A program made the translations under genes and the position numbers. 64,000 bases of DNA from the IMG/VR virus record IMGVR_UViG_2770939491_000001, one strand, 5' to 3'. The notes under the pieces were generated by a model. It was not told the origin of the DNA. It did no database searches and was given only the letters and a program-made list of their open reading frames with translations. Shown here piece by piece: positions 1 through 64,000 of the stretch. The DNA comes from an uncultured virus (IMG/VR IMGVR_UViG_2770939491_000001) (Duplodnaviria > Heunggongvirae > Uroviricota > Caudoviricetes). Numbering within the stretch: position 1 is the first letter of the stretch; each line of letters begins with the position of its first letter.

Positions 1-211
1 TACCAATCCGTTATGTACCCCGGATCGGGTCGGCGTAAACCCGCTGTAACAATCAAACCCCCGCAAACGGGTATACCGACCAGCAATCCCCCAGGTCAAC
101 CCAGCTTCACAACACCTAGAGCGATCCACACCACACCCGGCCGATCCGCCCTCCACCAGCGCCCGCAGGACGCCTCAAAGGCACCCATCCCACACTTTCC
201 CCACACACCAC

Positions 212-1513
212 TCACTCCTCCCCCCTAAACCGCTCCAACGCGGGAGTCGAGTCCGGAGCCAGCGTCGGCTGATCCACATAGTGCTGTTCAGTCACCTTCG
301 ACCCCTTCCGATGCCCAAGCTGACGACGCGCATGGTCCACGCCGTACTCCTCGGCGATGATCGTCGCCACCGTCTTCCGCAGCGTCTTCCGACTCACCCA
401 CCCGAACTCCTCCCCCCGCGCCGAATTCCACGGCTTCGACAAACTCGACGAACCCCGGAACGTCCCGTTACGCGTCGGGAACGCCGGCGACTCATCGTCC
501 GCATCCCAGAACGCAGCACCCATCTCCAGGAGGATCGCCACAGCGAACCGCGGCAACACCACCGACCGATTACCCTCCGGGCCAGTCTTGGTATGCGGCT
601 GCCTATAGACCCCCGAATCCCCGTACTTCACCGTGCCGAAGATATCGAGCACCCACGGATCACCGACCCGCTCCGGCCGATGCACATCACACTTCCTCAA
701 ACCCAGGATCTCCCCCGGCCGCGCACCCGTCGCCAACATCATGTCCAGCATCGGCACCAAATGCGCCGCCCGCCGTCGCCCGGTCTTTGCCGGACCGCCC
801 TCGATCGCTTCCCCCCTCGAGTACGCGCGCAACTGCTCCCGCAATCGCGACAGTTCCTCGAAGGTCAACGCCCGAACGGTCGGCACCTTGATCCGCAGCG
901 CCTTCAACGACGAGATGGGATGCGCTCCAGGCGAAATCGCCCCATGCCGTACAGCGAGATCCATCATCCCGCGAACGATCACCCGATGAACAGCTGCCTT
1001 CGACTTCATCCCCTGTGCAATGATCGCTGCCTCATGTGCGGCGTACCTAGGTGCCGTGAGTTCGCGAACCGTCAGATTCGCGAACACAGTCTTGACCTTC
1101 AACGCATCTGGGCGGACACGCATGTCCGGGGTGCCGTCCTTCTTCAGCTTCCGCTCACTCGGCTCGATCTGAGTCCGGTAGAGCCGGATCGAGGCATCGT
1201 TGATCGAGTCGTCGAGGACGCATTCGGCCAACCACAGATCAGCAAGCACAGGGATCTTCGTGTCGGGCGTGACCAGCGACGACCCGGGACCTGCCGACTG
1301 ATTGAGCTCGTCGACGTACTTCTTGAGCGCAGCTTTCGCTGCGGACTTGCTCTGCCCCGTCTTCTCCTTGGGGAGGATGACGCCGTCGGTGGGGCGCCGC
1401 CAACGAGCTCTCGCCCGGTACCCGGTGACCTTGCCGCTGGCGTTCTTGATGGCGGTGTAGCTGATGTCGCCCAGCTCTCCTAGTTCGAGACCTGGGCGTC
1501 CTGAACGGACCAC
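212..1513 (-). CDS. int: Tyrosine integrase
   Basis: 433 aa; catalytic motifs TGARPGEILGL, KTLRKT and QLGH...VTEQHY; N-terminal arm-binding-like region. Confidence 0.95.
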   Translation of the reverse strand: MVRSGRPGLELGELGDISYTAIKNASGKVTGYRARARWRRPTDGVILPKEKTGQSKSAAKAALKKYVDELNQSAGPGSSLVTPDTKIPVLADLWLAECVLDDSINDASIRLYRTQIEPSERKLKKDGTPDMRVRPDALKVKTVFANLTVRELTAPRYAAHEAAIIAQGMKSKAAVHRVIVRGMMDLAVRHGAISPGAHPISSLKALRIKVPTVRALTFEELSRLREQLRAYSRGEAIEGGPAKTGRRRAAHLVPMLDMMLATGARPGEILGLRKCDVHRPERVGDPWVLDIFGTVKYGDSGVYRQPHTKTGPEGNRSVVLPRFAVAILLEMGAAFWDADDESPAFPTRNGTFRGSSSLSKPWNSARGEEFGWVSRKTLRKTVATIIAEEYGVDHARRQLGHRKGSKVTEQHYVDQPTLAPDSTPALERFRGEE

Positions 1514-1526
1514 GACCCACCCCGCC

Positions 1527-1727
1527 CTATGCTGCTATGCCGGCGTTGAGGTTGGCGGTCTTCCATGCTTCGACCTCGCTGCGGAGGTAGCGAGCTTTTC
1601 CGCTGACCCGGTATGCGCGAGGCCCTTTCGGCGGTTTCATCGAAGACCAGTTCGCTAACGTTTTGGAGGAGAAGCGGATCATGTCTGCGACTTCGTCGCG
1701 GGTCAACCAGGAGTCGGTCTCGGTCAT
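1527..1727 (-). CDS. xis: Excisionase / MerR-like HTH protein
   Basis: 66 aa WLTRDEVADMIRFSSKTLANW...GKARYLRSEVEAW, directly upstream of int. Confidence 0.85.
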   Translation of the reverse strand: MTETDSWLTRDEVADMIRFSSKTLANWSSMKPPKGPRAYRVSGKARYLRSEVEAWKTANLNAGIAA

Positions 1728-1741
1728 GAGAAACCACCTTT

Positions 1742-1764
1742 CGTAAAGTATGCTCTACTTTACG
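1742..1764. promoter_or_regulatory. Palindromic operator-like site upstream of xis-int
   Basis: Perfect inverted repeat CGTAAAGTA-tgctc-TACTTTACG; extra half-site at 1775-1783; motif recurs at 46.98, 54.03, 59.1 and 59.3 kb. Confidence 0.7.
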
Positions 1765-1917
1765 TAGTCGCCCCTACTTTACACAACCCTGCGCGTCCCA
1801 CCATTTCCCGCAATGTCCCGGCCGACCTGCGGGAATGAACCATGCCCATTGACAGGCCACCGTATGCTGGACGATCGAACGTGCGCGCCGCGCACCCGTC
1901 CGCGCAGAGGCCGAACC

Positions 1918-2295
1918 ATGACGCACCCTCAACAGCCACCCCCCGGCATGCCGCCGCCCGCCACTCCACAGCCGACCAGCGTCTCGAGCGGGCCTCTCAT
2001 CCCCCAATGGGTAGTGGTTTGCATCGCTGGCGCACTGCTTTTCGGGTACATGATTGCCAACGACTTCACAGGCGCACAGACCGTCGGAACCCTGTTCGTC
2101 CTCAGCATTGGCGCGATCATCGTGCTGGTGATTCGTGCACTGGTCCGACTAGGCGACAAGCGCCCGAGCCCGGTCGTTGTCAACACCGTTTCAGCACTCC
2201 CCCCGCCGGGATGGTACGTCGACCCACAGGGCGCAACCCGCTGGTTCGACGGTCAGCAGTGGACCGACAAGGTCCAGCCTCCAACCGCGAGCTAG
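1918..2295 (+). CDS. Membrane protein with C-terminal DUF2510-like motif (accessory gene)
   Basis: Two hydrophobic helices then PPPGWYVDPQGATRWFDGQQWT; ATG at 1918 chosen. Confidence 0.8.
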   Translation: MTHPQQPPPGMPPPATPQPTSVSSGPLIPQWVVVCIAGALLFGYMIANDFTGAQTVGTLFVLSIGAIIVLVIRALVRLGDKRPSPVVVNTVSALPPPGWYVDPQGATRWFDGQQWTDKVQPPTAS

Positions 2296-2660
2296 GTAGT
2301 CACCGGCACGTCGATCACGCATTCCCAGATGCGTCCGCAGCGCGACCACCGCGTCGCCCGTGATGGCGGTGTGCAGAACGCTTCACACCCGGCGCCGATC
2401 AGGGCGGCGAGGTCGCGGTCGGTGATGTCACCGTGAGGCCAGACTTCGATGCGGCCACCGCGGGGGACGACGATGATGCCGACCTGCTTCCACCATGACC
2501 AGGTGTGGTCGACCCAGATCACGGAGCTTCCTCGGGCGGGTCGGACGATGATGCCGAGCGCGTCGAGAAGGGCGCGGTCACTGGCAGGCACAAGTCGGAC
2601 GTCGAACTGGTCCCACTCGCTTCCGGCGGCGGCGCTTTCGATTCGCTCAGTCGAACTCAT
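2292..2660 (-). CDS. Hypothetical protein, probably leaderless and SOS-regulated
   Basis: 122 aa ORF; TATTAT -10-like hexamer 6 nt before the ATG; LexA box over the start. Confidence 0.7.
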   Translation of the reverse strand: MSSTERIESAAAGSEWDQFDVRLVPASDRALLDALGIIVRPARGSSVIWVDHTWSWWKQVGIIVVPRGGRIEVWPHGDITDRDLAALIGAGCEAFCTPPSRATRWSRCGRIWECVIDVPVTT

Positions 2661-2666
2661 GTTCGA
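2651..2666. promoter_or_regulatory. Actinobacterial LexA (SOS) box
   Basis: TCGAAC-tcat-GTTCGA, exact match to the TCGAAC-N4-GTTCGA consensus. Confidence 0.85.
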
Positions 2667-2724
2667 ATAATAGCGGGTGTTTGCTGAGCATGCACCCGCC
2701 TATCGTGCATAGGTCCAGATACGA

Positions 2725-2765
2725 CGAAATAGCCCCCAACCTGCCTGAGGTTGGGGGCTATTTCG
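2725..2765 (-). terminator. Intrinsic terminator ending the virion operon
   Basis: 18-bp perfect stem cgaaatagcccccaacct / aggttgggggctatttcg with a 5-nt loop, just past the last tail gene. Confidence 0.85.
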
Positions 2766-2774
2766 GTTTGCTAG

Positions 2775-3845
2775 TCAGGGCTGCGTGATTCGTAGCCAGC
2801 CGGAGTTGATGGTGCGGGCGTTGGTGGCCGCGGTAGAGATGGCTTGGACGGTGATGACGTCTCCGCCTGCGAGTGTCACGCCGGTGACGAACGTGGTCAC
2901 AGTTGCGGATCCATTCGCCGGGACGTTGGTACCCGCGCTGGTGTGGAACGGTGTTGCGTTGCCGTTGAGGTGGAACCGAAGAGTGACGGTAGCGACCTGG
3001 GAGAACGATCCGTTCGCCACCACCAGGCTGACTTCGACCCGGCCATTCGCGGTGGAGCCGATGACCACGAGGCCGTGACCGGACAGCGTCGAGCCAGGGT
3101 AGGTGGCGGTCTCTGCGGTCCAGTTCGGGACGACGGCGTAACTGGTGCCGATCGTCGTGCCGGCGGACTTGTTCATTCCCGACGGCTGGAACGTGACAGC
3201 GGCGGCGCCTAGGGTGCCGGTGCTCGTGAACGGTGCGGTCGTGGACGCGACTAGCGGTGCCGCAGCAGAGCCTGCAGCGCTGAACTGTGCCGCTGTCGAC
3301 CCGTAGGTGGCGCCTAGCAGGTCGGCCGTGGCCGTGAACTGCGCCAGCGTAACTGGGGCGGCGGTCGCTTCGAGGTGCCCTTCCGTAGACAACGGGGCGA
3401 TAGCCGCGCTGGTCGGGATGACCATCTCACCTTCAGCGGTGAATGCGGCTGCGGGTGCCGCCACCTGAATGCCCTCGAGGAGACCTTCGGCGGTGAACTG
3501 CGCGAGAGTGACGGGTGCGGCTGTCGCCTCGAACAGGCCGGTCGCGGTGCCGTCGGCGAGTAGGCGGTCGGTCGGGACCTGGAAGGTGCCGACGCCAACG
3601 AAGTCGGCGGCCGGGGCGGGTGCCTGTGTGCCGGTGAGCGATCCGGTTGCGGTGAACGCTGCGGTGGTCACTGGGGCGGCTTGGGCGGTAAGGGTGCCTT
3701 CGGCGGTGGATGCGGCGATGGGTGGTGGGATGTAGAAGCGGCCGGGGAGGCGGGCGCGGGTGCCGGTTGGCAGGGCCGCCTGTGTGGTGCCGCCGTCTGG
3801 CAGGGCCGCTACCCATCGTGTGCCGGTGGGGAGCGGGGCGCGCAT
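2775..3845 (-). CDS. Minor tail / tail fibre protein
   Basis: Ala/Thr/Gly-rich repeats (AxFTAxG) plus a C-terminal beta-rich domain; last gene of the tail module. Confidence 0.75.
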   Translation of the reverse strand: MRAPLPTGTRWVAALPDGGTTQAALPTGTRARLPGRFYIPPPIAASTAEGTLTAQAAPVTTAAFTATGSLTGTQAPAPAADFVGVGTFQVPTDRLLADGTATGLFEATAAPVTLAQFTAEGLLEGIQVAAPAAAFTAEGEMVIPTSAAIAPLSTEGHLEATAAPVTLAQFTATADLLGATYGSTAAQFSAAGSAAAPLVASTTAPFTSTGTLGAAAVTFQPSGMNKSAGTTIGTSYAVVPNWTAETATYPGSTLSGHGLVVIGSTANGRVEVSLVVANGSFSQVATVTLRFHLNGNATPFHTSAGTNVPANGSATVTTFVTGVTLAGGDVITVQAISTAATNARTINSGWLRITQP

Positions 3846-3846
3846 G

Positions 3847-4200
3847 TCAGCTCACCGAGAAGGAGGGGGTGACCTTGATGGTGCCGGCGCTGCCGAGGGT
3901 GATTGACGGTGCGAGGGCACATTTGTCGTGGAAGGTGCCCGCCGAGCTCGCGGACCACAGTCCGGCGTGGGTGAAGTTGCCTGCGGGTGCGTTGAAGGTC
4001 AGCTCGGCCATGGACAGTGAGCCACCGCTGCCGGATGTCCAGGTGCCTTGGACGCGGGCGTAGGAGCCGCCGGAGGCTTCATCAGTGCCGGTGGTGCCGG
4101 GATCAGCGGTGTGGAGGGACACCCAGACGGTGGAGCCGCCATTGATGCCCTTGTATGCATCGGCGAGGACTTGCCGCGTTGCGGCTACAGCAATTGCCAT
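3847..4200 (-). CDS. Minor tail protein
   Basis: VSLHTADPGTTGTDEASGGSYAR motif typical of actinophage tail proteins. Confidence 0.8.
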   Translation of the reverse strand: MAIAVAATRQVLADAYKGINGGSTVWVSLHTADPGTTGTDEASGGSYARVQGTWTSGSGGSLSMAELTFNAPAGNFTHAGLWSASSAGTFHDKCALAPSITLGSAGTIKVTPSFSVS

Positions 4201-4206
4201 TTTGAA

Positions 4207-4515
4207 TCAATCCTGTCGGGCCACTTGGCCGCGGTACCAGCAATAATCTTTGCCATCCGCGAAATGGATGTAGACACGGAAATGTGCTGGGATGGTGATG
4301 GTGTCGGAAACCTCGGACTGGATGTGCCACTGCACCCATGCGGTGGTGACGGTCGCGGACCAGGTGGCGAGTGTGGTTCCTGCGGGGTCGTAGATGACGA
4401 GGGAGCAGGTGGTGCCGACGGGAATGAAATTCCCTTCGGGCACGGTGATTTGGTGGATGAAGTCTTGCCCGGTGACGAGCAGGAGCGTTTCGGTGATGGG
4501 CTCGTTGCCGAGCAT
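4207..4515 (-). CDS. Small tail-associated protein
   Basis: 102 aa beta-rich ORF in the tail module ending WYRGQVARQD. Confidence 0.65.
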   Translation of the reverse strand: MLGNEPITETLLLVTGQDFIHQITVPEGNFIPVGTTCSLVIYDPAGTTLATWSATVTTAWVQWHIQSEVSDTITIPAHFRVYIHFADGKDYCWYRGQVARQD

Positions 4516-4535
4516 CCGGGCCTCCCGGATTAGGG

Positions 4536-5789
4536 TTAGAGGCCGACGCCGGAATAGATTCGGACGTCGTCGAATTGGACGCTGGTCGCTGTGCCGTCGC
4601 GGCTCACGCGCAGCCCCGCGTATGGGTTGGTTCGTGGCACCACGTTGTGGACGTTGCCCGCGTAAACGACTTTCGTGCCGTTGATTTCGAGCCAGCAGAT
4701 TTCGTCGTAGACGGTGAATGCGATTTTGTCGCCGTTGTTGACGACAGCTGCGCGGTCTTGGAAATCGAAGAATGACGGTGTGCCGTTGACGGCGGACGTC
4801 ATGCGGCCGAGGTAGATGTGGTTGCTGTAGATGTTCGCGACCAGCGCTTGAGTGCCAGCGGCGTTGCAGAACAGCATCAGGCTGCCGTCAGCGGTGGAGG
4901 TGGCGTTGCGTACGACGGCTTCGATGCGGGCCCGGCCGTCGAGGTTGCCGACGTCGCGGATCAAACCCACCGACCGGTTGACATCAGTGGTGGTGGCGGT
5001 GTTCTTGTAGTGGCCGCTGACGATGGCCGCGTCGGTGCCGAGCTGGGTCCACCCGTTGGCGACCGCCCCGTCGGCGCGGTTGAAGTCGTCGTAGAAGATC
5101 GACGACCACACCGACATTGGCGGAATGGTCGAGGGGCGGTCGTAGTGGTCGATCTTCCGCACCCACGCGTTGCAGTAAGAGCGGTTGACGAGCCGGACAG
5201 CGCGTCGGGTCGGGCCGAGTTTGTATTGCGCCGACGGCATTGCTGAACCGACATAGGTTCCGTTTAGCCAGATGCGGAGCCATTCGTCGTTTTCGCACCA
5301 CACGCGAAGGTTCAGTGTGCGACCGAAAAATGCCCCGCCTGGCGGGGCCCACGTGTGCAGGTTCCCAAAAGGGGTGAACATGTCCGGGAATTCGGCGTAG
5401 GCCATATTGTCCGCGCCGCCAAGCTCATGCTTGAACCCGACAGCAGCAGCCTTTTGGAATTTGGTGGGTGCGACCTTCGACCACGAATCAGTGAAAACCA
5501 CGAAGAAATGCTGGTTATCGATACCTTCGACGGGGTACCAGACTTCGCATTCGAAACCCCAATTCGGGGTGAACGGCTGCCACGCGTAGCTGGGGCCGCG
5601 TCCGTCGTCGTTCACAACCTGTTCGGTGACGACGAGCTCATCGAGGTTGTTGATGTAGCTGCGTCCGCCGCCGAGGTGCACCCACGGCCAGTAGGTTTGG
5701 CCAATGACGTCGCCCTCGGGGTAGGTGGTGAAGTTGTCTTGGTATCCGGCCCAGGCTCGTGGCACGTTGCGGCGGACGAGGAAGCTCAC
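4536..5789 (-). CDS. Minor tail protein (possible lectin/receptor-binding)
   Basis: 417 aa; two beta-sandwich-like halves, FYDDFNRADG motif. Confidence 0.7.
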   Translation of the reverse strand: MSFLVRRNVPRAWAGYQDNFTTYPEGDVIGQTYWPWVHLGGGRSYINNLDELVVTEQVVNDDGRGPSYAWQPFTPNWGFECEVWYPVEGIDNQHFFVVFTDSWSKVAPTKFQKAAAVGFKHELGGADNMAYAEFPDMFTPFGNLHTWAPPGGAFFGRTLNLRVWCENDEWLRIWLNGTYVGSAMPSAQYKLGPTRRAVRLVNRSYCNAWVRKIDHYDRPSTIPPMSVWSSIFYDDFNRADGAVANGWTQLGTDAAIVSGHYKNTATTTDVNRSVGLIRDVGNLDGRARIEAVVRNATSTADGSLMLFCNAAGTQALVANIYSNHIYLGRMTSAVNGTPSFFDFQDRAAVVNNGDKIAFTVYDEICWLEINGTKVVYAGNVHNVVPRTNPYAGLRVSRDGTATSVQFDDVRIYSGVGL

Positions 5790-6103
5790 TCTTCGAATGC
5801 CCCCGAGATCGTGCCGCCGTGGTCAGCGAGGAACGCACGAATCCCGGCTAGCGCCAACCGGTTACCGCGCAACCCGAGCCGGTCGGTGGGATCGAGGTGC
5901 TCACGCAGTTCGTCGGGAACGGTGTTAAAGCGTGCGATCGCGGCGTCGAGGATCTCGATGGCACGGTCAGCGGGGGTCATGTCGAACAAGCCCTCGACCG
6001 AGTCGACCTCGAAAGCCGCGGCCCACAACGCTTCACGGTTCGGTTGCACCCTGGGCGCGGATTCGATCGTGCCCGTGGCGCCGATGCAGTGGAAGATCAG
6101 CAC
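5786..6103 (-). CDS. Hypothetical protein in tail module
   Basis: 105 aa; RBS before GTG; stop overlaps the next start. Confidence 0.6.
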   Translation of the reverse strand: MLIFHCIGATGTIESAPRVQPNREALWAAAFEVDSVEGLFDMTPADRAIEILDAAIARFNTVPDELREHLDPTDRLGLRGNRLALAGIRAFLADHGGTISGAFEE

Positions 6104-6112
6104 AGTGGCCTC

Positions 6113-6778
6113 CTATGGCTTCGGCGTGAATACGCCAGCGACCGCGATCTGCAGGACCTGCGGTGCGGTGGAGCCGGTGATGGTCGGCACGGTGTAGAAG
6201 AAGCGCTCCTTGTCGAAGACTTGGACTTCGAGGAGCGGGATGTTGTAGCGGGTCACGTTCGCACCGATCACGGCTGACGTGTACGTGGCGAACGACGTGC
6301 CGGTGGCGTTCCACTTCTTGCAGTCGATCGTCATGCCCGCGGGCTGGGACAGCAGCGCGATGTGGACGTCGGTGAGGAAGGCGTCTTGGTCGTCGGGCAC
6401 GTTGAGCACCGGGCCGAGGAGAAGTTCGTTGTCGCCGAGCACGACCGCGGCGGAGGCGACTACGCACTCGATGATCCAGAACGACGAGTTCAGGTATGCC
6501 TTGTCGGCGATGTCGACAGCATTGGCGGCAGCATTCGCCGCTGCCTGTGCGTCATTGACCGCTTGGTCGGCGTACCCCTCGACCACGGTGATCGCGTCGT
6601 AGGCGCCGTTGATGCGGGACCTGACTTCGGTGCCGTGGGTGCCGTGGGCGTTGCTGTAGGAGACCTTCGCGCCCGCTTTGAGCGACGTTTGAACGTCCTC
6701 AGGTGTCATCGCCTGGAAGGCGGTGAAGTCGCCGGGTTCTATGGAGCCATTGGGAATCGGCTCGTTGGGGGCGGTCAC
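6113..6778 (-). CDS. Minor tail protein
   Basis: 221 aa; MTAPNEPIP N-terminus typical of actinophage minor tails; short coiled segment. Confidence 0.65.
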   Translation of the reverse strand: MTAPNEPIPNGSIEPGDFTAFQAMTPEDVQTSLKAGAKVSYSNAHGTHGTEVRSRINGAYDAITVVEGYADQAVNDAQAAANAAANAVDIADKAYLNSSFWIIECVVASAAVVLGDNELLLGPVLNVPDDQDAFLTDVHIALLSQPAGMTIDCKKWNATGTSFATYTSAVIGANVTRYNIPLLEVQVFDKERFFYTVPTITGSTAPQVLQIAVAGVFTPKP

Positions 6779-6803
6779 CGAGGATCACCCCCTTCGCAGG
6801 TAT

Positions 6804-7127
6804 TCAGATGTCGTTGGAGATTTCGGGCGGGATCGGGGGCGGCGGCGGAGACGGCACGTACTGGGCGATGAACGCGCGCAGATCGCGAACGTGGTCGACG
6901 AGGATGTCGATGCGGCGTACGTCGAGGTAGTGCTGCTTGACATCGGCTTCGTGCTGGGACTCCAGCTTTGCGATCCGGTCACGCAGGCTCGCCTGCTCGT
7001 CGCGCAGCGGTGCGAGGACCGCCGTGAAGTCGGCGCGCTGCGATTCCAGCGAGCGTGATCGTGGGATCAGGAATCCCACGAACAAGCTCAGGACGCCCGT
7101 CACCGCCGGGATGATGACGGACCACAC
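6804..7127 (-). CDS. Lysis-associated membrane protein (TM plus coiled coil)
   Basis: N-terminal TM helix, coiled coil, Pro-rich end; follows the holin. Confidence 0.7.
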   Translation of the reverse strand: MWSVIIPAVTGVLSLFVGFLIPRSRSLESQRADFTAVLAPLRDEQASLRDRIAKLESQHEADVKQHYLDVRRIDILVDHVRDLRAFIAQYVPSPPPPPIPPEISNDI

Positions 7128-7130
7128 GGG

Positions 7131-7472
7131 CTACCCCAGGGATGGAGTCTTGGCCGCGGCGACACCGAGGCCGAGAGCGGTTGCTACGACTGCCACGATC
7201 GCGGAGACCTGGGAGTCGGTCGCAACGCCGTAGGCGATCAGGACCGGCTGGGCGACACCGAGGATGCCGTACAGCCAGGTGCGCCAGGTCGCGGTCGAGT
7301 TGGCGCCGGCGACGCCGAAGCCGAGGATGGCTGCGGCGACGGAGCCCCACAGTGCGGCGTTGGAGTCGTTGAGCAGGCCGAGGGTGACGAGCAGGACCTG
7401 TACGGGCGCGAGGAGCGCGTACAGGCGTCCGCGTACATCTGCGGAGAGGTCGCGGAGGGTGTCAAAGGACAT
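7131..7472 (-). CDS. Holin
   Basis: 113 aa from MSFDTLRDL; four TM helices in two internal repeats (RGRLYALL / RTWLYGIL); follows the lysin. Confidence 0.8.
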   Translation of the reverse strand: MSFDTLRDLSADVRGRLYALLAPVQVLLVTLGLLNDSNAALWGSVAAAILGFGVAGANSTATWRTWLYGILGVAQPVLIAYGVATDSQVSAIVAVVATALGLGVAAAKTPSLG

Positions 7473-7512
7473 GGGGTACCTCGATGGGTAGTCGGGTTTG
7501 ACGGGCGCCGGG

Positions 7513-9285
7513 TTAGGCGGCGTCGGCGAGGGGGTTGTCGATCGGACCCTGGGCGAGCACGCCGAGCGTGGGCTTGGGGGTCCAGTAGATGCGGCCGTGT
7601 TCGAAGTCCTGGAACGCTGCACCGTCGAACGGCTGCTCGTCGGAGACCGGCCACCCGTAGGGGCCGTTTTCGAAGCCGCTGCGGTTCCAGTGGTCGCGGA
7701 TGGCGCCGTGGACCCAGAATGCGGGTTGGCCGTGGCGGCGGTAGACGGCGCCGCCCTGGAAGCCCTGCACGACACCCCATTCGGCGCCGGACGGGTCCTT
7801 GAGGACGGTGTGGTCGTTGGCTGGGTAGCCGAGTTGGCCCGCTTCCCAACCGAGTTCGGCGAACTTCTCGAACACCGGGTCGGAGATCGGGTGTGCGCCG
7901 GTGGCGGGGTGCCAGTAGATGTAGCCGTGTTCGAAGTGCGCCCACTTCCCTACCCCGTCGGGGCAGGTGTTCTCACCGTCGGTGAGACGCGCACCGAGCC
8001 AAGGGGTTTCGGCGGCCTTCGCGTCGATCGCGTTGACGAGTGGGGCGATGTCGGCGGTGGCCCAGTAGTTGACTCGTTCGACGTAGATGTCCCAGGGGAA
8101 GTTCGGGCCGACGTCGGTGTGGTCGCCGATGCCGAGGCCGTAGGTGATGCCTGCGTGGTCGGTGAATCCGTCACGCCCGGCGCCGAGTTCCTCCCAGCCG
8201 ATCACTCGGGGGTCGAACCCGTAGTGGCGGGCGTCGCGGACCATGATCCAGGCGGCCATGTCGATGCCGCGGCCGAACTTGGTGAGCCATTCGTCGCGGG
8301 TCATGCTCGCGCGGCTACCGGCGAAGCACAAATTCACGGTGTAGGGGTTGGCGTCGAGCACGCTCCAGCTGGCCCGGTCGGTGTCGACGACGGCGATGCA
8401 GCGTTCGTTGTCGACCACGTAGTGGTAGGAGACGCCCGAGGTGGACCGTTTCAGGTAGTCGGTGAGCGACTGGGCGGTGCCGTTGCCTTCCTGGGTGTGC
8501 AGGACGCCAAGGCGGACGCGGGTGCCGTTGCGACTGTGGGAGTTCGGGGAGTTGCCGGTTTGGTCTTCTTCGACCATGGGCGGGTTGTGCACGGCGGGGC
8601 CTCCCGGCGGTGGGGTCGGTTGGGTGAAGTGCGCCCACTGCCCGTAGTTCGGGGCGAGGATGTCGTTGACGTCGACCGCGGTGCCGTCGATCAGCGGGCC
8701 GGGATTGCTGGGGGTGTCGATGACCCGCTGGTACAGAACGGCTTCGGGGCCGATCAGGGCACCGGACCAGGCGCGGGTTTGCCACGCCCAGAACTTCCCG
8801 CCTGGTGCGGCGCCGATGACGCCGTCTTCGGCCGCCCACGCGCACACGCGGGCGTGCCCGTAGATGCCGGTGCGCTCCACACCGAGGATCGAGTTCACGC
8901 CCCGGAAGAAGTGCACGGCGGTGCCGTTCCAGGCGTCGAGGCTGATGTCCTCGTCGACGGCGAAGAAGATGGGCGCCTTATCGGGGCCGCCCGCGGCGCG
9001 GTGCCGGTCGGCGGCCTCCTGCGCCATCCGCCGGCCACCCTCGTAGCCGGTGGTCCAGTCCGACGGAGCGGACGGGTTGCCAGGTTTGCCGTACTGCCAC
9101 ACCGACGCGATGTCGATGCCGGCGGCGCGGCAGCGGTCGGTGTAGTCCTTGGTGACCGGTTTCGCCCGCATCCATTCGGCGCCAGGCCGCGGCGGGCTGA
9201 CGTAGGCGACTACCCCGGCGTGCCCGGCGGCTTTGATAGCGGCCGGGTCGATCAGGCGGGCAGCGAAATCCACTGCGGTGCTCAT
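7513..9285 (-). CDS. lysA: Endolysin (DUF1906 glycoside-hydrolase-like + Amidase_2 + LGFP repeats)
   Basis: IFFAVDED and TGIYG (DUF1906); VLHTQEG, SYHYVVD, HTDVG (zinc amidase); LGYP/YGWP and QxFExGxIYW repeats. Confidence 0.9.
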   Translation of the reverse strand: MSTAVDFAARLIDPAAIKAAGHAGVVAYVSPPRPGAEWMRAKPVTKDYTDRCRAAGIDIASVWQYGKPGNPSAPSDWTTGYEGGRRMAQEAADRHRAAGGPDKAPIFFAVDEDISLDAWNGTAVHFFRGVNSILGVERTGIYGHARVCAWAAEDGVIGAAPGGKFWAWQTRAWSGALIGPEAVLYQRVIDTPSNPGPLIDGTAVDVNDILAPNYGQWAHFTQPTPPPGGPAVHNPPMVEEDQTGNSPNSHSRNGTRVRLGVLHTQEGNGTAQSLTDYLKRSTSGVSYHYVVDNERCIAVVDTDRASWSVLDANPYTVNLCFAGSRASMTRDEWLTKFGRGIDMAAWIMVRDARHYGFDPRVIGWEELGAGRDGFTDHAGITYGLGIGDHTDVGPNFPWDIYVERVNYWATADIAPLVNAIDAKAAETPWLGARLTDGENTCPDGVGKWAHFEHGYIYWHPATGAHPISDPVFEKFAELGWEAGQLGYPANDHTVLKDPSGAEWGVVQGFQGGAVYRRHGQPAFWVHGAIRDHWNRSGFENGPYGWPVSDEQPFDGAAFQDFEHGRIYWTPKPTLGVLAQGPIDNPLADAA

Positions 9286-10001
9286 ACGCCCACCCCCGGG
9301 TAGCGGTCGATGATGGTCTTGCGTGGCTTCTTGGACAGGTAGCGTTCGATCGCCAACACCCGGTCACGTTCGTCGGCATCAACGGCTTCGAGGTACTCGA
9401 GGACCTCGTCGACCGTGTGCAGGCAGGGGTTCCAGCCGGGGTCGCGCACTGGCACGTTTGTCACGTAAGCGCCGTCGCTGGATGGGCGCCCGTACTGTGG
9501 TGAGCCCTTCACCTTGCCGGTGCCGCTGCCTTCGACGCCCTCGACGATGCGGTCGTCCGACGGCACAGCGCCTTGCGGGTCGAAGCCCATCGCCTCCGCG
9601 AGTGCACGTTTCGCGTCCTGGGGCAGCGACGCGACGAACTCCTTCAGGTCGAACTGCGACCGGTCAGGGGCATCGATCGGTTCCCAGACGCCCGGTGACA
9701 CCAGCCAATGTGGGTCGGTTTGCCGTGGCCGCTGGTATTTGATCTTCCGCTCGGACGGAATGGTCGAACCGGGTGGGCGTGCACCGCAATCCCATTGCCG
9801 CCGAGAGACCTCGCGGAGGTACTCGATCGGGAAAGGCAGCGGCGCGCCCTTCATCCCCGGGAGCCCCGAATACATCCACAGGAAGGCTTCTTCGGGGCAG
9901 TTGGGGTTGCAGTTTTCGAAGGTCGGGAAGTCCCCGGCCTTCAACCACGGTGAGGTATCGACCTCTTGCGGCTCTTGGACGCGCGCCGACTTCTTCGACA
10001 T
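9282..10001 (-). CDS. Minor tail protein (DUF2744-like)
   Basis: PTFENCNPNCPEEAFLWMYSGLPG motif of mycobacteriophage minor tails. Confidence 0.8.
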   Translation of the reverse strand: MSKKSARVQEPQEVDTSPWLKAGDFPTFENCNPNCPEEAFLWMYSGLPGMKGAPLPFPIEYLREVSRRQWDCGARPPGSTIPSERKIKYQRPRQTDPHWLVSPGVWEPIDAPDRSQFDLKEFVASLPQDAKRALAEAMGFDPQGAVPSDDRIVEGVEGSGTGKVKGSPQYGRPSSDGAYVTNVPVRDPGWNPCLHTVDEVLEYLEAVDADERDRVLAIERYLSKKPRKTIIDRYPGVGV

Positions 10002-10016
10002 TCGATGTGCTCCTGG

Positions 10017-11723
10017 CTATCGGCCGTGGACGGCGAGCTGCTGGACGAGCGAACCGAGGTCCGCGATCAGTGACAGGGCTCGTTGGCCGCGGTCCTTGTT
10101 CTTTTCCTTCTCACCGATGACGGGCACCCATTCCGGGGGTGATTCCCGGTCCCAGGCGAGGGTGAGTTCGCGGACGCGGTCGACGTAGATGATGTGATCG
10201 TCGACGTAGAGGGTGGAGGCGAAGTCTCCGATAACCTGTGCGCCGATTCGATCACCGATGAAGAAGTGGCCTTTGCCTTGGTCACCGATAAACCACGGTG
10301 CGCCGTCGCGAATATTGATCTCATGGCTGAACCAGGAGCGTGTTTCGTGCAGTGCCTTTCGAAGCGATAGCAATGCTTCGAGGGTGTATGCGCGGTCCGA
10401 TCCGGAGGCTAGGACTTCGAATGGTCGCGCCCATCCAGAATTCGCGATTCGGCCCGGACTTGCTATCCGCATCCAGGCGGCGATGGTGTCCCAGTAGAAA
10501 ACTTGAGCGACGGCATCCACGGCACCGCCAATGGGGGGCACGACGATTGCGGCGGCCAACAGATCGCCTGCCGTTTGAATGGCCGCTGAGATCAATTCGT
10601 TAACAAAAGGAAACGAATGGCCACCGGCCACGACCTGAACGGCGGTCGACGGGGTGAAGATGAACTTCGACGATTCGATGCCCGTTTCTTCACCTTCGAG
10701 GTAAATCACGTACGGGCATGACTTGTCAGTGAGGCGGAGCCCTGGGATTTTGTAGGATCCGGGGATCGCGGGGTCGACGATGTCTTCGACAATGGGGTCG
10801 ATGAAGTCTTCGACGAATTTCGCGACGGTGCGTTTCAAACCGAGGAATGGGTCGCCACCGTTGGAGGTGTCGGAGTAGTACCCGGACTTGTCGACGATGT
10901 CGACGACGAGCGCCCCGTTGCGGAGGATTTGACCGTCGATCGGCTGTTCATCATCGGCCGCAATGAAACGGCGGACCTGGATCGACAGTTCGGCGTCTTC
11001 GAGGATGTCTTTCGCCATGTCGACCCAGCGTTTGAAACGTGAGTTCGGCACTGACCAGAGGGTTCCGGCCATCATGTCTTCGGCGAATGTGGTGGGTTTG
11101 ACGACGACCGACCAGTTGCCCATTCCGGGTGCGCTGGAGTTCTGGTCCATGGGGTCGTCGGGGAGCCCCCACCAGTTGTCCTGCTCGCGCATCACGTTCA
11201 GGAACAGCGCTGTCTTCAACGCCCAAATACTGGGTCCTGCCAGGAAGAACACGCGCGGGAACTGCACGAAATCGGGCAGGAACGGGTTACACCATGCGAG
11301 GTAGTACTCCAGGATACTTAGATCGTGGAGCCATCGGACTACCAAAACACGGGTGCCGTCTTCTCTTTTTTCAACCGTGTGGTCGTGGATACGTCCGGAC
11401 CAGCGGGCGCCGTCTTTGTCGACGGTGATGTAGACGTTGCGTTTCTCGCCGCGTTGGATACGCGCGGAGACTTGCCAGATCCATTTTGCAAGCGGGTCGT
11501 CGAGCGGGATCTCGGTCAGTCCTGGGCCGACTTCGTTGTCCAGCCAAGTGAAGCTGGCCGAATATTCGCTGTCGAGCGTTCCCACCAGATTGAAATCTCC
11601 CGACCAGACCCTCATCAGGGGCGGCTCGAGTCGCGCTCGGCGGTCCGCTTCCTCAGCGGCGACAGTCGCGTCCCAGATAGCCTTGCATTGCTCTTCGAGA
11701 CTCAGTTCAACGAGTTCAGGCAA
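10017..11723 (-). CDS. Minor tail / baseplate hub protein
   Basis: 568 aa; PPLMRVW, NPFLP...QFPR, GHFFIGDRIG motifs; second gene after the tape measure. Confidence 0.85.
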   Translation of the reverse strand: MPELVELSLEEQCKAIWDATVAAEEADRRARLEPPLMRVWSGDFNLVGTLDSEYSASFTWLDNEVGPGLTEIPLDDPLAKWIWQVSARIQRGEKRNVYITVDKDGARWSGRIHDHTVEKREDGTRVLVVRWLHDLSILEYYLAWCNPFLPDFVQFPRVFFLAGPSIWALKTALFLNVMREQDNWWGLPDDPMDQNSSAPGMGNWSVVVKPTTFAEDMMAGTLWSVPNSRFKRWVDMAKDILEDAELSIQVRRFIAADDEQPIDGQILRNGALVVDIVDKSGYYSDTSNGGDPFLGLKRTVAKFVEDFIDPIVEDIVDPAIPGSYKIPGLRLTDKSCPYVIYLEGEETGIESSKFIFTPSTAVQVVAGGHSFPFVNELISAAIQTAGDLLAAAIVVPPIGGAVDAVAQVFYWDTIAAWMRIASPGRIANSGWARPFEVLASGSDRAYTLEALLSLRKALHETRSWFSHEINIRDGAPWFIGDQGKGHFFIGDRIGAQVIGDFASTLYVDDHIIYVDRVRELTLAWDRESPPEWVPVIGEKEKNKDRGQRALSLIADLGSLVQQLAVHGR

Positions 11724-11792
11724 TATTCGTCACATCCCAAAGATTCTGCGATCATCTGGAATTAAAGCCAGCGCACAGAGGTTGAATAGGGG

Positions 11793-12359
11793 GTGTCGAC
11801 AAACAACACCGAAGCCCCCAGCGAAATTTGGCGTCCAGTAGTTGGCGCCGAAGGTAAGTACTCGGTTTCAAATCACGGACGAGTGAGGACCGAAGCCAGG
11901 ATGCTGACCCGAAGCAACGGCACCAGCTACACAGTCAGGGAGCGAATCCTGACCCTCATCACGTGTCCGATTGGCCGAAAGAAGGTGACGATCAATTACG
12001 AGCCGGATCGAACGCCTCAGCGTTTCGTTCACCAGCTTGTAACGGAGTCCTTCATTGGGGCCCGTCCGCCGGGTCTTGAGGTCTGCCACAACAACGGCGA
12101 TCCCGGCGACAACCGCCTGTCGAACCTTCGCTACGGAACGCGCAGTGAGAACACGTTTGACCGCGTACGTCACGGAACCCACCACGAGGCGATAAAGACT
12201 CACTGCCCGCAAGGCCACCCGTACGACGAGATAAACACCCTGGTGTACACCCGCCCCAGTGGCGAAACGGATCGCCGATGCCGCGCATGCCGCCGCGAGC
12301 AGAGCCGAAACCGGATGCGCCGCGTGCGCGCTGCCCAACGCGAGCAGCGCGCCGCTTAG
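11793..12359 (+). CDS. NUMOD4-HNH homing endonuclease, antisense within the tail operon
   Basis: EIWRPVVG...YSVSNHGRVR (NUMOD4); VHQLV...CHNNGDPGDNRLSNL (HNH); C-terminal THCPQGH...CRAC. Confidence 0.92.
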   Translation: MSTNNTEAPSEIWRPVVGAEGKYSVSNHGRVRTEARMLTRSNGTSYTVRERILTLITCPIGRKKVTINYEPDRTPQRFVHQLVTESFIGARPPGLEVCHNNGDPGDNRLSNLRYGTRSENTFDRVRHGTHHEAIKTHCPQGHPYDEINTLVYTRPSGETDRRCRACRREQSRNRMRRVRAAQREQRAA

Positions 12360-13285
12360 CGGCTCTCCCAAACATGCGACCATCGCCGCTGGCAATACAC
12401 GTCGACTCGGGCACCACCAACGGGGGCGCCCTCAACTTTCACCGGCAGGTTCGTTTCCGGTGTTTTCGGTGGGATCTGGTGCAGGAACGAAATACCGTTC
12501 ATGCGGCCCGCGAGGTTGGTGCCCGCGAAGTCACGCACCTGGAGCTTGTCGCGGTACAGGGTGATTCGGGCGCCACCCTCGAGCGCGGTCAGTTCCGGGA
12601 GGGTGATCTTCCGGTTAGGCCATTGCCCGCCTGGGATTCGGTGGTGCTTCTTCCCGGTCCACGTGTAGTCCGGGAGGGTCCAGATTCCACGTGTGACTAC
12701 CCATTGCAGCCACATCGGTTGATCGGTCGGGTTCGAAATGGTGACGAACCCTTCCGAGGTGCCGGTGGACCCGGTTTGGAAGTAGTCGTACGGGGTGTTC
12801 TCGTACTTGTCTTCGAACCAGAATGGTTGATCAGCGACAACCGCCATCGGCTGAACCGATGACCGGGTCAGCCGCGGGTCGTGTTTCGATTCGAATTCGA
12901 CCGTGTCGTTCTTCGCCAACCACAGGCTGCGCGTCCCTGACGATGGTGTCGTGACCGACATTTTCGTCAGGGTTGATGTCGGATCCCATCGGTCGGCTTC
13001 GTAGTCCCAGGCGGCGTTCCACCGGCTCTGGAGGTCCTGCCATTCTTCGGGGGTTTCACCGTGAATGTTTACGGCGAACGTGATGTCACGTTGTTTGTAT
13101 CGTTTGCCCTCGTAGGTCGCACCTTTTTGGAAGACGCTCGACTTCCTCAACGTGGTGACAGGCGCGTCGAAAATACCCTTGATGTTTGGTGCCAAGAAGA
13201 GTTTTTCCGACGCGCCCGCGCCGTTGATCAGGAAGTGCGAGCCGTCCGGTCCGTAGATGTCGATCCGGGCGGACTCAAGCATCAA
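12356..13285 (-). CDS. Distal tail protein (Dit-like)
   Basis: 309 aa directly after the tape measure; ISNPTDQPMWLQW motif. Confidence 0.8.
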   Translation of the reverse strand: MMLESARIDIYGPDGSHFLINGAGASEKLFLAPNIKGIFDAPVTTLRKSSVFQKGATYEGKRYKQRDITFAVNIHGETPEEWQDLQSRWNAAWDYEADRWDPTSTLTKMSVTTPSSGTRSLWLAKNDTVEFESKHDPRLTRSSVQPMAVVADQPFWFEDKYENTPYDYFQTGSTGTSEGFVTISNPTDQPMWLQWVVTRGIWTLPDYTWTGKKHHRIPGGQWPNRKITLPELTALEGGARITLYRDKLQVRDFAGTNLAGRMNGISFLHQIPPKTPETNLPVKVEGAPVGGARVDVYCQRRWSHVWESR

Positions 13286-13290
13286 TGGCG

Positions 13291-16200
13291 TTAGCCCCTT
13301 GCAGTTGCCGTGTGCTGAAGCGCACGCATATCGCGAATCAACTCGGCCTTGCGGTACGCCTCATCGACGTTCGGCGTTGTCAAATTGATGGTGGTCGAGT
13401 TGTCGATGGTGGTCAGCGAGCCGCTTTCCCCGTTGCCCTTGAGGACTCGGTTAGCGGTGCCGGTCGCCGGCACTGAGGCGGCCTGGTACCCGGACTGAGC
13501 CAAGGTTTGGGATGCCTGCGTTGATGCCGACCGTGCCTGCTGCCACGTCGACAAGGTCTCCCCGTAATCGGTGACCGCAGAAGGGATCAGGTCCCGTGGA
13601 TCCGGGAGGCCGAGCGGATCGAGCGTGCTCGATACCAAGTCCTCGAACCCGGTCGACAAGGCGGATGTGAACCGCGACTGCGCGTTCACGCCGACCTGCT
13701 CGAACGTCTCTACGCCCGAGTCGGATGTGGTCGGCGTCGTGGACGGGGTCGGTGAGGTGACGGTGTCGGTGTTGAGTGGTTCCGGGATCGTCTGGGCCTG
13801 CGGGTTTTCAGCGACGCCAGCCTTTTGGGCTTGCATGTTGTCGATGAACTGCCGGAACATCAACCACTGGGGGTTGGTCAGGACCGCTTCGGGCAGGCCC
13901 GAGGTGTTCCACCCGAAGGTGTTGTTCTCGAAGATGCCGCCCTGGTCGTAACCGTGGCCCTTGCCCCAGTCGGTGGTCAGGTCGTTGCCGTACCGGGACC
14001 GGTAGTAGCGCAACGCTGCGACCATGTTCGCCAGCGGGTCTGTGCGGTCATTCGGTAGCGACGGGTCGCGGTGAGCCGCGAATGTGCCAGGAATGATCTG
14101 CAGGAGACCCTGGGCTTCGTTGCCGCCGGAGTTGACGTCCTGGACCTGTTGGATGATCGACGGGTTGCCACCGGACTCGGACTGGATCTGCGCCATCATG
14201 GCGTTGACCTGTGCCGGGTCGTCGGCGTTGAACCCTTCGCGGCGCATCGCTTCCATGGCGAGGTCACGCCACTGCTCGACGCCGTCGGTGGGGTTGTAGT
14301 TCGCTCCCCCACCACCGGATGAGCCGGAGCCCAACACTTTGGTGGCGAGCGCTTCGACCATCTTCTGGGCGAACGCCTTCGGGATCTTCCCGGCCTCCCC
14401 CAGGCCTTCGATGTCAGGAACGGAGTTCGCGACGTTGCGAAGTGGGTTCAGCAGGAGGGTGTTCGCGAGCGCGTTTCGGCCACTGCGGACCGCGCCGCCG
14501 AGGACTGACCCGATGCGGGAGAAGATCGACGCCTTCTCTTCATCGGACAGGTTGCCGAGGAAATCGTTTGCGCCCCAATGGACATGGTCCATGTGCTGGG
14601 CGTTCGTGGTTGCGCCGAAGTCGTGCGGCTGACCTTCGTCGAGGTTCTGCCACCCGTTGAGTGGCCAGTGGATCAGCTCCGCTGACTGTGGGTAGGTGTT
14701 GTAGATCCAGCGGGCGATTTCCTGCATCGGGCCGCCGAGGTCGATGGCCTTGCCCTGCATATGCAGGTCGTAGCCACTGCCTACGTCGGTGAAGCGCTTG
14801 CCCGAAGTCAGCACCGCATCGGGGATCGCGGTGCGCACCAGATCCCACAGTTGAGCCTGGATCGGGTCGAGCGGGTCGCTGGTCTGGACGACACCACCGC
14901 CGTCGGCGTAACCCTGGGGGCCATCACCTTGCGGCTTGGACTGCAGACCACCGCCTTGCAAGACCGCGCCACGCATCTTGTACATGGCTTCGTGCCCGCC
15001 CGCGGCTTTGACCTCGTCGGCCGTCCAGACGTGTTCGCCGTTGGACAGCCGGTACAGCCCGGCCTTGTCGTCCTTTGGTCCGCCGGGGCCCTTCACAGGG
15101 CCGCCGGGACCACCCATCCAACGGCCGCCGACGTGCCCGCCCGGTTCGGGGCGGGTTGGGCGGCCTGCGAAGAAGTCACCGGTTCCGGTGCCGACCTTGT
15201 CGATCGGATCCCAGGTCGGGAGGCCGAGTTTCGAGGCGACCTTGTTCCACAGTTCACCGAAGGTGTTGAGGATGTCGATGACCGCGTTGATCGGGCCCTG
15301 CAGTTTGCCCGGCAGGGTGCCCCAGGAGGTGCCGATACCGCCGGTGATGCCGTCGAAGAACGATGGCAGCCCGGTGAAACTGCTGGTCAGGTTGCCCAGT
15401 ACTGTGCTGCCGACGAGCGTTTCGACGACGGTCTTGACTTTGCTGCCCATGCTGGCCCAGGAGGCTCCGGCTTCCTGGTCGACGTGTTCGTCGGAGTCGA
15501 GGGCGACCTGCTTCTGCCCTGTCGACAAGGTTGGCAAAGCGCCACCGGAACCGGTGAGGCCGCTGATGATTCCGTGCAGCTTCGTGCCGAAGTTCAACCA
15601 GGAGGTGCCAGCCGAGTTCGAGTTCGTCTCGGCCGAAGTAGCCAGACCCTGGAAGTTCTCAGACAGCCCGGTGATCTTGGCGTTAGCCTCGTCGTCGTCT
15701 TCGGCCAGCCACTGCCACAGCCCACCGAGACCGGTAGCGCTCCGAGTGAGCGGCGAATCGAGGATCTTGTCGCCGAGGCTGCCTTCTTTGACGCCGGGGA
15801 AGAACCCGCCCGTATGGTCGAGTTTGTTGCCGTGCTTGTCGACGCGCTCGCCGTCGTAGTTGTAGTACTCGTCCCCCATCCAGAAGTTCTTCTTGGTCCT
15901 GGATGGATCGATCTCGGTGGGGAGACGCGGTCGGGTTTCGTTGAAGCCGTCGAGCCCGGCGCCATCGCTGCCTTGGGGGGACAGGATCGGCGGGTTCGAT
16001 GGGGTTTCGTCGAACCCGTTCAGTCCGCCACCGTCTGGGCCGGTGCGGTCTTCCGGCGCCTGCTCCGGGGGCTTCTGCCCGGTTGGTTCTGGTTCGGGGA
16101 GTAGCCCGAGGTCGTCGGCGATTTGGTACGCCGTCTTCATCAGGTCGACGATGGCTTGGACGGTCGCCTTGATGTCGGCGAAGAAGTCCTTCACCGCCTG

Positions 16201-18747
16201 CTGACCTTCGGGGGTCTTCAGGAAGTCGTTCCATTCGGACAGCGTTGTTTTGATGCTGTCGAGCCAGGATTCGCCGGTTTCGTCGCTGCCCCGGAAGAGG
16301 CTGTTGATGACCCCGCCGATTTGCTTGACGATCTCCCAGATTTCGTTGAAGGTGTCGAGCGATTCGCGAAGGAACCCTTTGAATTTGTTCTGTCCCTCTT
16401 CGGATTCCGCCCATTCGCGGAAGTCCTTCATCAAGTTCGCGAATCGTTCCGCACCTGATGGCATGAAGTCGGAGCCGACCCCTGCGAGGGACAGCATCGC
16501 CTGGAGCAGGTCGTTGATGCCGTCAAGCAGCGGGCCGATCGACTTGCGAGTGTTCTCGAAGATGCGGGCGAACTTCGACCGCGATGATTCGGTTTCCAGG
16601 TCGGCGAACGCCCGACGCAGGCCGCCATTGATCTCGGTAGCGATGCCGCCGAGCCCGGTTTTCAGATCGGGGATCCATTTGCGGACGAGGCTGCCGATGG
16701 AGTCGCCCATTTTGTCGAGCAGCTTTTCCTGCACGAACGAACGGAGTTCACCCAATGCTGGTTTCAGGTCCAGCATGGTTTGCACCAGCGCGCGTGCGGC
16801 CGGTGACAGGCTCGCCATCTTGCGGGCGAATTCGTCGGCGGCATCGCCGCCGTCATTCAACGCCTCAACGACCGCCTGCTGCGCCTCCGCCAGTTGGGAT
16901 TTGGCGTCAGTGAGGGACTGATGCGCATCAGTAAGCGTTTGGTTCGCGTCGGTCTCAGCCTGTGCGGCTTCGGCGACACGTTCCTGCGCCGCGACGACCT
17001 GGTCAGAGCCCTCGACGCCCTTGACGTTGGCCTCGTTGACCTGCTGTTGCAGTTCACGGGACTCACGCAGGGTGTCCTGCTGATCAGCCAACGCCTGGTT
17101 GTAGTTGTATACGGCGCGGCGCCGGTCGGTGGCAGATGCGTCGGAATCCTTGAAGGTTTCCTGCATCGCTTCCCAGGCTTCGGCGACCGCGATGGCGGCG
17201 CCTTCCTCGTTCAGCGAGGTTCGGCCGAGTTGCCGGTTAAGGTCTTCGAGTTCCTTGGTGGCGTCCTCGCGGGCCTTCGTCAGCGCCTTCTGCGCAGTGG
17301 CAGAAGCCTTCTGCGCCGACTGCACACCACGCTCAGCAGAGGCCACACCACGTTCAGCGGACGCAACACCACGCGCTGCCGCGGTAGCTTGTTTCTGGGC
17401 GGATGCAACGGCTTTCGCCTGCGCCTCTGCCTGCTTTGCGGCGCCTTCGCGGGCCTTCTCGGCAGCTTTGAACGCATCGGTGATGCCGCGGGTGCCGACC
17501 ACGATGGTGGCGATGACGGAGGCGAATCCGGCAAACGCTGCAGGCAGGAGCGCGACGACGCCGGCGGCTTGGGTGAGTTGCCCGAGCAGCGGGACCAATG
17601 ACACCGCGGCGAGCGCGATGAGCGCGACTTTGGCGACGCCGACCAGGTTCGTGAAGCTGAACAGGTTACGGATCGCGAGGTCGGAGGCGGCGTTGAATGC
17701 ACTGAGCCCAGCACCGAGGGCGCTGCCGATGGAACCTTGCCGGTTGCGGGCACGGTCGACGCGGTCGTGGGCGTCGGCCTCTTGGTTCATGAGGGAGCTG
17801 AGGCGGCCGGTGGCGTCGGCATGGTCGCGTCGGGCGCGGGCGAGGCGTTGTTCGGACGCGATCCGCTGCGACGCGGACGCATTGCTATTGGCCAGCACCT
17901 CGGCGTGGCGTTGCTCGGCGAGGTTGAGCCGGTCGAGGGTGTCGCCCTGTTGGCGGCGGGCGTTCTCCAGGCGGGCGAGGACGTTGGCCAGCTCGGCTTC
18001 CGCGCGTGCCACCGAGGCCCGGTCGACCTCCACCTGGAGGCGGATCGCGCGCACGGTCTGGGAGAAGATCCCGCCACGGCGGCCCCGCAACGCATTGCGG
18101 GCGGCACCGTTGGCGCCGATCGCTCCGACGTCGTCCCCGACGGACGCGGCGAGAGACCGCAGCGCCATCAGCTGAGCGACTGCCGCGGTGGTGTCGACGT
18201 TGACGTTCATCGACAGCGGGCTGGCGGCGACCGCGATGCGGAAGTCCTCGATCTGCCGGACGGCTTCGCTCAGGTCGAGCTTCATCCGCAACTCGGCCTC
18301 GGGCAAAGTCGATTTCAGGCCGCGAATCTTCTGCCGGAGTCCTGCTTCGGACAGGCGCAGGGTGACGGTGGCTTCGACGCCGGCGGCGGCTTCATTGACT
18401 TTGCCGCGCAGGGTGGTGCGGAATCCTTTCGCCAGGTCCGGCGAGAACAGGATCTTCGTACCGGCTTCGCGGGCTTCGGTTTTCGCCGCTGCTTTCAGTT
18501 CGGTGCGGAACCGGGGCGCCAGCTTGTACCCGAATTCGATCTTCGCGCCAGCCTTTTCGGCGGCGTCTTTCGCCTTCGTCTTGACGTCGGCGTTGAAGCC
18601 CTTCGCCAGGACCGGTTTCAGAGTCACATTCAGCGACTCGTCGATCGGTTTGAGAAGGGCTTTCACCGATGCCCGGAAATTGCTCGCGAGTGCCGGGCGG
18701 AGGTAGATGCGGGCCGAGCCAGCGTTGTACGCACCGAAGGTGGCCAT
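13291..18747 (-). CDS. Tape measure protein with cell-wall hydrolase domains
   Basis: 1818 aa Ala-rich coiled coil; SLT motif QSESGGNP...GLLQIIPGTF; HMQGKAID...HMDHVH peptidase-like motif. Confidence 0.95.
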   Translation of the reverse strand: MATFGAYNAGSARIYLRPALASNFRASVKALLKPIDESLNVTLKPVLAKGFNADVKTKAKDAAEKAGAKIEFGYKLAPRFRTELKAAAKTEAREAGTKILFSPDLAKGFRTTLRGKVNEAAAGVEATVTLRLSEAGLRQKIRGLKSTLPEAELRMKLDLSEAVRQIEDFRIAVAASPLSMNVNVDTTAAVAQLMALRSLAASVGDDVGAIGANGAARNALRGRRGGIFSQTVRAIRLQVEVDRASVARAEAELANVLARLENARRQQGDTLDRLNLAEQRHAEVLANSNASASQRIASEQRLARARRDHADATGRLSSLMNQEADAHDRVDRARNRQGSIGSALGAGLSAFNAASDLAIRNLFSFTNLVGVAKVALIALAAVSLVPLLGQLTQAAGVVALLPAAFAGFASVIATIVVGTRGITDAFKAAEKAREGAAKQAEAQAKAVASAQKQATAAARGVASAERGVASAERGVQSAQKASATAQKALTKAREDATKELEDLNRQLGRTSLNEEGAAIAVAEAWEAMQETFKDSDASATDRRRAVYNYNQALADQQDTLRESRELQQQVNEANVKGVEGSDQVVAAQERVAEAAQAETDANQTLTDAHQSLTDAKSQLAEAQQAVVEALNDGGDAADEFARKMASLSPAARALVQTMLDLKPALGELRSFVQEKLLDKMGDSIGSLVRKWIPDLKTGLGGIATEINGGLRRAFADLETESSRSKFARIFENTRKSIGPLLDGINDLLQAMLSLAGVGSDFMPSGAERFANLMKDFREWAESEEGQNKFKGFLRESLDTFNEIWEIVKQIGGVINSLFRGSDETGESWLDSIKTTLSEWNDFLKTPEGQQAVKDFFADIKATVQAIVDLMKTAYQIADDLGLLPEPEPTGQKPPEQAPEDRTGPDGGGLNGFDETPSNPPILSPQGSDGAGLDGFNETRPRLPTEIDPSRTKKNFWMGDEYYNYDGERVDKHGNKLDHTGGFFPGVKEGSLGDKILDSPLTRSATGLGGLWQWLAEDDDEANAKITGLSENFQGLATSAETNSNSAGTSWLNFGTKLHGIISGLTGSGGALPTLSTGQKQVALDSDEHVDQEAGASWASMGSKVKTVVETLVGSTVLGNLTSSFTGLPSFFDGITGGIGTSWGTLPGKLQGPINAVIDILNTFGELWNKVASKLGLPTWDPIDKVGTGTGDFFAGRPTRPEPGGHVGGRWMGGPGGPVKGPGGPKDDKAGLYRLSNGEHVWTADEVKAAGGHEAMYKMRGAVLQGGGLQSKPQGDGPQGYADGGGVVQTSDPLDPIQAQLWDLVRTAIPDAVLTSGKRFTDVGSGYDLHMQGKAIDLGGPMQEIARWIYNTYPQSAELIHWPLNGWQNLDEGQPHDFGATTNAQHMDHVHWGANDFLGNLSDEEKASIFSRIGSVLGGAVRSGRNALANTLLLNPLRNVANSVPDIEGLGEAGKIPKAFAQKMVEALATKVLGSGSSGGGGANYNPTDGVEQWRDLAMEAMRREGFNADDPAQVNAMMAQIQSESGGNPSIIQQVQDVNSGGNEAQGLLQIIPGTFAAHRDPSLPNDRTDPLANMVAALRYYRSRYGNDLTTDWGKGHGYDQGGIFENNTFGWNTSGLPEAVLTNPQWLMFRQFIDNMQAQKAGVAENPQAQTIPEPLNTDTVTSPTPSTTPTTSDSGVETFEQVGVNAQSRFTSALSTGFEDLVSSTLDPLGLPDPRDLIPSAVTDYGETLSTWQQARSASTQASQTLAQSGYQAASVPATGTANRVLKGNGESGSLTTIDNSTTINLTTPNVDEAYRKAELIRDMRALQHTATARG

Positions 18748-18763
18748 AGGGCACCGCCTCTAT

Positions 18764-19222
18764 TCAGATGTTGACGCCCAGCTTTTTCAGGGCGTCCATA
18801 ACGCTGATTTGGTCGAGCTTTTCCCGCGCAATGGCTTCCGCTGTGCGCGGTCGCGGTTCGGCGGGCATGGGGGGCGGCAGTTTCCCTGTCAGCGACCCCG
18901 GGATGACCCGCATCAGCTCCTTGAGCAGGTCAATCTGTCTGAGCTGCAGAAGGACTGGCAGCGAGTAGCCGACGAACGACAATGGTTGTTGTTCATCGGA
19001 GAGCGGCTGCTGGGCTCGCTCGAACCCGATCCGTTCGTCGGCGGCGACCGCGGCCTGATACCAGCTGTCCATCGGGAGACGGCGCAGCAGTCGGTACAGC
19101 TGTGGCCACGGGCGTACACCACGGAAGTAGTCGAGCAGGTCCCAACCGAACCGGTCGGCCAGGTCGTATTCGATTTCTTCCCCGAAATCCTCGATGAGGA
19201 TTACGAGGCCGAGGCGCCCCCC
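18764..19222 (-). CDS. Tail assembly chaperone, C-terminal (-1 frameshift) part
   Basis: The -1 frame from the slippery site reads GRLGLVILIEDFGEEIEYDL...RLPMDSWYQ without a stop into ORF 18764..19072. Confidence 0.8.
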   Translation of the reverse strand, partial: GGRLGLVILIEDFGEEIEYDLADRFGWDLLDYFRGVRPWPQLYRLLRRLPMDSWYQAAVAADERIGFERAQQPLSDEQQPLSFVGYSLPVLLQLRQIDLLKELMRVIPGSLTGKLPPPMPAEPRPRTAEAIAREKLDQISVMDALKKLGVNI

Positions 19223-19587
19223 GGCAGATCACCGGCTTCGGTCGGCAGGGAGTGGAAGTGGGCGTTGATGTCCTCGAGCAGTGGGAGGATGACGTTGGCG
19301 TCAACGGTTCGCACCACGTCCCAGACCGCGTCGTAGGAGTCGCCGAGCACAGCCTTGATCAGGCGTGGGAGGTTGGCGGGGTCGACGCTGCCGCGTTTGT
19401 CGATCAGTTCGGCGAAGGCCAGCACCTGCTCGGAAGTCACCGGTTCATGCACCGGGGTGGGCGGGTTGGTGCCGTCGAACATGTACGGTTCGGTCTTCTC
19501 GCGAGCCTGCTCGGCGTCGGCGCGCATCTTCGCCCATCGCGACATGGGGGCGGTCTCGGTTACAGCGGTGGTCTTCTTGGAAGCCAT
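19201..19587 (-). CDS. Tail assembly chaperone
   Basis: 128 aa between the major tail and tape measure; slippery heptamer near its 3' end. Confidence 0.85.
   Translation of the reverse strand: MASKKTTAVTETAPMSRWAKMRADAEQAREKTEPYMFDGTNPPTPVHEPVTSEQVLAFAELIDKRGSVDPANLPRLIKAVLGDSYDAVWDVVRTVDANVILPLLEDINAHFHSLPTEAGDLPGGASAS
19216..19222 (-). promoter_or_regulatory. Programmed -1 frameshift site G-GGG-GGC
   Basis: In-frame X-XXY-YYZ heptamer in ...CCG GGG GGC GCC... Confidence 0.7.
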
Positions 19588-19614
19588 TTTCGTTCTCCTG
19601 GCGGGAGTGGAGGG

Positions 19615-19788
19615 TTACTTCTTAGGGGCGGGGCGCGGCGTCGCTGGCTTGGGGTCAGCGGTGCGCGTGGGGGCCGGTTCGGTGACGGCGCGGTAGCCCT
19701 GTGCGTGCAGGTTTTCGCGCTCGGTGGGCGAGCCGACCAGGCATTCGCGGCCGTCCGGAGAGACCATGCGAATCGGGGTGAAAGCCAT
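19615..19788 (-). CDS. Small 57-aa protein (not in ORF track)
   Basis: AGGAG RBS; MAFTPIRMVSPDGRECLVGSPTERENLHAQGYR...PKK*. Confidence 0.7.
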   Translation of the reverse strand: MAFTPIRMVSPDGRECLVGSPTERENLHAQGYRAVTEPAPTRTADPKPATPRPAPKK

Positions 19789-19885
19789 AGGTGTTCTCCT
19801 GGCTGAGGTCCTGGCGAAAGTTGCGGAAAGGGGTCGCCCCGCGCGCGGCCAGGAATCACGCGCGGGGCGACGGTTCAGGGGGCGA

Positions 19886-20800
19886 TCAGGCGTAGGTGAC
19901 CGCGTAGGCGGTCGACGGGCCGGTCGCGTTGGTGACGATCACGTTGTGAGAACCCGCCGTCTTGGCTGGGGTGGTGATCGCCAGTGTGTTGTCGTCGACC
20001 AGCGTGTAGTCGGTCGCGGCGGTACCACCCACAGTGACGGCGGAGACGCCCGTGAAGTGGTTGCCCTTGAGCACCACCGATTCGCCACCGGCCGCGGCGA
20101 GCGAACCCGCAGGCAGGTGCGAGGTGACCGTCGGAACAGCGGCGGTCGCGGAGAAGCCCATCGACGCAACGAGATTCGCGACGCCAGGACCGCAGATGAC
20201 GTTCTTCAGCGAGTAGCCAAGAGTCGAGTCGATCTTGCCCGCCCAGGTGATGTTGTAGTTCAGGGCGCCGTCCTGCGACCAGGACTGCTCACCGACCTCG
20301 GTGACGATCGCACGCGGCAGGATACGCAGGATGTAGATCGCGTCGGCGCCGTCGCCGTCGACCATGCCGAAGATCAACCGGTGGTAGCGGGTCGACGGGC
20401 TGGTGGGGTCGTTGTACTGGATTTCGTTGGTCGTCGCGTCGGCGGTGACCGCGGACAGATCCATGCCGGAGTACAGCTCAAGCGAACGCCGCTGGGTCTG
20501 CAGCAGGGTGGTCGACACCGTCACCTTGCGGGAGATGATGTCGGTGCGAGGCGGCTCGAGCGCGCCCCACGCTTCGATGTCGTTGGATTCGACCTCGGGG
20601 CGGAACGTGGGTGGTGCGTCCTTGGCGGTAAAGCCGAGCGACTCGAAATCGGTGAGGGACTGGAATTCAGCCGAGACGCCGGAGGTGAACGCGGCGGGGA
20701 TGGTTGCGTCGTCGTCGCCGATGAGCACGAAGCCCTTGTTCGGGCGGCGAATCAGCTCCGGCTTCCAGGCCGCGAGCTGTTCGAAAGTGACAGCAGGCAT
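19886..20800 (-). CDS. Major tail protein with C-terminal Ig-like (IPT/TIG) domain
   Basis: LGFTAKD...IEAWG..EPPRTDI motifs; PTVT...GGESVVLKGNHFTGVSAVTVGG. Confidence 0.9.
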   Translation of the reverse strand: MPAVTFEQLAAWKPELIRRPNKGFVLIGDDDATIPAAFTSGVSAEFQSLTDFESLGFTAKDAPPTFRPEVESNDIEAWGALEPPRTDIISRKVTVSTTLLQTQRRSLELYSGMDLSAVTADATTNEIQYNDPTSPSTRYHRLIFGMVDGDGADAIYILRILPRAIVTEVGEQSWSQDGALNYNITWAGKIDSTLGYSLKNVICGPGVANLVASMGFSATAAVPTVTSHLPAGSLAAAGGESVVLKGNHFTGVSAVTVGGTAATDYTLVDDNTLAITTPAKTAGSHNVIVTNATGPSTAYAVTYA

Positions 20801-20884
20801 GAAGGTTTCCTTGATTTGGGCACACCGAGAACCCCGCCAGCCATCGAGCGGCCCGGGGTGGTGTGAAGAAGAGAGAGGCGGAGG

Positions 20885-21256
20885 CTAGGCGCGGGGCCTG
20901 CGGTAGGAGAGGCGGACCGTCGCGGACACACCGCGGGCGTCGCGGCGTTCCGGCGGGATGTATTGGCCGCCGGTCGCTTCCTCGGCAACGTCGATCAAGA
21001 ACCCGCCTGGCGCGGTGTTCCCGGCGGCCAGGATCCGTTCTTGGCCTGCGGTTTTCAGGGTCTTGGATTCGGCGCGCGTGGCGGCGACGTACTCGACGTC
21101 GATCACGGGGTTGTCGGCGACGCCGTCTTCCCGACCGCCGACGCGGGTGACGTAGATGTAGGGCGGGTCGATCTCATCGGACTCGAAGGTGACTACGGGG
21201 GCGATGTCGTCGAGGAGCGCTTTCATCACGTCGTCGAAATCTGGGTAGGGAAGCAC
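20885..21256 (-). CDS. Tail terminator / neck protein
   Basis: PYIYVTRVGG motif; directly before the major tail. Confidence 0.75.
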   Translation of the reverse strand: MLPYPDFDDVMKALLDDIAPVVTFESDEIDPPYIYVTRVGGREDGVADNPVIDVEYVAATRAESKTLKTAGQERILAAGNTAPGGFLIDVAEEATGGQYIPPERRDARGVSATVRLSYRRPRA

Positions 21257-21558
21257 TAACCCTCCACGTCTCGGATGAAGTCGCGCATCACGTGCTCGGG
21301 GCGGTTCCAGCGGGTGCCGTGTTCACGGAAGCGGGCGTAGTAACCGGACGCGTAGGTGACACCTTGCTGTTTCCCGGTGGCGTCTAGTTCGGTGAATGCT
21401 TCGGTATGGGTGGCGTTGTAGCCCGTTCTCCATTTTGAGCGCATGGCCCATCTATCGGCCCCTTGTTCCGCCACTTCTTGGAGGAATTCGGCAAGCTCTG
21501 GAGAACCTCGAAAGAATGCGTCCATATCCATGCTTGAGCCGTCGTATTCCAATGGCAT
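21256..21558 (-). CDS. HK97 gp10-like neck protein with recoded N-terminus
   Basis: RTGY...[10 protein letters not shown] motif; probable start MPLEYDG at 21558. Confidence 0.75.
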
Positions 21559-21591
21559 CACCTGCTTGAATTTGCTAGACTTGAAATCGAA

Positions 21592-22353
21592 ATGACTGAC
21601 TATCGTTGTCGCGTTTGCGATTCCAGCTATTCCACCGTTGGCCCGCGCGGGCGAGAACCGCGCGCACACTTCTGCGACAATTGCTTGCCGTACCATCATT
21701 GGTGTTACCGATGCCACCGAGCACGCCTAATATCCCAGTTCGCACCGTGGCCATCCAGGGCAAATGGGCTTGATTCGTGTTGCATTCCGTGCCGAAACCA
21801 CATGACGCTCAAGCTGCTGGACTGCGCAGGCTGTAACGCGACCTTCATGACCGATGCGCGCCGAATGGTGGATGGTCGCCTTAAAGTCCATAACACCAGA
21901 TCGAAATACCTGTGCGACACCTGCGTGGAGAGGGTCGCAGTATGCGTTGCGTGCTCTACAGCGAAACCTCTGTCTGACTTCGGAAAAGGAAGGCTGAACC
22001 GTCGCGGAGTCAAGTATCACTGCAAAACATGCCGGGCCGAGGAGTGGAATCGCCTTCCGAAGCTACGTAAACGCAGGGTCTACAAGTACGGACTTACGGT
22101 CGACGACTACGAGCGTATGTGGAAGGCTCAGGACGGGAAGTGCGCTATTTGCCGCCTACCGCAGAAGCGCTATTCTGATGGTCGACTCATCGATCTCGCC
22201 ATCGACCACTGCCATGCAACAGGCCAAGTTCGCGGCCTGCTATGTTCTGGCTGCAATCGAGCTATCGGATTGGTAGACGACGATCCGGCGATCTTGGAGG
22301 CGGCGGCAGCCTATTTGCGGCAGGCGTCGACTCGAACGCTGCGGAGCGCGTAG
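21592..22353 (+). CDS. Endonuclease VII-family homing endonuclease, antisense insertion
   Basis: [11 protein letters not shown]...CAIC...[25 protein letters not shown]; several N-terminal CxxC pairs; lower GC. Confidence 0.9.
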
Positions 22354-22356
22354 GCA

Positions 22357-22722
22357 TCAGACCCGTCGTATTCCACTGTTGCCGTCCTTCGCGATCTTGA
22401 ACCGCACACCTGTCGACCAGCCGGTGAACGGGTTCGGGGTTTCGCGGACTTGCCCGTCGATGACGAATTCCCTTGTGCCCAGCCGGATTCGGTCTGTCTC
22501 TAGGACGTCCGAACCGTGTGGAGCAGTGACCTGGGCGACCAACATGCGTTGCTCACCGTGGGTCGAGTCCTCAGTGTCTGTCGCCCATTTGAGATCGCAG
22601 GGCCCGATCTGGTGCTCGACCACCGTCGAGTTGACGGGGTCGCCTTCCCAGTTGCGGGCGGCGCCACGAATGACGGTGAGCATGGTCCCGGCGGGGTAGG
22701 TCGGGTGCGCGTAATTCACCAT
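22357..22722 (-). CDS. Head closure (stopper) protein
   Basis: DVLETDRIRLG...FVIDG motif; follows the adaptor. Confidence 0.75.
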   Translation of the reverse strand: MVNYAHPTYPAGTMLTVIRGAARNWEGDPVNSTVVEHQIGPCDLKWATDTEDSTHGEQRMLVAQVTAPHGSDVLETDRIRLGTREFVIDGQVRETPNPFTGWSTGVRFKIAKDGNSGIRRV

Positions 22723-23141
22723 CAGTCCGGCCTCGTGGATGCAAGCCCGGCGTTGCGAAGGATCAGCAGCGCGGCCGAATGCAGCTGCTTGAGGGCACGT
22801 TCGACTTCGGCGCCGGTGATGGAGTCTCCGTAGACGACCGACCCGCCGTCGGCGGTCTGGGATGCGACCGCGAGTTCACGGCCGACAGTGCCGGCGACCG
22901 GGTTGAGCCCGGCCAGTGACCACATGGCAGCTTGGGCGCAGGTTGCGTCCCGGAACGCTTCAGCGATCGCGGTGTCGGTGGGGAGCCCGGCGGTGTCGAC
23001 GTCGTAGTGGTCGCACATGGTGACGCGGCGGACCAGGATCGACGCGAACCGCAGCAGCAGCGCGGCGTTGGCGGGGGCCGTGCCGGTCAACCATCCGCCG
23101 GCGATGAGGTCGTCGGGTTGGGCGTAGATCAGCACAGCCAT
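22722..23141 (-). CDS. Head-to-tail adaptor
   Basis: YAQPDDL...ATCAQA...LRNAGL pattern; follows the capsid module. Confidence 0.8.
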   Translation of the reverse strand: MAVLIYAQPDDLIAGGWLTGTAPANAALLLRFASILVRRVTMCDHYDVDTAGLPTDTAIAEAFRDATCAQAAMWSLAGLNPVAGTVGRELAVASQTADGGSVVYGDSITGAEVERALKQLHSAALLILRNAGLASTRPD

Positions 23142-23144
23142 CGG

Positions 23145-23429
<285 letters not shown>

Positions 23430-23501
23430 TGCGGCTCTCCAAAAGTGTTGGTAGGCAACCACTCCCCAGCGCCACCCGGTTGAGGTGGCGCGGGGTGGAG
23501 G

Positions 23502-24422
23502 TCACGCCTGCAGCGGGCCGCGCAGCAGCACGGAGCGGTTGGCATCCAGCGTCGCGACACCGTAGAGGATGTCGAAGCTGATGATGTCCTGCTTGTGCAC
23601 GTGGTCGCGGTCGATCGTGGTACGCAGGCTGATGCCCTTGTAGGTCTCGATCGCGTACGAGGTGCCTGCAGACAGCGGACGAGGCAGCGGCACCGAAGTG
23701 AACGTGAACGCGGTCTCGTGGAACGCCAGACCAACCTCGGTGGTGGGCTGACCCGACGCCGGCGAACCCGAAGGCTGCACGATGTTCTGGGTCATGTAGG
23801 CGTCGAAGTTGAACAGGTTGTCACCGATCGAGCCGCGACGCAGGGCCTCGGTCGAGCCGCTCTGGTCGTAGCGCTTCAGCAGATCCGAGTTCAGCCACTT
23901 GGCCTTGGCGGTGGGGCCGACGACGGCGTGGCGCCGCATGCTCGGGACCTTCTGGATATCGAGCTGGCGACCGGCCTCGATCAGGACCTCAGGCTTGTCC
24001 CACTCATGACCGGCAGGGGTGACACCGGCGAAGGCAGTGGTGTTGGCCTTCATGTGGGCGATGATCGCCCGGTCGACGAACTGGGCGAGGCCCTCGGCCG
24101 CGGGGACGGCGATCTGGGCGTCCATCGACTCCAGCTCGAGTAGCGCGGACTCGTCGGTGATCTCGAGCGAGATGTCGGCGATCTTGTCCAGCTTGACCGG
24201 CACCGAGGTCTCGGTGGCGTTCTGGACCTGGATGCCGGCGGTGCGGTCGAACAGCGCGGCGTTCAGGACCGCCGGCTTGCGCACGTTGACGGTGTCGCCG
24301 ACCTTGGCCTGGAACTCACCGGAGTAGCCGGTGTGGACCAGTGGCAGCATGACCAGGTTTTCGTACAGGTTCGCGAGGACCTGACGCGCGATGACATCGG
24401 GCGTCAGAAAGGTGTTAGCCAA
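23502..24422 (-). CDS. Major capsid protein (P22 coat-like family)
   Basis: MANTFLTPDVIAR...GDTVNVRKP...SFDILYG; TTG start after an AGGAG RBS. Confidence 0.9.
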   Translation of the reverse strand: MANTFLTPDVIARQVLANLYENLVMLPLVHTGYSGEFQAKVGDTVNVRKPAVLNAALFDRTAGIQVQNATETSVPVKLDKIADISLEITDESALLELESMDAQIAVPAAEGLAQFVDRAIIAHMKANTTAFAGVTPAGHEWDKPEVLIEAGRQLDIQKVPSMRRHAVVGPTAKAKWLNSDLLKRYDQSGSTEALRRGSIGDNLFNFDAYMTQNIVQPSGSPASGQPTTEVGLAFHETAFTFTSVPLPRPLSAGTSYAIETYKGISLRTTIDRDHVHKQDIISFDILYGVATLDANRSVLLRGPLQA

Positions 24423-24436
24423 TTGTGGCTCCTAGG

Positions 24437-25186
24437 TTAGAGCCCGCCGTTTTCGCGCTTAGCGCGCATTTCGAGGCGGATTTCTTCAACGGATTTGGGG
24501 CCGCGCACCTTTGGTGCTGCGTTGCCCCCGGAGAGGTCTCCGCCGCTGCGAGGAGCCGCCACCTGGGCAGTCGTCTTCTTCAGCTTTGGATTGGATTCGA
24601 CGGCTGCGGCGACAATGGCTTCCATCTGGGAAGCGAAATCGTCTGCGGCGAGGTCGAGTTTGTTCAGCGCACCGGTACCGGCGAGGTATGGGGCGAGAAT
24701 GCTGGTGTCGCCGTCGCATTTTTCGGCCGCATCGTTGAGTGCCTTTTCGATGCGGAGTGCGCGGAGTTCCTTGGCGACCGAGTCGCGTTCGGCGGCGAGC
24801 TGGGTTTCCCGGTCCTGCGCCTGCTTCAGCAGGTCGGCGGGGTCGGGTGGGGTGTCGTCCTTGATCAGGCCGAGCGTGCGTGCGATTTGTTCGGTCAGGG
24901 TTCGCTGGGCTTCAGCAGCGGCCTCCTGGGCTGCCTGCTTAGCCTTTTCGTCGCCCTTGACGCGGTTCGCCGCGGCTTCCTCGCGAAGCTTCTTGACGTA
25001 GGCTTCGTCGTAGGTTTTCGCGGGCTTTTCCGGTGCTGGTTCGGTGTCAGCGGCCGGGGTGGTGGTCTCGGTGGCCTGTACAGAGTCACCGGGAGCCGGG
25101 GTGGTGTCGGTGACGGCGGGTGCCGTGTCGACGGGGGTGCTGTTTTCAGTTGTGGGTGTTGCGGGGGTGTTGGCTTCGTCGGCCAT
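24437..25186 (-). CDS. Capsid scaffolding protein
   Basis: Acidic Thr/Pro N-terminus, YVKKLREEAAANR, coiled coil; AGGAGG RBS. Confidence 0.85.
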   Translation of the reverse strand: MADEANTPATPTTENSTPVDTAPAVTDTTPAPGDSVQATETTTPAADTEPAPEKPAKTYDEAYVKKLREEAAANRVKGDEKAKQAAQEAAAEAQRTLTEQIARTLGLIKDDTPPDPADLLKQAQDRETQLAAERDSVAKELRALRIEKALNDAAEKCDGDTSILAPYLAGTGALNKLDLAADDFASQMEAIVAAAVESNPKLKKTTAQVAAPRSGGDLSGGNAAPKVRGPKSVEEIRLEMRAKRENGGL

Positions 25187-25331
25187 GAATGTGCCTCCTG
25201 GACACGTGAAAACACCCGTGGCACCAGGCCGAACGGGGTGTTGGAATGACGAAACCCCCAGGGCCAGATGGCCGGAACTGGGGGTTATTTGCACCCGCGC
25301 AAAATGGGCGGGAAGTCTTCAATTATTTGAG

Positions 25332-25416
25332 CGGAGATTTGAGGAATCGAACCCCTGCCCCGTGAGGGGCCGCGCCGCTTTCAAGGCGGTCCCGCCACCA
25401 TGGCGGTTAAATCTCC
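25332..25416 (-). tRNA. Non-canonical 8/4 allo-tRNA-like tRNA-Ser (anticodon UGA)
   Basis: 8-bp acceptor GGAGATTT/AAATCTCC; 4-bp T stem GGGG/CCTC; long D stem CCGCCA/TGGCGG; loop CTTGAAA; long V arm; G discriminator. Confidence 0.85.
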
Positions 25417-25417
25417 T

Positions 25418-25491
25418 TGGCTGGCCTGCCAGGATTCGAACCTGAACCTTCTGAACCAGAGTCAGACGTGCTGCCGTTGCACTACAGGCCG
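25418..25491 (-). tRNA. tRNA-Gln(CUG)
   Basis: Cloverleaf with TCTGA-ctCTGgt-TCAGA, TTCGAAT T loop, encoded CCA. Confidence 0.92.
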
Positions 25492-25492
25492 G

Positions 25493-25566
25493 TGGCAGGC
25501 TCGCCAGGATTCAAACCTGAACGCCCGGAGCCAAAATCCGGAATGCTGTCGTTACATCACGAGCCT
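25493..25566 (-). tRNA. tRNA-Gln(UUG)
   Basis: CCGGA-ttTTGgc-TCCGG; acceptor AGGCTCG/CGAGCCT; encoded CCA; variant T loop TTTGAAT. Confidence 0.88.
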
Positions 25567-25574
25567 ACGAATTG

Positions 25575-25844
25575 TCAGTCGCCGAGCAACCTGGCTCGCG
25601 CCGATGCGGCCCGCCGGGCACCGTTGGTGCCGTCGAGCAAACCCTGGAACGCACGCTCGGCCGCATCGATCAGTTCAGCCGGCGGGTTTGGGTACGCCTC
25701 TGCCACGGCCGACAGGGCGTCCGCGGTGTCTGTATCGAGGGGGTGATCGGTGAGGTCGACACCCTGGTCGCGGGCTGCGGCGAGCGCGTACTCAAATCGG
25801 GTACGGAGCTCGTCATCGGTGGGCCGGCGGGCGCCTGTCCTCAC
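25575..25844 (-). CDS. Small protein coupled to MuF (candidate immunity protein)
   Basis: 89 aa; GTGA start/stop overlap with the MuF gene. Confidence 0.6.
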   Translation of the reverse strand: MRTGARRPTDDELRTRFEYALAAARDQGVDLTDHPLDTDTADALSAVAEAYPNPPAELIDAAERAFQGLLDGTNGARRAASARARLLGD

Positions 25845-27577
25845 GGGGCACTCCTCGACTTGTCTACTAGCAGCTTGTGCAGCACTTTCGCGGGTTCACT
25901 GGCATTGTCGCCGCGCAGCTCTACCTCGGCAAACGCTTCGGCGATCGCCTCGCGGGCGAAGAAGTTGCCGTCCAGGTCGAAGCAGTAGCCGGGCAGCTGG
26001 CGTAGCCAGCTGTCGTAGCGAGCAGCGAAGTCGTCGTGGGATTCGCCGGTGCGCCTCGGGTAGTGCGTTCGGAAGTGTGCGTCGAGTGCGTCGTCGGCTG
26101 CGCGTCGGCCTTCGAGTTGCCCGGCGACGTCGAGGACGTGGCCGAACTCGTGCACGATGACCGCGTAGACGGGGCGCTGCTCGAACCCTGGTGAGTGGTA
26201 GTGGTCTGCGACGTCAGCTTCCATCGCTTCCCGGTACACGGCCGGGTTGCCTGCGTGCAGGTAGTTGAGGACGACATGGTCGACGGTCCTCGGCTGCCCC
26301 TTGGGCTTACGGTTCGGTGCTTCGCCGAACACTCGGTCTGGGTCCGGGGACATGACGGGGCCGATGAGGATGCGGTTCGGGCGCATCTGCGGGTAGCGGG
26401 TCATCATGTCGTCGACGGCTCGTGCGTATTCCTGCACCACTTCCAGTGACAGGCCGGGCAGATCGAATCCCTCTACCGGAAGGCCGTGTCGCAGTTGCAG
26501 TATCTGGCCGACTTCCAGAGGTGTGGTGGCGTTGTCGAATGGCGATGGTGGGGTCCGTGGGCCCGGTTGGGGTTGCGGGTTGCTGCTGTCGCCGCGGCGC
26601 GCCATGCGCGGCACCTCGGCTGTGCGACCAGCCGCGACCGCGACGCGCTGGCGTACGCGGTTGGCACGCTGCTGTGCAGCGGCTGCCCGGCGGGCAGTGC
26701 GGCGTGTTTCGCTGACGCGGACGGCGCGCGGTGGCGCCGGATTGTCCGGTGTCCATACTCGGATGGTGTGGCGGCAGTTCGGGTGGAACAGGCCACGGTC
26801 GAGAGCTTCGCGCAGCGAGCACATCACGTGGACGGCGACAGTGTTCCCGGTGCTGGTGTTGCGGGTGATCGCGCCGACGGTGGAACCGCTGATCGAGATG
26901 ACTTTGCCTTCGAACGGTCGGCACGTTTCGCAGGAGCCGGGGACATCGGAGACGACGAACAGGTCGTGCCCGTCGGTGGCGAGTTGCTGTGTGTAGCCCT
27001 CGATTTCGGCAGTGGATACGGCGTTGCGTATCTGTGCTTCGACGTAGGCGACGAGCTCGCGGCGGCGGCCGTGGGTGTCGACCAGCGCGGTGAACCCTTG
27101 TCGGGCGTCGCGCTGCAGGGACCGTTCGAGCGCTTCCCGGTGCTGCTGGGCGGTTTCCGCTGTCGTGGTGTGGTCGACGGCGCGGCGGAGGACTGCCTCG
27201 GTGGCGGCGGGTAGACCACTGTTCGCGGCGTCGAGTGCGTCGAGGACACGGTCGACCAGGCGGTTGGTGATCCGGTCGTCGGTGTGTGACCGGTGGCTGC
27301 CGGTATCGGTGCGGGCTGCGGCGGTGCCGTCGGCCCATCCTCGGGTGATCGCTTCCCGCACCAGGGCGGGCGCGCGGTCGCCGGCGTCGTCGACGAGTTT
27401 GCTGACCCCGGCCCGGAACTTCGGGATGTTCATCAGGATCCGCATCAGCCATCGGCGGCCGAAGCCGTCGAGGCCGAGTACCTTCGCGATCCACCGCCAC
27501 AAAGCCAGCTCGAGCGCCTTGTAGAGGCGGACGAGCGGCATGGCGTGGCGGTCACCGTTGGACGGGGTGAGAGGCAT
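25841..27577 (-). CDS. MuF / minor capsid protein with C-terminal zincin-like (HExxH) extension
   Basis: CETCRPFEGKV...GLFHPNCRH capsid-maturation motif; C-terminal VIVHEFGHVLD...EAIAEAF. Confidence 0.85.
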   Translation of the reverse strand: MPLTPSNGDRHAMPLVRLYKALELALWRWIAKVLGLDGFGRRWLMRILMNIPKFRAGVSKLVDDAGDRAPALVREAITRGWADGTAAARTDTGSHRSHTDDRITNRLVDRVLDALDAANSGLPAATEAVLRRAVDHTTTAETAQQHREALERSLQRDARQGFTALVDTHGRRRELVAYVEAQIRNAVSTAEIEGYTQQLATDGHDLFVVSDVPGSCETCRPFEGKVISISGSTVGAITRNTSTGNTVAVHVMCSLREALDRGLFHPNCRHTIRVWTPDNPAPPRAVRVSETRRTARRAAAAQQRANRVRQRVAVAAGRTAEVPRMARRGDSSNPQPQPGPRTPPSPFDNATTPLEVGQILQLRHGLPVEGFDLPGLSLEVVQEYARAVDDMMTRYPQMRPNRILIGPVMSPDPDRVFGEAPNRKPKGQPRTVDHVVLNYLHAGNPAVYREAMEADVADHYHSPGFEQRPVYAVIVHEFGHVLDVAGQLEGRRAADDALDAHFRTHYPRRTGESHDDFAARYDSWLRQLPGYCFDLDGNFFAREAIAEAFAEVELRGDNASEPAKVLHKLLVDKSRSAP

Positions 27578-29196
27578 CAGACCTCCGCGTCGTCGTCCGG
27601 CTTCTTCGTCGGGGCGGGGTTGTCCTGCTGCAGGTCGCTGTGTGCGTCCTCGCTGTCGATCGCGGGGCCGAAGTCGCCGGTGTGATCGGGCACGAGGACG
27701 TCGAATTCGTCGGCGAGGCGTTGCACTTCGTCGGCGACTTCATCGTTGGACCAGTTCGGGTGTCGTTCCCGGACAGCGGTTTCGCGGGACATGACCTGTG
27801 CGGCGCGCATGTTCGCGATCGCGGTTGACAGTTGGACGGGGTCCTGGTCGACGCGGACGGGGAACTTCATCTCCGGCTCGGCGAGGAGCTCGAAGCTGGT
27901 GCCGGGGTAGATGATCCGGTCGAGCTCGAGCATCGTGCGGGCGAGCGGCTGCACTGCGGACTGCCAGTACAGGATTTTGCGGTTGCGGGTCTGGTTGGAC
28001 TTGTCTTTGCGGGCCGAGACCTCGGTGGCGGTGATAGCGACAGCTTCGCCGTCGTCGAAGTCAGCCGCGCTGTAGCCGCAGGCGCGCAGGATCTGCTTGA
28101 GCAGTTTCTCGCAGGTCTTGGCGTGTTCCTCGACGCGGATTTCGAACTGTTCGGCCTGCACCAGCGGGCGGGTTTGCTCGTCCATCGTGTCGGCGGGGAC
28201 ACCGGTGAAGATGTCGCGTTCCCGGTCGAAGGATGCACCGCGGCCGGGGCCGTGGTCGTCGAGGAGTTCGTTCGAGACGAACAGGCGGCCTTTGGCGAGG
28301 TCGAGGTCACGCATCCACGACGACCACGCTTCATCGAGCGCGTCGAAGAGGTGCTCGACGCCTTCGAAGTCGCTGCGTCCCAACGGGGACAGGGTGGGGA
28401 CGTTGCGCCACCTGCGTGCTGGTCGGACGTTCGGGATGTAGCAGGCGGTCAGCCCGGTCACGCCGGTGGCGATCGAGGACTCTTCGTCGACGAGTTCAGC
28501 GGCCCAGGCGGTGGCGTCCATCTCGGCCAGCGGCATGCGGCGGCCGATGTCGGAGTCGTCACCGCAGAACAGGGCGTGCTCGATGCGACCGGGTTCGTGG
28601 TGCTCGAGGTGGCGCCAGGTGCCGCGTTTGTCCTTGCCGACGATGGTCCAGAACGTGACCGCGGCGAGTTCGCCGTACCGCCATTGCGGGATGGCGCAAT
28701 CGGGGGCGACCGCGCCGATCATCACCTTGTCGGTGGCGTCTTGGTCCCACCACAGGCGCAGGAAAACCCCACCGAGCGCGGCCTGAATCTCGGCGGCCTC
28801 GAGAAAGGTCGCGACGACATCAGCGCCGTCGAGGAGTTGATTCAGCCTGTCCTGCGCCGCTTCGAGATTGGTGGCGTCGCCGTCGTTGAACAACCAGCTC
28901 GGCGGTTGCCCGAACAACAGGTCAGCGCTGGTGGTGGCAACGTCAGCGGGTGCGGGGATGTGCAGGCGTTTGGTGTCCTGCATGACAGGGCGTCCCCACC
29001 AGAACCGAGCCAGACGGCCGACGATTCCACCGCGCAGTTGTGATGCCCGTGGGGTCGGTGCCAACGCGGTGTGCCGGTAGATCTCTTCCAGCGCTTCGGG
29101 GTTGCCTTCCCACCAAGCGCTGTGAGTCGCATAGCCCTCTTGGGCGGTGTCCCAGGGTTTCGGCGGGAATTGGCCAGCGAATTCGGGCAGCGGCAT
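27577..29196 (-). CDS. Portal protein (SPP1 gp6-like)
   Basis: SADLLFG, GRSDF and TATEV motifs; position between terminase and MuF. Confidence 0.92.
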   Translation of the reverse strand: MPLPEFAGQFPPKPWDTAQEGYATHSAWWEGNPEALEEIYRHTALAPTPRASQLRGGIVGRLARFWWGRPVMQDTKRLHIPAPADVATTSADLLFGQPPSWLFNDGDATNLEAAQDRLNQLLDGADVVATFLEAAEIQAALGGVFLRLWWDQDATDKVMIGAVAPDCAIPQWRYGELAAVTFWTIVGKDKRGTWRHLEHHEPGRIEHALFCGDDSDIGRRMPLAEMDATAWAAELVDEESSIATGVTGLTACYIPNVRPARRWRNVPTLSPLGRSDFEGVEHLFDALDEAWSSWMRDLDLAKGRLFVSNELLDDHGPGRGASFDRERDIFTGVPADTMDEQTRPLVQAEQFEIRVEEHAKTCEKLLKQILRACGYSAADFDDGEAVAITATEVSARKDKSNQTRNRKILYWQSAVQPLARTMLELDRIIYPGTSFELLAEPEMKFPVRVDQDPVQLSTAIANMRAAQVMSRETAVRERHPNWSNDEVADEVQRLADEFDVLVPDHTGDFGPAIDSEDAHSDLQQDNPAPTKKPDDDAEV

Positions 29197-29272
29197 GCCA
29201 CCTCCAAATGGGTGTCAGCGCGCCGAATCTCGGGCGAACGCTATGAAGTTGAGGGAGTTGCGGAGGGAACGG

Positions 29273-31207
29273 TCAGAACACGTTGACGTTCGACCAGCCG
29301 CGCGAATTGTGTGCGCCGACCATCAGGCCGAGCATTCCGGCCGGAGACCACACGCCGTACTGGTTCAGCATGTATTCCGACGAGCGTTCCGCTTCCAGGG
29401 CCGGGCAACCGAAAAGGGTTCGGCCTTCGAATTCCTGGGAGTAGAAGTGGTGGTAGTGGGCGGTGAAGAACAGCGACGTCGCGCCGAGTTCTCCGGTTCG
29501 GCCGAGGATTTGGCGTTCGATCGCGTTGCGGGTGCGGGTCTCCGATGAGGAGCCGCGACCCTTCTCGATGTAGCCGTGGCTGAAATAGCAATCCACACCG
29601 GACAGGCGCAGCGTCACGGCAGGGTCGCCGGCGCCGATGTGCCAGTCGATGGCAGGGGCGGCGCCGTGTTCGGCGAGCTCGTCGAACAGCTTCCGCGTTT
29701 GGCGGGCGATGTGGGTGGATGCGTTGTCGCCCTGCGTTGTTACAGGGTCTTTGGAGCCGTTGCGGGTCCACTCACCATGATTGGAGATCACCGAGGACAC
29801 CGACAGTGGCAAGCCGAGCGAGGCGGCTTCCTTGATCGTCCACACGCGCAGGTCGAAGTCCAGCTCGAGCTGGCGCGACATGTTCAGTTCGACCGTGTGC
29901 GGCTGGTTCGTGTTATGAGACACGATGCCGTTCGCAATGTAGGTCCGAGACGTCGTGCCCATCACCGCGATCGGCAGGACTCCGGCCTCTTCGACGCTCA
30001 TCACCTGAACGTTGTTCATGGTCCGCACGTACGGATGCCCAACCTTCGGCAGTAGCCGAACCGGCTGGAACGTTCCGAGCGCACGCAGAACCTCGGCATA
30101 GCCGCCGAGAAGGTGCAGCGTCGCGACCTGAGATTTTGAGTTCGTGTCCTCGCGGAACGCGAACTTGTGGTCGCTCAGGATGCGCTTGGCCTTCTCAAGC
30201 ACGGGGCCGGGGAGCTGTGAGACGTTCAAGTGCCAGGGTTCACGTCCTGCCGCAGCCTGCAGACAGCCTTCGCCGTCGAAAAGCCCTGACATCCAGCCAG
30301 CTTCGAACGACTCGGCAGTTTCCCACGGATCGGCGAGCTTCGACACTTCGTAGTCGTAGTCCATCAGCCGGTCCGCTCGGACCCACTTCCAACGCCCTGA
30401 CTTGCCCGTGCGGGCGAGAACAGGATGCTCGGCGGTGCACAGGAGCGAAGTGCCATCGGAGAAATGCACGCGCACGCTAGGGAGGTCGCGGACCTCGTTA
30501 GCGAGCACGCGTCCAGTCTCGTAGCGGCGACCGGCTGCCGACTTCCGTTCTTCTTCAACGGTGTACAGCTCATCGCCCGCTTGGAGCGTTCCAGCGGGCA
30601 CCCACCGCATGTCCTTCGTCAGAACCAACTCGTCGGCGCCAACGCAGTAGTTGTTGCAGACGCCTTCGGTTTCGTCGCCCATGAACGCAACATGCACGGC
30701 GGCGAGTTCGGGTGCCAGGAACCGCGCCAGCGTCAGGTGCGCTTCGACGCCGCGGCGCCAGTTCGCGACCGCTTCCTCGGTGCCCTTCTTCCCGAGTTGG
30801 GGGTCGGCCACGAGGATCACGTAGGTACTGCCGTGGCGTCGCGGCGCGGGGGTCGGTAGCGGGTGCGCGCGTAGCGCGTCACGCCAGGCGGTGAGTGTCT
30901 CCGGAGCGATGTCGCTGGACTTGCGGCGGCGAAAACGTGCGCTGTAGGAGTACAGCTGGATGGCGTCGCGGGTGCCGTCCTCGGTGGCTTTGGACTGCTG
31001 CCACGTCGACATACGGACTGTGTCATCGACGACTTCGAATTCGGCCGCGTTCAGATTGAACAGCGCGAACACCGCGGTCCAGTCATCGTTGATCGGCCCG
31101 TCGACGACGACGTTGTTGACGGTCGCGCCGTCACTGGTGACGTCGATCGAGCCTTTGTTGATCGGGTCGCGGCTGGTGAGGTTAGCGGCGTCGGCGGCGA
31201 GAGTCAC
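29273..31207 (-). CDS. Metallophosphoesterase (Mre11-like) interrupted by an intein
   Basis: ADPQLGK, FMGDETEG, SNHGE, FSHG and AHYHH motifs; GTG start at 31207. Confidence 0.85.
   Translation of the reverse strand: MTLAADAANLTSRDPINKGSIDVTSDGATVNNVVVDGPINDDWTAVFALFNLNAAEFEVVDDTVRMSTWQQSKATEDGTRDAIQLYSYSARFRRRKSSDIAPETLTAWRDALRAHPLPTPAPRRHGSTYVILVADPQLGKKGTEEAVANWRRGVEAHLTLARFLAPELAAVHVAFMGDETEGVCNNYCVGADELVLTKDMRWVPAGTLQAGDELYTVEEERKSAAGRRYETGRVLANEVRDLPSVRVHFSDGTSLLCTAEHPVLARTGKSGRWKWVRADRLMDYDYEVSKLADPWETAESFEAGWMSGLFDGEGCLQAAAGREPWHLNVSQLPGPVLEKAKRILSDHKFAFREDTNSKSQVATLHLLGGYAEVLRALGTFQPVRLLPKVGHPYVRTMNNVQVMSVEEAGVLPIAVMGTTSRTYIANGIVSHNTNQPHTVELNMSRQLELDFDLRVWTIKEAASLGLPLSVSSVISNHGEWTRNGSKDPVTTQGDNASTHIARQTRKLFDELAEHGAAPAIDWHIGAGDPAVTLRLSGVDCYFSHGYIEKGRGSSSETRTRNAIERQILGRTGELGATSLFFTAHYHHFYSQEFEGRTLFGCPALEAERSSEYMLNQYGVWSPAGMLGLMVGAHNSRGWSNVNVF
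29912..30646 (-). mobile_element. Intein (245 aa) with LAGLIDADG-type domain
   Basis: Starts CVGADELVL; block B CTAEHPVL; WMSGLFDGEG; ends TYIANGIVSHN followed by Thr. Confidence 0.92.
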
Positions 31208-31458
31208 GCAGCAACCTCCACGTTGGCGAAGCATCCGCAGTCGCGGCGGAAATGCACTCGGAAGCGCGTTTCGGCTGCATCGAGCCCGTATTTCACCGCG
31301 AGCCGCCACACGTGCGCGACGGGATGCCCGTCCGCGAGGAGCGCGTCGAGCGCCTGCCGATCGCGATCATCGAGCGAGGCCAGCCAAGCCCCCGTGTTGC
31401 AGGGTCGGGATTTGCGGGTTCGCTGCCGCAATTCGAAAGCGTCATCAGCGAATGACAT
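31204..31458 (-). CDS. Small Cys/His protein coupled to the phosphoesterase
   Basis: 84 aa with PCNTG...RVHFRRDCGC; GTGA overlap. Confidence 0.7.
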   Translation of the reverse strand: MSFADDAFELRQRTRKSRPCNTGAWLASLDDRDRQALDALLADGHPVAHVWRLAVKYGLDAAETRFRVHFRRDCGCFANVEVAA

Positions 31459-31514
31459 TCCAGCCTCCAAGATCGGTTACACCAATCGTATTGAGGTTGG
31501 CAAACCGCCAGTTT

Positions 31515-32870
31515 CTAGCCGGGGAAGCGGGCATCGACTTCTTCGATTTCGGTCTGTTCGTCGACCCGGATCGGGAGTTCGTTGAGCTTGATCAGGCGCC
31601 GCCATTTACGTTCAGTGGTGATGATGCAGTACCGCAAGGCGTCGATGCCGTGGTCGTTCAGTTTGATCGGCTCGTCTTTGCCCTTTTCGGTCGCTTTGGT
31701 GTCCCACACGTAACCGGGTATTTCCTTGAGCAGTTCCGGGCATCGGTCGGTGATTTTGAGCCGCCCAGCCGATACCAGTGCTGTCAGAGTGCGGATGCCG
31801 TACAGCACGTCCTTTTTGGCCAGGACGAGGTTCTTCACGCCGTCCTGCTTGAGCTGCATCCTGTAGTCGGTGGCCGAGGAGTCGACGATCACGTACCCGT
31901 TGAAACCGGAACCTTCGTCGCCGTCTTTCGGGTGGTGTGGGCGTTCCATCCAATCCCGGAGCCCTTGCGACAGTTGCACATTCGTCCACCGCGCTGATTT
32001 GTCGGACGCCTTGTACCGCCATTCGTCCATGCAGTACAGGACGTCATCGACACCGTGGCCGACCATGACCGCATGAGTGGGGTTGGTCGTGCCGTGGTCG
32101 ACACCCACACCCGTGATCCACCGCATCTCCGGCAACTCGGCCCACGGAATTACGTGACGTTCCGGGTCGTACATGTCGAAGATTGCCCCGTCGGCGGCGA
32201 CCCAGCGGCCCAGGATGTTGCGCAAATAGAAGAGACCGGTGAACTCGGCCTTGATCGACGCGATGTATTTGGGCGACAGGGTGGGGTTGTCGTCGAGGGT
32301 GAAGTTCCATGCCCGCAGGTCCATGTCCGGGTCGTCGGCCCGGTCGATGAAGTTGACCTTCAGAAAGTGTGCGGGGTTGTCTGGGTTCGTCGTCGCGAGG
32401 CAGCGGGCGCCGGGCACCGACAGGCGGGCCAGCAGCTGCGTCCAGAACGATTCCGGGAGCAGGGTTGCTTCGTCGACGAGCGCCAAACACGCTGTGAGGC
32501 CGCGCAGTTTGCCTTCGGACCGGACGTCGCTCGCACCGATCAGCCAGACCATGCGGCCGAAGATGACCGCGGTGTTCGAGCCGCGTGTGTGGTGCACTTC
32601 CTTCGCCCACGGCCCGAACACTGTCTCGTCTTGCATCGGCTCGAGGATGTTGCGTTCGATCGTTTGCAGGGTGCGGCCGGCGATCACGATCAGACCGGAG
32701 TCGGGGGCGTGTGCGACCGCGTCGTAGAACGCGAGGATGCTCGCGATGGTCTTGCCGGAGCGGACGGCGCCGGACCAGATTGAGATGCGGTATCGGCGGG
32801 ATTCGACGATGCTGACGATCTGTTTGCGCGACAGTGGCAACCCGTCGAGCAGGTTGGCCGTGGCGTTCAC
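31515..32870 (-). CDS. terL: Terminase large subunit
   Basis: Walker A GAVRSGKT, Walker B VDEAT, TTNPD, nuclease GVDHG...DHGIDALRY. Confidence 0.97.
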   Translation of the reverse strand: MNATANLLDGLPLSRKQIVSIVESRRYRISIWSGAVRSGKTIASILAFYDAVAHAPDSGLIVIAGRTLQTIERNILEPMQDETVFGPWAKEVHHTRGSNTAVIFGRMVWLIGASDVRSEGKLRGLTACLALVDEATLLPESFWTQLLARLSVPGARCLATTNPDNPAHFLKVNFIDRADDPDMDLRAWNFTLDDNPTLSPKYIASIKAEFTGLFYLRNILGRWVAADGAIFDMYDPERHVIPWAELPEMRWITGVGVDHGTTNPTHAVMVGHGVDDVLYCMDEWRYKASDKSARWTNVQLSQGLRDWMERPHHPKDGDEGSGFNGYVIVDSSATDYRMQLKQDGVKNLVLAKKDVLYGIRTLTALVSAGRLKITDRCPELLKEIPGYVWDTKATEKGKDEPIKLNDHGIDALRYCIITTERKWRRLIKLNELPIRVDEQTEIEEVDARFPG

Positions 32871-33364
32871 TCGATGCCGCCGTCCTCGTCCTCGTCCTCC
32901 GTGCGGGCGGCGAGGGCGTCCGCGGCGACGAGTTCTTCGAGGCGGCCCATGAAGTTGCCGACCATTGAGGTGGCCTCGGCGGACACACCGCCCTTGGCTT
33001 CGGCGATCGCTTTCAGCTCGGCGGCTTTGTAGCTGCCGGTGAGCTTGGCGCGTTGGTCCATGATGGCCAGGGCGCGGTCGATGAACCAGGTCTGGCCTTC
33101 CTCGGCGTGGATGATTTTGGGCCAGATCGCGGCGAGCATGGCGTCGAGCCGGTTCAGCTCGAGCTGCAGGTACTCTTCGGCGTTCTCGCGGGTGATGTCC
33201 TTGACCGCTTGGGTGATGTAGCGGGAGACGCTGGAGCTGGATACACCCAGTTCCTGGGCGATTTCAGCTTGGGATTTGCCTTCGATGCGAAGTTCGAGCG
33301 CGCGGTTACGTTTCTGCTGCGTCTCGACCAGGGTTTCGACGGGGGTGGTTTTCTTGCGTGCCAT
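32867..33364 (-). CDS. terS: Terminase small subunit (HTH)
   Basis: RALELRIEGKSQAEIAQELGVS; overlaps the terL start. Confidence 0.85.
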   Translation of the reverse strand: MARKKTTPVETLVETQQKRNRALELRIEGKSQAEIAQELGVSSSSVSRYITQAVKDITRENAEEYLQLELNRLDAMLAAIWPKIIHAEEGQTWFIDRALAIMDQRAKLTGSYKAAELKAIAEAKGGVSAEATSMVGNFMGRLEELVAADALAARTEDEDEDGGIE

Positions 33365-33413
33365 AGTCGGCAGGACCTCCAGGGCGCGGCGGGCTCCTGG
33401 CCGGACTCGCGTT

Positions 33414-33584
33414 CTAGGTGGTGGGGACGGCTGCCACCTGGGCGAGCCGGGAAATCGGCACCACGCGGGTGCCGTTCTTGCTGTCGGCGAGCTGGATCAA
33501 TGCCAGCCCGCCGCGTGTGTTGAGCACCCGGTAGGTACCGGGGTGGTCGACTCGGTGAACGATGTCGCCGGAGGTGATGGTCAT
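33414..33584 (-). CDS. Small 56-aa protein (not in ORF track)
   Basis: MTITSGDIVHRVDHPGTYRV...; ATGA overlap with the upstream gene. Confidence 0.55.
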   Translation of the reverse strand: MTITSGDIVHRVDHPGTYRVLNTRGGLALIQLADSKNGTRVVPISRLAQVAAVPTT

Positions 33585-33814
33585 TTCCACACTCTCGGGA
33601 GTCGGGCGTACGGGTCGATCTTCTCGGGGAGAAGGTTCAGTAGGTGCGCGGCGGTGATGATGATCGCGGTGCGCACGAGCAGCGGGTGCTGCTCCAAACC
33701 TCGGTCAACGCCCTCGGAGAGCAGTTCGCCCTCGGGGGCGACAACTTCAAGCGCAGTAACCGCGCCGGCGAGCACGAGCCACAGGTGCCCGGCCCGAATC
33801 CTTGTCCGCCACAC
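33581..33814 (-). CDS. Small membrane protein
   Basis: GELLSEGVDR...TAAHLLNLLP..IDP motif seen in small actinophage genes. Confidence 0.7.
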   Translation of the reverse strand: MWRTRIRAGHLWLVLAGAVTALEVVAPEGELLSEGVDRGLEQHPLLVRTAIIITAAHLLNLLPEKIDPYARLPRVWK

Positions 33815-33817
33815 CGT

Positions 33818-34099
33818 TCACTCCTCGTCGTCGACGACCACAATGTCGGGGCGAGTCATCGCGCTGCGGGTCTGCTCGAGCAGGCCGAGGAGCACGTACT
33901 CGGGGACGGAATCGTCGCGAGAGAATCGACATACCTGCGACCACGAGTCGCCCTCGTCGTCGTAGCCCCGGCGGACCCCGATCACCATGTAGTCGGTGAG
34001 TAAACCGGGATCGTCGTCGTCGATGTAGGCAGCCCAGACGGCATCGATAGCCGCCGTGAGCGCTTCGTCAGCTTCGCGCTGTTCAGGGGTTCGTGGCAT
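33818..34099 (-). CDS. Hypothetical protein
   Basis: 93 aa acidic ORF in the operon. Confidence 0.65.
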   Translation of the reverse strand: MPRTPEQREADEALTAAIDAVWAAYIDDDDPGLLTDYMVIGVRRGYDDEGDSWSQVCRFSRDDSVPEYVLLGLLEQTRSAMTRPDIVVVDDEE

Positions 34100-34328
34100 T
34101 CGCCGCCCACCTCAGCTTGTCGGGTGCGTATCCGCCCCAGTGGGTTTCCTCGTCGCCGTCGCGGACCACGATCACGGGTGCCTGCAGGTAGCCGAGGTCA
34201 CGGATCAGGGTGAGTGCGTCCGGGTCTTCGGTGACGTCGATCACCGTGTACTCCGCGCCGAGCTGCTCCAGCTTTCGTTTCGTTGCTTTGCAGGGCTGGC
34301 AGTCGGGGCGGCTGTACACGGTGATCAA
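34083..34328 (-). CDS. nrdH: NrdH-like glutaredoxin
   Basis: ITVYSRPDCQPCKATK...LGYLQAPV...HWGGY. Confidence 0.93.
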   Translation of the reverse strand: MITVYSRPDCQPCKATKRKLEQLGAEYTVIDVTEDPDALTLIRDLGYLQAPVIVVRDGDEETHWGGYAPDKLRWAANATNP

Positions 34329-34519
34329 GATTCGTCAGGTCCTATGGAGTTGTGGTCGACGATGCCGAGTTCGGCGGCGAGGTCGTCGAGGGCGCGGTTC
34401 ATGTTGTCGCGGGCGGCTTCGAGGTCGCCTCGGGCGGCTTCGCTCGCGACGAGGGCTTCGCGTACACGTCGGCTGGCGTCGGCTGCGCGCTTCTCTGCCT
34501 CTTCGATGCGGCTGCTCAT
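34325..34519 (-). CDS. Small coiled-coil protein
   Basis: MSSRIEEAEKRAA...; overlaps both neighbours. Confidence 0.6.
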   Translation of the reverse strand: MSSRIEEAEKRAADASRRVREALVASEAARGDLEAARDNMNRALDDLAAELGIVDHNSIGPDES

Positions 34520-35508
34520 GGGAGCCGGATCCCGAGGTCGGGCAGCGGTGGCAGGGCGGGCGCGGGCGGGAGTTCGATCACCGGCAGCGGCGGAGGCACG
34601 TAGGCCAGCACTTCCTGCGGTGCAACGGGTTCCACCCATTCGGGCACGTATTCCGCGAGCGGGGTCGGCTGGTATGGCTGGCCGAGCTGCTCGAGCGGGT
34701 AGAAGTCCTCGGCCGATGGCAGCGGTGCCGGGATCGGCAGTTCGGGCAGGCTCCACGCGGGTGCTTCGGGGATGCCGGTCGGGGTTGACTCGGGTAGCCA
34801 CGGGATCGGCGGCGGGGCGTCGATCATGTACTCCCCCGGCTCGGCGTCAGCGTACTGGTTGACCTCGTCGGTGGAGATACCGTGGTAGCCGCCGAGGAAA
34901 CCGGCGACGCCCTGCACGAACTTCGCGGGATCGGACCAGGGGGCGGGCGAATCGCAGATGGCGTCGAACTCGCGGCACACCGACACAACTCCGTCGGCCG
35001 CGGCGTCGCGGGGACCGGGGTTCGCGGCGCCGGGGAACACCCCGGGGAGCGCTGAGTAGATGCCGTTGCTGGTTCGGGGGTCGCCGAGGACGATGGTGCG
35101 GTCGGCGGCGGGGTGGTCGATGACTTCGGCGCCGAGGGAGTGGCCGATGACGGTCACGTGCCCGTTGGGGCATTCGGCACGGTAAGTAGCGATTTCGCGG
35201 TCGAGGGCGGCGCGGCCGTCGAGGACGCTGTAGTCCTTGACCCAGGGGCCGGTCGGCCACACACTCGAGGTGTAGTCGGCTTCGACAACACGGTTGCCTT
35301 GGGCGGCCTGGTCGGCGAGGATCTCCCCCATCACCGTCGCAGCGCCCTTGCTGTCGGCGTAGCGTTCGCCGTTGCCGCCGACACCGATCACGATCGGACG
35401 GCAGTCTGGTGCCGCCGAAGCTGTGCCGGTGGCGAATACCAGTGGGCCGAGCGTGAATACGGTGGCGGCGCTGATCAGGGTGGCGGCGAGTCGGGTGCCG
35501 GTGTACAT
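34516..35508 (-). CDS. Secreted cutinase / PE-PPE-like serine esterase
   Basis: Signal peptide ending TASA-A; GHSLG nucleophile elbow; LGDP; CREFDAICD; Pro-rich tail. Confidence 0.85.
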   Translation of the reverse strand: MYTGTRLAATLISAATVFTLGPLVFATGTASAAPDCRPIVIGVGGNGERYADSKGAATVMGEILADQAAQGNRVVEADYTSSVWPTGPWVKDYSVLDGRAALDREIATYRAECPNGHVTVIGHSLGAEVIDHPAADRTIVLGDPRTSNGIYSALPGVFPGAANPGPRDAAADGVVSVCREFDAICDSPAPWSDPAKFVQGVAGFLGGYHGISTDEVNQYADAEPGEYMIDAPPPIPWLPESTPTGIPEAPAWSLPELPIPAPLPSAEDFYPLEQLGQPYQPTPLAEYVPEWVEPVAPQEVLAYVPPPLPVIELPPAPALPPLPDLGIRLP

Positions 35509-35975
35509 AGGGGCCTCCCGGCCGCTCGTAGTGAAGCTGGGCCCGCCGGACTCCCAGGTAGCGAAAACCGGTCCGGCGGGCGGGCCGCGGCGCGTAAACG
35601 CTGCCAGCGGCCCCGCCACCTGAGAAGCCCTACGGCCAGCGCTCGTGAGATGGCGCGGCGGCCCCGGATGCGGAATGGGGCACGAGGGTGGTGGCGAAAT
35701 TTGTGGCGGGCGGCTATATTCGGGAGCTGAACGCCCCCGTGTTATCGCTGCCTCTGCCCCTGCATGCGGCGTCGCCTCTGCCGAGCAAGCGCGCGGGGGC
35801 TTCGCCATGTAAGCGTTGCGGTGGGGATTCTCCTGGCAGACACCGACTACCGATTGCGTTACCCCGCTCAGCGAGGTCGCACTACGCCAATACGCGCAGT
35901 TAAGACTGGGTGGGCAATCTGCTCGAGCCCTAAATTCCGTGGCTCGCCAAGGGGTCGCGCCAGTAGGATTCCGGG

Positions 35976-36845
35976 ATGCGGACCACCGGAATCGCGAGCG
36001 CGCGGGTGAAGCTCAAGCGTGCAAAGCACCACATCACCTCTGTCATGGCTGACGTCGAGGCCTTCGAGCAGTCCGACCCGCATGGGATCAAGGCTGACTG
36101 GCTCTCCGCCGAAGAGACGCCGACTGAACTCGTCTACGCCATCAGCATCACCAAGTGGGGCGAACCAAACGCAGACCTTCCTGCGAAGCTCGGTGACTGT
36201 TTTACGAACCTGCGCGCCGCACTCGATCACTCGGTGTACGGCCATGCATGCACAACACTGGCGTCGAACAAGAAGCGAGCGCTAACCGATACGGAACGCC
36301 GCAACCTCTATTTTCCCCTCGCGAGAACACAAAAAAGCCTGGATGCGAGTGCCAAATTCCTCGCACCAAAAGTTCATTCCTTCGTAGTGAGTATCCACGA
36401 CCTGGAGAAGGACTGGCAGTCAACGGATCCCAAGATTCGTCATCTGGCACTCCTGCGCGAGTTCGTCAACTACGACAAACACGAGGCTGTCATACCGGGT
36501 ATGGCTGACCTGCACGTATCCGGGATCACAACTCAAAATTGCGTCGAGTTCATCGCGAACCGCGTGCAGTATAACAATGGGAAGGTCGAGATCGGGCGGC
36601 CCATCTTGCGGCTCCCGTTTCGAAAGCTGAGGGAGATCGCAGATGCTGAACGCCAAAACCTCTTGACCGGACTTACCGTCAAGTTCCCACTGGTGCTGCG
36701 TCTGCCGAACTATGTGCCGGAGACCAATCTCCACGTTGGTGAGCCATTGACCATCCCGCGTGAGCCCCCGTTGACCGAGACCCTACAAGGGATGTACGAG
36801 GCGGTGGAATCTGTCATTGACGAACTGGAAAGGCTAGGCCTCTAA
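35976..36845 (+). CDS. Lower-GC accessory protein, HEPN-like
   Basis: Opposite strand to neighbours; NLRAALDH...YFP...LREFVNYDKH. Confidence 0.7.
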   Translation: MRTTGIASARVKLKRAKHHITSVMADVEAFEQSDPHGIKADWLSAEETPTELVYAISITKWGEPNADLPAKLGDCFTNLRAALDHSVYGHACTTLASNKKRALTDTERRNLYFPLARTQKSLDASAKFLAPKVHSFVVSIHDLEKDWQSTDPKIRHLALLREFVNYDKHEAVIPGMADLHVSGITTQNCVEFIANRVQYNNGKVEIGRPILRLPFRKLREIADAERQNLLTGLTVKFPLVLRLPNYVPETNLHVGEPLTIPREPPLTETLQGMYEAVESVIDELERLGL

Positions 36846-37088
36846 GTCGACGTCTCGTCCGCAGCCGCAGTCCGTGCCACCCTTCGGACACGCGCGGTCT
36901 TCAACCTCGGCGGGGTCTTCGTATTCGTCGGCCCAGCGCAGCAATTCACGCTTCTCGCGGGTGCGCTGGGTCTGCTTATCCGGTTGGTAGCCGCAGCCTT
37001 CGAGGCAGCCGAAGCACTTCTTCGTGGCTCGGGTGCCGCGGCCGTACACGGTAGGCCGCCCACCTGATGCGCCGAGCATCCGCGCCAC
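36834..37088 (-). CDS. Small Cys-rich protein
   Basis: 84 aa; start uncertain. Confidence 0.5.
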   Translation of the reverse strand: MARMLGASGGRPTVYGRGTRATKKCFGCLEGCGYQPDKQTQRTREKRELLRWADEYEDPAEVEDRACPKGGTDCGCGRDVDLEA

Positions 37089-37090
37089 AG

Positions 37091-37285
37091 TTAGGTCGAT
37101 TCGGCGACGTACTGGGCGTAGGCGAGCGCGACGTCTGGGTACAACGGGGCGAGCGTCCGGTCGATCTCGGACACGAACCCGTCGATGTGGTCGGGGTCTT
37201 CGAGACTGAGGTGGATTCCGACCGCCTCCGTGACGCAGCGGATCGTTACTCCGGGCAGTTCTTCGCGCTTCCAGATGTTCTCCAC
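37091..37285 (-). CDS. Hypothetical protein
   Basis: 64 aa from GTG, VENIWKREELPG. Confidence 0.45.
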   Translation of the reverse strand: MENIWKREELPGVTIRCVTEAVGIHLSLEDPDHIDGFVSEIDRTLAPLYPDVALAYAQYVAEST

Positions 37286-37523
37286 CAGGGGCCTTCCGGG
37301 GTCTCGCACACGGGGTCGTGACACATGCAGCGCAAACCGTCGATGACGCAGCCCAGATTCACGTCGGCGTCGTCTTCGTGGCCGTGTTCGTCGCGCCAGG
37401 CGGCGGTTTCGCGTTTCTCGCGTTGACGGGCGGATCCGTGGGTGGGCGGATGGCAGCAGCCGATCCCCACGGGCGGGCGGGCGGACGGCGTCCACGTCTC
37501 GACGACGCAACTTTCCGTCCTAG

Positions 37524-37597
37524 ATGCGGTGGCCGGACTCGAACCGGCGGCCTCTGGGTTATGAGCCCAGCGTGCTACCAACTGCAACCACACCGCA
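37524..37597 (-). tRNA. tRNA-Met(CAU), initiator-like anticodon stem
   Basis: CTGGG-ctCATaa-CCCAG; GCCGG-TTCGAGT-CCGGC; acceptor TGCGGTG/CACCGCA; no encoded CCA. Confidence 0.88.
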
Positions 37598-37603
37598 TTG
37601 ACG

Positions 37604-37685
37604 TGCGCGAGGTGAGAGTCGAACTCACAAGACCGAAGCCGCTGGAACCTAAATCCAGTGCGTATACCAGTTTCGCCACTCGCGC
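37604..37685 (-). tRNA. tRNA-Leu(UAG)
   Basis: CTGGA-ttTAGgt-TCCAG; long variable arm; acceptor GCGCGAG/CTCGCGC. Confidence 0.92.
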
Positions 37686-37725
37686 GAAAACCAGCCCGTA
37701 CCCGAAAGGGCGGGCTGATCGATTG

Positions 37726-37799
37726 CCAGGACGGGGAGAATCGAACTCCCGAAACAGCGGTTTTGGAGACCGCCTGGGCGACCAACAGCCCACGTCCCA
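37726..37799 (-). tRNA. tRNA-Trp(CCA)
   Basis: GCGGT-ctCCAaa-ACCGC; GGGAG-TTCGATT-CTCCC; weak acceptor top with two G-U pairs. Confidence 0.8.
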
Positions 37800-37800
37800 A

Positions 37801-38160
37801 TGCGGCAGGCGCCCTGCCGGGCGTTCTGCCATGTAGTCGCCCGCCGAAGCGTACTGGGGCTTTCGCCCTGCTCCGCGCATCCTGTGCGCGGCAATTCCCG
37901 TGTCCTCAGGAGGAGGCCGAAGCCCGCGAGGCCCGAGGCGAAGTTAGTGGGTGGGGAGTTGCCTAGACTCCGACCGGGGCACGGACCGTAAGGATTAGTA
38001 CCCGGTGCTGCGATTTGCCCGCTGAGGCATCGGTTTCCGGCAGCTACGCCTTCCCTCAGGCACTTGCCCGTCAGGTTGCCGACATCGCACACATTCGCGG
38101 CCCGATCGCGCGGTAGCCGCTCACTCTGTCACCACCAGCGTCGGCCGCTAAACCGACGCT
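37801..38160 (-). ncRNA. Large structured RNA between tRNAs, candidate GOLLD-like
   Basis: Many hairpins (GGGC-GAAA-GCCC, GGC-TTCG-GCC, CCGCGCA/TGCGCGG, AGCGTCGG/CCGACGCT) and long-range pairs CTGAGG/CCTCAG and TGCGAT/ATCGCA; no credible ORF. Confidence 0.6.
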
Positions 38161-38163
38161 TTG

Positions 38164-38237
38164 TGCCCTCCGCTGGGGTCGAACCAGCAACATCCGGGGT
38201 TTGAATCCGGCACCTCTGCCAATTGGGTCAGAAGGGC
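38164..38237 (-). tRNA. tRNA-Leu(CAA) with short variable loop
   Basis: Acceptor GCCCTTC/GGAGGGC; loop ttCAAac; GCTGG-TTCGACC-CCAGC; variable region only ATGTT. Confidence 0.8.
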
Positions 38238-38240
38238 AAA

Positions 38241-38315
38241 GCCCCCGCGCCCTGGAATTGAACCAGGTTCCTCCCGCGTTTGGGCGGGCGCTCTAACGAT
38301 GAGCTAGCCGAGGAC
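38241..38315 (-). ncRNA. tRNA-like element or pseudo-tRNA
   Basis: D arm GCTC/GAGC; T arm CCTGG-TTCAATT-CCAGG; anticodon stem CCCGC/GCGGG with a 6-nt loop; irregular extended acceptor. Confidence 0.7.
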
Positions 38316-38399
38316 TGTTCAGTTGTCAGCGCCAGCCGGTGCATCTCGGCTGGGCAGGTTGTGTGCTACGCGATCGGGCTACCGATCCGGTTTTGGGCA

Positions 38400-38440
38400 C
38401 ACGAAATGCACGAGACTGAGAATAGCATCCGGCGGACACA
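38400..38440 (-). promoter_or_regulatory. Putative late promoter region upstream of the tRNA/ncRNA cluster
   Basis: TGcTATTCT extended -10-like hexamer on the minus strand in an AT-richer intergenic stretch. Confidence 0.4.
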
Positions 38441-38488
38441 GTTTCCGGCTTTCATTATCACAATTCGATAACATTCGCCGACGCCTAT

Positions 38489-38773
38489 TCACGCCGCATC
38501 CCTCACACGCTCAGCAGGCTTACGCCGATGAATCGCCCTACCCGCACCATTCGGCCCATAGAACTCATCACGCGTGTACTGACCCGCAACAACCTCGGAA
38601 GCAGAATGACCGATATGCCAGCCGCCAAGGATATGCGGGCATTTGTACGCCTGGATATGCTCGCCCTTGAAACGCCGCTTCCCAGCGAGGCGCGCGTCCT
38701 TCCGAGACTGATACGCCTGCTTGTTGCAATACCGACACTGACCGAACGGGCGAGCATCCTGCGCACGACTCAT
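38489..38773 (-). CDS. Small basic zinc-finger-like protein
   Basis: CRYCNKQAY...AYKCPHILGGWHIGH. Confidence 0.7.
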   Translation of the reverse strand: MSRAQDARPFGQCRYCNKQAYQSRKDARLAGKRRFKGEHIQAYKCPHILGGWHIGHSASEVVAGQYTRDEFYGPNGAGRAIHRRKPAERVRDAA

Positions 38774-39384
38774 GCCGCGTCCTCGATCACATCCACACCG
38801 AGCGCACCCGCGATATTCGGAGGCGCCCAATGCGCAGGTTTGAGTATTTTGCCGTCCTCGCGGCGGATCACTTTGCCGTCGACCAGCTTCGACATGTTCG
38901 ACCGCTGCACCTCCGCCCACACGCGGTCCATCGGCAGGTGCAGCATGATCGCCAAACCGGCCAGCTGGTACATCGAGTGGTGCGTGGCGGCATCGACCTC
39001 GATTAGATTCTGGTCGACGATGGCTTTGCGGATACGTTCGTCTGCCCGCTCGAGCTCGTCACCGATGTAGGCCATTGTGTGTGTCGCATCGAAATCAGCC
39101 CAATGCGGGCCGTCGACGGCGGTCGGCAGCAGGTCGTGGATGTAAGTGCGGGCCAGGCCGAGCCGCAGCAGCAGGCCGGCGCGCACGTACAAGCTGTCGG
39201 CGATCGCGTCGGCCGCCTCGACTAGGTTGCGGGCCGCGAGCGCGAACAGGAGTTCGTCGCGTTCTTCCTCGATCAGTCGCACAGCGAGCGCGATCTCGTC
39301 GTCGGTCACCCAGCCCGGCGTCTCCCGCAGACGCACACCACAGGCGGCATTGAACTGTCGGACGTCGTTCCATAGGTCGCTCAT
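38770..39384 (-). CDS. MazG-like nucleotide pyrophosphohydrolase
   Basis: LIEEERDEL...EAADAIADSLYV; EVQRSNMSK...REDGKILKP. Confidence 0.88.
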   Translation of the reverse strand: MSDLWNDVRQFNAACGVRLRETPGWVTDDEIALAVRLIEEERDELLFALAARNLVEAADAIADSLYVRAGLLLRLGLARTYIHDLLPTAVDGPHWADFDATHTMAYIGDELERADERIRKAIVDQNLIEVDAATHHSMYQLAGLAIMLHLPMDRVWAEVQRSNMSKLVDGKVIRREDGKILKPAHWAPPNIAGALGVDVIEDAA

Positions 39385-39440
39385 CGTGAAACCTCCTCAG
39401 TCAGTTGGTCATCCAGGTACGTCATCGCCCGCATCAGGTC

Positions 39441-39611
39441 CTACTTCCGGGCTGTGTGGGTGAGGTGCCATGTGGGGCTGTTGTGTTTGCCGCACCGGTA
39501 CACGCGGATCGGGCCACCCAGTGACGGGTTGTGGCCTCGTAGCGCACGAGTCGCGGCGGTCTTGGTGGGGTACTTGCGTTTCTGGCAGCGTGGAGGTTTC
39601 GGGTTAGCCAC
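39441..39611 (-). CDS. Small basic zinc-finger-like protein (56 aa, not in ORF track)
   Basis: CQKRKYPT...RVYRCGKHNSPTWHLTH. Confidence 0.6.
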   Translation of the reverse strand: MANPKPPRCQKRKYPTKTAATRALRGHNPSLGGPIRVYRCGKHNSPTWHLTHTARK

Positions 39612-39738
39612 GGTCACGCTCCGCGTTCGCTTCCCGGACGAGATGCAGCAGGCCGAACACGACCAGCCCGCCCACGATCAGGAACCCGAGCACCACAACG
39701 CCGACGAGCAGCCACAGCACGAGCATCACCGCGGTCAC
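39604..39738 (-). CDS. Small single-TM protein
   Basis: Hydrophobic 44-aa ORF with overlapping start/stop. Confidence 0.55.
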   Translation of the reverse strand: MTAVMLVLWLLVGVVVLGFLIVGGLVVFGLLHLVREANAERDRG

Positions 39739-40286
39739 TCGGCCACCTCGTTCGGTTCGTGCAGCGCGACCACGCGGGCGATGCCGGGTGTGAGTTCGTT
39801 GTGCCAATCCGCAGACTGCTCCGCCTTCCCCCGGGTCAGGTCCATCGGAATGAGCTGCGTGTAGCTGTTGGCTTGAACGAGGGCGGCGTACCCGAGCGGC
39901 TCCCGTTCGGCAGCGTCCCGGTCCCGGATCAGTTCGTCGACGACCTGCGTGTAATTGGTGCAGTCGGTCCGCAGTTCGCGGATCTCGGCCTCCAGTTCGT
40001 CGACCCGAGCGCGGGCGTCGTCACGTTGATCGAGGACGGCGTCGATCATGTCCGCCAACTCCGTGGACTTACCGTCCGCAGCCTGCCAGAGGGCGTTCCA
40101 CCGATCGGTGTCATCGGCTGCACGACGGGCCTGCTGGAACGCCCGTGACTGCCACCCCTCCAGGTCGGCCACGCGGGCACGTTCGGTCAGCAGCTCGGCG
40201 GCGAGGCGCGCGATGGTGTCACGGCCCGGCTGGAACGGGGTCGCGGCCAGGTTCTCCAACTGCTTGGTGGTGAAGGAGTCGGTCAC
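39735..40286 (-). CDS. Coiled-coil hypothetical protein
   Basis: ARVADLE / ARVDELEAE repeats; GTGA coupling. Confidence 0.65.
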   Translation of the reverse strand: MTDSFTTKQLENLAATPFQPGRDTIARLAAELLTERARVADLEGWQSRAFQQARRAADDTDRWNALWQAADGKSTELADMIDAVLDQRDDARARVDELEAEIRELRTDCTNYTQVVDELIRDRDAAEREPLGYAALVQANSYTQLIPMDLTRGKAEQSADWHNELTPGIARVVALHEPNEVAE

Positions 40287-40879
40287 GGGATCACCTGCGT
40301 CATCGGCACCGCACCGGGTGTGCCCTCGTCGCACCAGTCCCACTCGATGTCAAACGACGGGCCGCTTCGAAAGTTGGTAGCCCACTTGCGTTCAACACCA
40401 GCAATGAGATCGGGCAGGGCTCCCACGTAATCGCACAGTTCGTCACGCCCACCGTTCTCGCGAGCCTCAGCGCTGATCGCAGCGACCAGGCGGCGGGTCT
40501 CCGGGTGACCGTAAGCGGTCCAACCCCAGTCGTCCTCGTGTGAGAACAGATGCACGCCGTAGTGGGCTGAACCGCACTCCTCCGGCGTGATCGGTGGGCG
40601 AACTTCACCGGGCGGCTCGACGCCGCGTTCAGCGGCTACACGAAGCTGGTCCAGGGCTGTGCCGCAGGCGACACACAGGTCGGGCCCAGCGAGTTGTGAG
40701 CGTTCGGCTTCCAGCGCGTCGGCGCGGTCGCGCAAGGCACGAACAACCTCTGGCAAATGCTCCCAAGCGGTATCTTCCGATGCGCCAAGGCTTTCGACGA
40801 TGTGCGCAAGGACCACATTGGCCCGGTCGCGATCGCGAGTGACTTGCGCGAGATGACGGTCTGAGAATCGGTCAGCCAC
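40283..40879 (-). CDS. Hypothetical protein
   Basis: 198 aa, translationally coupled. Confidence 0.6.
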   Translation of the reverse strand: MADRFSDRHLAQVTRDRDRANVVLAHIVESLGASEDTAWEHLPEVVRALRDRADALEAERSQLAGPDLCVACGTALDQLRVAAERGVEPPGEVRPPITPEECGSAHYGVHLFSHEDDWGWTAYGHPETRRLVAAISAEARENGGRDELCDYVGALPDLIAGVERKWATNFRSGPSFDIEWDWCDEGTPGAVPMTQVIP

Positions 40880-41804
40880 GACCGGCCTCCTTCGGGTATT
40901 CGTCCCACGTCTCTTCGTCGAGTTCACGGCCAGCGGCCTTCTTTCCGAGGCGCCAGTACTCGTCGCGGCTTTCGCCCGCGTGGTAGCAGTCCCAGGACCG
41001 GAATGCGTCCTCGGTCATCTGGTTGGGGGTCACGTACTCGCCCCACTGTTTGAAAAGAAGGGCGACCTCGGACTGAACGCACTGGTCGCGGAGGGAGCGC
41101 ACCCAATCCGGGTGCATCGGCCGGGCGCCCCGACCTGACTCGCCGCCGACGATCACCCAGTCGAGGCACTCGATTCGCGACCATGGCGAGCAATGGTCTT
41201 CGTCGCCGCAGGCACTTGGGTCTTCCAGCGGCTCAAGGTACTGCGCAAGGTCGATCGGCCCGAGAAGCGGTTCAGCCGAAACGAACCGGACAGCCGCAGG
41301 TGTGTCGAGCAGGACCGGGATTCGAACGTCTGCCCACTTCTGGTCCTCAGCGGAGACGCCGAGCCACACGTTCGGGAGAGGCCAGGCATCGCCCATCACA
41401 TCCGGCAACTCAAGCTCAACCGACTTGAACACCAACTCACGGAACGCATCCGATCCCAGCAGTGAACGCATCCGACCGGGCCGCTTCGTCAACACCTGGA
41501 ACGTGTGCTGCTCCGCGTGCGCCATCACCCCGAACACCTTCGCGATGAACTCGTCCGGGATGCCAGCGTGGAACAGGTCCGACATGCTATTCACGAACAC
41601 GCGCCGCGGCTTCCGCCACCGCAACGGCTCACCCAAACGCTCCGGGCGCAACGTCACACCGAACCCGTTCGGGAACTGCGGTGTGCCCGCGAACCGGTGC
41701 GCGATCCCCTCCGCGTAGCAGTTGTCGCAGCCCGGAGAGACCTTGTCGCAGCCAGTGATCGGATTCCATGTCTGGTCGGTCCATTCGATCGAGGTCTTAC
41801 CCAC
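40872..41804 (-). CDS. Phage Gp37/Gp68 (DUF5131) radical-SAM-like protein
   Basis: IEWTDQTWNPITGCDKVSPGCDNCYA, FVNSMSDLFH, WVIVGGESG, FKQWG. Confidence 0.93.
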   Translation of the reverse strand: MGKTSIEWTDQTWNPITGCDKVSPGCDNCYAEGIAHRFAGTPQFPNGFGVTLRPERLGEPLRWRKPRRVFVNSMSDLFHAGIPDEFIAKVFGVMAHAEQHTFQVLTKRPGRMRSLLGSDAFRELVFKSVELELPDVMGDAWPLPNVWLGVSAEDQKWADVRIPVLLDTPAAVRFVSAEPLLGPIDLAQYLEPLEDPSACGDEDHCSPWSRIECLDWVIVGGESGRGARPMHPDWVRSLRDQCVQSEVALLFKQWGEYVTPNQMTEDAFRSWDCYHAGESRDEYWRLGKKAAGRELDEETWDEYPKEAGRG

Positions 41805-41941
41805 GGTCGGACCGATCTCTGGTCAGGAGCTCCGAGACGGCCGCTTCCAGGAGGTCGCGGACGGCGAGCGGGTCGCGGTCGACGAGGATGTCGATGTCGG
41901 CGAACGGGTCACCGGACGCGAGCAGTTCAGCGAGTCGGGGG

Positions 41942-42157
41942 TCAGTGGGCATCGGTGGTCTCCTCGGTCAGGTATTCGAGTTCCCATGTCGGATGGAAGG
42001 GCAGCGGGTGCTTGTCGCCGTCGAGGCGGATGCGGAGGCCGCCGTGGCGAGCAGATGTGATGGTGCCGAGCCGCGGGGCTCCGTCGCCCGTGTACCGGAC
42101 ACGGCCGCCGCGCTTCGCTGGTACGGCGTAGTAGTCGCGGACGTACTTCATGCTCAT
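41942..42157 (-). CDS. Small hypothetical protein
   Basis: MSMKYVRDYYAVPAKRGGRVRY...FHPTWELEYL. Confidence 0.7.
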   Translation of the reverse strand: MSMKYVRDYYAVPAKRGGRVRYTGDGAPRLGTITSARHGGLRIRLDGDKHPLPFHPTWELEYLTEETTDAH

Positions 42158-42375
42158 CGACCGGCCTCCTGCTCCAGCCAGACCAACCGGTGCGTGACTC
42201 GCGATCCCAGATAGGCGAGCCAGTACAGCGGGTGCCATCGGCTGACGCGCCGGTAGCGGCCCCCGTGGAGTTGCCGCACGTACCAGCGGCCGTCCTCGCC
42301 TTCTCCGAGCAGGAACGGCGTGTCACAGAAAACCCGATCGGCGGTCTCGGTCCAATGCTCGACGCGGTCAGCCAC
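42154..42375 (-). CDS. Hypothetical protein
   Basis: Coupled 73-aa ORF. Confidence 0.5.
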   Translation of the reverse strand: MADRVEHWTETADRVFCDTPFLLGEGEDGRWYVRQLHGGRYRRVSRWHPLYWLAYLGSRVTHRLVWLEQEAGR

Positions 42376-42700
42376 GGCTCTCCTCCTCGCTGAGGTAGGT
42401 GTTCGGTCCGCAGTCGGTACCGCACTGGTCGCACCGCCACCGCCCGCCGGCATCACCGCTACGGCTGTCGTGCGGGCAGTCGGGGTCCTCGTCGGCATCG
42501 GGAGCGCACGACGGGCACAGGTGCGGGCCCGCGACCGTGACCGCTCGGCCCGCACCAGGCGTGACCCAGTCCGACGAGTCCATGTCCTCCAGGACGCTGG
42601 ACTCGTCCGTCCATGCCCAGTAGTCGGAGCCCATGTCCGCCATGGTCTTGTCGCAGCCGTCGCACACGCCTTGATGCATGGTCACTTCACGGATCGCCAT
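42368..42700 (-). CDS. Cys-rich hypothetical protein
   Basis: CDGC, HLCPSC, CPH and CDQC motifs. Confidence 0.6.
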   Translation of the reverse strand: MAIREVTMHQGVCDGCDKTMADMGSDYWAWTDESSVLEDMDSSDWVTPGAGRAVTVAGPHLCPSCAPDADEDPDCPHDSRSGDAGGRWRCDQCGTDCGPNTYLSEEESRG

Positions 42701-43017
42701 CAGGCCTCCTCGGTGGGGACGTACAGGACGGTGGCGGGGAGGTGTGGCACGCCGTACTGGCGACCCATCGTGAGTGCGCTGGACGCCCGCACCCAGCCGT
42801 ACGGAGGCTCGGTGCTGATCCGTGTGCACCCGGCTTCGAAGAAGTCCACGACGATCGACCCGACTGGCAGCGCGTCCAGCTCGGCCCGGTCGGTGATCTC
42901 GCGGGCGGGTGGACGCCAGCCCGCGCGGACAATTCGCTCGGCCCCCTCACGGGCGGCGCAGAGGTCGATGCCAACGATGCGGCGCAGGATGTCGGCCAGG
43001 GTGTCGCGGTCACTCAT
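42700..43017 (-). CDS. Hypothetical protein (ELDALPVGS family), paralog of 61232..61558
   Basis: PAREITDRAELDALPVGSIV...TVLYVPTEEA. Confidence 0.75.
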   Translation of the reverse strand: MSDRDTLADILRRIVGIDLCAAREGAERIVRAGWRPPAREITDRAELDALPVGSIVVDFFEAGCTRISTEPPYGWVRASSALTMGRQYGVPHLPATVLYVPTEEA

Positions 43018-43477
43018 CGCGGGCCTCCTCGGTGGTGGGCTTCGGGCCGGTCTTCTCGCCGGGCTCATAGGGCACGGTCCAGCCGAGCTTCTGGGCGAGC
43101 TGGCGGCGGGCTTCCGCGCCGCCCTGCCAGCGGTAGTAGTCGTGGTCGGCGCTCGGGGCCGCTTCTCGACAGGCGGTGACGTATTCCGGCCGCTGATCGA
43201 TGTGCTCACGCACCTTGTCGAGCTGGGCGCGGGCGTCGTTGCGTTCCATCACGCGCTGTTCGCAGCTGACGTGGAGGTCGTGGTACTCGCGGCGGTGGGC
43301 GGCGCACGACACGTCCAGTTTGTTCACCTCGTTGCGGAGTCGTTCGATCTCGTCGGCCAGCGCGGTCAGCAGGTTGCGCGCTGCCGAGACGACACGGTCG
43401 CGGGGATCGATGTCGTCGGCGCGGAGGCGGTCGGTCATGGCGCGGGCATCGGCCACCAGGTCGCGGTCACTCGCCAT
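43010..43477 (-). CDS. Coiled-coil hypothetical protein
   Basis: 155 aa, coupled. Confidence 0.6.
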   Translation of the reverse strand: MASDRDLVADARAMTDRLRADDIDPRDRVVSAARNLLTALADEIERLRNEVNKLDVSCAAHRREYHDLHVSCEQRVMERNDARAQLDKVREHIDQRPEYVTACREAAPSADHDYYRWQGGAEARRQLAQKLGWTVPYEPGEKTGPKPTTEEARDE

Positions 43478-43802
43478 CGGGCACCACCGTGAACAGGTTC
43501 TTGACGCGTCCCTTGTACAGGTCGCCGGGCGAGAACTTCGCAGGGATCGTCAGCCGCCCAACGACCTTGTTGTGCAACGACATATAGCCACTACCGCCCC
43601 ACTCCACGAGCACATCAACGTGTTCTTCGGAGATCACGTCTGCGGGGAACAACTCGTACTGGGGGTCCAGTTCCTCCGCGTTGATCGCGGTCAGGAACTC
43701 AGCCAGCCAAGTCAACGGTTGTTCGTTGCCGTCGACCTGGAGCCAGAAAGTCCAGGTCTCACCCTCATGGTCGTTGGTCTCGGTGTAGCGCATGAACTGC
43801 AT
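43467..43802 (-). CDS. Hypothetical protein
   Basis: ETNDHEGETWTFWLQ...DLYKG. Confidence 0.7.
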   Translation of the reverse strand: MQFMRYTETNDHEGETWTFWLQVDGNEQPLTWLAEFLTAINAEELDPQYELFPADVISEEHVDVLVEWGGSGYMSLHNKVVGRLTIPAKFSPGDLYKGRVKNLFTVVPDGE

Positions 43803-44203
43803 CAGGACTCCTCGGGAAGAAGTTCGGCCGCGCGCTGCCGGATCGATTCGTCCGCGCGGACCAGGTAATTGGCGAACCCGACGTACAGCTGCCCGACGTC
43901 ACCCATCTGCATCGTCGGATTCAGGTCGAACCGGAGGCCATGCCCAGCGAGGTCGGTGACGAACGCTTCCAACTCGGCGACCCGCGCCTGCAACGCTTCG
44001 ACAGTCGGCGGCGGATCGTCGAGCCGCCGGTACTTCGCGAGAAGACCGCGGTACCCGATCACCCGCCGACGCGTAGACCCGACAGTGCCTTTCACCATGA
44101 ACTGGCGTTCACCGCACCACGCTGGCTCCTCACTCAGGACGACCAGCCCGCGCGTACCGTCCTTCGACTCCCACTCGGAACCAACCAGCTCAGAAGTCGT
44201 CAT
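43802..44203 (-). CDS. Hypothetical protein
   Basis: 133 aa, coupled. Confidence 0.55.
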   Translation of the reverse strand: MTTSELVGSEWESKDGTRGLVVLSEEPAWCGERQFMVKGTVGSTRRRVIGYRGLLAKYRRLDDPPPTVEALQARVAELEAFVTDLAGHGLRFDLNPTMQMGDVGQLYVGFANYLVRADESIRQRAAELLPEES

Positions 44204-45140
44204 GATCGGGCACCCCCAACCGCAGCAACGGGACGCCCAACCGGTGCCACAGACGGCACACCTGCAGCCGATCATCGAAGGCACCGAGGACATGAAAGCG
44301 GTTGCGGATCTTCTCGTCGAAAATCTCGTACTTCACCCGGAAATCCGGCCGCTTGTCGCCTGCTTTGCGCATGTGCAGTTCGGTGAATGTCACGCCGTGG
44401 TTGAGCAACCAGTCAGCGGTCTCGGTCATGCAATCCGAATCACGGCCGGACAGGACAATGATCGCCGAATCCTCCGCCAGCTTCCGCACCACCTCGATCG
44501 TGTGCTTGATCGGAATATCGCGATGAACCTGCGTGTAGTCGTAAATCCCACGATCCGGATGCTTCTGCGCGACGGTGCCGTCAACGTCCACGATCCACGC
44601 CGGCGGCAGCACCGGATTCGGCACGTACGGGGTCGGGTAGAAATGCAGGTCCGGTGACGGCTTCACGGTCGGCCAGTTCTTGCGGGGGAACTTCCGGGCG
44701 AGCGCACGGATCGCGTCCTCCCCCACCATCCGACCACCCGCCGCGCCGCGCTCAGCGTCACGGCGCACGCATTCGTCGACCGAGGTGTCCAGGTCGATCA
44801 CCGCAATGTCAGCACCGTGCAACGCGGCGAAGTTCGCCCAACCGCGGGTCCACTGCGGGCGCAAGTTCATGGCGTCGACGAAAACGTCGTAGCCCGCGTC
44901 GAGCAGGGCGGCAGCCTGTGCGCGTTCAGCTTTCGAGATGATCTCTTCCTGCGCGGGCGACAGGCGGCCGGACGCGCCGAACAGGGTCGCCCGCATGTCG
45001 TCACGTGATACGCGCGCGAGACGCGGGTTGTCCTCACGCATCCGGCGGAACAGACTAGATTTGCCAGCTCCGGGAAGACCACGTGGCAGGACGATCTGTC
45101 GCCGCGTCGGCGGATCGATCACATCTTTCACTTCGGTCAT
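44190..45140 (-). CDS. pnk: Polynucleotide kinase / 3'-phosphatase (T4 Pnk-like)
   Basis: P-loop GLPGAGKS, VSRDDMR, VDAMNL; HAD DVDGTVA, LSGR, FDDR. Confidence 0.92.
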   Translation of the reverse strand: MTEVKDVIDPPTRRQIVLPRGLPGAGKSSLFRRMREDNPRLARVSRDDMRATLFGASGRLSPAQEEIISKAERAQAAALLDAGYDVFVDAMNLRPQWTRGWANFAALHGADIAVIDLDTSVDECVRRDAERGAAGGRMVGEDAIRALARKFPRKNWPTVKPSPDLHFYPTPYVPNPVLPPAWIVDVDGTVAQKHPDRGIYDYTQVHRDIPIKHTIEVVRKLAEDSAIIVLSGRDSDCMTETADWLLNHGVTFTELHMRKAGDKRPDFRVKYEIFDEKIRNRFHVLGAFDDRLQVCRLWHRLGVPLLRLGVPDHDDF

Positions 45141-45709
45141 TACGCGGCCACCCCATTCGTCAGCTGCAGGTACCGCTGGTCCGCGAAAGCGGCCCAATCC
45201 AGATGTGGATTGCGACGCTTGGCTGAATGGGCGATGTCGCATGCCCGACAGCTTCGCTTTCCCCGACGGGATAGCGCTGCAACGAGATTCGGCTCTACCA
45301 GCTCGTGCCCCCGCGGGCAGTGGGTCTTACGCGCCTCTTTGTGGGTGCCGTGCCCCACAGCGTCCTTCTGATTGTCAGAGACAGTGCCCCACGCCAAGTT
45401 GTCCACCACGTTGTTGCCCGGGTCGCCATCAAGGTGCCTGCAAACCGCGCCAGCAGGCGCTGGCCCGATGAAATGCGTAGCCACCAGTACGTGCACCTGG
45501 ACGGTCGTTGTGAGCCCGTCTCGCGACAGGCAAACGCGATGGTGCCCGTCTCGAACCACGTCTTCGCGCAGTATCCGGGATCGCACATGCCACTCTCCGG
45601 AGAAGTTCCCAACGTGCGAAACGATCCGATCCAACGACCGCACACGTCCCTTGTCCGAAACCTCGTACAACCGCTCCCACCCGACGACCGGGCGCCACTC
45701 CTCGCTCAC
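45140..45709 (-). CDS. NUMOD4-HNH homing endonuclease
   Basis: EEWRPVVGWERLYEVSDKGRVRS; CRHLDGDPGNNVVDNL; THCPRGH...CRAC. Confidence 0.92.
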   Translation of the reverse strand: MSEEWRPVVGWERLYEVSDKGRVRSLDRIVSHVGNFSGEWHVRSRILREDVVRDGHHRVCLSRDGLTTTVQVHVLVATHFIGPAPAGAVCRHLDGDPGNNVVDNLAWGTVSDNQKDAVGHGTHKEARKTHCPRGHELVEPNLVAALSRRGKRSCRACDIAHSAKRRNPHLDWAAFADQRYLQLTNGVAA

Positions 45710-46971
45710 GCCGCGTCCCCCAACGACTCCAGGTCGACGACGCCCTTGTCGTTCTGCTTCGTTTCGAAGGCGTAGAACGCGGGAGACTTCGCCTTGGCGA
45801 AGTAGGGCACGATGCCCTCGACACGTAGGACTACGCCCTCGTCCACGGTCTTGCCAGGATCGAGGGGCAGTGCTTGCCGGTAGCCCTCGTCGTGGAACCG
45901 CTTGTCGAGCCAGTCCTCGGCGACGAAATCAGCGTGCAGACCCGACCACAACTCGGGCACGTGCATCAGGTCGCGGTCACGGCAGAATTCCTTCACCGCA
46001 TCCCACGACAGGTCAACAGAGATGCCCTGCTCATTGACCACCGCGACGCGGTACACGAGCAGTTCGGCGTGGCCGACCGGCATCCCATAGGTGTAACCAG
46101 CTTGCAGGGCTTTGCCGTTGGGCTCCCAGCCTACGAGCTCGCCATACACGATGTAGTTCTTCGGCAGGAGACCGTCGAGCTGCTTACCGTAGTGCGTCCA
46201 CACGTCGTTGTCGTAGAAATGCTGCTGGTCAGGGTTGTTCGCGTCCTTCACGACCCGACGAGAGGCGTAGACGTAGTCGAATTCGGTGAGCTGAACATTG
46301 ACGCCGAGTTTGCGGCCGATCCGTTCGAGCCAGGTCAGCTTCCGTGCGACCAGCGTGTGGCCGACACGGATTGAGGTGCCGTGCACCTTCTGGCTTGCCA
46401 CGATGCGGGTGTCGGCGGGGATCTGCCGCTCTACACGGAAGTACTGATCCGTCGAAACATGCTCCGGGAGGTAACGCTGGTCGACGCGGGTGAACGTCTT
46501 CCGCTTGTTCTTCTCCACGAGCGGTTGGGTGGCCTTGCTCGCCACCTCGTACTTGCGGCAGATTTCGTGCCCGTTCAGCTCGTCGAACGTGTCTCCGGGG
46601 GTGAGTTTGGTGATGTCGAAGCCGGTGTGCGCCAACGACTCGAGCGGCATGAACAGCGCGTCGGACCGGTGGCCACGGAGCTTGATCGCTCGCACGCGGC
46701 GGGTCTTCTCCAAGTACCCCTTCTCAGCGGGGTCCGCATTCAGCTCCGGCTCGCGGTGCAAGTTGTTCGCGTGCGCAAACTCCTCGGACAGCTGGGTTTC
46801 GGCTGTGAACACGATGCCGACATCACCGGGGGCCCGATCCTTGCCGACGATCGCTTGAAAACCGAGGACCGGGGCGCCGGCGATGTTGTCGCAACCGTCG
46901 AGCGCGTTCACTGCGGTCAGACGGACGACAACGGCAGCGTAGTTGGGGTTTTTCGGGGTAGTGAGGGCCAT
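45706..46971 (-). CDS. RNA ligase (Rnl2-like with N-terminal OB-like domain)
   Basis: Motif I QKVHGTS, VYGELVG, EGVVLR, AKAKS; N-terminal RVRAIKLRGHRS. Confidence 0.88.
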   Translation of the reverse strand: MALTTPKNPNYAAVVVRLTAVNALDGCDNIAGAPVLGFQAIVGKDRAPGDVGIVFTAETQLSEEFAHANNLHREPELNADPAEKGYLEKTRRVRAIKLRGHRSDALFMPLESLAHTGFDITKLTPGDTFDELNGHEICRKYEVASKATQPLVEKNKRKTFTRVDQRYLPEHVSTDQYFRVERQIPADTRIVASQKVHGTSIRVGHTLVARKLTWLERIGRKLGVNVQLTEFDYVYASRRVVKDANNPDQQHFYDNDVWTHYGKQLDGLLPKNYIVYGELVGWEPNGKALQAGYTYGMPVGHAELLVYRVAVVNEQGISVDLSWDAVKEFCRDRDLMHVPELWSGLHADFVAEDWLDKRFHDEGYRQALPLDPGKTVDEGVVLRVEGIVPYFAKAKSPAFYAFETKQNDKGVVDLESLGDAA

Positions 46972-46974
46972 ACG

Positions 46975-47017
46975 TGTACTGTACGCCATACTTTACGAAA
47001 GTACAGCATACTTTCAC
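46975..47017. promoter_or_regulatory. Tandem operator-like palindromes upstream of the RNA ligase
   Basis: TGTACTGTA-cgcca-TACTTTACG and ACGAAAGTA-cagca-TACTTTCAC; 15 bp identical (inverted) to 1738-1752. Confidence 0.7.
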
Positions 47018-47035
47018 TGCTTAACCGCTCAGCTT

Positions 47036-47797
47036 TCAGCCCGGTTCACGCAGCGCCGCCAGGTCCGTGACCATCACATTCTCGCTCATCGGCCGACCGT
47101 CCATGTCGAGGATGTGCACCTCGGTCCGGTAGTCGCGGCCGACCAGGGGCGCGTCGAGGCGGCAGTGGTAGTGGCCCGCGAATAGGCACTTCGGCCGGAC
47201 CTCGTCGACGACACGGCGCAGCAGTTCCCGGTGCCGTTGCGCGGCAGCGATCTCGGGCTCCGGGAACCCGTGCGGGTTGCCTTCGATGCACGGGATGCGG
47301 ACGCCGTCAGGTACGTCGTGACAGATCATGACGTCCGCTCGGCCACCGTTCGCCGCGGTGACTGCTTCGCCGATGGTGATGGTTTCGCGCGCCCACCATT
47401 CGCCGCGGGGCCGCCACGGCCGATCCACGGAGTGCGCGCCGCCGAGCGCAAGGAACGACACCCCCGACCAGGTCCACCTATACCCGCGGGGCAGGTAGAA
47501 GATGTTCGGGCGCATCGGGATCGCGGTTTGACCGTGTTCAGTGACTAGCGTGCCGAGTTTGTCGTGGTCGTCGTGGTTTCCGTCGGCGAAGCCCAGCAGC
47601 AGCCCGGTGTCCTCGAGCGCGCGCTGCACTCGGGCCATGAAGCTCGGCGCGAACTTATACGCGAAGTCGCCCACGTGCAGGATCGCCTGCGCGCCGTGCT
47701 CGGCCGCATACCGAATCGCCCGATCGGCATGGAAGCTGTTGCCGTGCCAATCGCCGGCGACCGCGACGCGCTGGGGATTGACGGATTCCCAGATCAC
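47036..47797 (-). CDS. Calcineurin-like metallophosphoesterase
   Basis: GDWHG, HVGDF, DGNHD, GGAHSVD, ICHD and GHYH motifs. Confidence 0.92.
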   Translation of the reverse strand: MIWESVNPQRVAVAGDWHGNSFHADRAIRYAAEHGAQAILHVGDFAYKFAPSFMARVQRALEDTGLLLGFADGNHDDHDKLGTLVTEHGQTAIPMRPNIFYLPRGYRWTWSGVSFLALGGAHSVDRPWRPRGEWWARETITIGEAVTAANGGRADVMICHDVPDGVRIPCIEGNPHGFPEPEIAAAQRHRELLRRVVDEVRPKCLFAGHYHCRLDAPLVGRDYRTEVHILDMDGRPMSENVMVTDLAALREPG

Positions 47798-47963
47798 GTG
47801 AGCTGTCCTTCGATTTCGCTACGACGATACAAGCCAGGAATGGAGTCTCCCTCTGCGAAATCGAAGAGAACTCCCACCGTGTCGCCTGAGACGTAAGCAA
47901 CTGTGGCCGCACGCTGCTGGCTGCTGTACGGAACCATGACCTTGTCGCCGGGTTTCATCACGA

Positions 47964-48152
47964 TCACCGCCGCCCTCCCCCGGCCATGGCGGCGATCATC
48001 ATCTCCACCAACCGCATGGCCTGGGCTTCGGTGAACCCGACGCCAGTGAGCGCGGTGTACTGGCCGTACACGGCCGCTGCCACTTGCCGAGCGTCCGAAG
48101 ACGGCTCGACAGGTGGGCCGCCGGTGAAGTCGGGGATACTCTCGAAGTTCAT
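47964..48152 (-). CDS. Small hypothetical protein
   Basis: YTALTGVGFTEAQAMRLV motif. Confidence 0.65.
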   Translation of the reverse strand: MNFESIPDFTGGPPVEPSSDARQVAAAVYGQYTALTGVGFTEAQAMRLVEMMIAAMAGGGRR

Positions 48153-48493
48153 GCGGCGCGGTCGATCGTGAAGTTGCCGATGTCGCGTGCCTTCTGGATG
48201 AGGGCGCCGATATCACCGAGGTCGCATGACGGATTGGACGCTGCCGCGAATCGCTTGTTCAGGTGTGTGATCAGCACCTGTGGTGTCGTGATTTCGGTCA
48301 GGTCACCGATCGCGGTGTCCTCGAACGGGCTTGGGCAGGAGCAACCGGCATCGTCGGCCATGTACAAGCGATGGGTGGTGTTGTTCTGCCAGACGACCGT
48401 GTAGTTGAAGCAGTAGTTGCCGTCGGAGAAGTCGAGCTCACCGACGATGCTGAGCCCGGACTTTTCGGGCGAGAAGTAGATGTTCGCACGCAT
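48149..48493 (-). CDS. Hypothetical protein
   Basis: YCFNYTVVW...DDAGCSCPSPFED. Confidence 0.7.
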   Translation of the reverse strand: MRANIYFSPEKSGLSIVGELDFSDGNYCFNYTVVWQNNTTHRLYMADDAGCSCPSPFEDTAIGDLTEITTPQVLITHLNKRFAAASNPSCDLGDIGALIQKARDIGNFTIDRAA

Positions 48494-48497
48494 TGGT

Positions 48498-49139
48498 TTA
48501 CTCCAGAACTCCGTCGGGGGTTGGTGCACCGATTAGTTGGCCCAGCATCCGGTAGTACTCAGGCGCCCAATGCATCCCGCATGCGAGGCACTCGGCGCTC
48601 GACAGGTTCGCGCGTAGAGCATACTGGCTCACCGTTTCTCCGGCACTGTCCTGCCCCGACACGATGGTTTCCCCGCACGACGGGCACGGCGCCCGCAGTT
48701 CCCACACGTGTTCGTCGTCGAGGAGTCGGCGGGCTCGCACCGCCCAGGTGTCGATGTCGCGGGCGAGCCTGCGCACGTACCCGACTTCTTCGGGCGCCCA
48801 GGCGTTGTCGGCGAGCGCGTACAGTCGGCGCACCGTCAGCTCTCGACCGGGCACCGCGGCGGCACCGATCGACCACTCCCCTACCCGGCGGTCGATCAGC
48901 TCGAGCAACGACAAAGCGTCCGACCAACCGGGCGCCCGTGAACCAGGTTCGGGGCGTCGCGCGCCACCGCCGTCGGCTCGTTCCCCGTAGCTGGCTTCTC
49001 GCAGCTGGTCGTAGAGCGAGTCCACGGGGATCGGTACTTGGCGGCCGTCGCGTTCGACGTGTTCGACCTGCATGCCGACGAGTGCGTGGACGGCGTCGGA
49101 GAGTGCGGCGCGGGCGCCGGCGACTAGCTCGTCATTCAC
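48498..49139 (-). CDS. Phage protein with C-terminal zinc ribbon (possible regulator)
   Basis: SLYDQLREA...PGSRAP; CPSCG...CLACG..W. Confidence 0.75.
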   Translation of the reverse strand: MNDELVAGARAALSDAVHALVGMQVEHVERDGRQVPIPVDSLYDQLREASYGERADGGGARRPEPGSRAPGWSDALSLLELIDRRVGEWSIGAAAVPGRELTVRRLYALADNAWAPEEVGYVRRLARDIDTWAVRARRLLDDEHVWELRAPCPSCGETIVSGQDSAGETVSQYALRANLSSAECLACGMHWAPEYYRMLGQLIGAPTPDGVLE

Positions 49140-49435
49140 GCTGTTCGTCGTCTCCTTCGCTGTAGGGCAGGATGCGGATCACCCCGTCGGCAGATGGGAC
49201 GAGCGGGTGAAATTTGGGCGTCGAGTAGTCACCCGGATTGACGGCCTCGGTGAGCGTTTCGATCGGTTCGCGGGAGCCGGTTGGGTCGGTCATTTCACGC
49301 TCCGCGGGTCGTGTTCGGTGTTCGCGGGGTCGGCGCCGCGGGTTCAGCATTCGCAGTCAGCCCAGTGCATTCCGCAGGTGACGCAGTTCTCGCCGTCCAA
49401 CCAGTCGAAGTCGTCGCCGACCTCATCACCAGTCA

Positions 49436-49744
49436 TCAGCGGCCGTATCCAAGGTTGTGGCGCCGTTCCTCCGCCTTACGGAGCGCTTCGTCAGTGTTCC
49501 CGGTGACGTACATGACGTTCGTGACCTTCGTCGACTGGGAGGCTTCGTACTTGGCTTTCCAGTCGGCGGCTTCTGCCTTGTACTGAAGTGCAACCAAGTC
49601 GGCGAATACCACCAGAATGGCGAACCCCGCGATCAGCCAACTGCCGGACAGCACATGCAGGAGCCCGATGGCAGGCCACACGATGAGGGATAGCTTTTCG
49701 AACCAGTGGGCGACCTGCCAGGCCCGGCGTACGTCGTTGATCAT
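49436..49744 (-). CDS. Membrane protein
   Basis: Two TM helices. Confidence 0.6.
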   Translation of the reverse strand: MINDVRRAWQVAHWFEKLSLIVWPAIGLLHVLSGSWLIAGFAILVVFADLVALQYKAEAADWKAKYEASQSTKVTNVMYVTGNTDEALRKAEERRHNLGYGR

Positions 49745-49926
49745 TTTTCGTTCTCCGTTTCGCCACCAAATAGGCGGGCGGGCGTGATGGCCCGGTTGTC
49801 GTGTTGGAGGGCGTGCGCTTTTTGGAGGGCCCGGATTTCGTCGTCAGCGAGGTGACGGCCGAGCCAGAGTTCGCAGCCGTGCGATACGCACGTGATTTTT
49901 TGCACGCCTTTGTCAATCGGTGTCAT
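49741..49926 (-). CDS. Small hypothetical protein
   Basis: 61 aa, coupled. Confidence 0.5.
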   Translation of the reverse strand: MTPIDKGVQKITCVSHGCELWLGRHLADDEIRALQKAHALQHDNRAITPARLFGGETENEK

Positions 49927-50179
49927 TGATACCCGCAGACGCTGCGACCACCGCGCCCAGAAATCGCGGCACCACGAACCACCAGGTCAACACCACCGTG
50001 ACGCCCGCGGCGACGCTAATTGCAGTCTTGACCATAGTCGTAATCGTCATCCTCGTATCCAAGCCACGGGAATTCCGGGTCAGTGCTCAACGGTTCAGTT
50101 TCGACGTATTCCGGGTCCATCGTTAGCCTCCTGTTCGGCCTATTCACAGAGTAAGACTCGCGTCAAACAGGGTTTACAC

Positions 50180-50217
50180 AAAAGAATGCCCGCCACCAGT
50201 AACAGCGGCGGGCATTC
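50180..50217 (-). terminator. Intrinsic terminator
   Basis: 11-bp stem gaatgcccgcc/ggcgggcattc followed by TTTT on the minus strand. Confidence 0.75.
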
Positions 50218-50225
50218 AGCGATTA

Positions 50226-50570
50226 TCAGGCGGCCTGATTCAGGATCTTCGTCGCTTCGGCACGCACCTCATCCCACCCGTGCGGCTTCTCCCCGTCACC
50301 GTAAAGGGCGTACAGGATGATATCGGTGCGCACGAACGCATCCACGATCTGTGCACGCCGCTGCTCCGCCTCACACAAAGCGCCGATCAGGTTGATCGTC
50401 TTATCGTCGGCGATCGCCCGCGCCTGCCAGGACCGGCGCGACATCCACACCCGCCGCAGCAGCGACGACAGCTCGTTCGTGGCGTGCCGACGGCCGTGCC
50501 GCTCACCGAAAATCACCGCGTTGTACAGGCGCGCCTGATACGGCGTAATCACTTCATCCATGTCAGACAT
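50226..50570 (-). CDS. Hypothetical protein
   Basis: 114 aa, ends just before the terminator. Confidence 0.6.
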   Translation of the reverse strand: MSDMDEVITPYQARLYNAVIFGERHGRRHATNELSSLLRRVWMSRRSWQARAIADDKTINLIGALCEAEQRRAQIVDAFVRTDIILYALYGDGEKPHGWDEVRAEATKILNQAA

Positions 50571-51414
50571 TGCAGCCTCCGATCAGCCCGTTCTGCTCCC
50601 ACCACGACACGTAGGTGTCGGTGAGCCAACGGCCGATCTCGGCGTGGTTGGGCTGTGGTGGCAAGTCGGCGGATTCGGCAAGTTGGTTCAGCTGGTCAAG
50701 GAGGTCTGCGGCCCGGGCGAGGGCTTCGTCCTTGGTGTGTTCGCCGCGGCGCAGCTCCTGCAGCCAGGTGCGGTCTGGTTCCGGGATCGGCAGCGTGACG
50801 CGGCCCGTGGTCAGGAGCTCCACGCCCTGCAGGCCGAGGCGCACCATGTGATAAGCGAACTTGGTGTCGAACCCGTACACGTCCACCAGCTCCGGCCGGT
50901 TGGTGTGCTTCTTCGACTTCACACCGAGCAGCTGGTCACGCTGGCTGATGAGGTACCCACCGAACCGCTGGGCAACCTGCCGCGACAGCCACCGTTCGGG
51001 GTTCGCTTGGATATCGCGGCCGATGTCGGTCTGGATGACGATCTCGGACGCGGGGATGAACGCTAGGAGGAGCACGGTCGGGTTGCCCTGCGCTGCAAGG
51101 GCGGACCACTTCCGCAGCGAGTACACCAACAGATCGAGGTCGCCGGCACCGGATCGAACACCTTCGGCTTGGGACCGGTAGATGTACTGCTCGAACAGCA
51201 CTTTGCCGTTGTTGGTTACCGGGATCGACGAAACGGGCGACTCGATGCAGACGCCCATTTCGTCGCGGTCGTCGTTGCCGGTGGTGACGCCGTGGAGCCC
51301 GGAGCCGACCTGGCCGAGGAGCACGGTGTTTCGGCGGGCGATCGCGGCGTGACGATCCGTGCCGTGCGGGTTGTCATTGGCACTGTTGTCGGGCCACTGG
51401 TAGGTGGTGGTCAT
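50563..51414 (-). CDS. Pol-beta-superfamily nucleotidyltransferase (RlaP-like)
   Basis: VGSGLHG...DDRDEMGV, YSLRKW, GNPT, RPELVDVYGFDTKFAYHMVRL. Confidence 0.85.
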   Translation of the reverse strand: MTTTYQWPDNSANDNPHGTDRHAAIARRNTVLLGQVGSGLHGVTTGNDDRDEMGVCIESPVSSIPVTNNGKVLFEQYIYRSQAEGVRSGAGDLDLLVYSLRKWSALAAQGNPTVLLLAFIPASEIVIQTDIGRDIQANPERWLSRQVAQRFGGYLISQRDQLLGVKSKKHTNRPELVDVYGFDTKFAYHMVRLGLQGVELLTTGRVTLPIPEPDRTWLQELRRGEHTKDEALARAADLLDQLNQLAESADLPPQPNHAEIGRWLTDTYVSWWEQNGLIGGCNV

Positions 51415-51665
51415 TCCCTGACCTTTCGTTGGATGACGTAGATGTGGTCGCCTTCGCAGGAGTAGCCGCCGTAGTACAGCCACGGGTCTGAGCCCTGTTT
51501 CATTGCGTCGGTGAGGGTTTCGTCGAGGTCTCCGAACCGGTCGGAGTTCTTGGCTTGGGTTCTCGCGTACTCGATGGCATCGGCACTGTTCTCAAACAGT
51601 TGGACGTCGACACCGAAATGCCGGTCCTGCCACACGACAACGGCGACGGTTCTCAGGTCGCTCAT
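51411..51665 (-). CDS. Hypothetical protein
   Basis: VVWQDRH...YSCEGD; coupled. Confidence 0.65.
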   Translation of the reverse strand: MSDLRTVAVVVWQDRHFGVDVQLFENSADAIEYARTQAKNSDRFGDLDETLTDAMKQGSDPWLYYGGYSCEGDHIYVIQRKVRE

Positions 51666-51732
51666 CGGTCCAGCCAGGCGAGCCACCCGCCGAACGCGAG
51701 GATGGCGATCAGGGCGAGCAGATGGATCCAGG

Positions 51733-52014
51733 TCATGCCGCACGCTCCACGATTTCCCAGGCGCTGATGGTGACCTGGCGGCGGGCGACGGCTACCTGGT
51801 ATCCGGCGTCGGCCAGCAGTTTCCGCTGGTTCCACACCGACACCGAGTCGGAGCCCACCGTGTGCTCTTCCCCTGTCTGCGGGTCGCGGTAGTGGAGCTG
51901 GTACTCCGGGCGCGATGTCGCGGACTCCCGGAGTTGCGGGACGTACGGTTCGTACCCCAGGTTGTCCATCGGTCCTCCTAGGAGCCGTACGAAACGGCCG
52001 ATGATCGTGGTCAT
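51733..52014 (-). CDS. Hypothetical protein
   Basis: 93 aa, coupled. Confidence 0.55.
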   Translation of the reverse strand: MTTIIGRFVRLLGGPMDNLGYEPYVPQLRESATSRPEYQLHYRDPQTGEEHTVGSDSVSVWNQRKLLADAGYQVAVARRQVTISAWEIVERAA

Positions 52015-52448
52015 GCTGCTTCTTCCTCTGCGGTGTAGGTGATTTCGAGCCACATCCGGCCGCCCTCGCCCTTCACGGGCGCGTGTATGACGGGTTCGTT
52101 TTTGGCCATGAATTCGGGGGTGTCGTCGGGGACCAGGCCGTAGCCGACGAGTGTCTTGCCGCCCGATGCCAAACCGTCGTAAAGCGGTTTAGCGGTTGCC
52201 GTGAGATTATCGGTGTCCCGGCGACGTCGGTCCCGGGGCTGGTAGTGCAGGCAAACGGTCGCGTACAGGAGCCCGCGGGGAAGGTTGTGGTGGATGGCGA
52301 GCGCGACCATGGTTTGCCGGAGTTCGCGGATCTTCGCCGCTTTCGCCATCGCCGCACCACGGGTGTAGCCGCGGTCGTTCATCGACAGCAGCGGTGCCGA
52401 CCACGGCAAGGCGATCGTCACAGTGACAGGGTTTGACTCGGTATTCAC
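52011..52448 (-). CDS. RusA-like Holliday junction resolvase
   Basis: LSMNDR...RRRDTDNL..TAKPLYDGL...VPDD. Confidence 0.85.
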   Translation of the reverse strand: MNTESNPVTVTIALPWSAPLLSMNDRGYTRGAAMAKAAKIRELRQTMVALAIHHNLPRGLLYATVCLHYQPRDRRRRDTDNLTATAKPLYDGLASGGKTLVGYGLVPDDTPEFMAKNEPVIHAPVKGEGGRMWLEITYTAEEEAA

Positions 52449-52708
52449 AGCGAGATCACCCTGTATGCGGCGTCGAAGGACTCGAATCTCTCATCGCAAT
52501 GAGGGCACCGCACCCGACCTGTGATCCGGATAGCGCTGACCCACCAGGCGTGTAGCTTGTCAAGACAGTTCGCACAGATCAGCCCTTCCTCGCATCCGTG
52601 TTTGTCGAGCCATAACGAGGCAGGCTGATCACCGGTATGCCAAGGAAACACGCAGTCAGGATGGTGTTCGAGGTCGGCAAGGACGACGTCGAGTACTGGC
52701 GCGGTCAC
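52445..52708 (-). CDS. Zn-binding paralog 3 of a tandem trio
   Basis: HGC...CANC...CPHC. Confidence 0.7.
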   Translation of the reverse strand: MTAPVLDVVLADLEHHPDCVFPWHTGDQPASLWLDKHGCEEGLICANCLDKLHAWWVSAIRITGRVRCPHCDERFESFDAAYRVISL

Positions 52709-52956
52709 AGTTCCCTCCAGGTGAGGTAGTCGTCGACAGCGGCGAATGACTCGGCGCATTCGGGGCATTTGATCGGTGCCTTCTTCGCGAACCCTTCACC
52801 GAGGGCAGTCAGGCAACCGGCGCACATGAACACGTCGCTGCAGTTGTGCACGTTCGCCCACAACGTCGCGATGGGTGCGGGTGCGAACGGCCCGTACAAG
52901 TGGATGTTGGACTCGCACAGGGGGTTCGGGAACAGGTCGGGCAGTGGGGCGGTCAC
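52705..52956 (-). CDS. Zn-binding paralog 2 of a tandem trio
   Basis: HNC...CAGC...CPEC. Confidence 0.7.
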   Translation of the reverse strand: MTAPLPDLFPNPLCESNIHLYGPFAPAPIATLWANVHNCSDVFMCAGCLTALGEGFAKKAPIKCPECAESFAAVDDYLTWREL

Positions 52957-53201
52957 AGCGCCTCCACGGTGATCATGTCGTCGATGACGGGGAACGACTG
53001 ATCGCACACCAGGCATCTCGGGTGCACGTACTGGCGGCATCGGCGCAGTTCGGCGCGGAAGCATTCGTTGCACAGCAGGTGCCGATCGCAGCCGTGCTGG
53101 TCGACCAACACGGTTGCGGCGCGTCCGCATTCGCCGTCGTCGAATTCGCAGCGAGGGTGGAAGTCGAGGTGGGCGATCGCGGTGAGGTCAGGGAAGGTCA
53201 T
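52953..53201 (-). CDS. Zn-binding paralog 1 of a tandem trio
   Basis: HGC...CNEC...CLVC. Confidence 0.7.
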   Translation of the reverse strand: MTFPDLTAIAHLDFHPRCEFDDGECGRAATVLVDQHGCDRHLLCNECFRAELRRCRQYVHPRCLVCDQSFPVIDDMITVEAL

Positions 53202-53524
53202 GAGGCGTTCTTCCGTGCGGGGTGCTTGGTGGTGTGCCAGTGCTGCCCGGACGGGCACTGGTAGGTGCGGGTCGGTCGAAGCCCGTTGGCGGTTCGGCGG
53301 AGGAATTTCGAGATCGCGGCGAGCGCTTCAGCTTCGGTGCCGTACCGGGTTTTGTGCGGGGTCGGGCACGGTGGTCGGGCGGCGTCGATCGTGTGTTTGT
53401 ACAGGCCGGCGACGGCGAGGGACCGGTCGCGGGAGGACACTTCGTGCCCGCACACGCAGACAGCAGACCAGGTGCCGCCCGCGAACTTGCGGACGTTGAC
53501 GAGGACGTGTCCGGTGCCGTTCAT
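53198..53524 (-). CDS. Small zinc-finger-like protein
   Basis: CVCGH; CPTPHKTRY...RTYQCPSGQHWHTT. Confidence 0.7.
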   Translation of the reverse strand: MNGTGHVLVNVRKFAGGTWSAVCVCGHEVSSRDRSLAVAGLYKHTIDAARPPCPTPHKTRYGTEAEALAAISKFLRRTANGLRPTRTYQCPSGQHWHTTKHPARKNAS

Positions 53525-53856
53525 GCGGCGAGCTCGTCGCGGCGGATCAGGGCGTTGTCGTCGCCGATGGGTTCGCATTCGGTGCGGTCGGCATACACTT
53601 TGCCGCCCCAGATGCCGGGGACACGGGATTCAGAGGTTGCGGCGAGCTGGTCGTGGAGTTCGCGGCAGGCGGTGTGTGCGGTGGCGGGGCATTTGCGGCA
53701 TTCGCGGAGCATTTCGTGGTGGCGTTTGTTGCGGCGGGTGTCGTCTTCGCCGTCGATGCGGAAGTCGAATTTGGAGGCCCGGTTGGCCCGCATCCAGGTG
53801 GTGTGTTCTTCGCTGCGGCAGGGGGCGCCTTCGAAGGGGTCGGGTTTGCGGGTCAT
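53521..53856 (-). CDS. WhiB-family transcription factor
   Basis: Four Cys (C...CxxC...C) and the GIWGG turn. Confidence 0.8.
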   Translation of the reverse strand: MTRKPDPFEGAPCRSEEHTTWMRANRASKFDFRIDGEDDTRRNKRHHEMLRECRKCPATAHTACRELHDQLAATSESRVPGIWGGKVYADRTECEPIGDDNALIRRDELAA

Positions 53857-54023
53857 TGGTACCTCACTGCGACGATGGGGGCGATCAGGGCGGCGAGAAC
53901 GATCAGCGGGGCGGCGATCAGATACCCGAGGAGCCGCAACAGGATGGGGGTTGTTGTGGTGTGTTTCCGCATGTGAGAGGCTCCTTCGGGATTCAAACCG
54001 GCTGTAATGTAAACCATACTTAG

Positions 54024-54046
54024 CGTAGAGTACGCTTTACTGTACG
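54024..54046. promoter_or_regulatory. Operator-like palindrome
   Basis: CGTAGAGTA-cgctt-TACTGTACG upstream of the WhiB operon. Confidence 0.65.
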
Positions 54047-54068
54047 GCAAGGTTTTGGCGATATGAGG

Positions 54069-54098
54069 AGGGGCGGGAACCTGTTGGTTCCCGCCCCT
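54069..54098 (-). terminator. Hairpin terminator
   Basis: 13-bp stem aggggcgggaacc/ggttcccgcccct with a 4-nt loop. Confidence 0.65.
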
Positions 54099-54128
54099 TC
54101 TGATGCGCTGCCAGTTACCTCGGGGCGA

Positions 54129-54443
54129 TCACGCTGCGTCCACAATCTGCTGCTTGCGTCGCGCCCACATCTTTCGAGCAGCCTGGGACCGGCGTTCGCG
54201 ATCCGCCTCTTCCTTCGCTTCCTGGTCGACGGCGGCGACCAGTTCGGCGCGTGCTTCCTCGATGCGGGTGAGCCGGGCTTCGGCCTGGGTCCTGATCGTG
54301 GTGATCTGGTTCAGGGCGTGCAGGTAGTCCCGCAGCGCCCGGTTCTGTGCGGTGCCGGTCGTCCAGTCGACGGCTTCGGCGAGTTCTTCGACGCGTTCGT
54401 AGATTGGGCTGGCGTACCCGCCGATGTGGTCGCTGATGCTCAT
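54129..54443 (-). CDS. Hypothetical helical protein
   Basis: 104 aa with RBS. Confidence 0.65.
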   Translation of the reverse strand: MSISDHIGGYASPIYERVEELAEAVDWTTGTAQNRALRDYLHALNQITTIRTQAEARLTRIEEARAELVAAVDQEAKEEADRERRSQAARKMWARRKQQIVDAA

Positions 54444-54853
54444 CGCAGTTTCCTTTCGGTGTTGATGCCGCGCAGTTCGGCGGCGAGTTGGTCAAAAACT
54501 CTGCGTTCGTGGGCGATAACGGTGTCCTCGAGCCAGGCTCGGGCGGTCCGGTCGTCGGCGACCCACATGAGGAAGTTGGCTTCGTCGGGGTCGACGCCGA
54601 GGACGTCCGCGGCTACCTGGTCGGCGAACCGGATCTGGTGGGTTGTGTTGTGCTGCACCTGGATTTGCCCGTAGGTGGCGTCTGGTGCACCGATCCACCG
54701 CCACCCGCCACTCAGGGTGACGGCCCATCCGCCGACGCCGAGTTCGATGTGCCCGCGGTCGGTGACGTGCCGGAAGTAGGACTGGTTGTAGCTGGCGCGG
54801 TCGCGGGTGATGTGGGTGAGGATGCGGCGCATGAGCGGGATGTTGTGAGCCAT
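54440..54853 (-). CDS. Hypothetical protein
   Basis: 137 aa, coupled. Confidence 0.6.
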   Translation of the reverse strand: MAHNIPLMRRILTHITRDRASYNQSYFRHVTDRGHIELGVGGWAVTLSGGWRWIGAPDATYGQIQVQHNTTHQIRFADQVAADVLGVDPDEANFLMWVADDRTARAWLEDTVIAHERRVFDQLAAELRGINTERKLR

Positions 54854-55051
54854 GTGGTGCACCAGGTTTCGTGAGGGCGGGTTAGGGGAGGTGGGTGTAG
54901 AGCTGGGCGAATCCGCCGTCGCGGGTAGCGCGGATCAGGGTGCCGTCGTGGCCGTTTCCTTCGCTGGCGACCGCGAGCGCCTCGGCTAGCAGGGCGCGCG
55001 CGTCGTCAGGGTCGACGGCGGCAATGTAGACGCTGATCTCGTTGCCGCTCA

Positions 55052-56011
55052 TCAGATGTGGCAGTCGACGTTGACGAGCCAGTCGCAGCGGTCGAGGCTG
55101 TCGATGTAGTCGTTGGCTGCGCGCAGGTAGCGGTCTGTCGTCTGGTCGGTGGCGTTGTCCATGCCGAACCAGCCCATTTCGCCGCGCGCCATCCACAGCC
55201 CGTCCTTCGTGAGGAAGGCGTAGCCGGGGACCGCCATGTCGCGGCGAAGCTGCTCGAACTCGTCGCGGGTCAGGTGATCGAAGGTGTCCTCCGGGCCGTC
55301 GAACCATCTCTTGTACGGTTCGGCGGCACGCAGCACGGCGATGCGCGGCTGTTCGCTGTAGTCCTTGCGCGCCTGATCCATGCTGTACTCGAGGCTTGCA
55401 TGGTAGGCGTCGCGGGCATCGTCGATGTGTCGCGTGATCGTGCGGGCGGCTTCCTCGCGCCGGGCGGACCGCGGGAGAGCGTCGACTTCTTCCTGGGTCA
55501 GCCCGGTTTCGGCGAGTGCGGTGGCACGCGCTTCGTCGTACATTTCGACCCACGGCTTCGGGGCGGCCTCCGAGGCGGCGTTGGCGCGGTCGAGGAACAC
55601 CTTCCACGGCTGGTGTTGTGGGGTGCCGTCGATGACCATCGCGTATTCGTTCCAGTCGAGCACAGCTTGGCGGCCTGCGATTTCGCGGGTGCGTTCGATG
55701 TCGATTGCGTGGATTCGTCCGCCGTCGCAATGGCCGAGCGGGATGGGCTTGTCCCTGTTCGTCCAGCTGGGTTCGCCGTGCACGAGGTTTTCGCGGAGGG
55801 CGCCCGGGGTCGCCTTCCATCGGCCGGTCCAGCGACCGCCGATGGTCCACCAGTCCCACTTGGCGTTCGGGTTACGCCAGTAGGTTTCGCCGTCCTCGGT
55901 AAATTCCTCGACTTCGAGGTTCTCGTCGAACGGGCGGAGCATGTTGGTCAGGTAGGACTGGATGTTGGCGGCGTTGTCGGGCAGGGCGACAGTGACAGTG
56001 AAGTGGCTCAT
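55052..56011 (-). CDS. Phage hypothetical protein
   Basis: MSHFTVTV...NPNAKWDWWTIGGRW...WMARGEMGWFG...VDCHI. Confidence 0.8.
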   Translation of the reverse strand: MSHFTVTVALPDNAANIQSYLTNMLRPFDENLEVEEFTEDGETYWRNPNAKWDWWTIGGRWTGRWKATPGALRENLVHGEPSWTNRDKPIPLGHCDGGRIHAIDIERTREIAGRQAVLDWNEYAMVIDGTPQHQPWKVFLDRANAASEAAPKPWVEMYDEARATALAETGLTQEEVDALPRSARREEAARTITRHIDDARDAYHASLEYSMDQARKDYSEQPRIAVLRAAEPYKRWFDGPEDTFDHLTRDEFEQLRRDMAVPGYAFLTKDGLWMARGEMGWFGMDNATDQTTDRYLRAANDYIDSLDRCDWLVNVDCHI

Positions 56012-56165
56012 CAAGTTTCGCTTTCTGTGGTGGTTCGTTGGTAGGGGCGGCGCCCGAGAGATGTGAGGGTCGATCTCGGGCGCCGCGCTCCTCGCTCCCC
56101 TATTGGCGGACGTCACGCGCTGGCGTCTGTGGGCGCCGCGGTCGCGCAGGGAAGGTTTCGGGGGG

Positions 56166-57047
56166 TTAGTTGTTGCCGCCCATGGCTTGTTCGCCGCGCA
56201 CGACACCGGCGGCAGTGCCGATCAGCGACGGAGCCCAGCCCGCGTCCACCAACCCAGTTGCCTGCTCATAGGTGAGGGGGCCGCGAGAGTAGTGCGAGCT
56301 GGCCAGGTAGTTGATCAGCCCTTCTCGCGTGCTGCACACGGGAGTGATCGGCGATCCCTCGGACACGGTTTCCCACAGCTGCCAACCGTCACCGGTCGGC
56401 GGGTCGGTGGGTTCCCACAGTTCGGCACGGATGCGTTGGCAACGCCACTTTTCGAGGCTGCCGTGCCCGTCGCACGTGGCGCACGTCTGTCGGATGCCTT
56501 CGCGTTCGCAGCGCGCTTGGATCACGATCCAGCGGTTGATCGCGTCGTGCCCGAAGCCGTACAGCGACCACTCGTTGACCTGTGCGGCAGTCGGGTGGAC
56601 TGGTGGGTCGGCATCCACCCAGCCCGTTTCCCGGCTCCAGGTGCGGGTGAGGTCCCACAGCCGGTCGCCCTTCACGAGGGCGTCGACGTCGTCCTGGGTG
56701 AGGTGGTGGCACCACTGCCCGTTCCACAGGTTGGCCAGGCGGGTTGCCTCGCGAACGATCGCGGCCTCTCCATCGCCGTAGAAGTCGGCGTCCCTGGACA
56801 CGTTCCGTTCCGCGAAGGCCCGGACCGCAGGAGTTGCTGGTGTCAGGGGGGTCGCCCCGGTTTCGGAGGGGTGGAATGGTGCGTACCCGTACCACTGGTC
56901 TTGCAGGTGTTGCGCTTCGGGCGACGCACCGGATTTGCAGTCGGGGCAGGGTGTTTCGTCGAATCGGTCGGGGCGGAGGAATCCGTGCCAGACTTCGTTG
57001 AGCGGCCAGTCGAAGTCGACGGGGACGCGGCGGACTTCACGCCCCAT
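56166..57047 (-). CDS. Phage hypothetical protein
   Basis: MGREVRRVPVDFDWP...GWQLWETVSEGSPITPV. Confidence 0.8.
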   Translation of the reverse strand: MGREVRRVPVDFDWPLNEVWHGFLRPDRFDETPCPDCKSGASPEAQHLQDQWYGYAPFHPSETGATPLTPATPAVRAFAERNVSRDADFYGDGEAAIVREATRLANLWNGQWCHHLTQDDVDALVKGDRLWDLTRTWSRETGWVDADPPVHPTAAQVNEWSLYGFGHDAINRWIVIQARCEREGIRQTCATCDGHGSLEKWRCQRIRAELWEPTDPPTGDGWQLWETVSEGSPITPVCSTREGLINYLASSHYSRGPLTYEQATGLVDAGWAPSLIGTAAGVVRGEQAMGGNN

Positions 57048-57322
57048 GGCGTGCCTCCTGGGTGTCGCGGGGCACGGTGAAGAAGTGCCGGTCGAGGATG
57101 TCGGGATAGTCGGCGAGGAGCTGGGCGACCGTGCGCTGCTTCGTGTTCCACCAGACGAGGGCGTGGCGGCCGTGCCGAACGAACGGAGCGAGCTGTGTAC
57201 TCATCCCTCAACCACCTCGTGGTCGACGATGAGCTCTACGGCCTCGGCCAGCTCCTGATCGGTGATACGGGCGGTCGAGCCGATCGGGCGCCGGGACAGC
57301 TCACCGTCCGCCACGTCGGTGC

Positions 57323-57661
57323 TCACGCGTCCGCTCCGACCGTGGTGGTGACGATGGTGTAGCCGGCGCGGGCGAAGGCGCCGGCGTGGTCGAGGTTCTT
57401 CCCGGAGCAGGGCAGCTCGTGCCAGTCGACGACCATGCCCTCGCTGTCGGAGATCCACACGTAGGTTTCGTTGATCTTGTGGGTGCCGAGGCTGGTCATG
57501 ATCGCCGTGTCGAGCGTGGACGCGACGACATGGTCAGCGATCCCGTCACGGACGATCAGCGGCGGGTCGAGCCGGTAAACACCGGTGATGGTGCGGAGCG
57601 TTTCGCCGTTCTCGTCGTGGGCGACTTCCTCGGGCAGCAGGGTCGCGGTCTTGGTGGTCAT
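57323..57661 (-). CDS. Hypothetical protein
   Basis: YRLDPPL...ETY...DWHELP...AGY. Confidence 0.65.
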   Translation of the reverse strand: MTTKTATLLPEEVAHDENGETLRTITGVYRLDPPLIVRDGIADHVVASTLDTAIMTSLGTHKINETYVWISDSEGMVVDWHELPCSGKNLDHAGAFARAGYTIVTTTVGADA

Positions 57662-57855
57662 CAGTTCTCCTGGGAGTTGGTGTTGGTCACGTGGGCGCGG
57701 GCATCGCGGGCGGCGGCCAAGTAGCGGGCCTGCACGCTGGCGGGTTCGACCGGCCAGCTGGCCTCAGAGCCGAGACTGTTGAGCGCGCGATAGATGGCGA
57801 TCGCGAGCGGTTCGAGCTCGCTGTCCCAGATCGACTGGTCGGGATCGGGGTTCAC
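57661..57855 (-). CDS. Hypothetical protein
   Basis: 64 aa, coupled. Confidence 0.55.
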   Translation of the reverse strand: MNPDPDQSIWDSELEPLAIAIYRALNSLGSEASWPVEPASVQARYLAAARDARAHVTNTNSQEN

Positions 57856-58088
57856 GGCTTCTCCTGGTGGTCGTTGAGGTAGGCGTCGCAGCGGTCGCGG
57901 AGTTCACGGACTTGCGGTGGAGTGAGGTCGGCGCGGAGCTTCACACCGCCGGCGGGTTCGGTCGCGACCCGCAAATGCATGTGGTGGTCGCCGGGTTCGG
58001 CGATGACTTCGACCGCGTAGCCGTCGTGGTCGATGAGCGGGGCGTCGCCGTAGAGGGTTTCGCCCCGCTCATCGGTGCGGGTGTTCAC
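57852..58088 (-). CDS. Hypothetical protein
   Basis: 78 aa, coupled. Confidence 0.55.
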   Translation of the reverse strand: MNTRTDERGETLYGDAPLIDHDGYAVEVIAEPGDHHMHLRVATEPAGGVKLRADLTPPQVRELRDRCDAYLNDHQEKP

Positions 58089-58248
58089 TCCACACCCGCG
58101 AGGTAGGGCAGCTGCCAGAGGTAGTTGTTGACCCGGTCGCACGGGTCGCACAGATCACCGAAGCCGCTGGCAAGCAGCGGGTTGCTGCGACCGTGGAGGT
58201 CGACGCCTTCGGTGGCGGCGGGCTCGGCGCACCACACGCAGCGGGCGC

Positions 58249-58617
58249 TCACGCCGCCACCGCCTGGATCGGTGCGTACCGCAGGTACCAGCCGTTCACG
58301 ACGACCTTGACGAACACCTCAGGCTCGTGCGCGAACGGTGCGGTGTCGTCGAGGATTTCGGCGAGCGCGGCCTTGGCGTGGGCCATGCAGTACGCCTCTT
58401 CCACGAGGGTGAGCGAGTTCGGGGCGTCGGTGTCGGCGTCGTAGCCCGGGCGGGTCCAGTCGATGTGGACCGAGGCGGTGACACCGTCGCCGTGGCGGCA
58501 GTCGCCCTCGTAGCACTCGGTGTCGACGAACGCGCTGCCATCCCAGTCGGTTTCGAAGGTGACGCGGTTGTCGTCGGGGATGCCGAGGAGGTTGCGGACC
58601 TGGGTTTCGGTGAGCAT
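58249..58617 (-). CDS. Hypothetical protein
   Basis: 122 aa from MLTETQVR; AAGGA RBS. Confidence 0.6.
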   Translation of the reverse strand: MLTETQVRNLLGIPDDNRVTFETDWDGSAFVDTECYEGDCRHGDGVTASVHIDWTRPGYDADTDAPNSLTLVEEAYCMAHAKAALAEILDDTAPFAHEPEVFVKVVVNGWYLRYAPIQAVAA

Positions 58618-58634
58618 CGGGGTGTTCCTTCCGG

Positions 58635-58928
58635 TCAGGCCGCGAGGGCGGTGGGCTGGAGCAGGGTGGTGGGGATGATCGCGGTGATCGAGGCGGCGTC
58701 GACCATGTCGAGCGCCCAGATCGCGTCGGCCGCGTGGGCGAGGCAGTGGGTGGTGGTTTCGGTCCAGTTCCCGGCGCGGTGCGTGTGCTCGGCCTCCAGG
58801 CGGACCAGGCCGGTGGCGGTGCAGTCGTCGCACTCGTCGGTGAAGGTGACGGAATCGGCGGTGGCGCCGTGGATGTCGAGCGGGCTGACACCGAGGAGGC
58901 CGGCGACCGCCGTGGTGGTGGGGTTCAT
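58635..58928 (-). CDS. Hypothetical protein
   Basis: 97 aa; GGAGG RBS. Confidence 0.6.
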   Translation of the reverse strand: MNPTTTAVAGLLGVSPLDIHGATADSVTFTDECDDCTATGLVRLEAEHTHRAGNWTETTTHCLAHAADAIWALDMVDAASITAIIPTTLLQPTALAA

Positions 58929-59059
58929 GCCGCTACCTCCAGTGCGGTTTCGGGGGCGAACGAGCAGTAGGTGACGTGCTCGCCGGTGGTGGTGTCGAGC
59001 CAGGTGTCGCAGTCCTCGTGCCCGCAGGTGGGGTGGGGGTCGGTGGTCACCATCTCTGC

Positions 59060-59345
59060 TCCTTTCAGGTTCGTACTGTATGGCTTACATTACTTACGTC
59101 ACTTTACTTTACGCAAGGCTTTCACCGATCCCAGTCGACCAGCGCGGCCGAAGTGCGTTGACTTGACAGCTGCGTTTGCGCTGGTGACTCGCCAATTTCG
59201 GTTACATTCGCGCCGGGCGCCCGACATCCCCAGATGGTCGCGCCACCCGGGTCGCGCCTTGTCACGGTTTGGTTACGTAAAGCTGGCTTGTGTTGTGTCT
59301 GCCATACTTTACGTACTACGTTCTTTACGTACCCGCTGAGCGACA
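59060..59345. promoter_or_regulatory. Divergent control region with several TACTTTACG-type sites
   Basis: Gene direction switches here; TACTTTACG at 59105 and 59305, variants at 59072, 59276 and 59321; AT-rich. Confidence 0.7.
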
Positions 59346-59360
59346 CCGAAAGGCCCCGAG

Positions 59361-59765
59361 ATGATCACCACCACCTACAGCCGCCCCCGCGCAGCCCGCC
59401 TCGCCACCGGGCGGCTCATCCGCGACCGGCTCCTCGGTGCCCGCGCGGTCCGCCTGGCCCGCGCTCTCCGCGCCCTCAACGGCTTCTGGATCTCCGGCCT
59501 CCTCGAGCGCGGCGAGCTCGTGACCGTCACCCAGGTCCTCGACCAGCTCGGCGCCGACGCCGAGACGATCCGCCGCTACGCCTCCCAGGCGGGCAAGGCC
59601 ATCAAGCGCGCTTACCTCGCTGCCTACGACGGCCGCACTCCCACCGAGGTCTGGAAGGTCGTCAACGGCCGCCCCCGGCAGGTCCTCGCCTACACCGCCG
59701 ACGAGCCCGTCATCCGCGACGGCTTGGCCGCCTACGCCCGCACCGCCCACCTCGTCGCAGCCTGA
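59361..59765 (+). CDS. Basic hypothetical protein, first gene of the rightward operon
   Basis: GAAAGG RBS; high GC at third codon positions. Confidence 0.75.
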   Translation: MITTTYSRPRAARLATGRLIRDRLLGARAVRLARALRALNGFWISGLLERGELVTVTQVLDQLGADAETIRRYASQAGKAIKRAYLAAYDGRTPTEVWKVVNGRPRQVLAYTADEPVIRDGLAAYARTAHLVAA

Positions 59766-59794
59766 CTCGACCAATACCCAGAAAGGCAACCGCG

Positions 59795-60088
59795 ATGGCA
59801 CACACACTGATTGCCGACTTCGTGACCGATCTCCGCGCCGAACTCACAGTCATGATCACCGCGCGTGGCACTGCCGACCTCGCCAACGACTTGGAGGACT
59901 TGGCAGTCCTCGGTGACGCCGAGCTGCTGGACGACGCCGGGCGGCTCGTGCGCAGCCTCATCGCCGAAACCTTGCACAACCGCCATCTCGAGGTTGCCGC
60001 AGCGCTTGACGCCTGGATCGACAACGACAACAGCGACGACGAAGCGGCCGTCATTGTTCGTGCTGCCCGTGACCTGGTCGCCGCCTGA
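59795..60088 (+). CDS. Hypothetical protein
   Basis: GAAAGG RBS; MAHTLIADF. Confidence 0.65.
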   Translation: MAHTLIADFVTDLRAELTVMITARGTADLANDLEDLAVLGDAELLDDAGRLVRSLIAETLHNRHLEVAAALDAWIDNDNSDDEAAVIVRAARDLVAA

Positions 60089-60184
60089 CCAGTTGGCGGG
60101 GTCACCGCACAACGGTGTGCGGCAAGGGACCAACGACGCTCCCCCACCGACCCCGCCAACACCCCCACCACCGAGAGCCCCGAG

Positions 60185-60409
60185 ATGAAACGCATCCGCA
60201 TCGAGACCGGCTCCGACGTACGACGTTGGGACACCTACGAACTCGATGTCCCTGACGACTTCGACGTCGACAGCGAAGACGCCGAGCAGTACCTGCACGA
60301 CCGGCTCGGTGCCGACGAAGGCGTGGAGTTGATCGACACCAGCTACGAGAGCGACGGCGACAAGTACCCGCCGGACGACCAGGACATCAACAGCTGGGAC
60401 GAGGTGTGA
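60185..60409 (+). CDS. Very acidic small protein
   Basis: 74 aa Asp/Glu-rich. Confidence 0.7.
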   Translation: MKRIRIETGSDVRRWDTYELDVPDDFDVDSEDAEQYLHDRLGADEGVELIDTSYESDGDKYPPDDQDINSWDEV

Positions 60410-60410
60410 C

Positions 60411-60638
60411 ATGGCGACCGACGACCACGACAACGAGATTCGTGTGGGTGACCGTGTCCGGGTGATCCGCGACTTCGACCCACCACACCCGACCGGCGGT
60501 ATCCGGCACGTCGAGTTCGAAGGCACCCTCCGGGAGGTCGACCGGATCGGGTTCCGGCTCGACGGCGAGTGGCCGTACTGCGGGCACTACTCGTGGAACC
60601 CCGGCCCGACCATCACCCAAACGGTCACCCGGCTGTAG
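60411..60638 (+). CDS. Small SH3-like hypothetical protein
   Basis: IRVGDRVRV. Confidence 0.65.
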   Translation: MATDDHDNEIRVGDRVRVIRDFDPPHPTGGIRHVEFEGTLREVDRIGFRLDGEWPYCGHYSWNPGPTITQTVTRL

Positions 60639-60645
60639 CCGCCAA

Positions 60646-60722
60646 GGGTTTGTAGCTCAACAGGCAGAGCAGCCGCCTTCCCCTCCAGGCCGACCCGGGT
60701 TCGAGTCCCGGCAAACCCACCA
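60646..60722 (+). ncRNA. tRNA mimic with intact acceptor/D/T arms and CCA but no canonical anticodon arm
   Basis: GGGTTTG/CAAACCC-A-CCA; GCTC/GAGC; CCGGG-TTCGAGT-CCCGG; central AGCCGCCTTCCCCTCCAGGCCGAC. Confidence 0.85.
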
Positions 60723-60754
60723 CCGAACCGCCCCTCATTTGAAAGGACCCTGCT

Positions 60755-61084
60755 ATGCCTCGCACCGTCGAGCACATCGTCGCTACCCACGAGCTCGCTC
60801 ACGAACGTCGCCGTGCTGGTCGCCCGATCTGGGCTGAAAAGGTCGACCTGCGCGACGTTTTCCGCAACCCGGACATGACGTTCATCGAGTGTCGTGACGC
60901 GATCGTGGCGCGTCTCAAGCGGTCTCGGTGGTTCGTTGAGGCTGACCCGCTCGAGTGCGACGGTGTCCACGACATCATCGCCGTACATCTCGCTCATGCC
61001 GAGGACACCGACGAGTGGGACGGCTGGTGGGACGAGCTGTACGACCTGGCCGACTACGCGCGCGTCTGGATCGGCACCCGGTGA
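60755..61084 (+). CDS. Hypothetical protein
   Basis: GAAAGG RBS; ...DELYDLADYARVWI. Confidence 0.75.
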   Translation: MPRTVEHIVATHELAHERRRAGRPIWAEKVDLRDVFRNPDMTFIECRDAIVARLKRSRWFVEADPLECDGVHDIIAVHLAHAEDTDEWDGWWDELYDLADYARVWIGTR

Positions 61085-61231
61085 ACGACCAGCCTGCCGA
61101 GCGTCCCGACCTCACGGCGTGGCGGCGCCGGCACGAGCTCCGGCAGTCGTCGGCCGCGCAATCGATCCCGTCCGGTACCGACTACCGCCGCAAACCGAAA
61201 CACCCTGAACCACAAGAGAAACGAGATAGCG

Positions 61232-61558
61232 ATGAGTGACCGTGACCTTCTGGCCGACATGCTCTCCGACTGCCTCCACGACGGAACAGCGCCAGCGTGG
61301 ACCGCTGAAACTCTGCTCACGAGGGGCATTCGGCTACCCGCCCGCGAGATCACCACGGCCGCCGAGCTCGATGCGCTGCCGGTCGGGTCGATCGTCGCCG
61401 ATCGTGAGGGTGATCCGTGGAAGGCGCTCAGCATCCACGGCGCGCGGCGGTGGCGCGGTCCGTTCTTGGGCAACTACGAAACCGGGCGCTTCGTCGACGA
61501 CTGGGGTCCTGTCACCGTCCTGTACGTCCCCACTGAGGAGGCCGACCGCGGTGTGTGA
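61232..61558 (+). CDS. Hypothetical protein (ELDALPVGS family)
   Basis: Paralog of 42700..43017. Confidence 0.75.
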   Translation: MSDRDLLADMLSDCLHDGTAPAWTAETLLTRGIRLPAREITTAAELDALPVGSIVADREGDPWKALSIHGARRWRGPFLGNYETGRFVDDWGPVTVLYVPTEEADRGV

Positions 61559-61796
61559 CAACTTCTTGCCTCTGATGCAGCCGGTTCGTCCGGTCACCCG
61601 CGCGCAGTGGGAGTTGGCGTTGCGGCGCGCGATCGTCGGCACCCAAGTCTCGGACTCCGACGGCGACATCTGGACCAAGCGGCTCGCCCGGGCCGACGAC
61701 GACCTGACCTGGTTGCGTACCAACGGCGGGTGGGCCAGCGCCCACGACGTCGCCCTCTACGCACCATTCACCTTCCTGAGGATCACCAATGTCTGA
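61551..61796 (+). CDS. Hypothetical protein
   Basis: VGTQVSDSDGDIWTK...YAPFT. Confidence 0.55.
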   Translation: MCDNFLPLMQPVRPVTRAQWELALRRAIVGTQVSDSDGDIWTKRLARADDDLTWLRTNGGWASAHDVALYAPFTFLRITNV

Positions 61797-61888
61797 AGAT
61801 CAAGGAAAAGCTTTGAACCTCGGTTCGCGCAACCTCGTCGACGCGCGGCTCGGCGCGGCTCTCCACCTCATCGAAAAGGACGGCGACG

Positions 61889-62623
61889 ATGAGTGACCGC
61901 GACACCCTGGCCGACCAAGTGATCCGACATGGGTTTACCTACGCTGATCTGGACCGGCTCGCCCGGACTGCGGTGACCGCAGATCGGTCGATGGCCTCCG
62001 ACATCGACACCCGATATAACACGGCATGGTCGGCGATCGCCGAGGCCCTGTGTGCCGCAGACGAGCCACCGACCCGGCATGAGCTTGTCCAGGTGGGCTG
62101 GCAAGCCATCTACGCCGAGGTCCGCGAAATGCGACACACCTACGGTCAAGACCGCGATGACCCGAACGCGCCCGTGGCGTCGATGCCTCGCGCGCAACAG
62201 TTCTGGTTCGTCCATCCGGTCGAACCCGGTCTGTCGTTCATCGAGCGTCTGGCTGCCAAGCAAATCATGGCCACGCTGTCGCCGATTTATCAAGACGCCG
62301 TGCTTGCGCTGGCAGTCCATGGAGACTATGACCGGGCGGCGGCATCGCTTGGTCTGAAATACAGCGCGTTCACTGCGCGGATGTCGGTTGCCCGCAAGGC
62401 GTTTCGACAGCTTTGGTTCGCGCCAGAACCGGCACCGCCGATCCGTGGAACTGATCGGCGGGTCGGTTCTCGAACCACGGCTTTGCGCACGCATTGCCAT
62501 CGCGGACACGAACTAGCTGGCGACAACGTCCGCGAGCGGCGCGGCCGAAAAGAGCGCGTCTGTCGCGCATGCGAGCACGACCGAAGCGTCGCTAAGCGGA
62601 CCGCACAGGAGAGGGCAGCTTGA
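61889..62623 (+). CDS. Sigma-like/HTH protein with an HNH-type C-terminal Zn module
   Basis: LSPIYQDAV...AAASLGLKYSAFTARMSVARK (region-4-like HTH); THCHRGH...CRAC. Confidence 0.7.
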   Translation: MSDRDTLADQVIRHGFTYADLDRLARTAVTADRSMASDIDTRYNTAWSAIAEALCAADEPPTRHELVQVGWQAIYAEVREMRHTYGQDRDDPNAPVASMPRAQQFWFVHPVEPGLSFIERLAAKQIMATLSPIYQDAVLALAVHGDYDRAAASLGLKYSAFTARMSVARKAFRQLWFAPEPAPPIRGTDRRVGSRTTALRTHCHRGHELAGDNVRERRGRKERVCRACEHDRSVAKRTAQERAA

Positions 62624-62789
62624 TGGGCTGGCGTAAACGGCGTTTCACGATCGAGGAGTTGAAGTTGGCATACGACGTCGGTGCGGCGCATCAGCTGATC
62701 CTGGAGCGGATCGGCGAGGACAACGAGACGACGTCGTTCGAGCGCCTGGTGGCGGACCTGCGGGGTTCGGTTCGAAAGGGAGCGGTGTG

Positions 62790-63353
62790 ATGGCAAAACC
62801 GTTGCTGTACCTCGATGTCGACGGCCCGCTCAACCCGTATGCCGCGAAACCTGAACGCCGCCCAACTGGGTACGACACTCACCGGTTGATGCCTGCGGCG
62901 TGGCTCGAGCGGCACCCGAACACACCACCGGACCGGGTGAAGCCGTTGCGGGTGTGGTTGAACCCGGCGCACGGTCCCGCCTTGCTCGCCCTGGCCGACG
63001 TGTTCGAGCTGGTGTGGGCGACGACGTGGGAGCACGAGGCGAACGAGTTCATCGGCCCGTTGATCGGGTTGCCGGAGTTGCCGGTGGTGGAGTGGGCGGA
63101 GGGCCGGCCGAAGGTGAATCGGGCTGGCGTCTACTGGAAGACACCCCAGCTGATCGAGCACGCGGCGGGTCGACCGTTTGCGTGGGTTGATGACGAGATC
63201 GGCCGATACGATCGGGAGTTCGTTTCGACCTATCACGGTCGTGCTGCGCTTCTGCACTACGTTGGCCCTGCGAAGGGGTTGCTCGACGAGGACTTCGCGG
63301 TGCTGCGGGAGTGGGGAAATGGTCAGACCGGCGTGGCAGGATCGGCGGCGTGA
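62790..63353 (+). CDS. HAD phosphatase of the Swiss-Army-Knife RNA-repair type
   Basis: LLYLDVDGPLNP, LVWATTW, WKT, FAWVDDE. Confidence 0.88.
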   Translation: MAKPLLYLDVDGPLNPYAAKPERRPTGYDTHRLMPAAWLERHPNTPPDRVKPLRVWLNPAHGPALLALADVFELVWATTWEHEANEFIGPLIGLPELPVVEWAEGRPKVNRAGVYWKTPQLIEHAAGRPFAWVDDEIGRYDREFVSTYHGRAALLHYVGPAKGLLDEDFAVLREWGNGQTGVAGSAA

Positions 63354-63532
63354 GCGAGTTCGCGCTGAAAGTGGATCTCGGCGACCAGGACGGCGCCGAG
63401 GCTACGGCCGCGGTGGTGGCTGCGTTGCGGGCTGTGGCGGATTCCCTCGACGACCAGCCGTTGACCGACAGCCAGTACCGGCGGGTGCGGAAGCATCAGC
63501 CGCAGCGAATCGAATGGGAGTGGACCCGATGA
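63350..63532 (+). CDS. Small hypothetical protein
   Basis: GTGA-coupled 60-aa ORF. Confidence 0.5.
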   Translation: MSEFALKVDLGDQDGAEATAAVVAALRAVADSLDDQPLTDSQYRRVRKHQPQRIEWEWTR

Positions 63533-63675
63533 CCTGTGATGTTTGCGACGAGCCTGCCAAGGTGCTCGTGGTGCAGCCGGACGAGCCGGGTGGTGTGCCG
63601 CATCCGCTGTGCGCGCTGCATCTTGCACAGTTCGCGCAGGATTTGCTAGCCGCAGAACCCGGTTAGTCTGGCCTC

Positions 63676-63855
63676 ATGAGGTTCGAGGTTGGTCAGCGTG
63701 TGCGGTTGCATGCGAATGGTGGGTCGGTGTTCAAGGTGCTCGAGGTGGATTACGAGGGCAACTCGGAGCGGGTGTTGATCGAGTCGGTGGAGGACACACC
63801 GGGCACGTACCCGTGGTCGGCGAGCACGACGTTGATGGTGAACGCCGACGAGTGA
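63676..63855 (+). CDS. Small hypothetical protein (59 aa)
   Basis: MRFEVGQRVRL...TYPWS. Confidence 0.5.
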   Translation: MRFEVGQRVRLHANGGSVFKVLEVDYEGNSERVLIESVEDTPGTYPWSASTTLMVNADE

Positions 63856-64000
63856 TGGTGAACGCCGAACGCCCCGGACACGGTTTGTGTCCGGGGCGTT
63901 CGTGATTGGGTAATCGGCCGCACGGCAGGCTTGATACAAGCGTGTGTATTGGCCTTCGAAGTGTAGGTCGTCGGGCTACGGTCAGGGTAGCGGCCCCAGG

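Follow-up and report, generated by a model that had tools for sequence, protein, structure and literature searches.

A putative EndoVII-type homing cassette with an imported neck gene 5′ end in the stopper/neck overlap of a Nocardia prophage

In the window, the whole 64-kb stretch of DNA analysed here, a Nocardia siphophage-like prophage carries an Endonuclease VII (EndoVII)-type nuclease gene between two virion genes, the head closure or "stopper" gene and the neck gene. It is most accurate to speak of an insertion into the 20-nt overlap of these two genes. Both were kept working because the old neck start was left behind at the end of the stopper gene and a foreign set of about 65 first codons was brought to the neck gene. 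Comparison with relatives in which the junction is empty makes it probable that the insert is a free-standing EndoVII-type (DHHRN, F-CphI-like) homing endonuclease cassette with an imported replacement neck 5′ end. The cassette unit is composed of the nuclease gene, a spacer and a diverged neck allele extending from codon 1 to about codon 66.

Results

The stopper, nuclease and neck ORFs are all intact (Table 1). The stopper product shares 91% amino acid identity with its Nocardia halotolerans homologue (P0078), and on the other side of the neck gene the tail terminator product is about 98% identical (tblastn 97.5%) to that of the N. halotolerans prophage (L034), the closest empty relative; overall, the flanking DNA of the two alleles is about 90% identical. 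Its location between the head closure and tail terminator genes makes the neck gene HK97 gp10-like, and the gene order here is the one annotated in Gordonia phage BrutonGaster. The neck protein had no match in Pfam or PHROG searches and a weak profile match to PDB 9mu2_P, "HK97 gp10 family phage protein" (E = 0.059), while its intact ORF aligns end to end with those of 17 relatives. A blastn search of GenBank phages returned no close sequenced phage, the best being a 5% match to Gordonia phage Jace.

Table 1. Features of the stopper/neck region of the window.
Feature	Position	Strand	Remarks
Head closure ("stopper") gene, 121 aa, intact	22357..22722	-	Stop codon TGA at 22359-22357; phrog_501 head closure Hc1, E = 3e-12
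Stranded native neck start (left overlap copy)	22357..22378	-	CA, GTG, EYDGS codons and the stopper TGA
Dead-end ORF from the stranded start, 21 codons	22311..22376	-	Read directly from the sequence
Endonuclease VII-type nuclease gene, antisense, free-standing, 253 aa	21592..22353	+	PF02945; phrog_2633
Divergent 39-nt spacer, nuclease ATG to neck start	21553..21591		Lowest GC of the region
Right overlap copy (new neck start)	21533..21554	-	Repeat 17/19; codon-by-codon comparison with L034
Intact neck gene	21256..21558	-	100 aa from ATG 21558, or 98 aa from in-frame TTG 21552
Replacement neck 5′ tract, codons 1 to ~66	21356..21552	-	Low GC3; synonymous sites look saturated against all relatives
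Whole foreign lower-GC block, ~1.0 kb	21356..22356		Nuclease gene, spacer and replacement neck 5′ end
Tail terminator gene, native flank	20885..21256	-	PF23841, E = 4.4e-08; phrog_123

The window contains just two exact copies of the 13-mer CCGTCGTATTCCA, at 21539-21551 and 22363-22375, on the two sides of the antisense nuclease gene as the earlier note had reported, and these form the core of a direct repeat of 19 nt with 17/19 identity (21536-21554 versus 22360-22378). The minus strand of the upstream copy reads GTG GAA TAC GAC GGG TCT GA and overlaps the last codons and the TGA stop of the stopper ORF. That this copy is a stranded neck start, as first proposed from the letters alone, is borne out by comparison with L034: the 22-nt stub is identical at 22/22 positions to the native stopper/neck overlap, and similarity ends immediately past the stopper TGA. 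The dead-end ORF that departs from the stub retains the native ribosome-binding site within the stopper 3′ end. The downstream copy was correctly taken to be the opening of the intact neck gene, whose ORF is unbroken to its end at 21256; in this copy TTG replaces GTG, two further changes are synonymous and the stopper-frame stop is gone. On the minus strand of the spacer, AGGTGA lies 5 nt upstream of the in-frame TTG, and the nuclease start is 34–40 nt from the ATG/TTG start of the neck gene. The description of the neck gene as split by the cassette holds for the insert and the duplicated start, but the break falls after the stopper stop codon, within the 20-nt overlap, and not in the body of the gene; the nuclease stop codon is 3 nt from the stopper stop codon. 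Since the stopper and neck genes share these 20 nt, an insert is tolerated only if the overlap is present twice. The last 25 nt of the stopper gene are 100% identical to L034, and no co-converted tract can be seen on the stopper side. A search of the nuclease gene tail for native neck sequence past the 22-nt stub gave no convincing similarity; one 9-mer common to the two is probably due to chance.

Forty locus rows containing both genes gave 24 distinct stopper/neck junctions, among which only that of the window has an insert, the 23 others (23/23) being without the nuclease gene. The gene is a presence/absence polymorphism, found sporadically among close relatives at a fixed site (1/24 junctions). 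In 18 close relatives, the neck gene starts inside the last codons of the stopper gene, with an overlap of 20 nt in 16/18, 17 nt in L046 and 11 nt in L011 (the latter read from the printed sequence). The prediction that nuclease-free relatives would have a contiguous overlap starting VEYDGS and a higher GC3 agreed with what we found: all 18 have a contiguous overlap starting V/M-E/D-Y/F-D, several being exactly VEYDGS, and the GC3 of neck codons 7–46 is 0.69–0.97 in empty relatives compared to 0.54 in the window. Three loci recovered in a metagenome scan with the neck profile were all empty, one of them being the same contig as L011.

The nuclease matches PF02945 (Endonuclease_7) over residues 160–243 of 253 (E = 5.6e-23, 81.1 bits compared to a cut-off of 23.6) and phrog_2633 (E = 1.5e-39). 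Columns C184/C187, D205, H206, H208, R214, C218/C221 and N222 are invariant in the alignment, and the EndoVII catalytic motif, with the DHHRN residues and both zinc-binding cysteine pairs, is complete. The passages of Fang et al. 2018 (PMC6083498) that deal with this motif give it as an N-terminal CX2-4C, a central DHxH, a conserved R and a C-terminal CX2C followed by N, and assign proteins bearing it at their C-terminus to the endonuclease clade rather than to the resolvase clade. Its placement here, C-terminal and behind a separate N-terminal region, is the endonuclease-clade layout. The N-terminal 150 residues contain eight CxxC pairs, which are conserved in a full-length homologue, P0002 (69% identity over 97% of the query). 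EndoVII genes occur widely in actinophage genomes and at many positions, with 1031 phage records matching at E <= 1e-8.

Relative to the late operon, the nuclease gene is antisense. Between positions 21000 and 22800, we detected no sigma-70 consensus promoter-like site and one terminator-like site, located inside the nuclease gene, compared to 1.8 expected. No Rfam intron or RNA family matched either strand of 20800-22900 at E <= 1; the nuclease is encoded on the strand opposite to its host gene, whose ORF needs no contribution from it to be complete, an arrangement that does not correspond to an intron or an intein. A search for sequencing runs listed one run, from which this DNA may have come, and no RNA run.

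Mismatches to L034 amount to 47/340 (14%) in the stopper 3′ end, 68/197 (35%) in neck nucleotides 1–197 and 46/472 (10%) downstream. The maximum chi-square statistic (60.3), reached in 0/2000 permutations, places the breakpoint at codon 66 (range 65–71, positions 21341-21359), and between 22356 and 21488 the window cannot be aligned with L034. A tract of A/T-ending codons at the start of the neck gene had been noted before and is real (GC3 of 0.57 for codons 1–46), but it is longer than the approximately 45 codons ascribed to it, as the breakpoint at codon 66 indicates; GC3 is 0.62 for codons 47–70 and 0.86 from codon 71 to the end, compared to 0.64 for the nuclease gene and 0.77–0.89 for neighbouring structural genes. 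The foreign block forms a contiguous dip in GC content (0.43–0.60), with a value of 0.43 at 21560-21619.

Over codons 7–46, the amino acid identity of the window's neck protein to 17 relatives is ordinary (0.51–0.72), but third-position identity at identical residues is 0.31 (range 0.13–0.47), compared to 0.58 for 80 pairs of relatives in the same identity band, and synonymous sites in the tract look saturated. From codon 71 to the end, third-position identity is ordinary (0.73 versus 0.68). About 70% of the synonymous third positions in the tract differ from L034, compared to 10–14% of positions overall in the flanking DNA, and the tract carries amino acid changes besides the synonymous ones. 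In the tree of flanking DNA, the window and L034 are sisters (support 100/99) and the window's end branch is 0.064. In the tree of the neck 5′ tract, this branch reaches 0.65, ten times the flank branch, compared to a median of 0.18. The free tree of the tract places the window apart from L034, and an AU test on 192 columns did not reject a clade uniting the two (p = 0.33); the anomaly is in the branch length rather than in the topology. We found no donor allele, no relative exceeding 67% nucleotide identity to the tract, and no lineage stood out in a protein-level search for a donor, L034 ranking fourth of 25 (0.71, compared to 0.75 for the best). Among empty relatives, too, the neck 5′ end varies more than its flanks; for example, L002 and L035 share identities of 0.90 in the stopper 3′ end, 0.64 in the neck 5′ tract, 0.91 in the neck 3′ end and 0.71 in the tail terminator gene. 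Part of the window's drop is therefore ordinary. What the earlier note called a recoded 5′ end is indeed a divergent tract of low GC3, but it is better read as an imported, diverged allele that arrived with the nuclease gene.

A second occupied copy, divergent from the first, is implied by protein records of N. brasiliensis. Homologues of the nuclease (P0002), neck (P0069) and stopper (P0106) proteins are each assigned to a 3207-bp N. brasiliensis contig, on which the nuclease is WP_432421584.1 and the neck protein WP_280466068.1, co-location being deduced from the species label and the equal size of 3207 bp in these records. P0069 starts with MEYDST while P0106 ends with SSGVRRN*, and the C-terminus of P0106 encodes VEYDGT in the overlapping frame, unlike the start of P0069, which would preclude a native overlap there as well. 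A scan of viral contigs for the nuclease returned only the window's own contig and one 33% partial match, a scan of genome contigs with a two-sequence nuclease profile revealed no further copy, and neither 266 genomes of other Nocardia species nor 400 family genomes yielded a close homologue, which speaks for a dispensable gene; the best non-self matches in these searches had 47% (partial) and 35% (full-length) identity. As only two occupied lineages are known and their nucleases share 69% identity, we see no sign of recent spread.

Discussion

We propose that the nuclease would cut nuclease-free alleles at the overlap or just downstream, and that the break would be repaired using a cassette-bearing genome as the template, with the stopper 3′ end and the stub serving as the left homology arm and the right crossover occurring within the neck gene around codon 66. 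The recipient would gain the nuclease gene together with the neck 5′ end, which should be shielded from re-cleavage by its numerous base differences. The left overlap copy would complete the stopper gene and leave a stranded neck start, while the right copy, beside the nuclease gene and with its own ribosome-binding site, would restart the neck gene. In this scheme, the antisense gene would be expressed and the block would be installed by gene conversion rather than by another form of recombination. The lack of a co-converted tract on the stopper side is equally compatible with homing and with an event that was one-sided or primary illegitimate.

The strongest competitor, although we judge it unlikely, is a moron-like capture without homing, in which an EndoVII gene that has another role (junction resolvase, for example) or is decayed would have been picked up a single time when two phages underwent illegitimate recombination where stopper and neck meet; the neck 5′ end would then simply derive from the second parent, as in any ordinary mosaic joint, and the locus would not be a target of the nuclease. 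The abrupt left junction without a co-converted flank is what such an event would leave, and the neck 5′ end is mosaic-prone in empty relatives too. The rarity of the cassette (the window and one inferred case) and the antisense orientation of a gene without a detected promoter are equally compatible with it, as is the frequency of EndoVII genes elsewhere in actinophages. For example, gene 29 of BrutonGaster is an EndoVII-domain gene (35% identity, residues 65–243) located, like ours, among the head-to-tail genes of an actinobacterial siphophage, but it is in the sense orientation and is an ordinary intergenic insert between the tail terminator and major tail protein genes. In contrast, the joint in the window sits, to the base, at the sole place that keeps both overlapping genes whole, and the 23 other junctions lack the gene. 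A second nuclease of 69% identity, associated with the same two genes and a non-overlapping stub, argues for a persistent unit tied to this site. Furthermore, the C-terminal motif and cysteine-rich N-terminus are those of the endonuclease clade and not of the resolvase clade, as far as these are characterised in the motif comparison cited above (PMC6083498).

It is considerably less probable that the tract was never imported and that the resident neck 5′ end was duplicated in situ when the nuclease gene entered, then recoded locally, mostly at synonymous positions, towards A/T by selection for escape from the nuclease or for signals of the antisense gene. The AU test is compatible with this scenario, as are the amino acid identity of the tract to the L034 product, which is near the best value, and two features shared by the window and L034, a rare AGA at neck codon 42 and L-D-x-T-G-K-Q at codons 56–62. 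However, synonymous divergence in the tract far exceeds that of the flanks, and we know of no local mutational process that gives such divergence. The GC3 of the tract equals that of the adjacent nuclease gene, as expected if both arrived together, and codons 51–57 (EAFTEL) resemble P0054 and L035, not L034. Finally, we give hardly any credence to a chance match or an assembly artefact, for although short repeats are common in GC-rich DNA and at least two matches to the 13-mer were obtained in 1/100 shuffled sequences (0.15 matches expected), the repeat falls on the start codon and the first six codons of a gene that is conserved, the stub matches the native L034 junction at every position, none of the three ORFs is interrupted and the same 41,744-bp contig is independently present in the viral collection.

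The homing cassette that we favour resembles the WHO elements found at FBA1 in Torulaspora and Lachancea yeasts, as portrayed in the descriptions of that locus (Coughlan et al. 2020, PMC7282813; Osborne et al. 2026, 10.64898/2026.08.13.744650). In both cases a homing endonuclease gene (here a putative one) lies beside an essential gene that is restored by a diverged allele at one end, the displaced native end remains as a fragment on the far side, and allele identity changes in a sharp step (85% versus 99% in yeast, 65% versus 90% here). The yeast nuclease is LAGLIDADG/intein-derived whereas ours is an EndoVII ββα-Me enzyme, WHO swaps the 3′ end of the gene whereas here it is the 5′ end with the start codon and ribosome-binding site, and the setting is a eukaryotic nucleus in one case and a prophage host in the other. 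In the window the fragment measures just 22 nt and survives because it doubles as the end of the stopper gene upstream. Allele-specific cleavage has been demonstrated for WHO and is a prediction for the window.

Another parallel comes from T4-like phages, whose MobA element has a "homR" segment and is linked to the gene 60 bypass, to the extent covered by the accounts of these features (10.1101/2022.08.31.505936; Edgell et al. 2010, PMC2988022). Like the putative cassette here, MobA is a free-standing phage homing endonuclease in an essential coding region without intron or intein, with a clean break on one side, a carried diverged homologous copy (67–81% DNA identity in MobA) of the host-gene segment that holds the target, and closely related genomes without the insert. 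Unlike the antisense EndoVII gene, MobA is an HNH enzyme in the sense orientation, and it splits its host protein into two polypeptides, with immunity depending on a 50-nt translational bypass, whereas here the protein stays whole and has a new start.

Mobile endonuclease ORFs (mORFs) of fungal mitochondria provide a third parallel; the Allomyces atp6 case is among those cited by Beaudet and colleagues. The sections on "gene hybrids" in atp6, atp9, cox2 and nad3 (Beaudet et al. 2013, PMC3630166) describe, as in the window, an endonuclease ORF located between an expressed foreign gene end and a displaced native end, with copies of low identity (63.5% in atp6) and a native copy close to relatives. 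The mORF duplications are C-terminal, involve LAGLIDADG or GIY-YIG enzymes and are often in frame with the host gene, in contrast to the N-terminal duplication, antisense nuclease and minimal native piece seen here. As for the nuclease itself, F-CphI, as presented in the motif account (PMC6083498), shares the cysteine pair, DHxH, R and second cysteine pair followed by N, the C-terminal location of the motif and a phage-borne, free-standing gene. F-CphI adjoins a group I intron in cyanomyophage psbA and takes part in "collaborative" homing, whereas there is no intron here, and in this comparison, made by motif, the N-terminal regions are unrelated in length, ours being rich in CxxC pairs.

These observations carry two warnings for annotation: a short ORF that follows a stopper gene and opens with a perfect start may be a relic, and a locally diverged, low-GC gene start beside a nuclease gene is likely imported. 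The window allele and the N. halotolerans prophage allele also constitute a natural pair for the study of target recognition and immunity. A selfish nuclease gene can occupy the coding DNA of an essential virion gene without intron, intein or splitting of the protein, by having the 20-nt gene overlap duplicated and supplying its own gene start. What is new here is a variant and not a new principle: the strategy of replacing the gene end, known from WHO, mORFs and T4 MobA, is extended to the EndoVII family, to the 5′ end and to actinobacterial prophages. More tentatively, and with somewhat less than even confidence, we suggest that the EndoVII-type nucleases of actinobacterial phages may be a prokaryotic counterpart of the yeast WHO elements, pairing a nuclease gene with an immunity-conferring diverged 5′ gene end, targeting tightly overlapping virion genes with the stranded overlap as a homology arm, and driving the unusually large variation that the 5′ half of the neck gene shows across this prophage family.

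Native stopper-neck junction in relatives lacking the EndoVII gene

Relatives were drawn from 60 related genomes, a viral collection, one genome per species and metagenomes. Forty locus rows contained both the stopper (head-closure gene) and the neck gene (HK97 gp10-like by position), giving 24 distinct junction sequences, and an insert was present in one of the 24, that of the window; the three metagenome loci were all empty. The earlier note had predicted a contiguous stopper-neck overlap with an EYDGS-type start in EndoVII-free relatives, and this is the arrangement seen in the 18 close relatives (neck identity of 58% or more). In every one of them, the neck start is located within the final codons of the stopper, with an overlap of 20 nt in 16, 17 nt in locus L046 and 11 nt in locus L011. 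Neck N-termini of the relatives read V/M-E/D-Y/F-D, with an exact VEYDGS in several. In the five distant relatives, spacing ranges from −1 to +18 nt. The overlap is not constant at 20 nt, as seen in L011/L012 and L046, and the stop of L011 comes earlier. One stopper homologue, P0107 (82,897-bp contig), ends in ...GVRFTITHVR. The conserved tail IAKDG-SGVRR, whose coding sequence contains the neck start, is missing from it, which suggests a different junction arrangement in its prophage.

The prophage contig (41,744 bp; window 2770-44513) belongs to a 7.0-Mb genome and is also present in the viral collection; positions 1-2769 and 44514-64000 lie outside it (another contig or N). Its structural genes are on the minus strand, and the annotation of Gordonia phage BrutonGaster follows the same sequence of adaptor, head closure, neck and tail terminator. 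The neck gene had no match in Pfam or PHROG. Between the major capsid and adaptor genes lies a 105-aa ORF consisting mostly of a Pro-Glu dipeptide repeat (PEPEPE...), where GC reaches 0.75. In the tape-measure-like ORF (1818 aa), a long C-terminal extension looks, judged by eye from the translation, as if it contained peptidase- and lysozyme-type motifs. Four of the seven prophage tRNAs decode codons ending in A or G, of a kind seldom used at high GC (UCA, CAA, CUA and UUG), and these codons occur in the low-GC3 neck tract.

Features of the prophage at and around the stopper-neck junction
Feature	Coordinates	Strand	Evidence or content
Pro-Glu repeat ORF	23145-23462	-	
Head-to-tail adaptor	23141-22722	-	phrog_541
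Head closure (stopper)	22722-22357	-	phrog_501, E 3e-12
Repeat copies (19 nt)	22360-22378 and 21536-21554		17/19 identity
Nuclease ORF	21592-22353	+	Endonuclease_7 at aa 160-243, E 5.6e-23
Neck gene	21558/21552-21256	-	weak PDB profile match, HK97 gp10 family protein, E 0.059
Tail terminator	21256-20885	-	PF23841, phrog_123
Major tail protein	20800-19886	-	phrog_476
Tape-measure-like ORF	13291-18747	-	
tRNA genes	25331-25566 and 37523-38237	-	Ser(TGA), Gln(CTG), Gln(TTG), Met, Leu(TAG), Trp, Leu(CAA)

A stranded and a replacement neck start flank the nuclease gene

A 13-mer reported on both sides of the EndoVII gene is indeed present in two copies in the window, where 0.15 would be expected (one of 100 shuffles reached two), and extends to the 19-nt repeat. 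As the earlier note had proposed, the left copy, read on the minus strand, is a stranded start, a GTG followed by EYDGS codons that overlaps the final codons and stop of the stopper; the ORF that it opens reaches a dead end after 21 codons. The right copy opens the intact neck ORF, again as described. Gene callers place the neck start at ATG 21558 (protein P0052); an in-frame TTG at 21552, preceded 5 nt upstream by AGGTGA, occupies the position of the relatives' GTG/ATG start and may be the true one.

We compared the junction with that of L034, the closest empty relative, a Nocardia halotolerans prophage. The two share 91% protein identity in the stopper and 98% in the tail terminator, but only 77% in the neck. 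The stopper's final 25 nt are identical, as are 22 of 22 nt of the stub, and similarity stops immediately past the TGA. In 45-nt windows, identity runs at 0.60-0.69 over 21552-21373 and at 0.78 over 21372-21328, then rises to 0.87-0.96. A maximum chi-square scan placed the breakpoint at nt 197 of the neck gene (codon 66; range 21359-21341), with 68 mismatches in 197 positions left of it, 46 in 472 right of it and 47 in 340 in the stopper 3′ end; none of 2000 permutations equalled the statistic.

Over codons 7-46, amino-acid identity between the window and 17 relatives is ordinary (0.51-0.72), whereas third-position identity at identical residues is 0.31 (0.13-0.47) against 0.58 among 80 relative pairs within the same amino-acid identity band. 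From codon 71 to the end, third-position identity is likewise ordinary (0.73, relatives 0.68). The claimed excess of A/T-ending codons at the neck 5′ end is borne out by GC3 values of 0.57 for codons 1-46 and 0.86 from codon 71 onward. As codons 47-70 (0.62) and the nuclease gene (0.64) also fall below the neighbouring genes (0.77-0.89), the nuclease gene and the neck 5′ tract form one contiguous lower-GC block of ~1.0 kb, from 22356 to about 21356.

In the flanking-DNA tree, the window and L034 come out as sisters (support 100/99), and the window's end branch measures 0.064. In the tract tree, that branch reaches 0.65, more than in any other of the 18 rows, and L034 groups with L035, another relative, when the tree is unconstrained; an AU test on the 192 columns did not reject a clade of the window and L034 (p 0.33). 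The tract is anomalous in rate and composition, and a different topology is not proven. Since the neck 5′ half also varies more than the flanks in empty relatives, the contrast is partly a property of the neck gene.

The nuclease gene and a putative second occupied lineage

The nuclease ORF between the repeat copies codes for 253 aa, and its stop codon lies 3 nt from that of the stopper. All elements of the Endo VII motif, as defined by Fang et al. 2018 (PMC6083498), are present (C184/C187, D205, H206, H208, R214, C218/C221 and N222), C-terminal to a 150-residue part with eight CxxC pairs. That source gives a C-terminal motif behind an N-terminal region as a mark of the endonuclease clade, not of the resolvase clade. 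The host genome has no other PF02945 gene. No Rfam family was found in 20800-22900, hence no recognisable intron there. Genes of EndoVII type are common in phages, but all 1031 matching phage records (E ≤ 1e-8) share less than 60% identity with the nuclease; among 51 matches, the single close relative is P0002 from N. brasiliensis (69% identity over 97% of the query). The gene-caller model, P0001, has 183 aa (72% of the ORF), starts at an internal Met and leaves out 21592-21801. Because P0002 aligns from residue 1, first CxxC pairs included, the 253-aa model is preferable.

The records of P0002, of the neck protein P0069 and of the stopper protein P0106 (65% and 61% identity to the window's neck and stopper) bear the same species label, each on a 3207-bp contig. 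In all empty relatives, the stopper's C-terminal residues and the neck's first codons are the same DNA in different frames. P0106 ends in SSGVRRN*, and the neck-frame counterpart of this ending is V-E-Y-D-G-T, while P0069 begins with M-E-Y-D-S-T, a mismatch implying that the N. brasiliensis stopper ends, like the window's, on a non-working neck start. From these protein records we infer a second occupied lineage, in which the sharing of one contig, the gene order and the orientation are presumed.

Interpretation

The same layout is described for yeast WHO elements (PMC7282813), for fungal mitochondrial mORF gene hybrids (PMC3630166) and for the T4-like MobA element, in whose insert there is a homologous but diverged region of the target (preprint 10.1101/2022.08.31.505936). 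Given this match, we read the insert as a putative homing cassette whose unit would comprise the nuclease gene together with the new 5′ end of the neck gene. On this reading the nuclease would be expressed and cut empty alleles, and the new allele would resist it. Particular to this case are a nuclease of the EndoVII family, a nuclease gene antisense to the host operon, the replacement of a 5′ gene end, start codon and ribosome-binding site included, and an insertion point in the overlap of two genes. That overlap accounts for the duplication of exactly 20-22 nt and for a break placed, to the base, directly behind the stop codon of the stopper. The stopper side has no converted tract, which would fit either a primary, one-sided illegitimate event in the window's lineage or homing in which the crossover on the left took place within the strongly conserved 3′ end of the stopper.

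That a nuclease gene without homing activity arrived in a one-off mosaic joint, a reading compatible with the abrupt left junction but to be set against the putative second lineage, is unlikely. Recoding in place of a duplicated resident neck 5′ end, with which the AU result agrees but to which the low-GC block shared with the nuclease gene is opposed, is decidedly improbable. Chance or artefact is hardly credible.

Replacement of gene ends has already been published in yeast, in fungal mitochondria and in T4-like phages; we found no description in the open-access literature of an actinobacterial phage cassette of EndoVII type that replaces the 5′ end of a gene.

Follow-up and report, generated by a model that had tools for sequence, protein, structure and literature searches.

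The tRNA array of a Nocardia phage carries the gene for a structured RNA of 213 nt, which belongs to a family that is absent from Rfam 15. The family has 26 distinct members, some of them in cultured mycobacteriophages, and shares a fold of twelve helices and a pseudoknot that is supported by covariation. On balance, we think that the gene encodes a real, discrete phage RNA of a new family that acts in trans; that its target is specifically related to tRNA is much less certain.

Our window is the whole 64,000 nt stretch of DNA that was analyzed. ARAGORN and Rfam both placed in this window a gap of 363 nt on the minus strand (37800-38162) between tRNA-Leu(CAA) and tRNA-Trp, in agreement with an earlier note on this DNA that had flagged a gap of ~360 nt. 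Because the flanking tRNAs lie on the minus strand, we read any RNA in the gap from the minus strand as well. The array and the gap contain the following features, listed in the direction of reading.

38243-38313, minus strand: first tRNA of the array, recognized by Rfam (tRNA model, 33.5 bits, E = 7.7e-5) and without an ARAGORN call.
38163-38237, minus strand: tRNA-Leu(CAA)-like, 75 nt, directly upstream of the core RNA (ARAGORN; Rfam tRNA model, 45.3 bits).
37950-38162, minus strand: conserved core RNA, 213 nt (243.8 bits with our covariance model R1; single copy in its own genome).
37895-37949, minus strand: linker CACUAACUU, then a G+C-rich hairpin capped by a UUCG loop, a variable spacer with no covariation support.
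37800-37884, minus strand: module C, a set of three hairpins (GAAA and UUCG loops) that ends at tRNA-Trp; both sides change in 6 of 22 pairs.
37725-37799, minus strand: tRNA-Trp(CCA) (ARAGORN, Rfam).
37603-37685, minus strand: tRNA-Leu(TAG) (ARAGORN, Rfam).
37523-37597, minus strand: tRNA-Met(CAT) (ARAGORN, Rfam).

The anticodon loop of the first tRNA (38243-38313) appears to be AAA, which is unusual in bacteria. Bacterial leucine tRNAs are expected to have a long variable arm, and the 75 nt tRNA-Leu(CAA) of the window is without one. We also observed a second small tRNA cluster (Ser-TGA, Gln-CTG, and Gln-TTG) at 25331-25566 on the minus strand, among the head genes of the same phage; its Ser-TGA tRNA matched the Rfam tRNA-Sec model at 50.1 bits, probably owing to the long arm alone.

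The array lies in a Nocardia genome, within a siphovirus-like (pro)phage. Positions 2770-44513 of the window form a single 41,744 nt contig of that 7.0 Mb genome, and an IMG/VR viral record carries the identical core. On the phage contig, PHROGs matches, all on the minus strand, include endolysin, minor tail, tape measure, tail chaperone, and major tail genes, together with tail terminator, head-tail adaptor, major head, portal, and large terminase genes. An adjoining contig, which is separate from the phage contig in the assembly, carries an RNA-repair-like gene set (window 45706-51483, minus strand) with genes for RNA ligase (PF09414), metallophosphoesterase, and the "RNA repair pathway" nucleotidyltransferase RlaP (PF10127). 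A further match, to a HAD "Swiss Army Knife RNA repair" domain at 62787-63353 on the plus strand, was weak and under the cut-off.

To delimit the conserved unit, we used the 363 nt as a BLAST query against one genome per species (267 Nocardia genomes). Matches were found in 22 genomes; 14 of these, including the genome of origin, spanned the first ~220 nt, and the other 8 had short 3′ pieces only. When the inter-tRNA gaps were aligned, a sharply conserved block of ~213 nt was followed by unalignable sequence. The conserved unit is only the 5′ 213 nt of the flagged 363 nt (38162 down to 37950). Where the earlier note saw a discrete unit of ~360 nt, a conserved RNA unit does exist, but it is 213 nt long and the 3′ ~150 nt is variable or more weakly supported. 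Single-base insertions and deletions separate the homologs, so the core is not coding.

We then built the covariance model R1 (215 positions, 50 pairs) from 15 cores. Together with pattern scans, R1 recovered the 26 distinct members from public collections, with scores from 247 down to 21.5 bits. The 14 members in Nocardia genomes scored 201-247 bits, and L031, L032, and L050 scored 210-218 bits. The remaining scores were 132.8 bits for L056, 128 for L069, 99.5 for L068, 83.8 for L080, 82.9 for L073, 54.8 for L066, 34.9 for L047 (in genome G311, from a sister genus of the same family, and also a UViG), 23.3 for L055 (Mycobacterium phage DyoEdafos), and 21.5 for L057 (Mycobacterium phage Bromden). 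The Mycobacterium phages Chaser, Aegeus, and Baudelaire were matched by BLAST. The carriers are Nocardia genomes, G311, five cluster-L mycobacteriophages, and several viral or metagenome contigs. R1 matched the genome of origin and G311 in an order-level sample (2 of 151 genomes) and the same two in a family-level sample (2 of 151); within the genus of G311 it also matched 2 of 151 genomes, the second weakly (18.7 bits). None of the five mycobacteriophages has an annotation under the match, and in DyoEdafos the RNA lies within a 347 nt unannotated gap between tRNA-Pro and tRNA-Trp. The sole match in a plasmid search was a Nocardia farcinica record of 2.66 Mb that is filed among plasmids, and the mycobacterial subtype had no match among plasmids. 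Two sets of candidates were discarded: a pattern match in a Gammaproteobacteria MAG was a chance match, and L062-L065, from eight metagenome pattern matches, were not significant with R1.

The fold of the core RNA runs in the order P1, GGUGG, UGACAGAGUG, P3, AAUGUG, central domain, P11, P12, and CCACC, and the window RNA shows all of these parts. Their positions are as follows (nt, numbering in the RNA).

38138-38159, minus strand: P1 hairpin, nt 4-25, with a UAGC-containing loop; 6 of 6 modeled pairs are changed on both sides in some sequence.
38122-38136, minus strand: putative P2 5′ strand (GGUGG) and junction UGACAGAGUG; 13 of 15 bases are invariant.
38097-38120, minus strand: P3 hairpin, nt 43-66 (stem 43-47 with 62-66); 5 of 5 pairs are changed on both sides and 100% of cells are paired.
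38090-38095, minus strand: AAUGUG junction; AAUGU is invariant and the last G is at least 90% conserved.
38009-38089, minus strand: central domain, P5 (nt 74-78 with 150-154) around P6, P7, P8, P9, and P10, with covariation.
37973-38006, minus strand: P11 hairpin, nt 157-190 (stem 157-162 with 185-190); 5 of 6 stem pairs covary.
37950-37971, minus strand: P12 hairpin, nt 192-208 (192-195 with 205-208), 4 of 4 pairs covarying, then the putative P2 3′ strand CCACC (nt 209-213).

Twelve helices are backed by compensatory changes, P2 being the one among them that hardly varies. In the central domain, covarying pairs account for 5/5 in P5, 4/5 in P6, 3/3 in P7, 4/5 in P8, 3/4 in P9, and 2/3 in P10. 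The closing helix P2 would pair nt 27-31 with nt 209-213 (GGUGG with CCACC), and here we observed one compensatory case and two U-U cases; because its pairs hardly vary, P2 is proposed rather than proven. Across 24 sequences, 25 of the 213 positions are invariant and cluster in the junction. Nearly all fall in GUGGUGACAGAG.G, in AAUGU, in the GG closing the P3 loop, and in the CC.C of the P2 3′ strand (C209, C210, and C212). RNA nt 28-39 and 41 are invariant in 24/24 sequences, and the junction segment UGACAGAG is likewise invariant. The hairpin loops of P1, P9, and P10 mostly contain UAGC.

The structure was drawn by hand and tested by pair counts. In a model-free MAFFT alignment of 15 sequences, 94.0% of cells were paired, compared with 38.5-47.5% in slid controls, and 17 of 51 pairs were changed on both sides, a count that 0 of 500 shuffles reached. 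In the model-based alignment of 24 sequences, with the pseudoknot included, the paired cells again amounted to 94.0% (36.8-47.0% in slid controls), and 44 of 56 pairs were changed on both sides (reached in 0 of 500 shuffles). A model-fitted alignment leans toward structure, and the kinship of the sequences inflates shuffle tests; both worries are answered by the unfitted alignment and the slid controls. Covariation among homologs, which the earlier note had named among its checks, is present at this level. Invariant G-U pairs (e.g., 15/15 at one pair) fixed the minus strand as the strand of the RNA. RNAalifold, run on the MAFFT alignment, put P1 and the 3′ end in the wrong place, and its structure was rejected.

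Folding energy did not distinguish the flagged stretch from shuffled sequence. The minimum free energy of the minus strand was -160.9 kcal/mol versus -160.3 kcal/mol for dinucleotide shuffles (z = -0.12), and the opposite strand gave z = 0.04. The hairpins with GAAA and UUCG tetraloops that the earlier note described are in the sequence, and the "dense hairpins" on which it relied are at chance for the G+C content. Hairpin density alone is no evidence here, because the DNA is 64% G+C.

A scan of all column pairs suggested that the loops of P3 and P11 contact each other. The strands of this contact are nt 56-60 (window 38103-38107), GAUCG, and nt 175-179 (window 37984-37988), CGGUC. At pair 56-179, 11 of the 24 sequences have G-C, 9 have A-U, 1 has another combination, and 3 have a gap. 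The pseudoknot is retained with at least 11 different 5-mers, and by eye the divergent members form it as GGACACG/CGUGUUC, GAACGC/GUGUUC, CAUUGG/CCGAUG, GUGACUG/CAGUCAC, or GUAGCCG/CGGCUAC. Also by eye, it is perfect in 25 of the 26 sequences, with one mismatch in L073. In a fixed register, the complement to the loop 5-mer was found in 23 of 26 cognate combinations, compared with 229 of 558 non-cognate and 1234 of 5048 shuffled ones. By energy, the loops did not differ significantly from shuffled ones (mean z = -0.15), and the cognate loops were just slightly better than the targets of other groups (Nocardia, B, and C groups). Short G+C-rich loops pair with something anywhere; the position-specific tests carry the pseudoknot. 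Two further candidate tertiary contacts, between the P1 and P12 loops and between U173 and G201, were inconsistent across subtypes and were rejected.

We next compared the RNA with known families. The earlier note had left two identities open, a minimal GOLLD RNA reduced to its 3′ domain or an unassigned RNA family, and it is the second that our data bear out, through homologs with covariation. At gathering score, Rfam 15 identified nothing but tRNAs in the window. With all 4227 families at E ≤ 10, positions 37300-38700 again gave nothing but tRNAs, with GOLLD, ROOL (RF03087), ribozymes, and the group I intron all absent, and 14 homolog loci gave nothing but tRNAs at E ≤ 0.1. Within 37800-38162, there was no ARAGORN call and no Rfam match at E ≤ 10 to tRNA or tmRNA. 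The GOLLD model (RF02032; 416 positions, gathering score 150 bits) had no match at E ≤ 1 in the genome of origin, and none in five carrier genomes (four other Nocardia and G311) or in DyoEdafos. As a positive control, the same model scored 216.4 bits on the GOLLD RNA of phage Bongo, whose neighbors are a tmRNA and tRNAs; reciprocally, R1 with filters off gave that locus no more than 4.7 bits (E = 0.096). When 151 sister-genus genomes were searched for GOLLD, no match was returned, but the controls gave none either, and the search carries no weight. By eye, no GOLLD consensus block was recognized in the core, and the three motifs that the earlier note had likened to GOLLD were not seen in the GOLLD consensus; two of the three lie in the variable 3′ part. 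The core family is not GOLLD.

GOLLD forms a homo-oligomeric cage (14-mer), and ROOL is a far larger RNA of about 580 nt. The core RNA resembles GOLLD in its setting, being encoded by phages or prophages within tRNA islands, actinobacterial ones included, and in that a tRNA can sit inside the RNA. It differs in size, as the 213 nt core is about half of the 416-position model and even the whole gap is 363 nt. Passages of PMC12286853 describe GOLLD and ROOL cages, tRNAs in the GOLLD linker, and many GOLLD members of >800 nt. For actinobacterial tRNA islands, GOLLD is mentioned in part of PMC9569102 (citing Morgado 2020), and passages of PMC9569102 and PMC5966550 state that mycobacterial tRNA arrays often hold a structured RNA of ~430 nt that was later named GOLLD. 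With ROOL, the core shares the phage tRNA-island niche (according to passages of PMC12286853) and a pseudoknotted fold; however, the scan with all families at E ≤ 10 gave no ROOL match.

With tRNA and its mimics (tmRNA, YrlA, and skipping-rope RNA), the likeness is that the core RNA occupies a tRNA slot. Its architecture may go further, in that P12 stacked on the 3′ strand of the closing helix would recall a T arm on an acceptor stem, and the two kissing hairpin loops would recall the D and T loops. The core nevertheless has no match to a tRNA, tmRNA, or YrlA model, is without a T-loop consensus, an anticodon arm, and an encoded CCA, and is three times the size of a tRNA. A full-text literature search found no description of the core RNA; the main tables of PMC10690425, which reports about 10,000 candidate viral RNAs from IMG/VR, were probably outside its coverage and may list it.

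At 25 of the 26 loci, we read the core as starting 0-5 nt past a tRNA or past a tRNA-like acceptor and T arm; only in L047 does it lie farther away, ~170 nt behind tRNA-Met. Nocardia-type loci show the order discriminator base, C, AAAGC. In the compact homologs L056 and L069, CCACC is followed after 4-5 nt by the next tRNA, so that the RNA there fills exactly one slot of the array. The upstream tRNAs vary across homologs (Leu, Ile, Ser, Ala, Tyr, Asn, and Pro), as do the downstream ones (Trp, Met, Ile, Ser, and Tyr). The tRNAs upstream of cores are often abnormal: five are without identity ("???") in ARAGORN, and by eye a short hairpin with a GAC triloop replaces the anticodon loop in several homologs. 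The loci noted for abnormal upstream tRNAs are window 38163-38237 (minus strand), L002, L050, L016, and L068. Counts of "tRNA genes" in such arrays thus include anticodon-less look-alikes and slots that are not tRNAs.

In one Nocardia genome (G016, locus L004), P10 is replaced by an 88 nt insert with a tRNA-Met (1642-1717), and the remainder of the RNA is intact at 201 bits, which makes P10 a peripheral element. Should this tRNA-Met be excised, the RNA would consist of two pieces joined by base pairing.

Other RNA motifs were seen near some of the homologs. The Rfam abiF motif (cut-off 37 bits) was matched in DyoEdafos (L055 2694-2730, 41.1 bits) and in Bromden (L057 2674-2710, 40.5 bits), in both cases inside the tRNA array between tRNA-Gly and tRNA-Lys. 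A partial match to the DUF3800-IV RNA (48.5 bits; cut-off 60.7) lies just upstream of the array in Nocardia genome G029 (L003 1333-1390).

The 3′ ~150 nt of the flagged stretch behaved differently from the core. Taken as a whole, it had 1 of 23 predicted pairs supported and an unfavorable covariation term. The linker that follows CCACC is semi-conserved. Its G+C-rich hairpin (RNA nt 224-268, window 37895-37940) was found alone by BLAST in 8 further Nocardia genomes, and five of the loci with the lone hairpin (among L018-L024) have no tRNA nearby; the hairpin may be a common terminator-like or repeat element. Module C is common to 6 loci and adjoins tRNA-Trp in most and tRNA-Met in one; it is a second conserved module, with more modest support than the core.

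No public RNA run is on record with the flagged stretch. Contigs of close relatives span the core in four "RNA-Seq" wastewater runs of one study, three of them marked as probably DNA and the fourth being RNA by a guess only. Neither a promoter nor a terminator turned up in a simple scan of 37300-38800. The RNA is probably released by tRNA processing, because a tRNA or an anticodon-less look-alike almost always lies immediately upstream of the core. According to passages of PMC10673834, more than half of the tRNAs of M. tuberculosis need enzymatic CCA addition; actinobacterial tRNAs are commonly without an encoded CCA, and the trailer cut would therefore fall where the core begins. Among the five RNA-bearing phage records, RNA ligase homologs occur in two and RlaP homologs in one. 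Pfam found no TROVE/Ro domain in the 36 window ORFs that were scanned, and we found no conserved partner gene and no obligatory protein partner among the carriers.

We propose that the core is the gene for a stand-alone structured non-coding phage RNA that takes one slot of the tRNA row. The RNA would be co-transcribed with the tRNAs, with its 5′ end freed by 3′ trimming of the upstream tRNA or look-alike and its 3′ side freed by the 5′ cut of the next tRNA. Its compact body would consist of the GGUGG/CCACC closing helix around a multi-helix junction, locked by the P3-P11 kissing pseudoknot, with the invariant junction (UGACAGAGUG ... AAUGUG) as the likely working site. Such an RNA would act in trans during infection. 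Our guess at its target is a protein or RNA of the tRNA or translation machinery, or a host defense that attacks tRNAs.

Within this proposal, binding to a factor that recognizes tRNA is favored, because the P2-P12 stack and the kissing loops recall the acceptor/T-arm stack and the elbow of tRNA. The RNA might then be a phage docking or decoy RNA, with the P2-P12 stack, the kissing-loop "elbow," and the invariant junction as the surfaces that bind a host tRNA-recognizing factor. By analogy of form this is possible but doubtful, and the candidates for the bound factor (an anticodon nuclease, another tRNA-directed defense, a processing enzyme, or the ribosome) are guesses.

Somewhat less likely again is that the core works only in cis, as a spacer of the tRNA operon that guides or times the cuts of RNase P, RNase Z, and RNase E or shields the tRNAs, and has no independent life. 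The core always abuts a tRNA (a tRNA or look-alike in 25 of 26 loci), the neighboring hairpin B and module C resemble such elements, and the upstream look-alikes without an anticodon loop might be mere processing handles. However, a 12-helix pseudoknotted fold with 25 invariant bases goes far beyond the needs of spacing, and this fold is kept from Nocardia prophages to mycobacteriophages though the flanking tRNAs differ. Moreover, most tRNAs in the same arrays are spaced 1-6 nt apart without such an RNA between them.

We consider it unlikely, and a little more so than the spacer, that the RNA works as GOLLD and ROOL do, with copies of itself assembling into an RNA-only multimer or cage of much smaller form. 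That idea is an analogy that draws on the shared niche (phage or prophage, tRNA island) and on the tRNA within a peripheral helix in G016, as passages of PMC12286853 describe for the GOLLD linker. UAGC recurs in several hairpin loops, and 7 Nocardia-type homologs have the self-complementary P1 loop CUAGCUAG, through which two copies could kiss. Conservation does not extend to this palindrome, however, as the P1 loop of the window RNA is UUUAGCGG; neither in sequence nor by model does the RNA resemble GOLLD or ROOL, and 213 nt is only about half the length of the GOLLD model.

More improbable still is a ribozyme that uses the invariant junction as an active site, either to cleave itself or to act on tRNA precursors. 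Catalytic cores typically have invariant unpaired bases in a junction that a pseudoknot holds in place, but the case is a purely anatomical one; no Rfam ribozyme matched at E ≤ 10, and no conserved cleavage-site signature was recognizable. That the stretch is mere debris, from decayed tRNA genes or a chance G+C-rich gap, is refuted by the covariation counts and merits next to no credence: it is about as long as three tRNA slots, its folding energy is at chance, and some tRNAs of the array are degenerate, but the core contains no tRNA-model match at E ≤ 10, 44 of 56 pairs are compensatory, the pseudoknot covaries, and the RNA is conserved across genera and in free-living phages.

We thus return to a stand-alone RNA that probably acts in trans, and to what it would mean. 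Phage tRNA islands repeatedly yield large folded RNAs (GOLLD, ROOL), whose roles are still unknown over fifteen years after the first account of GOLLD. Were the core RNA a decoy, it would be an RNA-based counter-defense that travels with tRNA genes; were it instead to assemble with itself as GOLLD and ROOL do, it would be the smallest member of that functional class. It is small enough for probing, crystallography, and cryo-EM, and its invariant core is a clear target for mutation. It differs from most such orphans in that cultured, tractable M. smegmatis phages (DyoEdafos, Bromden, and Chaser) have it, and because these phages carry it, the role of structured RNAs in phage tRNA arrays is directly testable.
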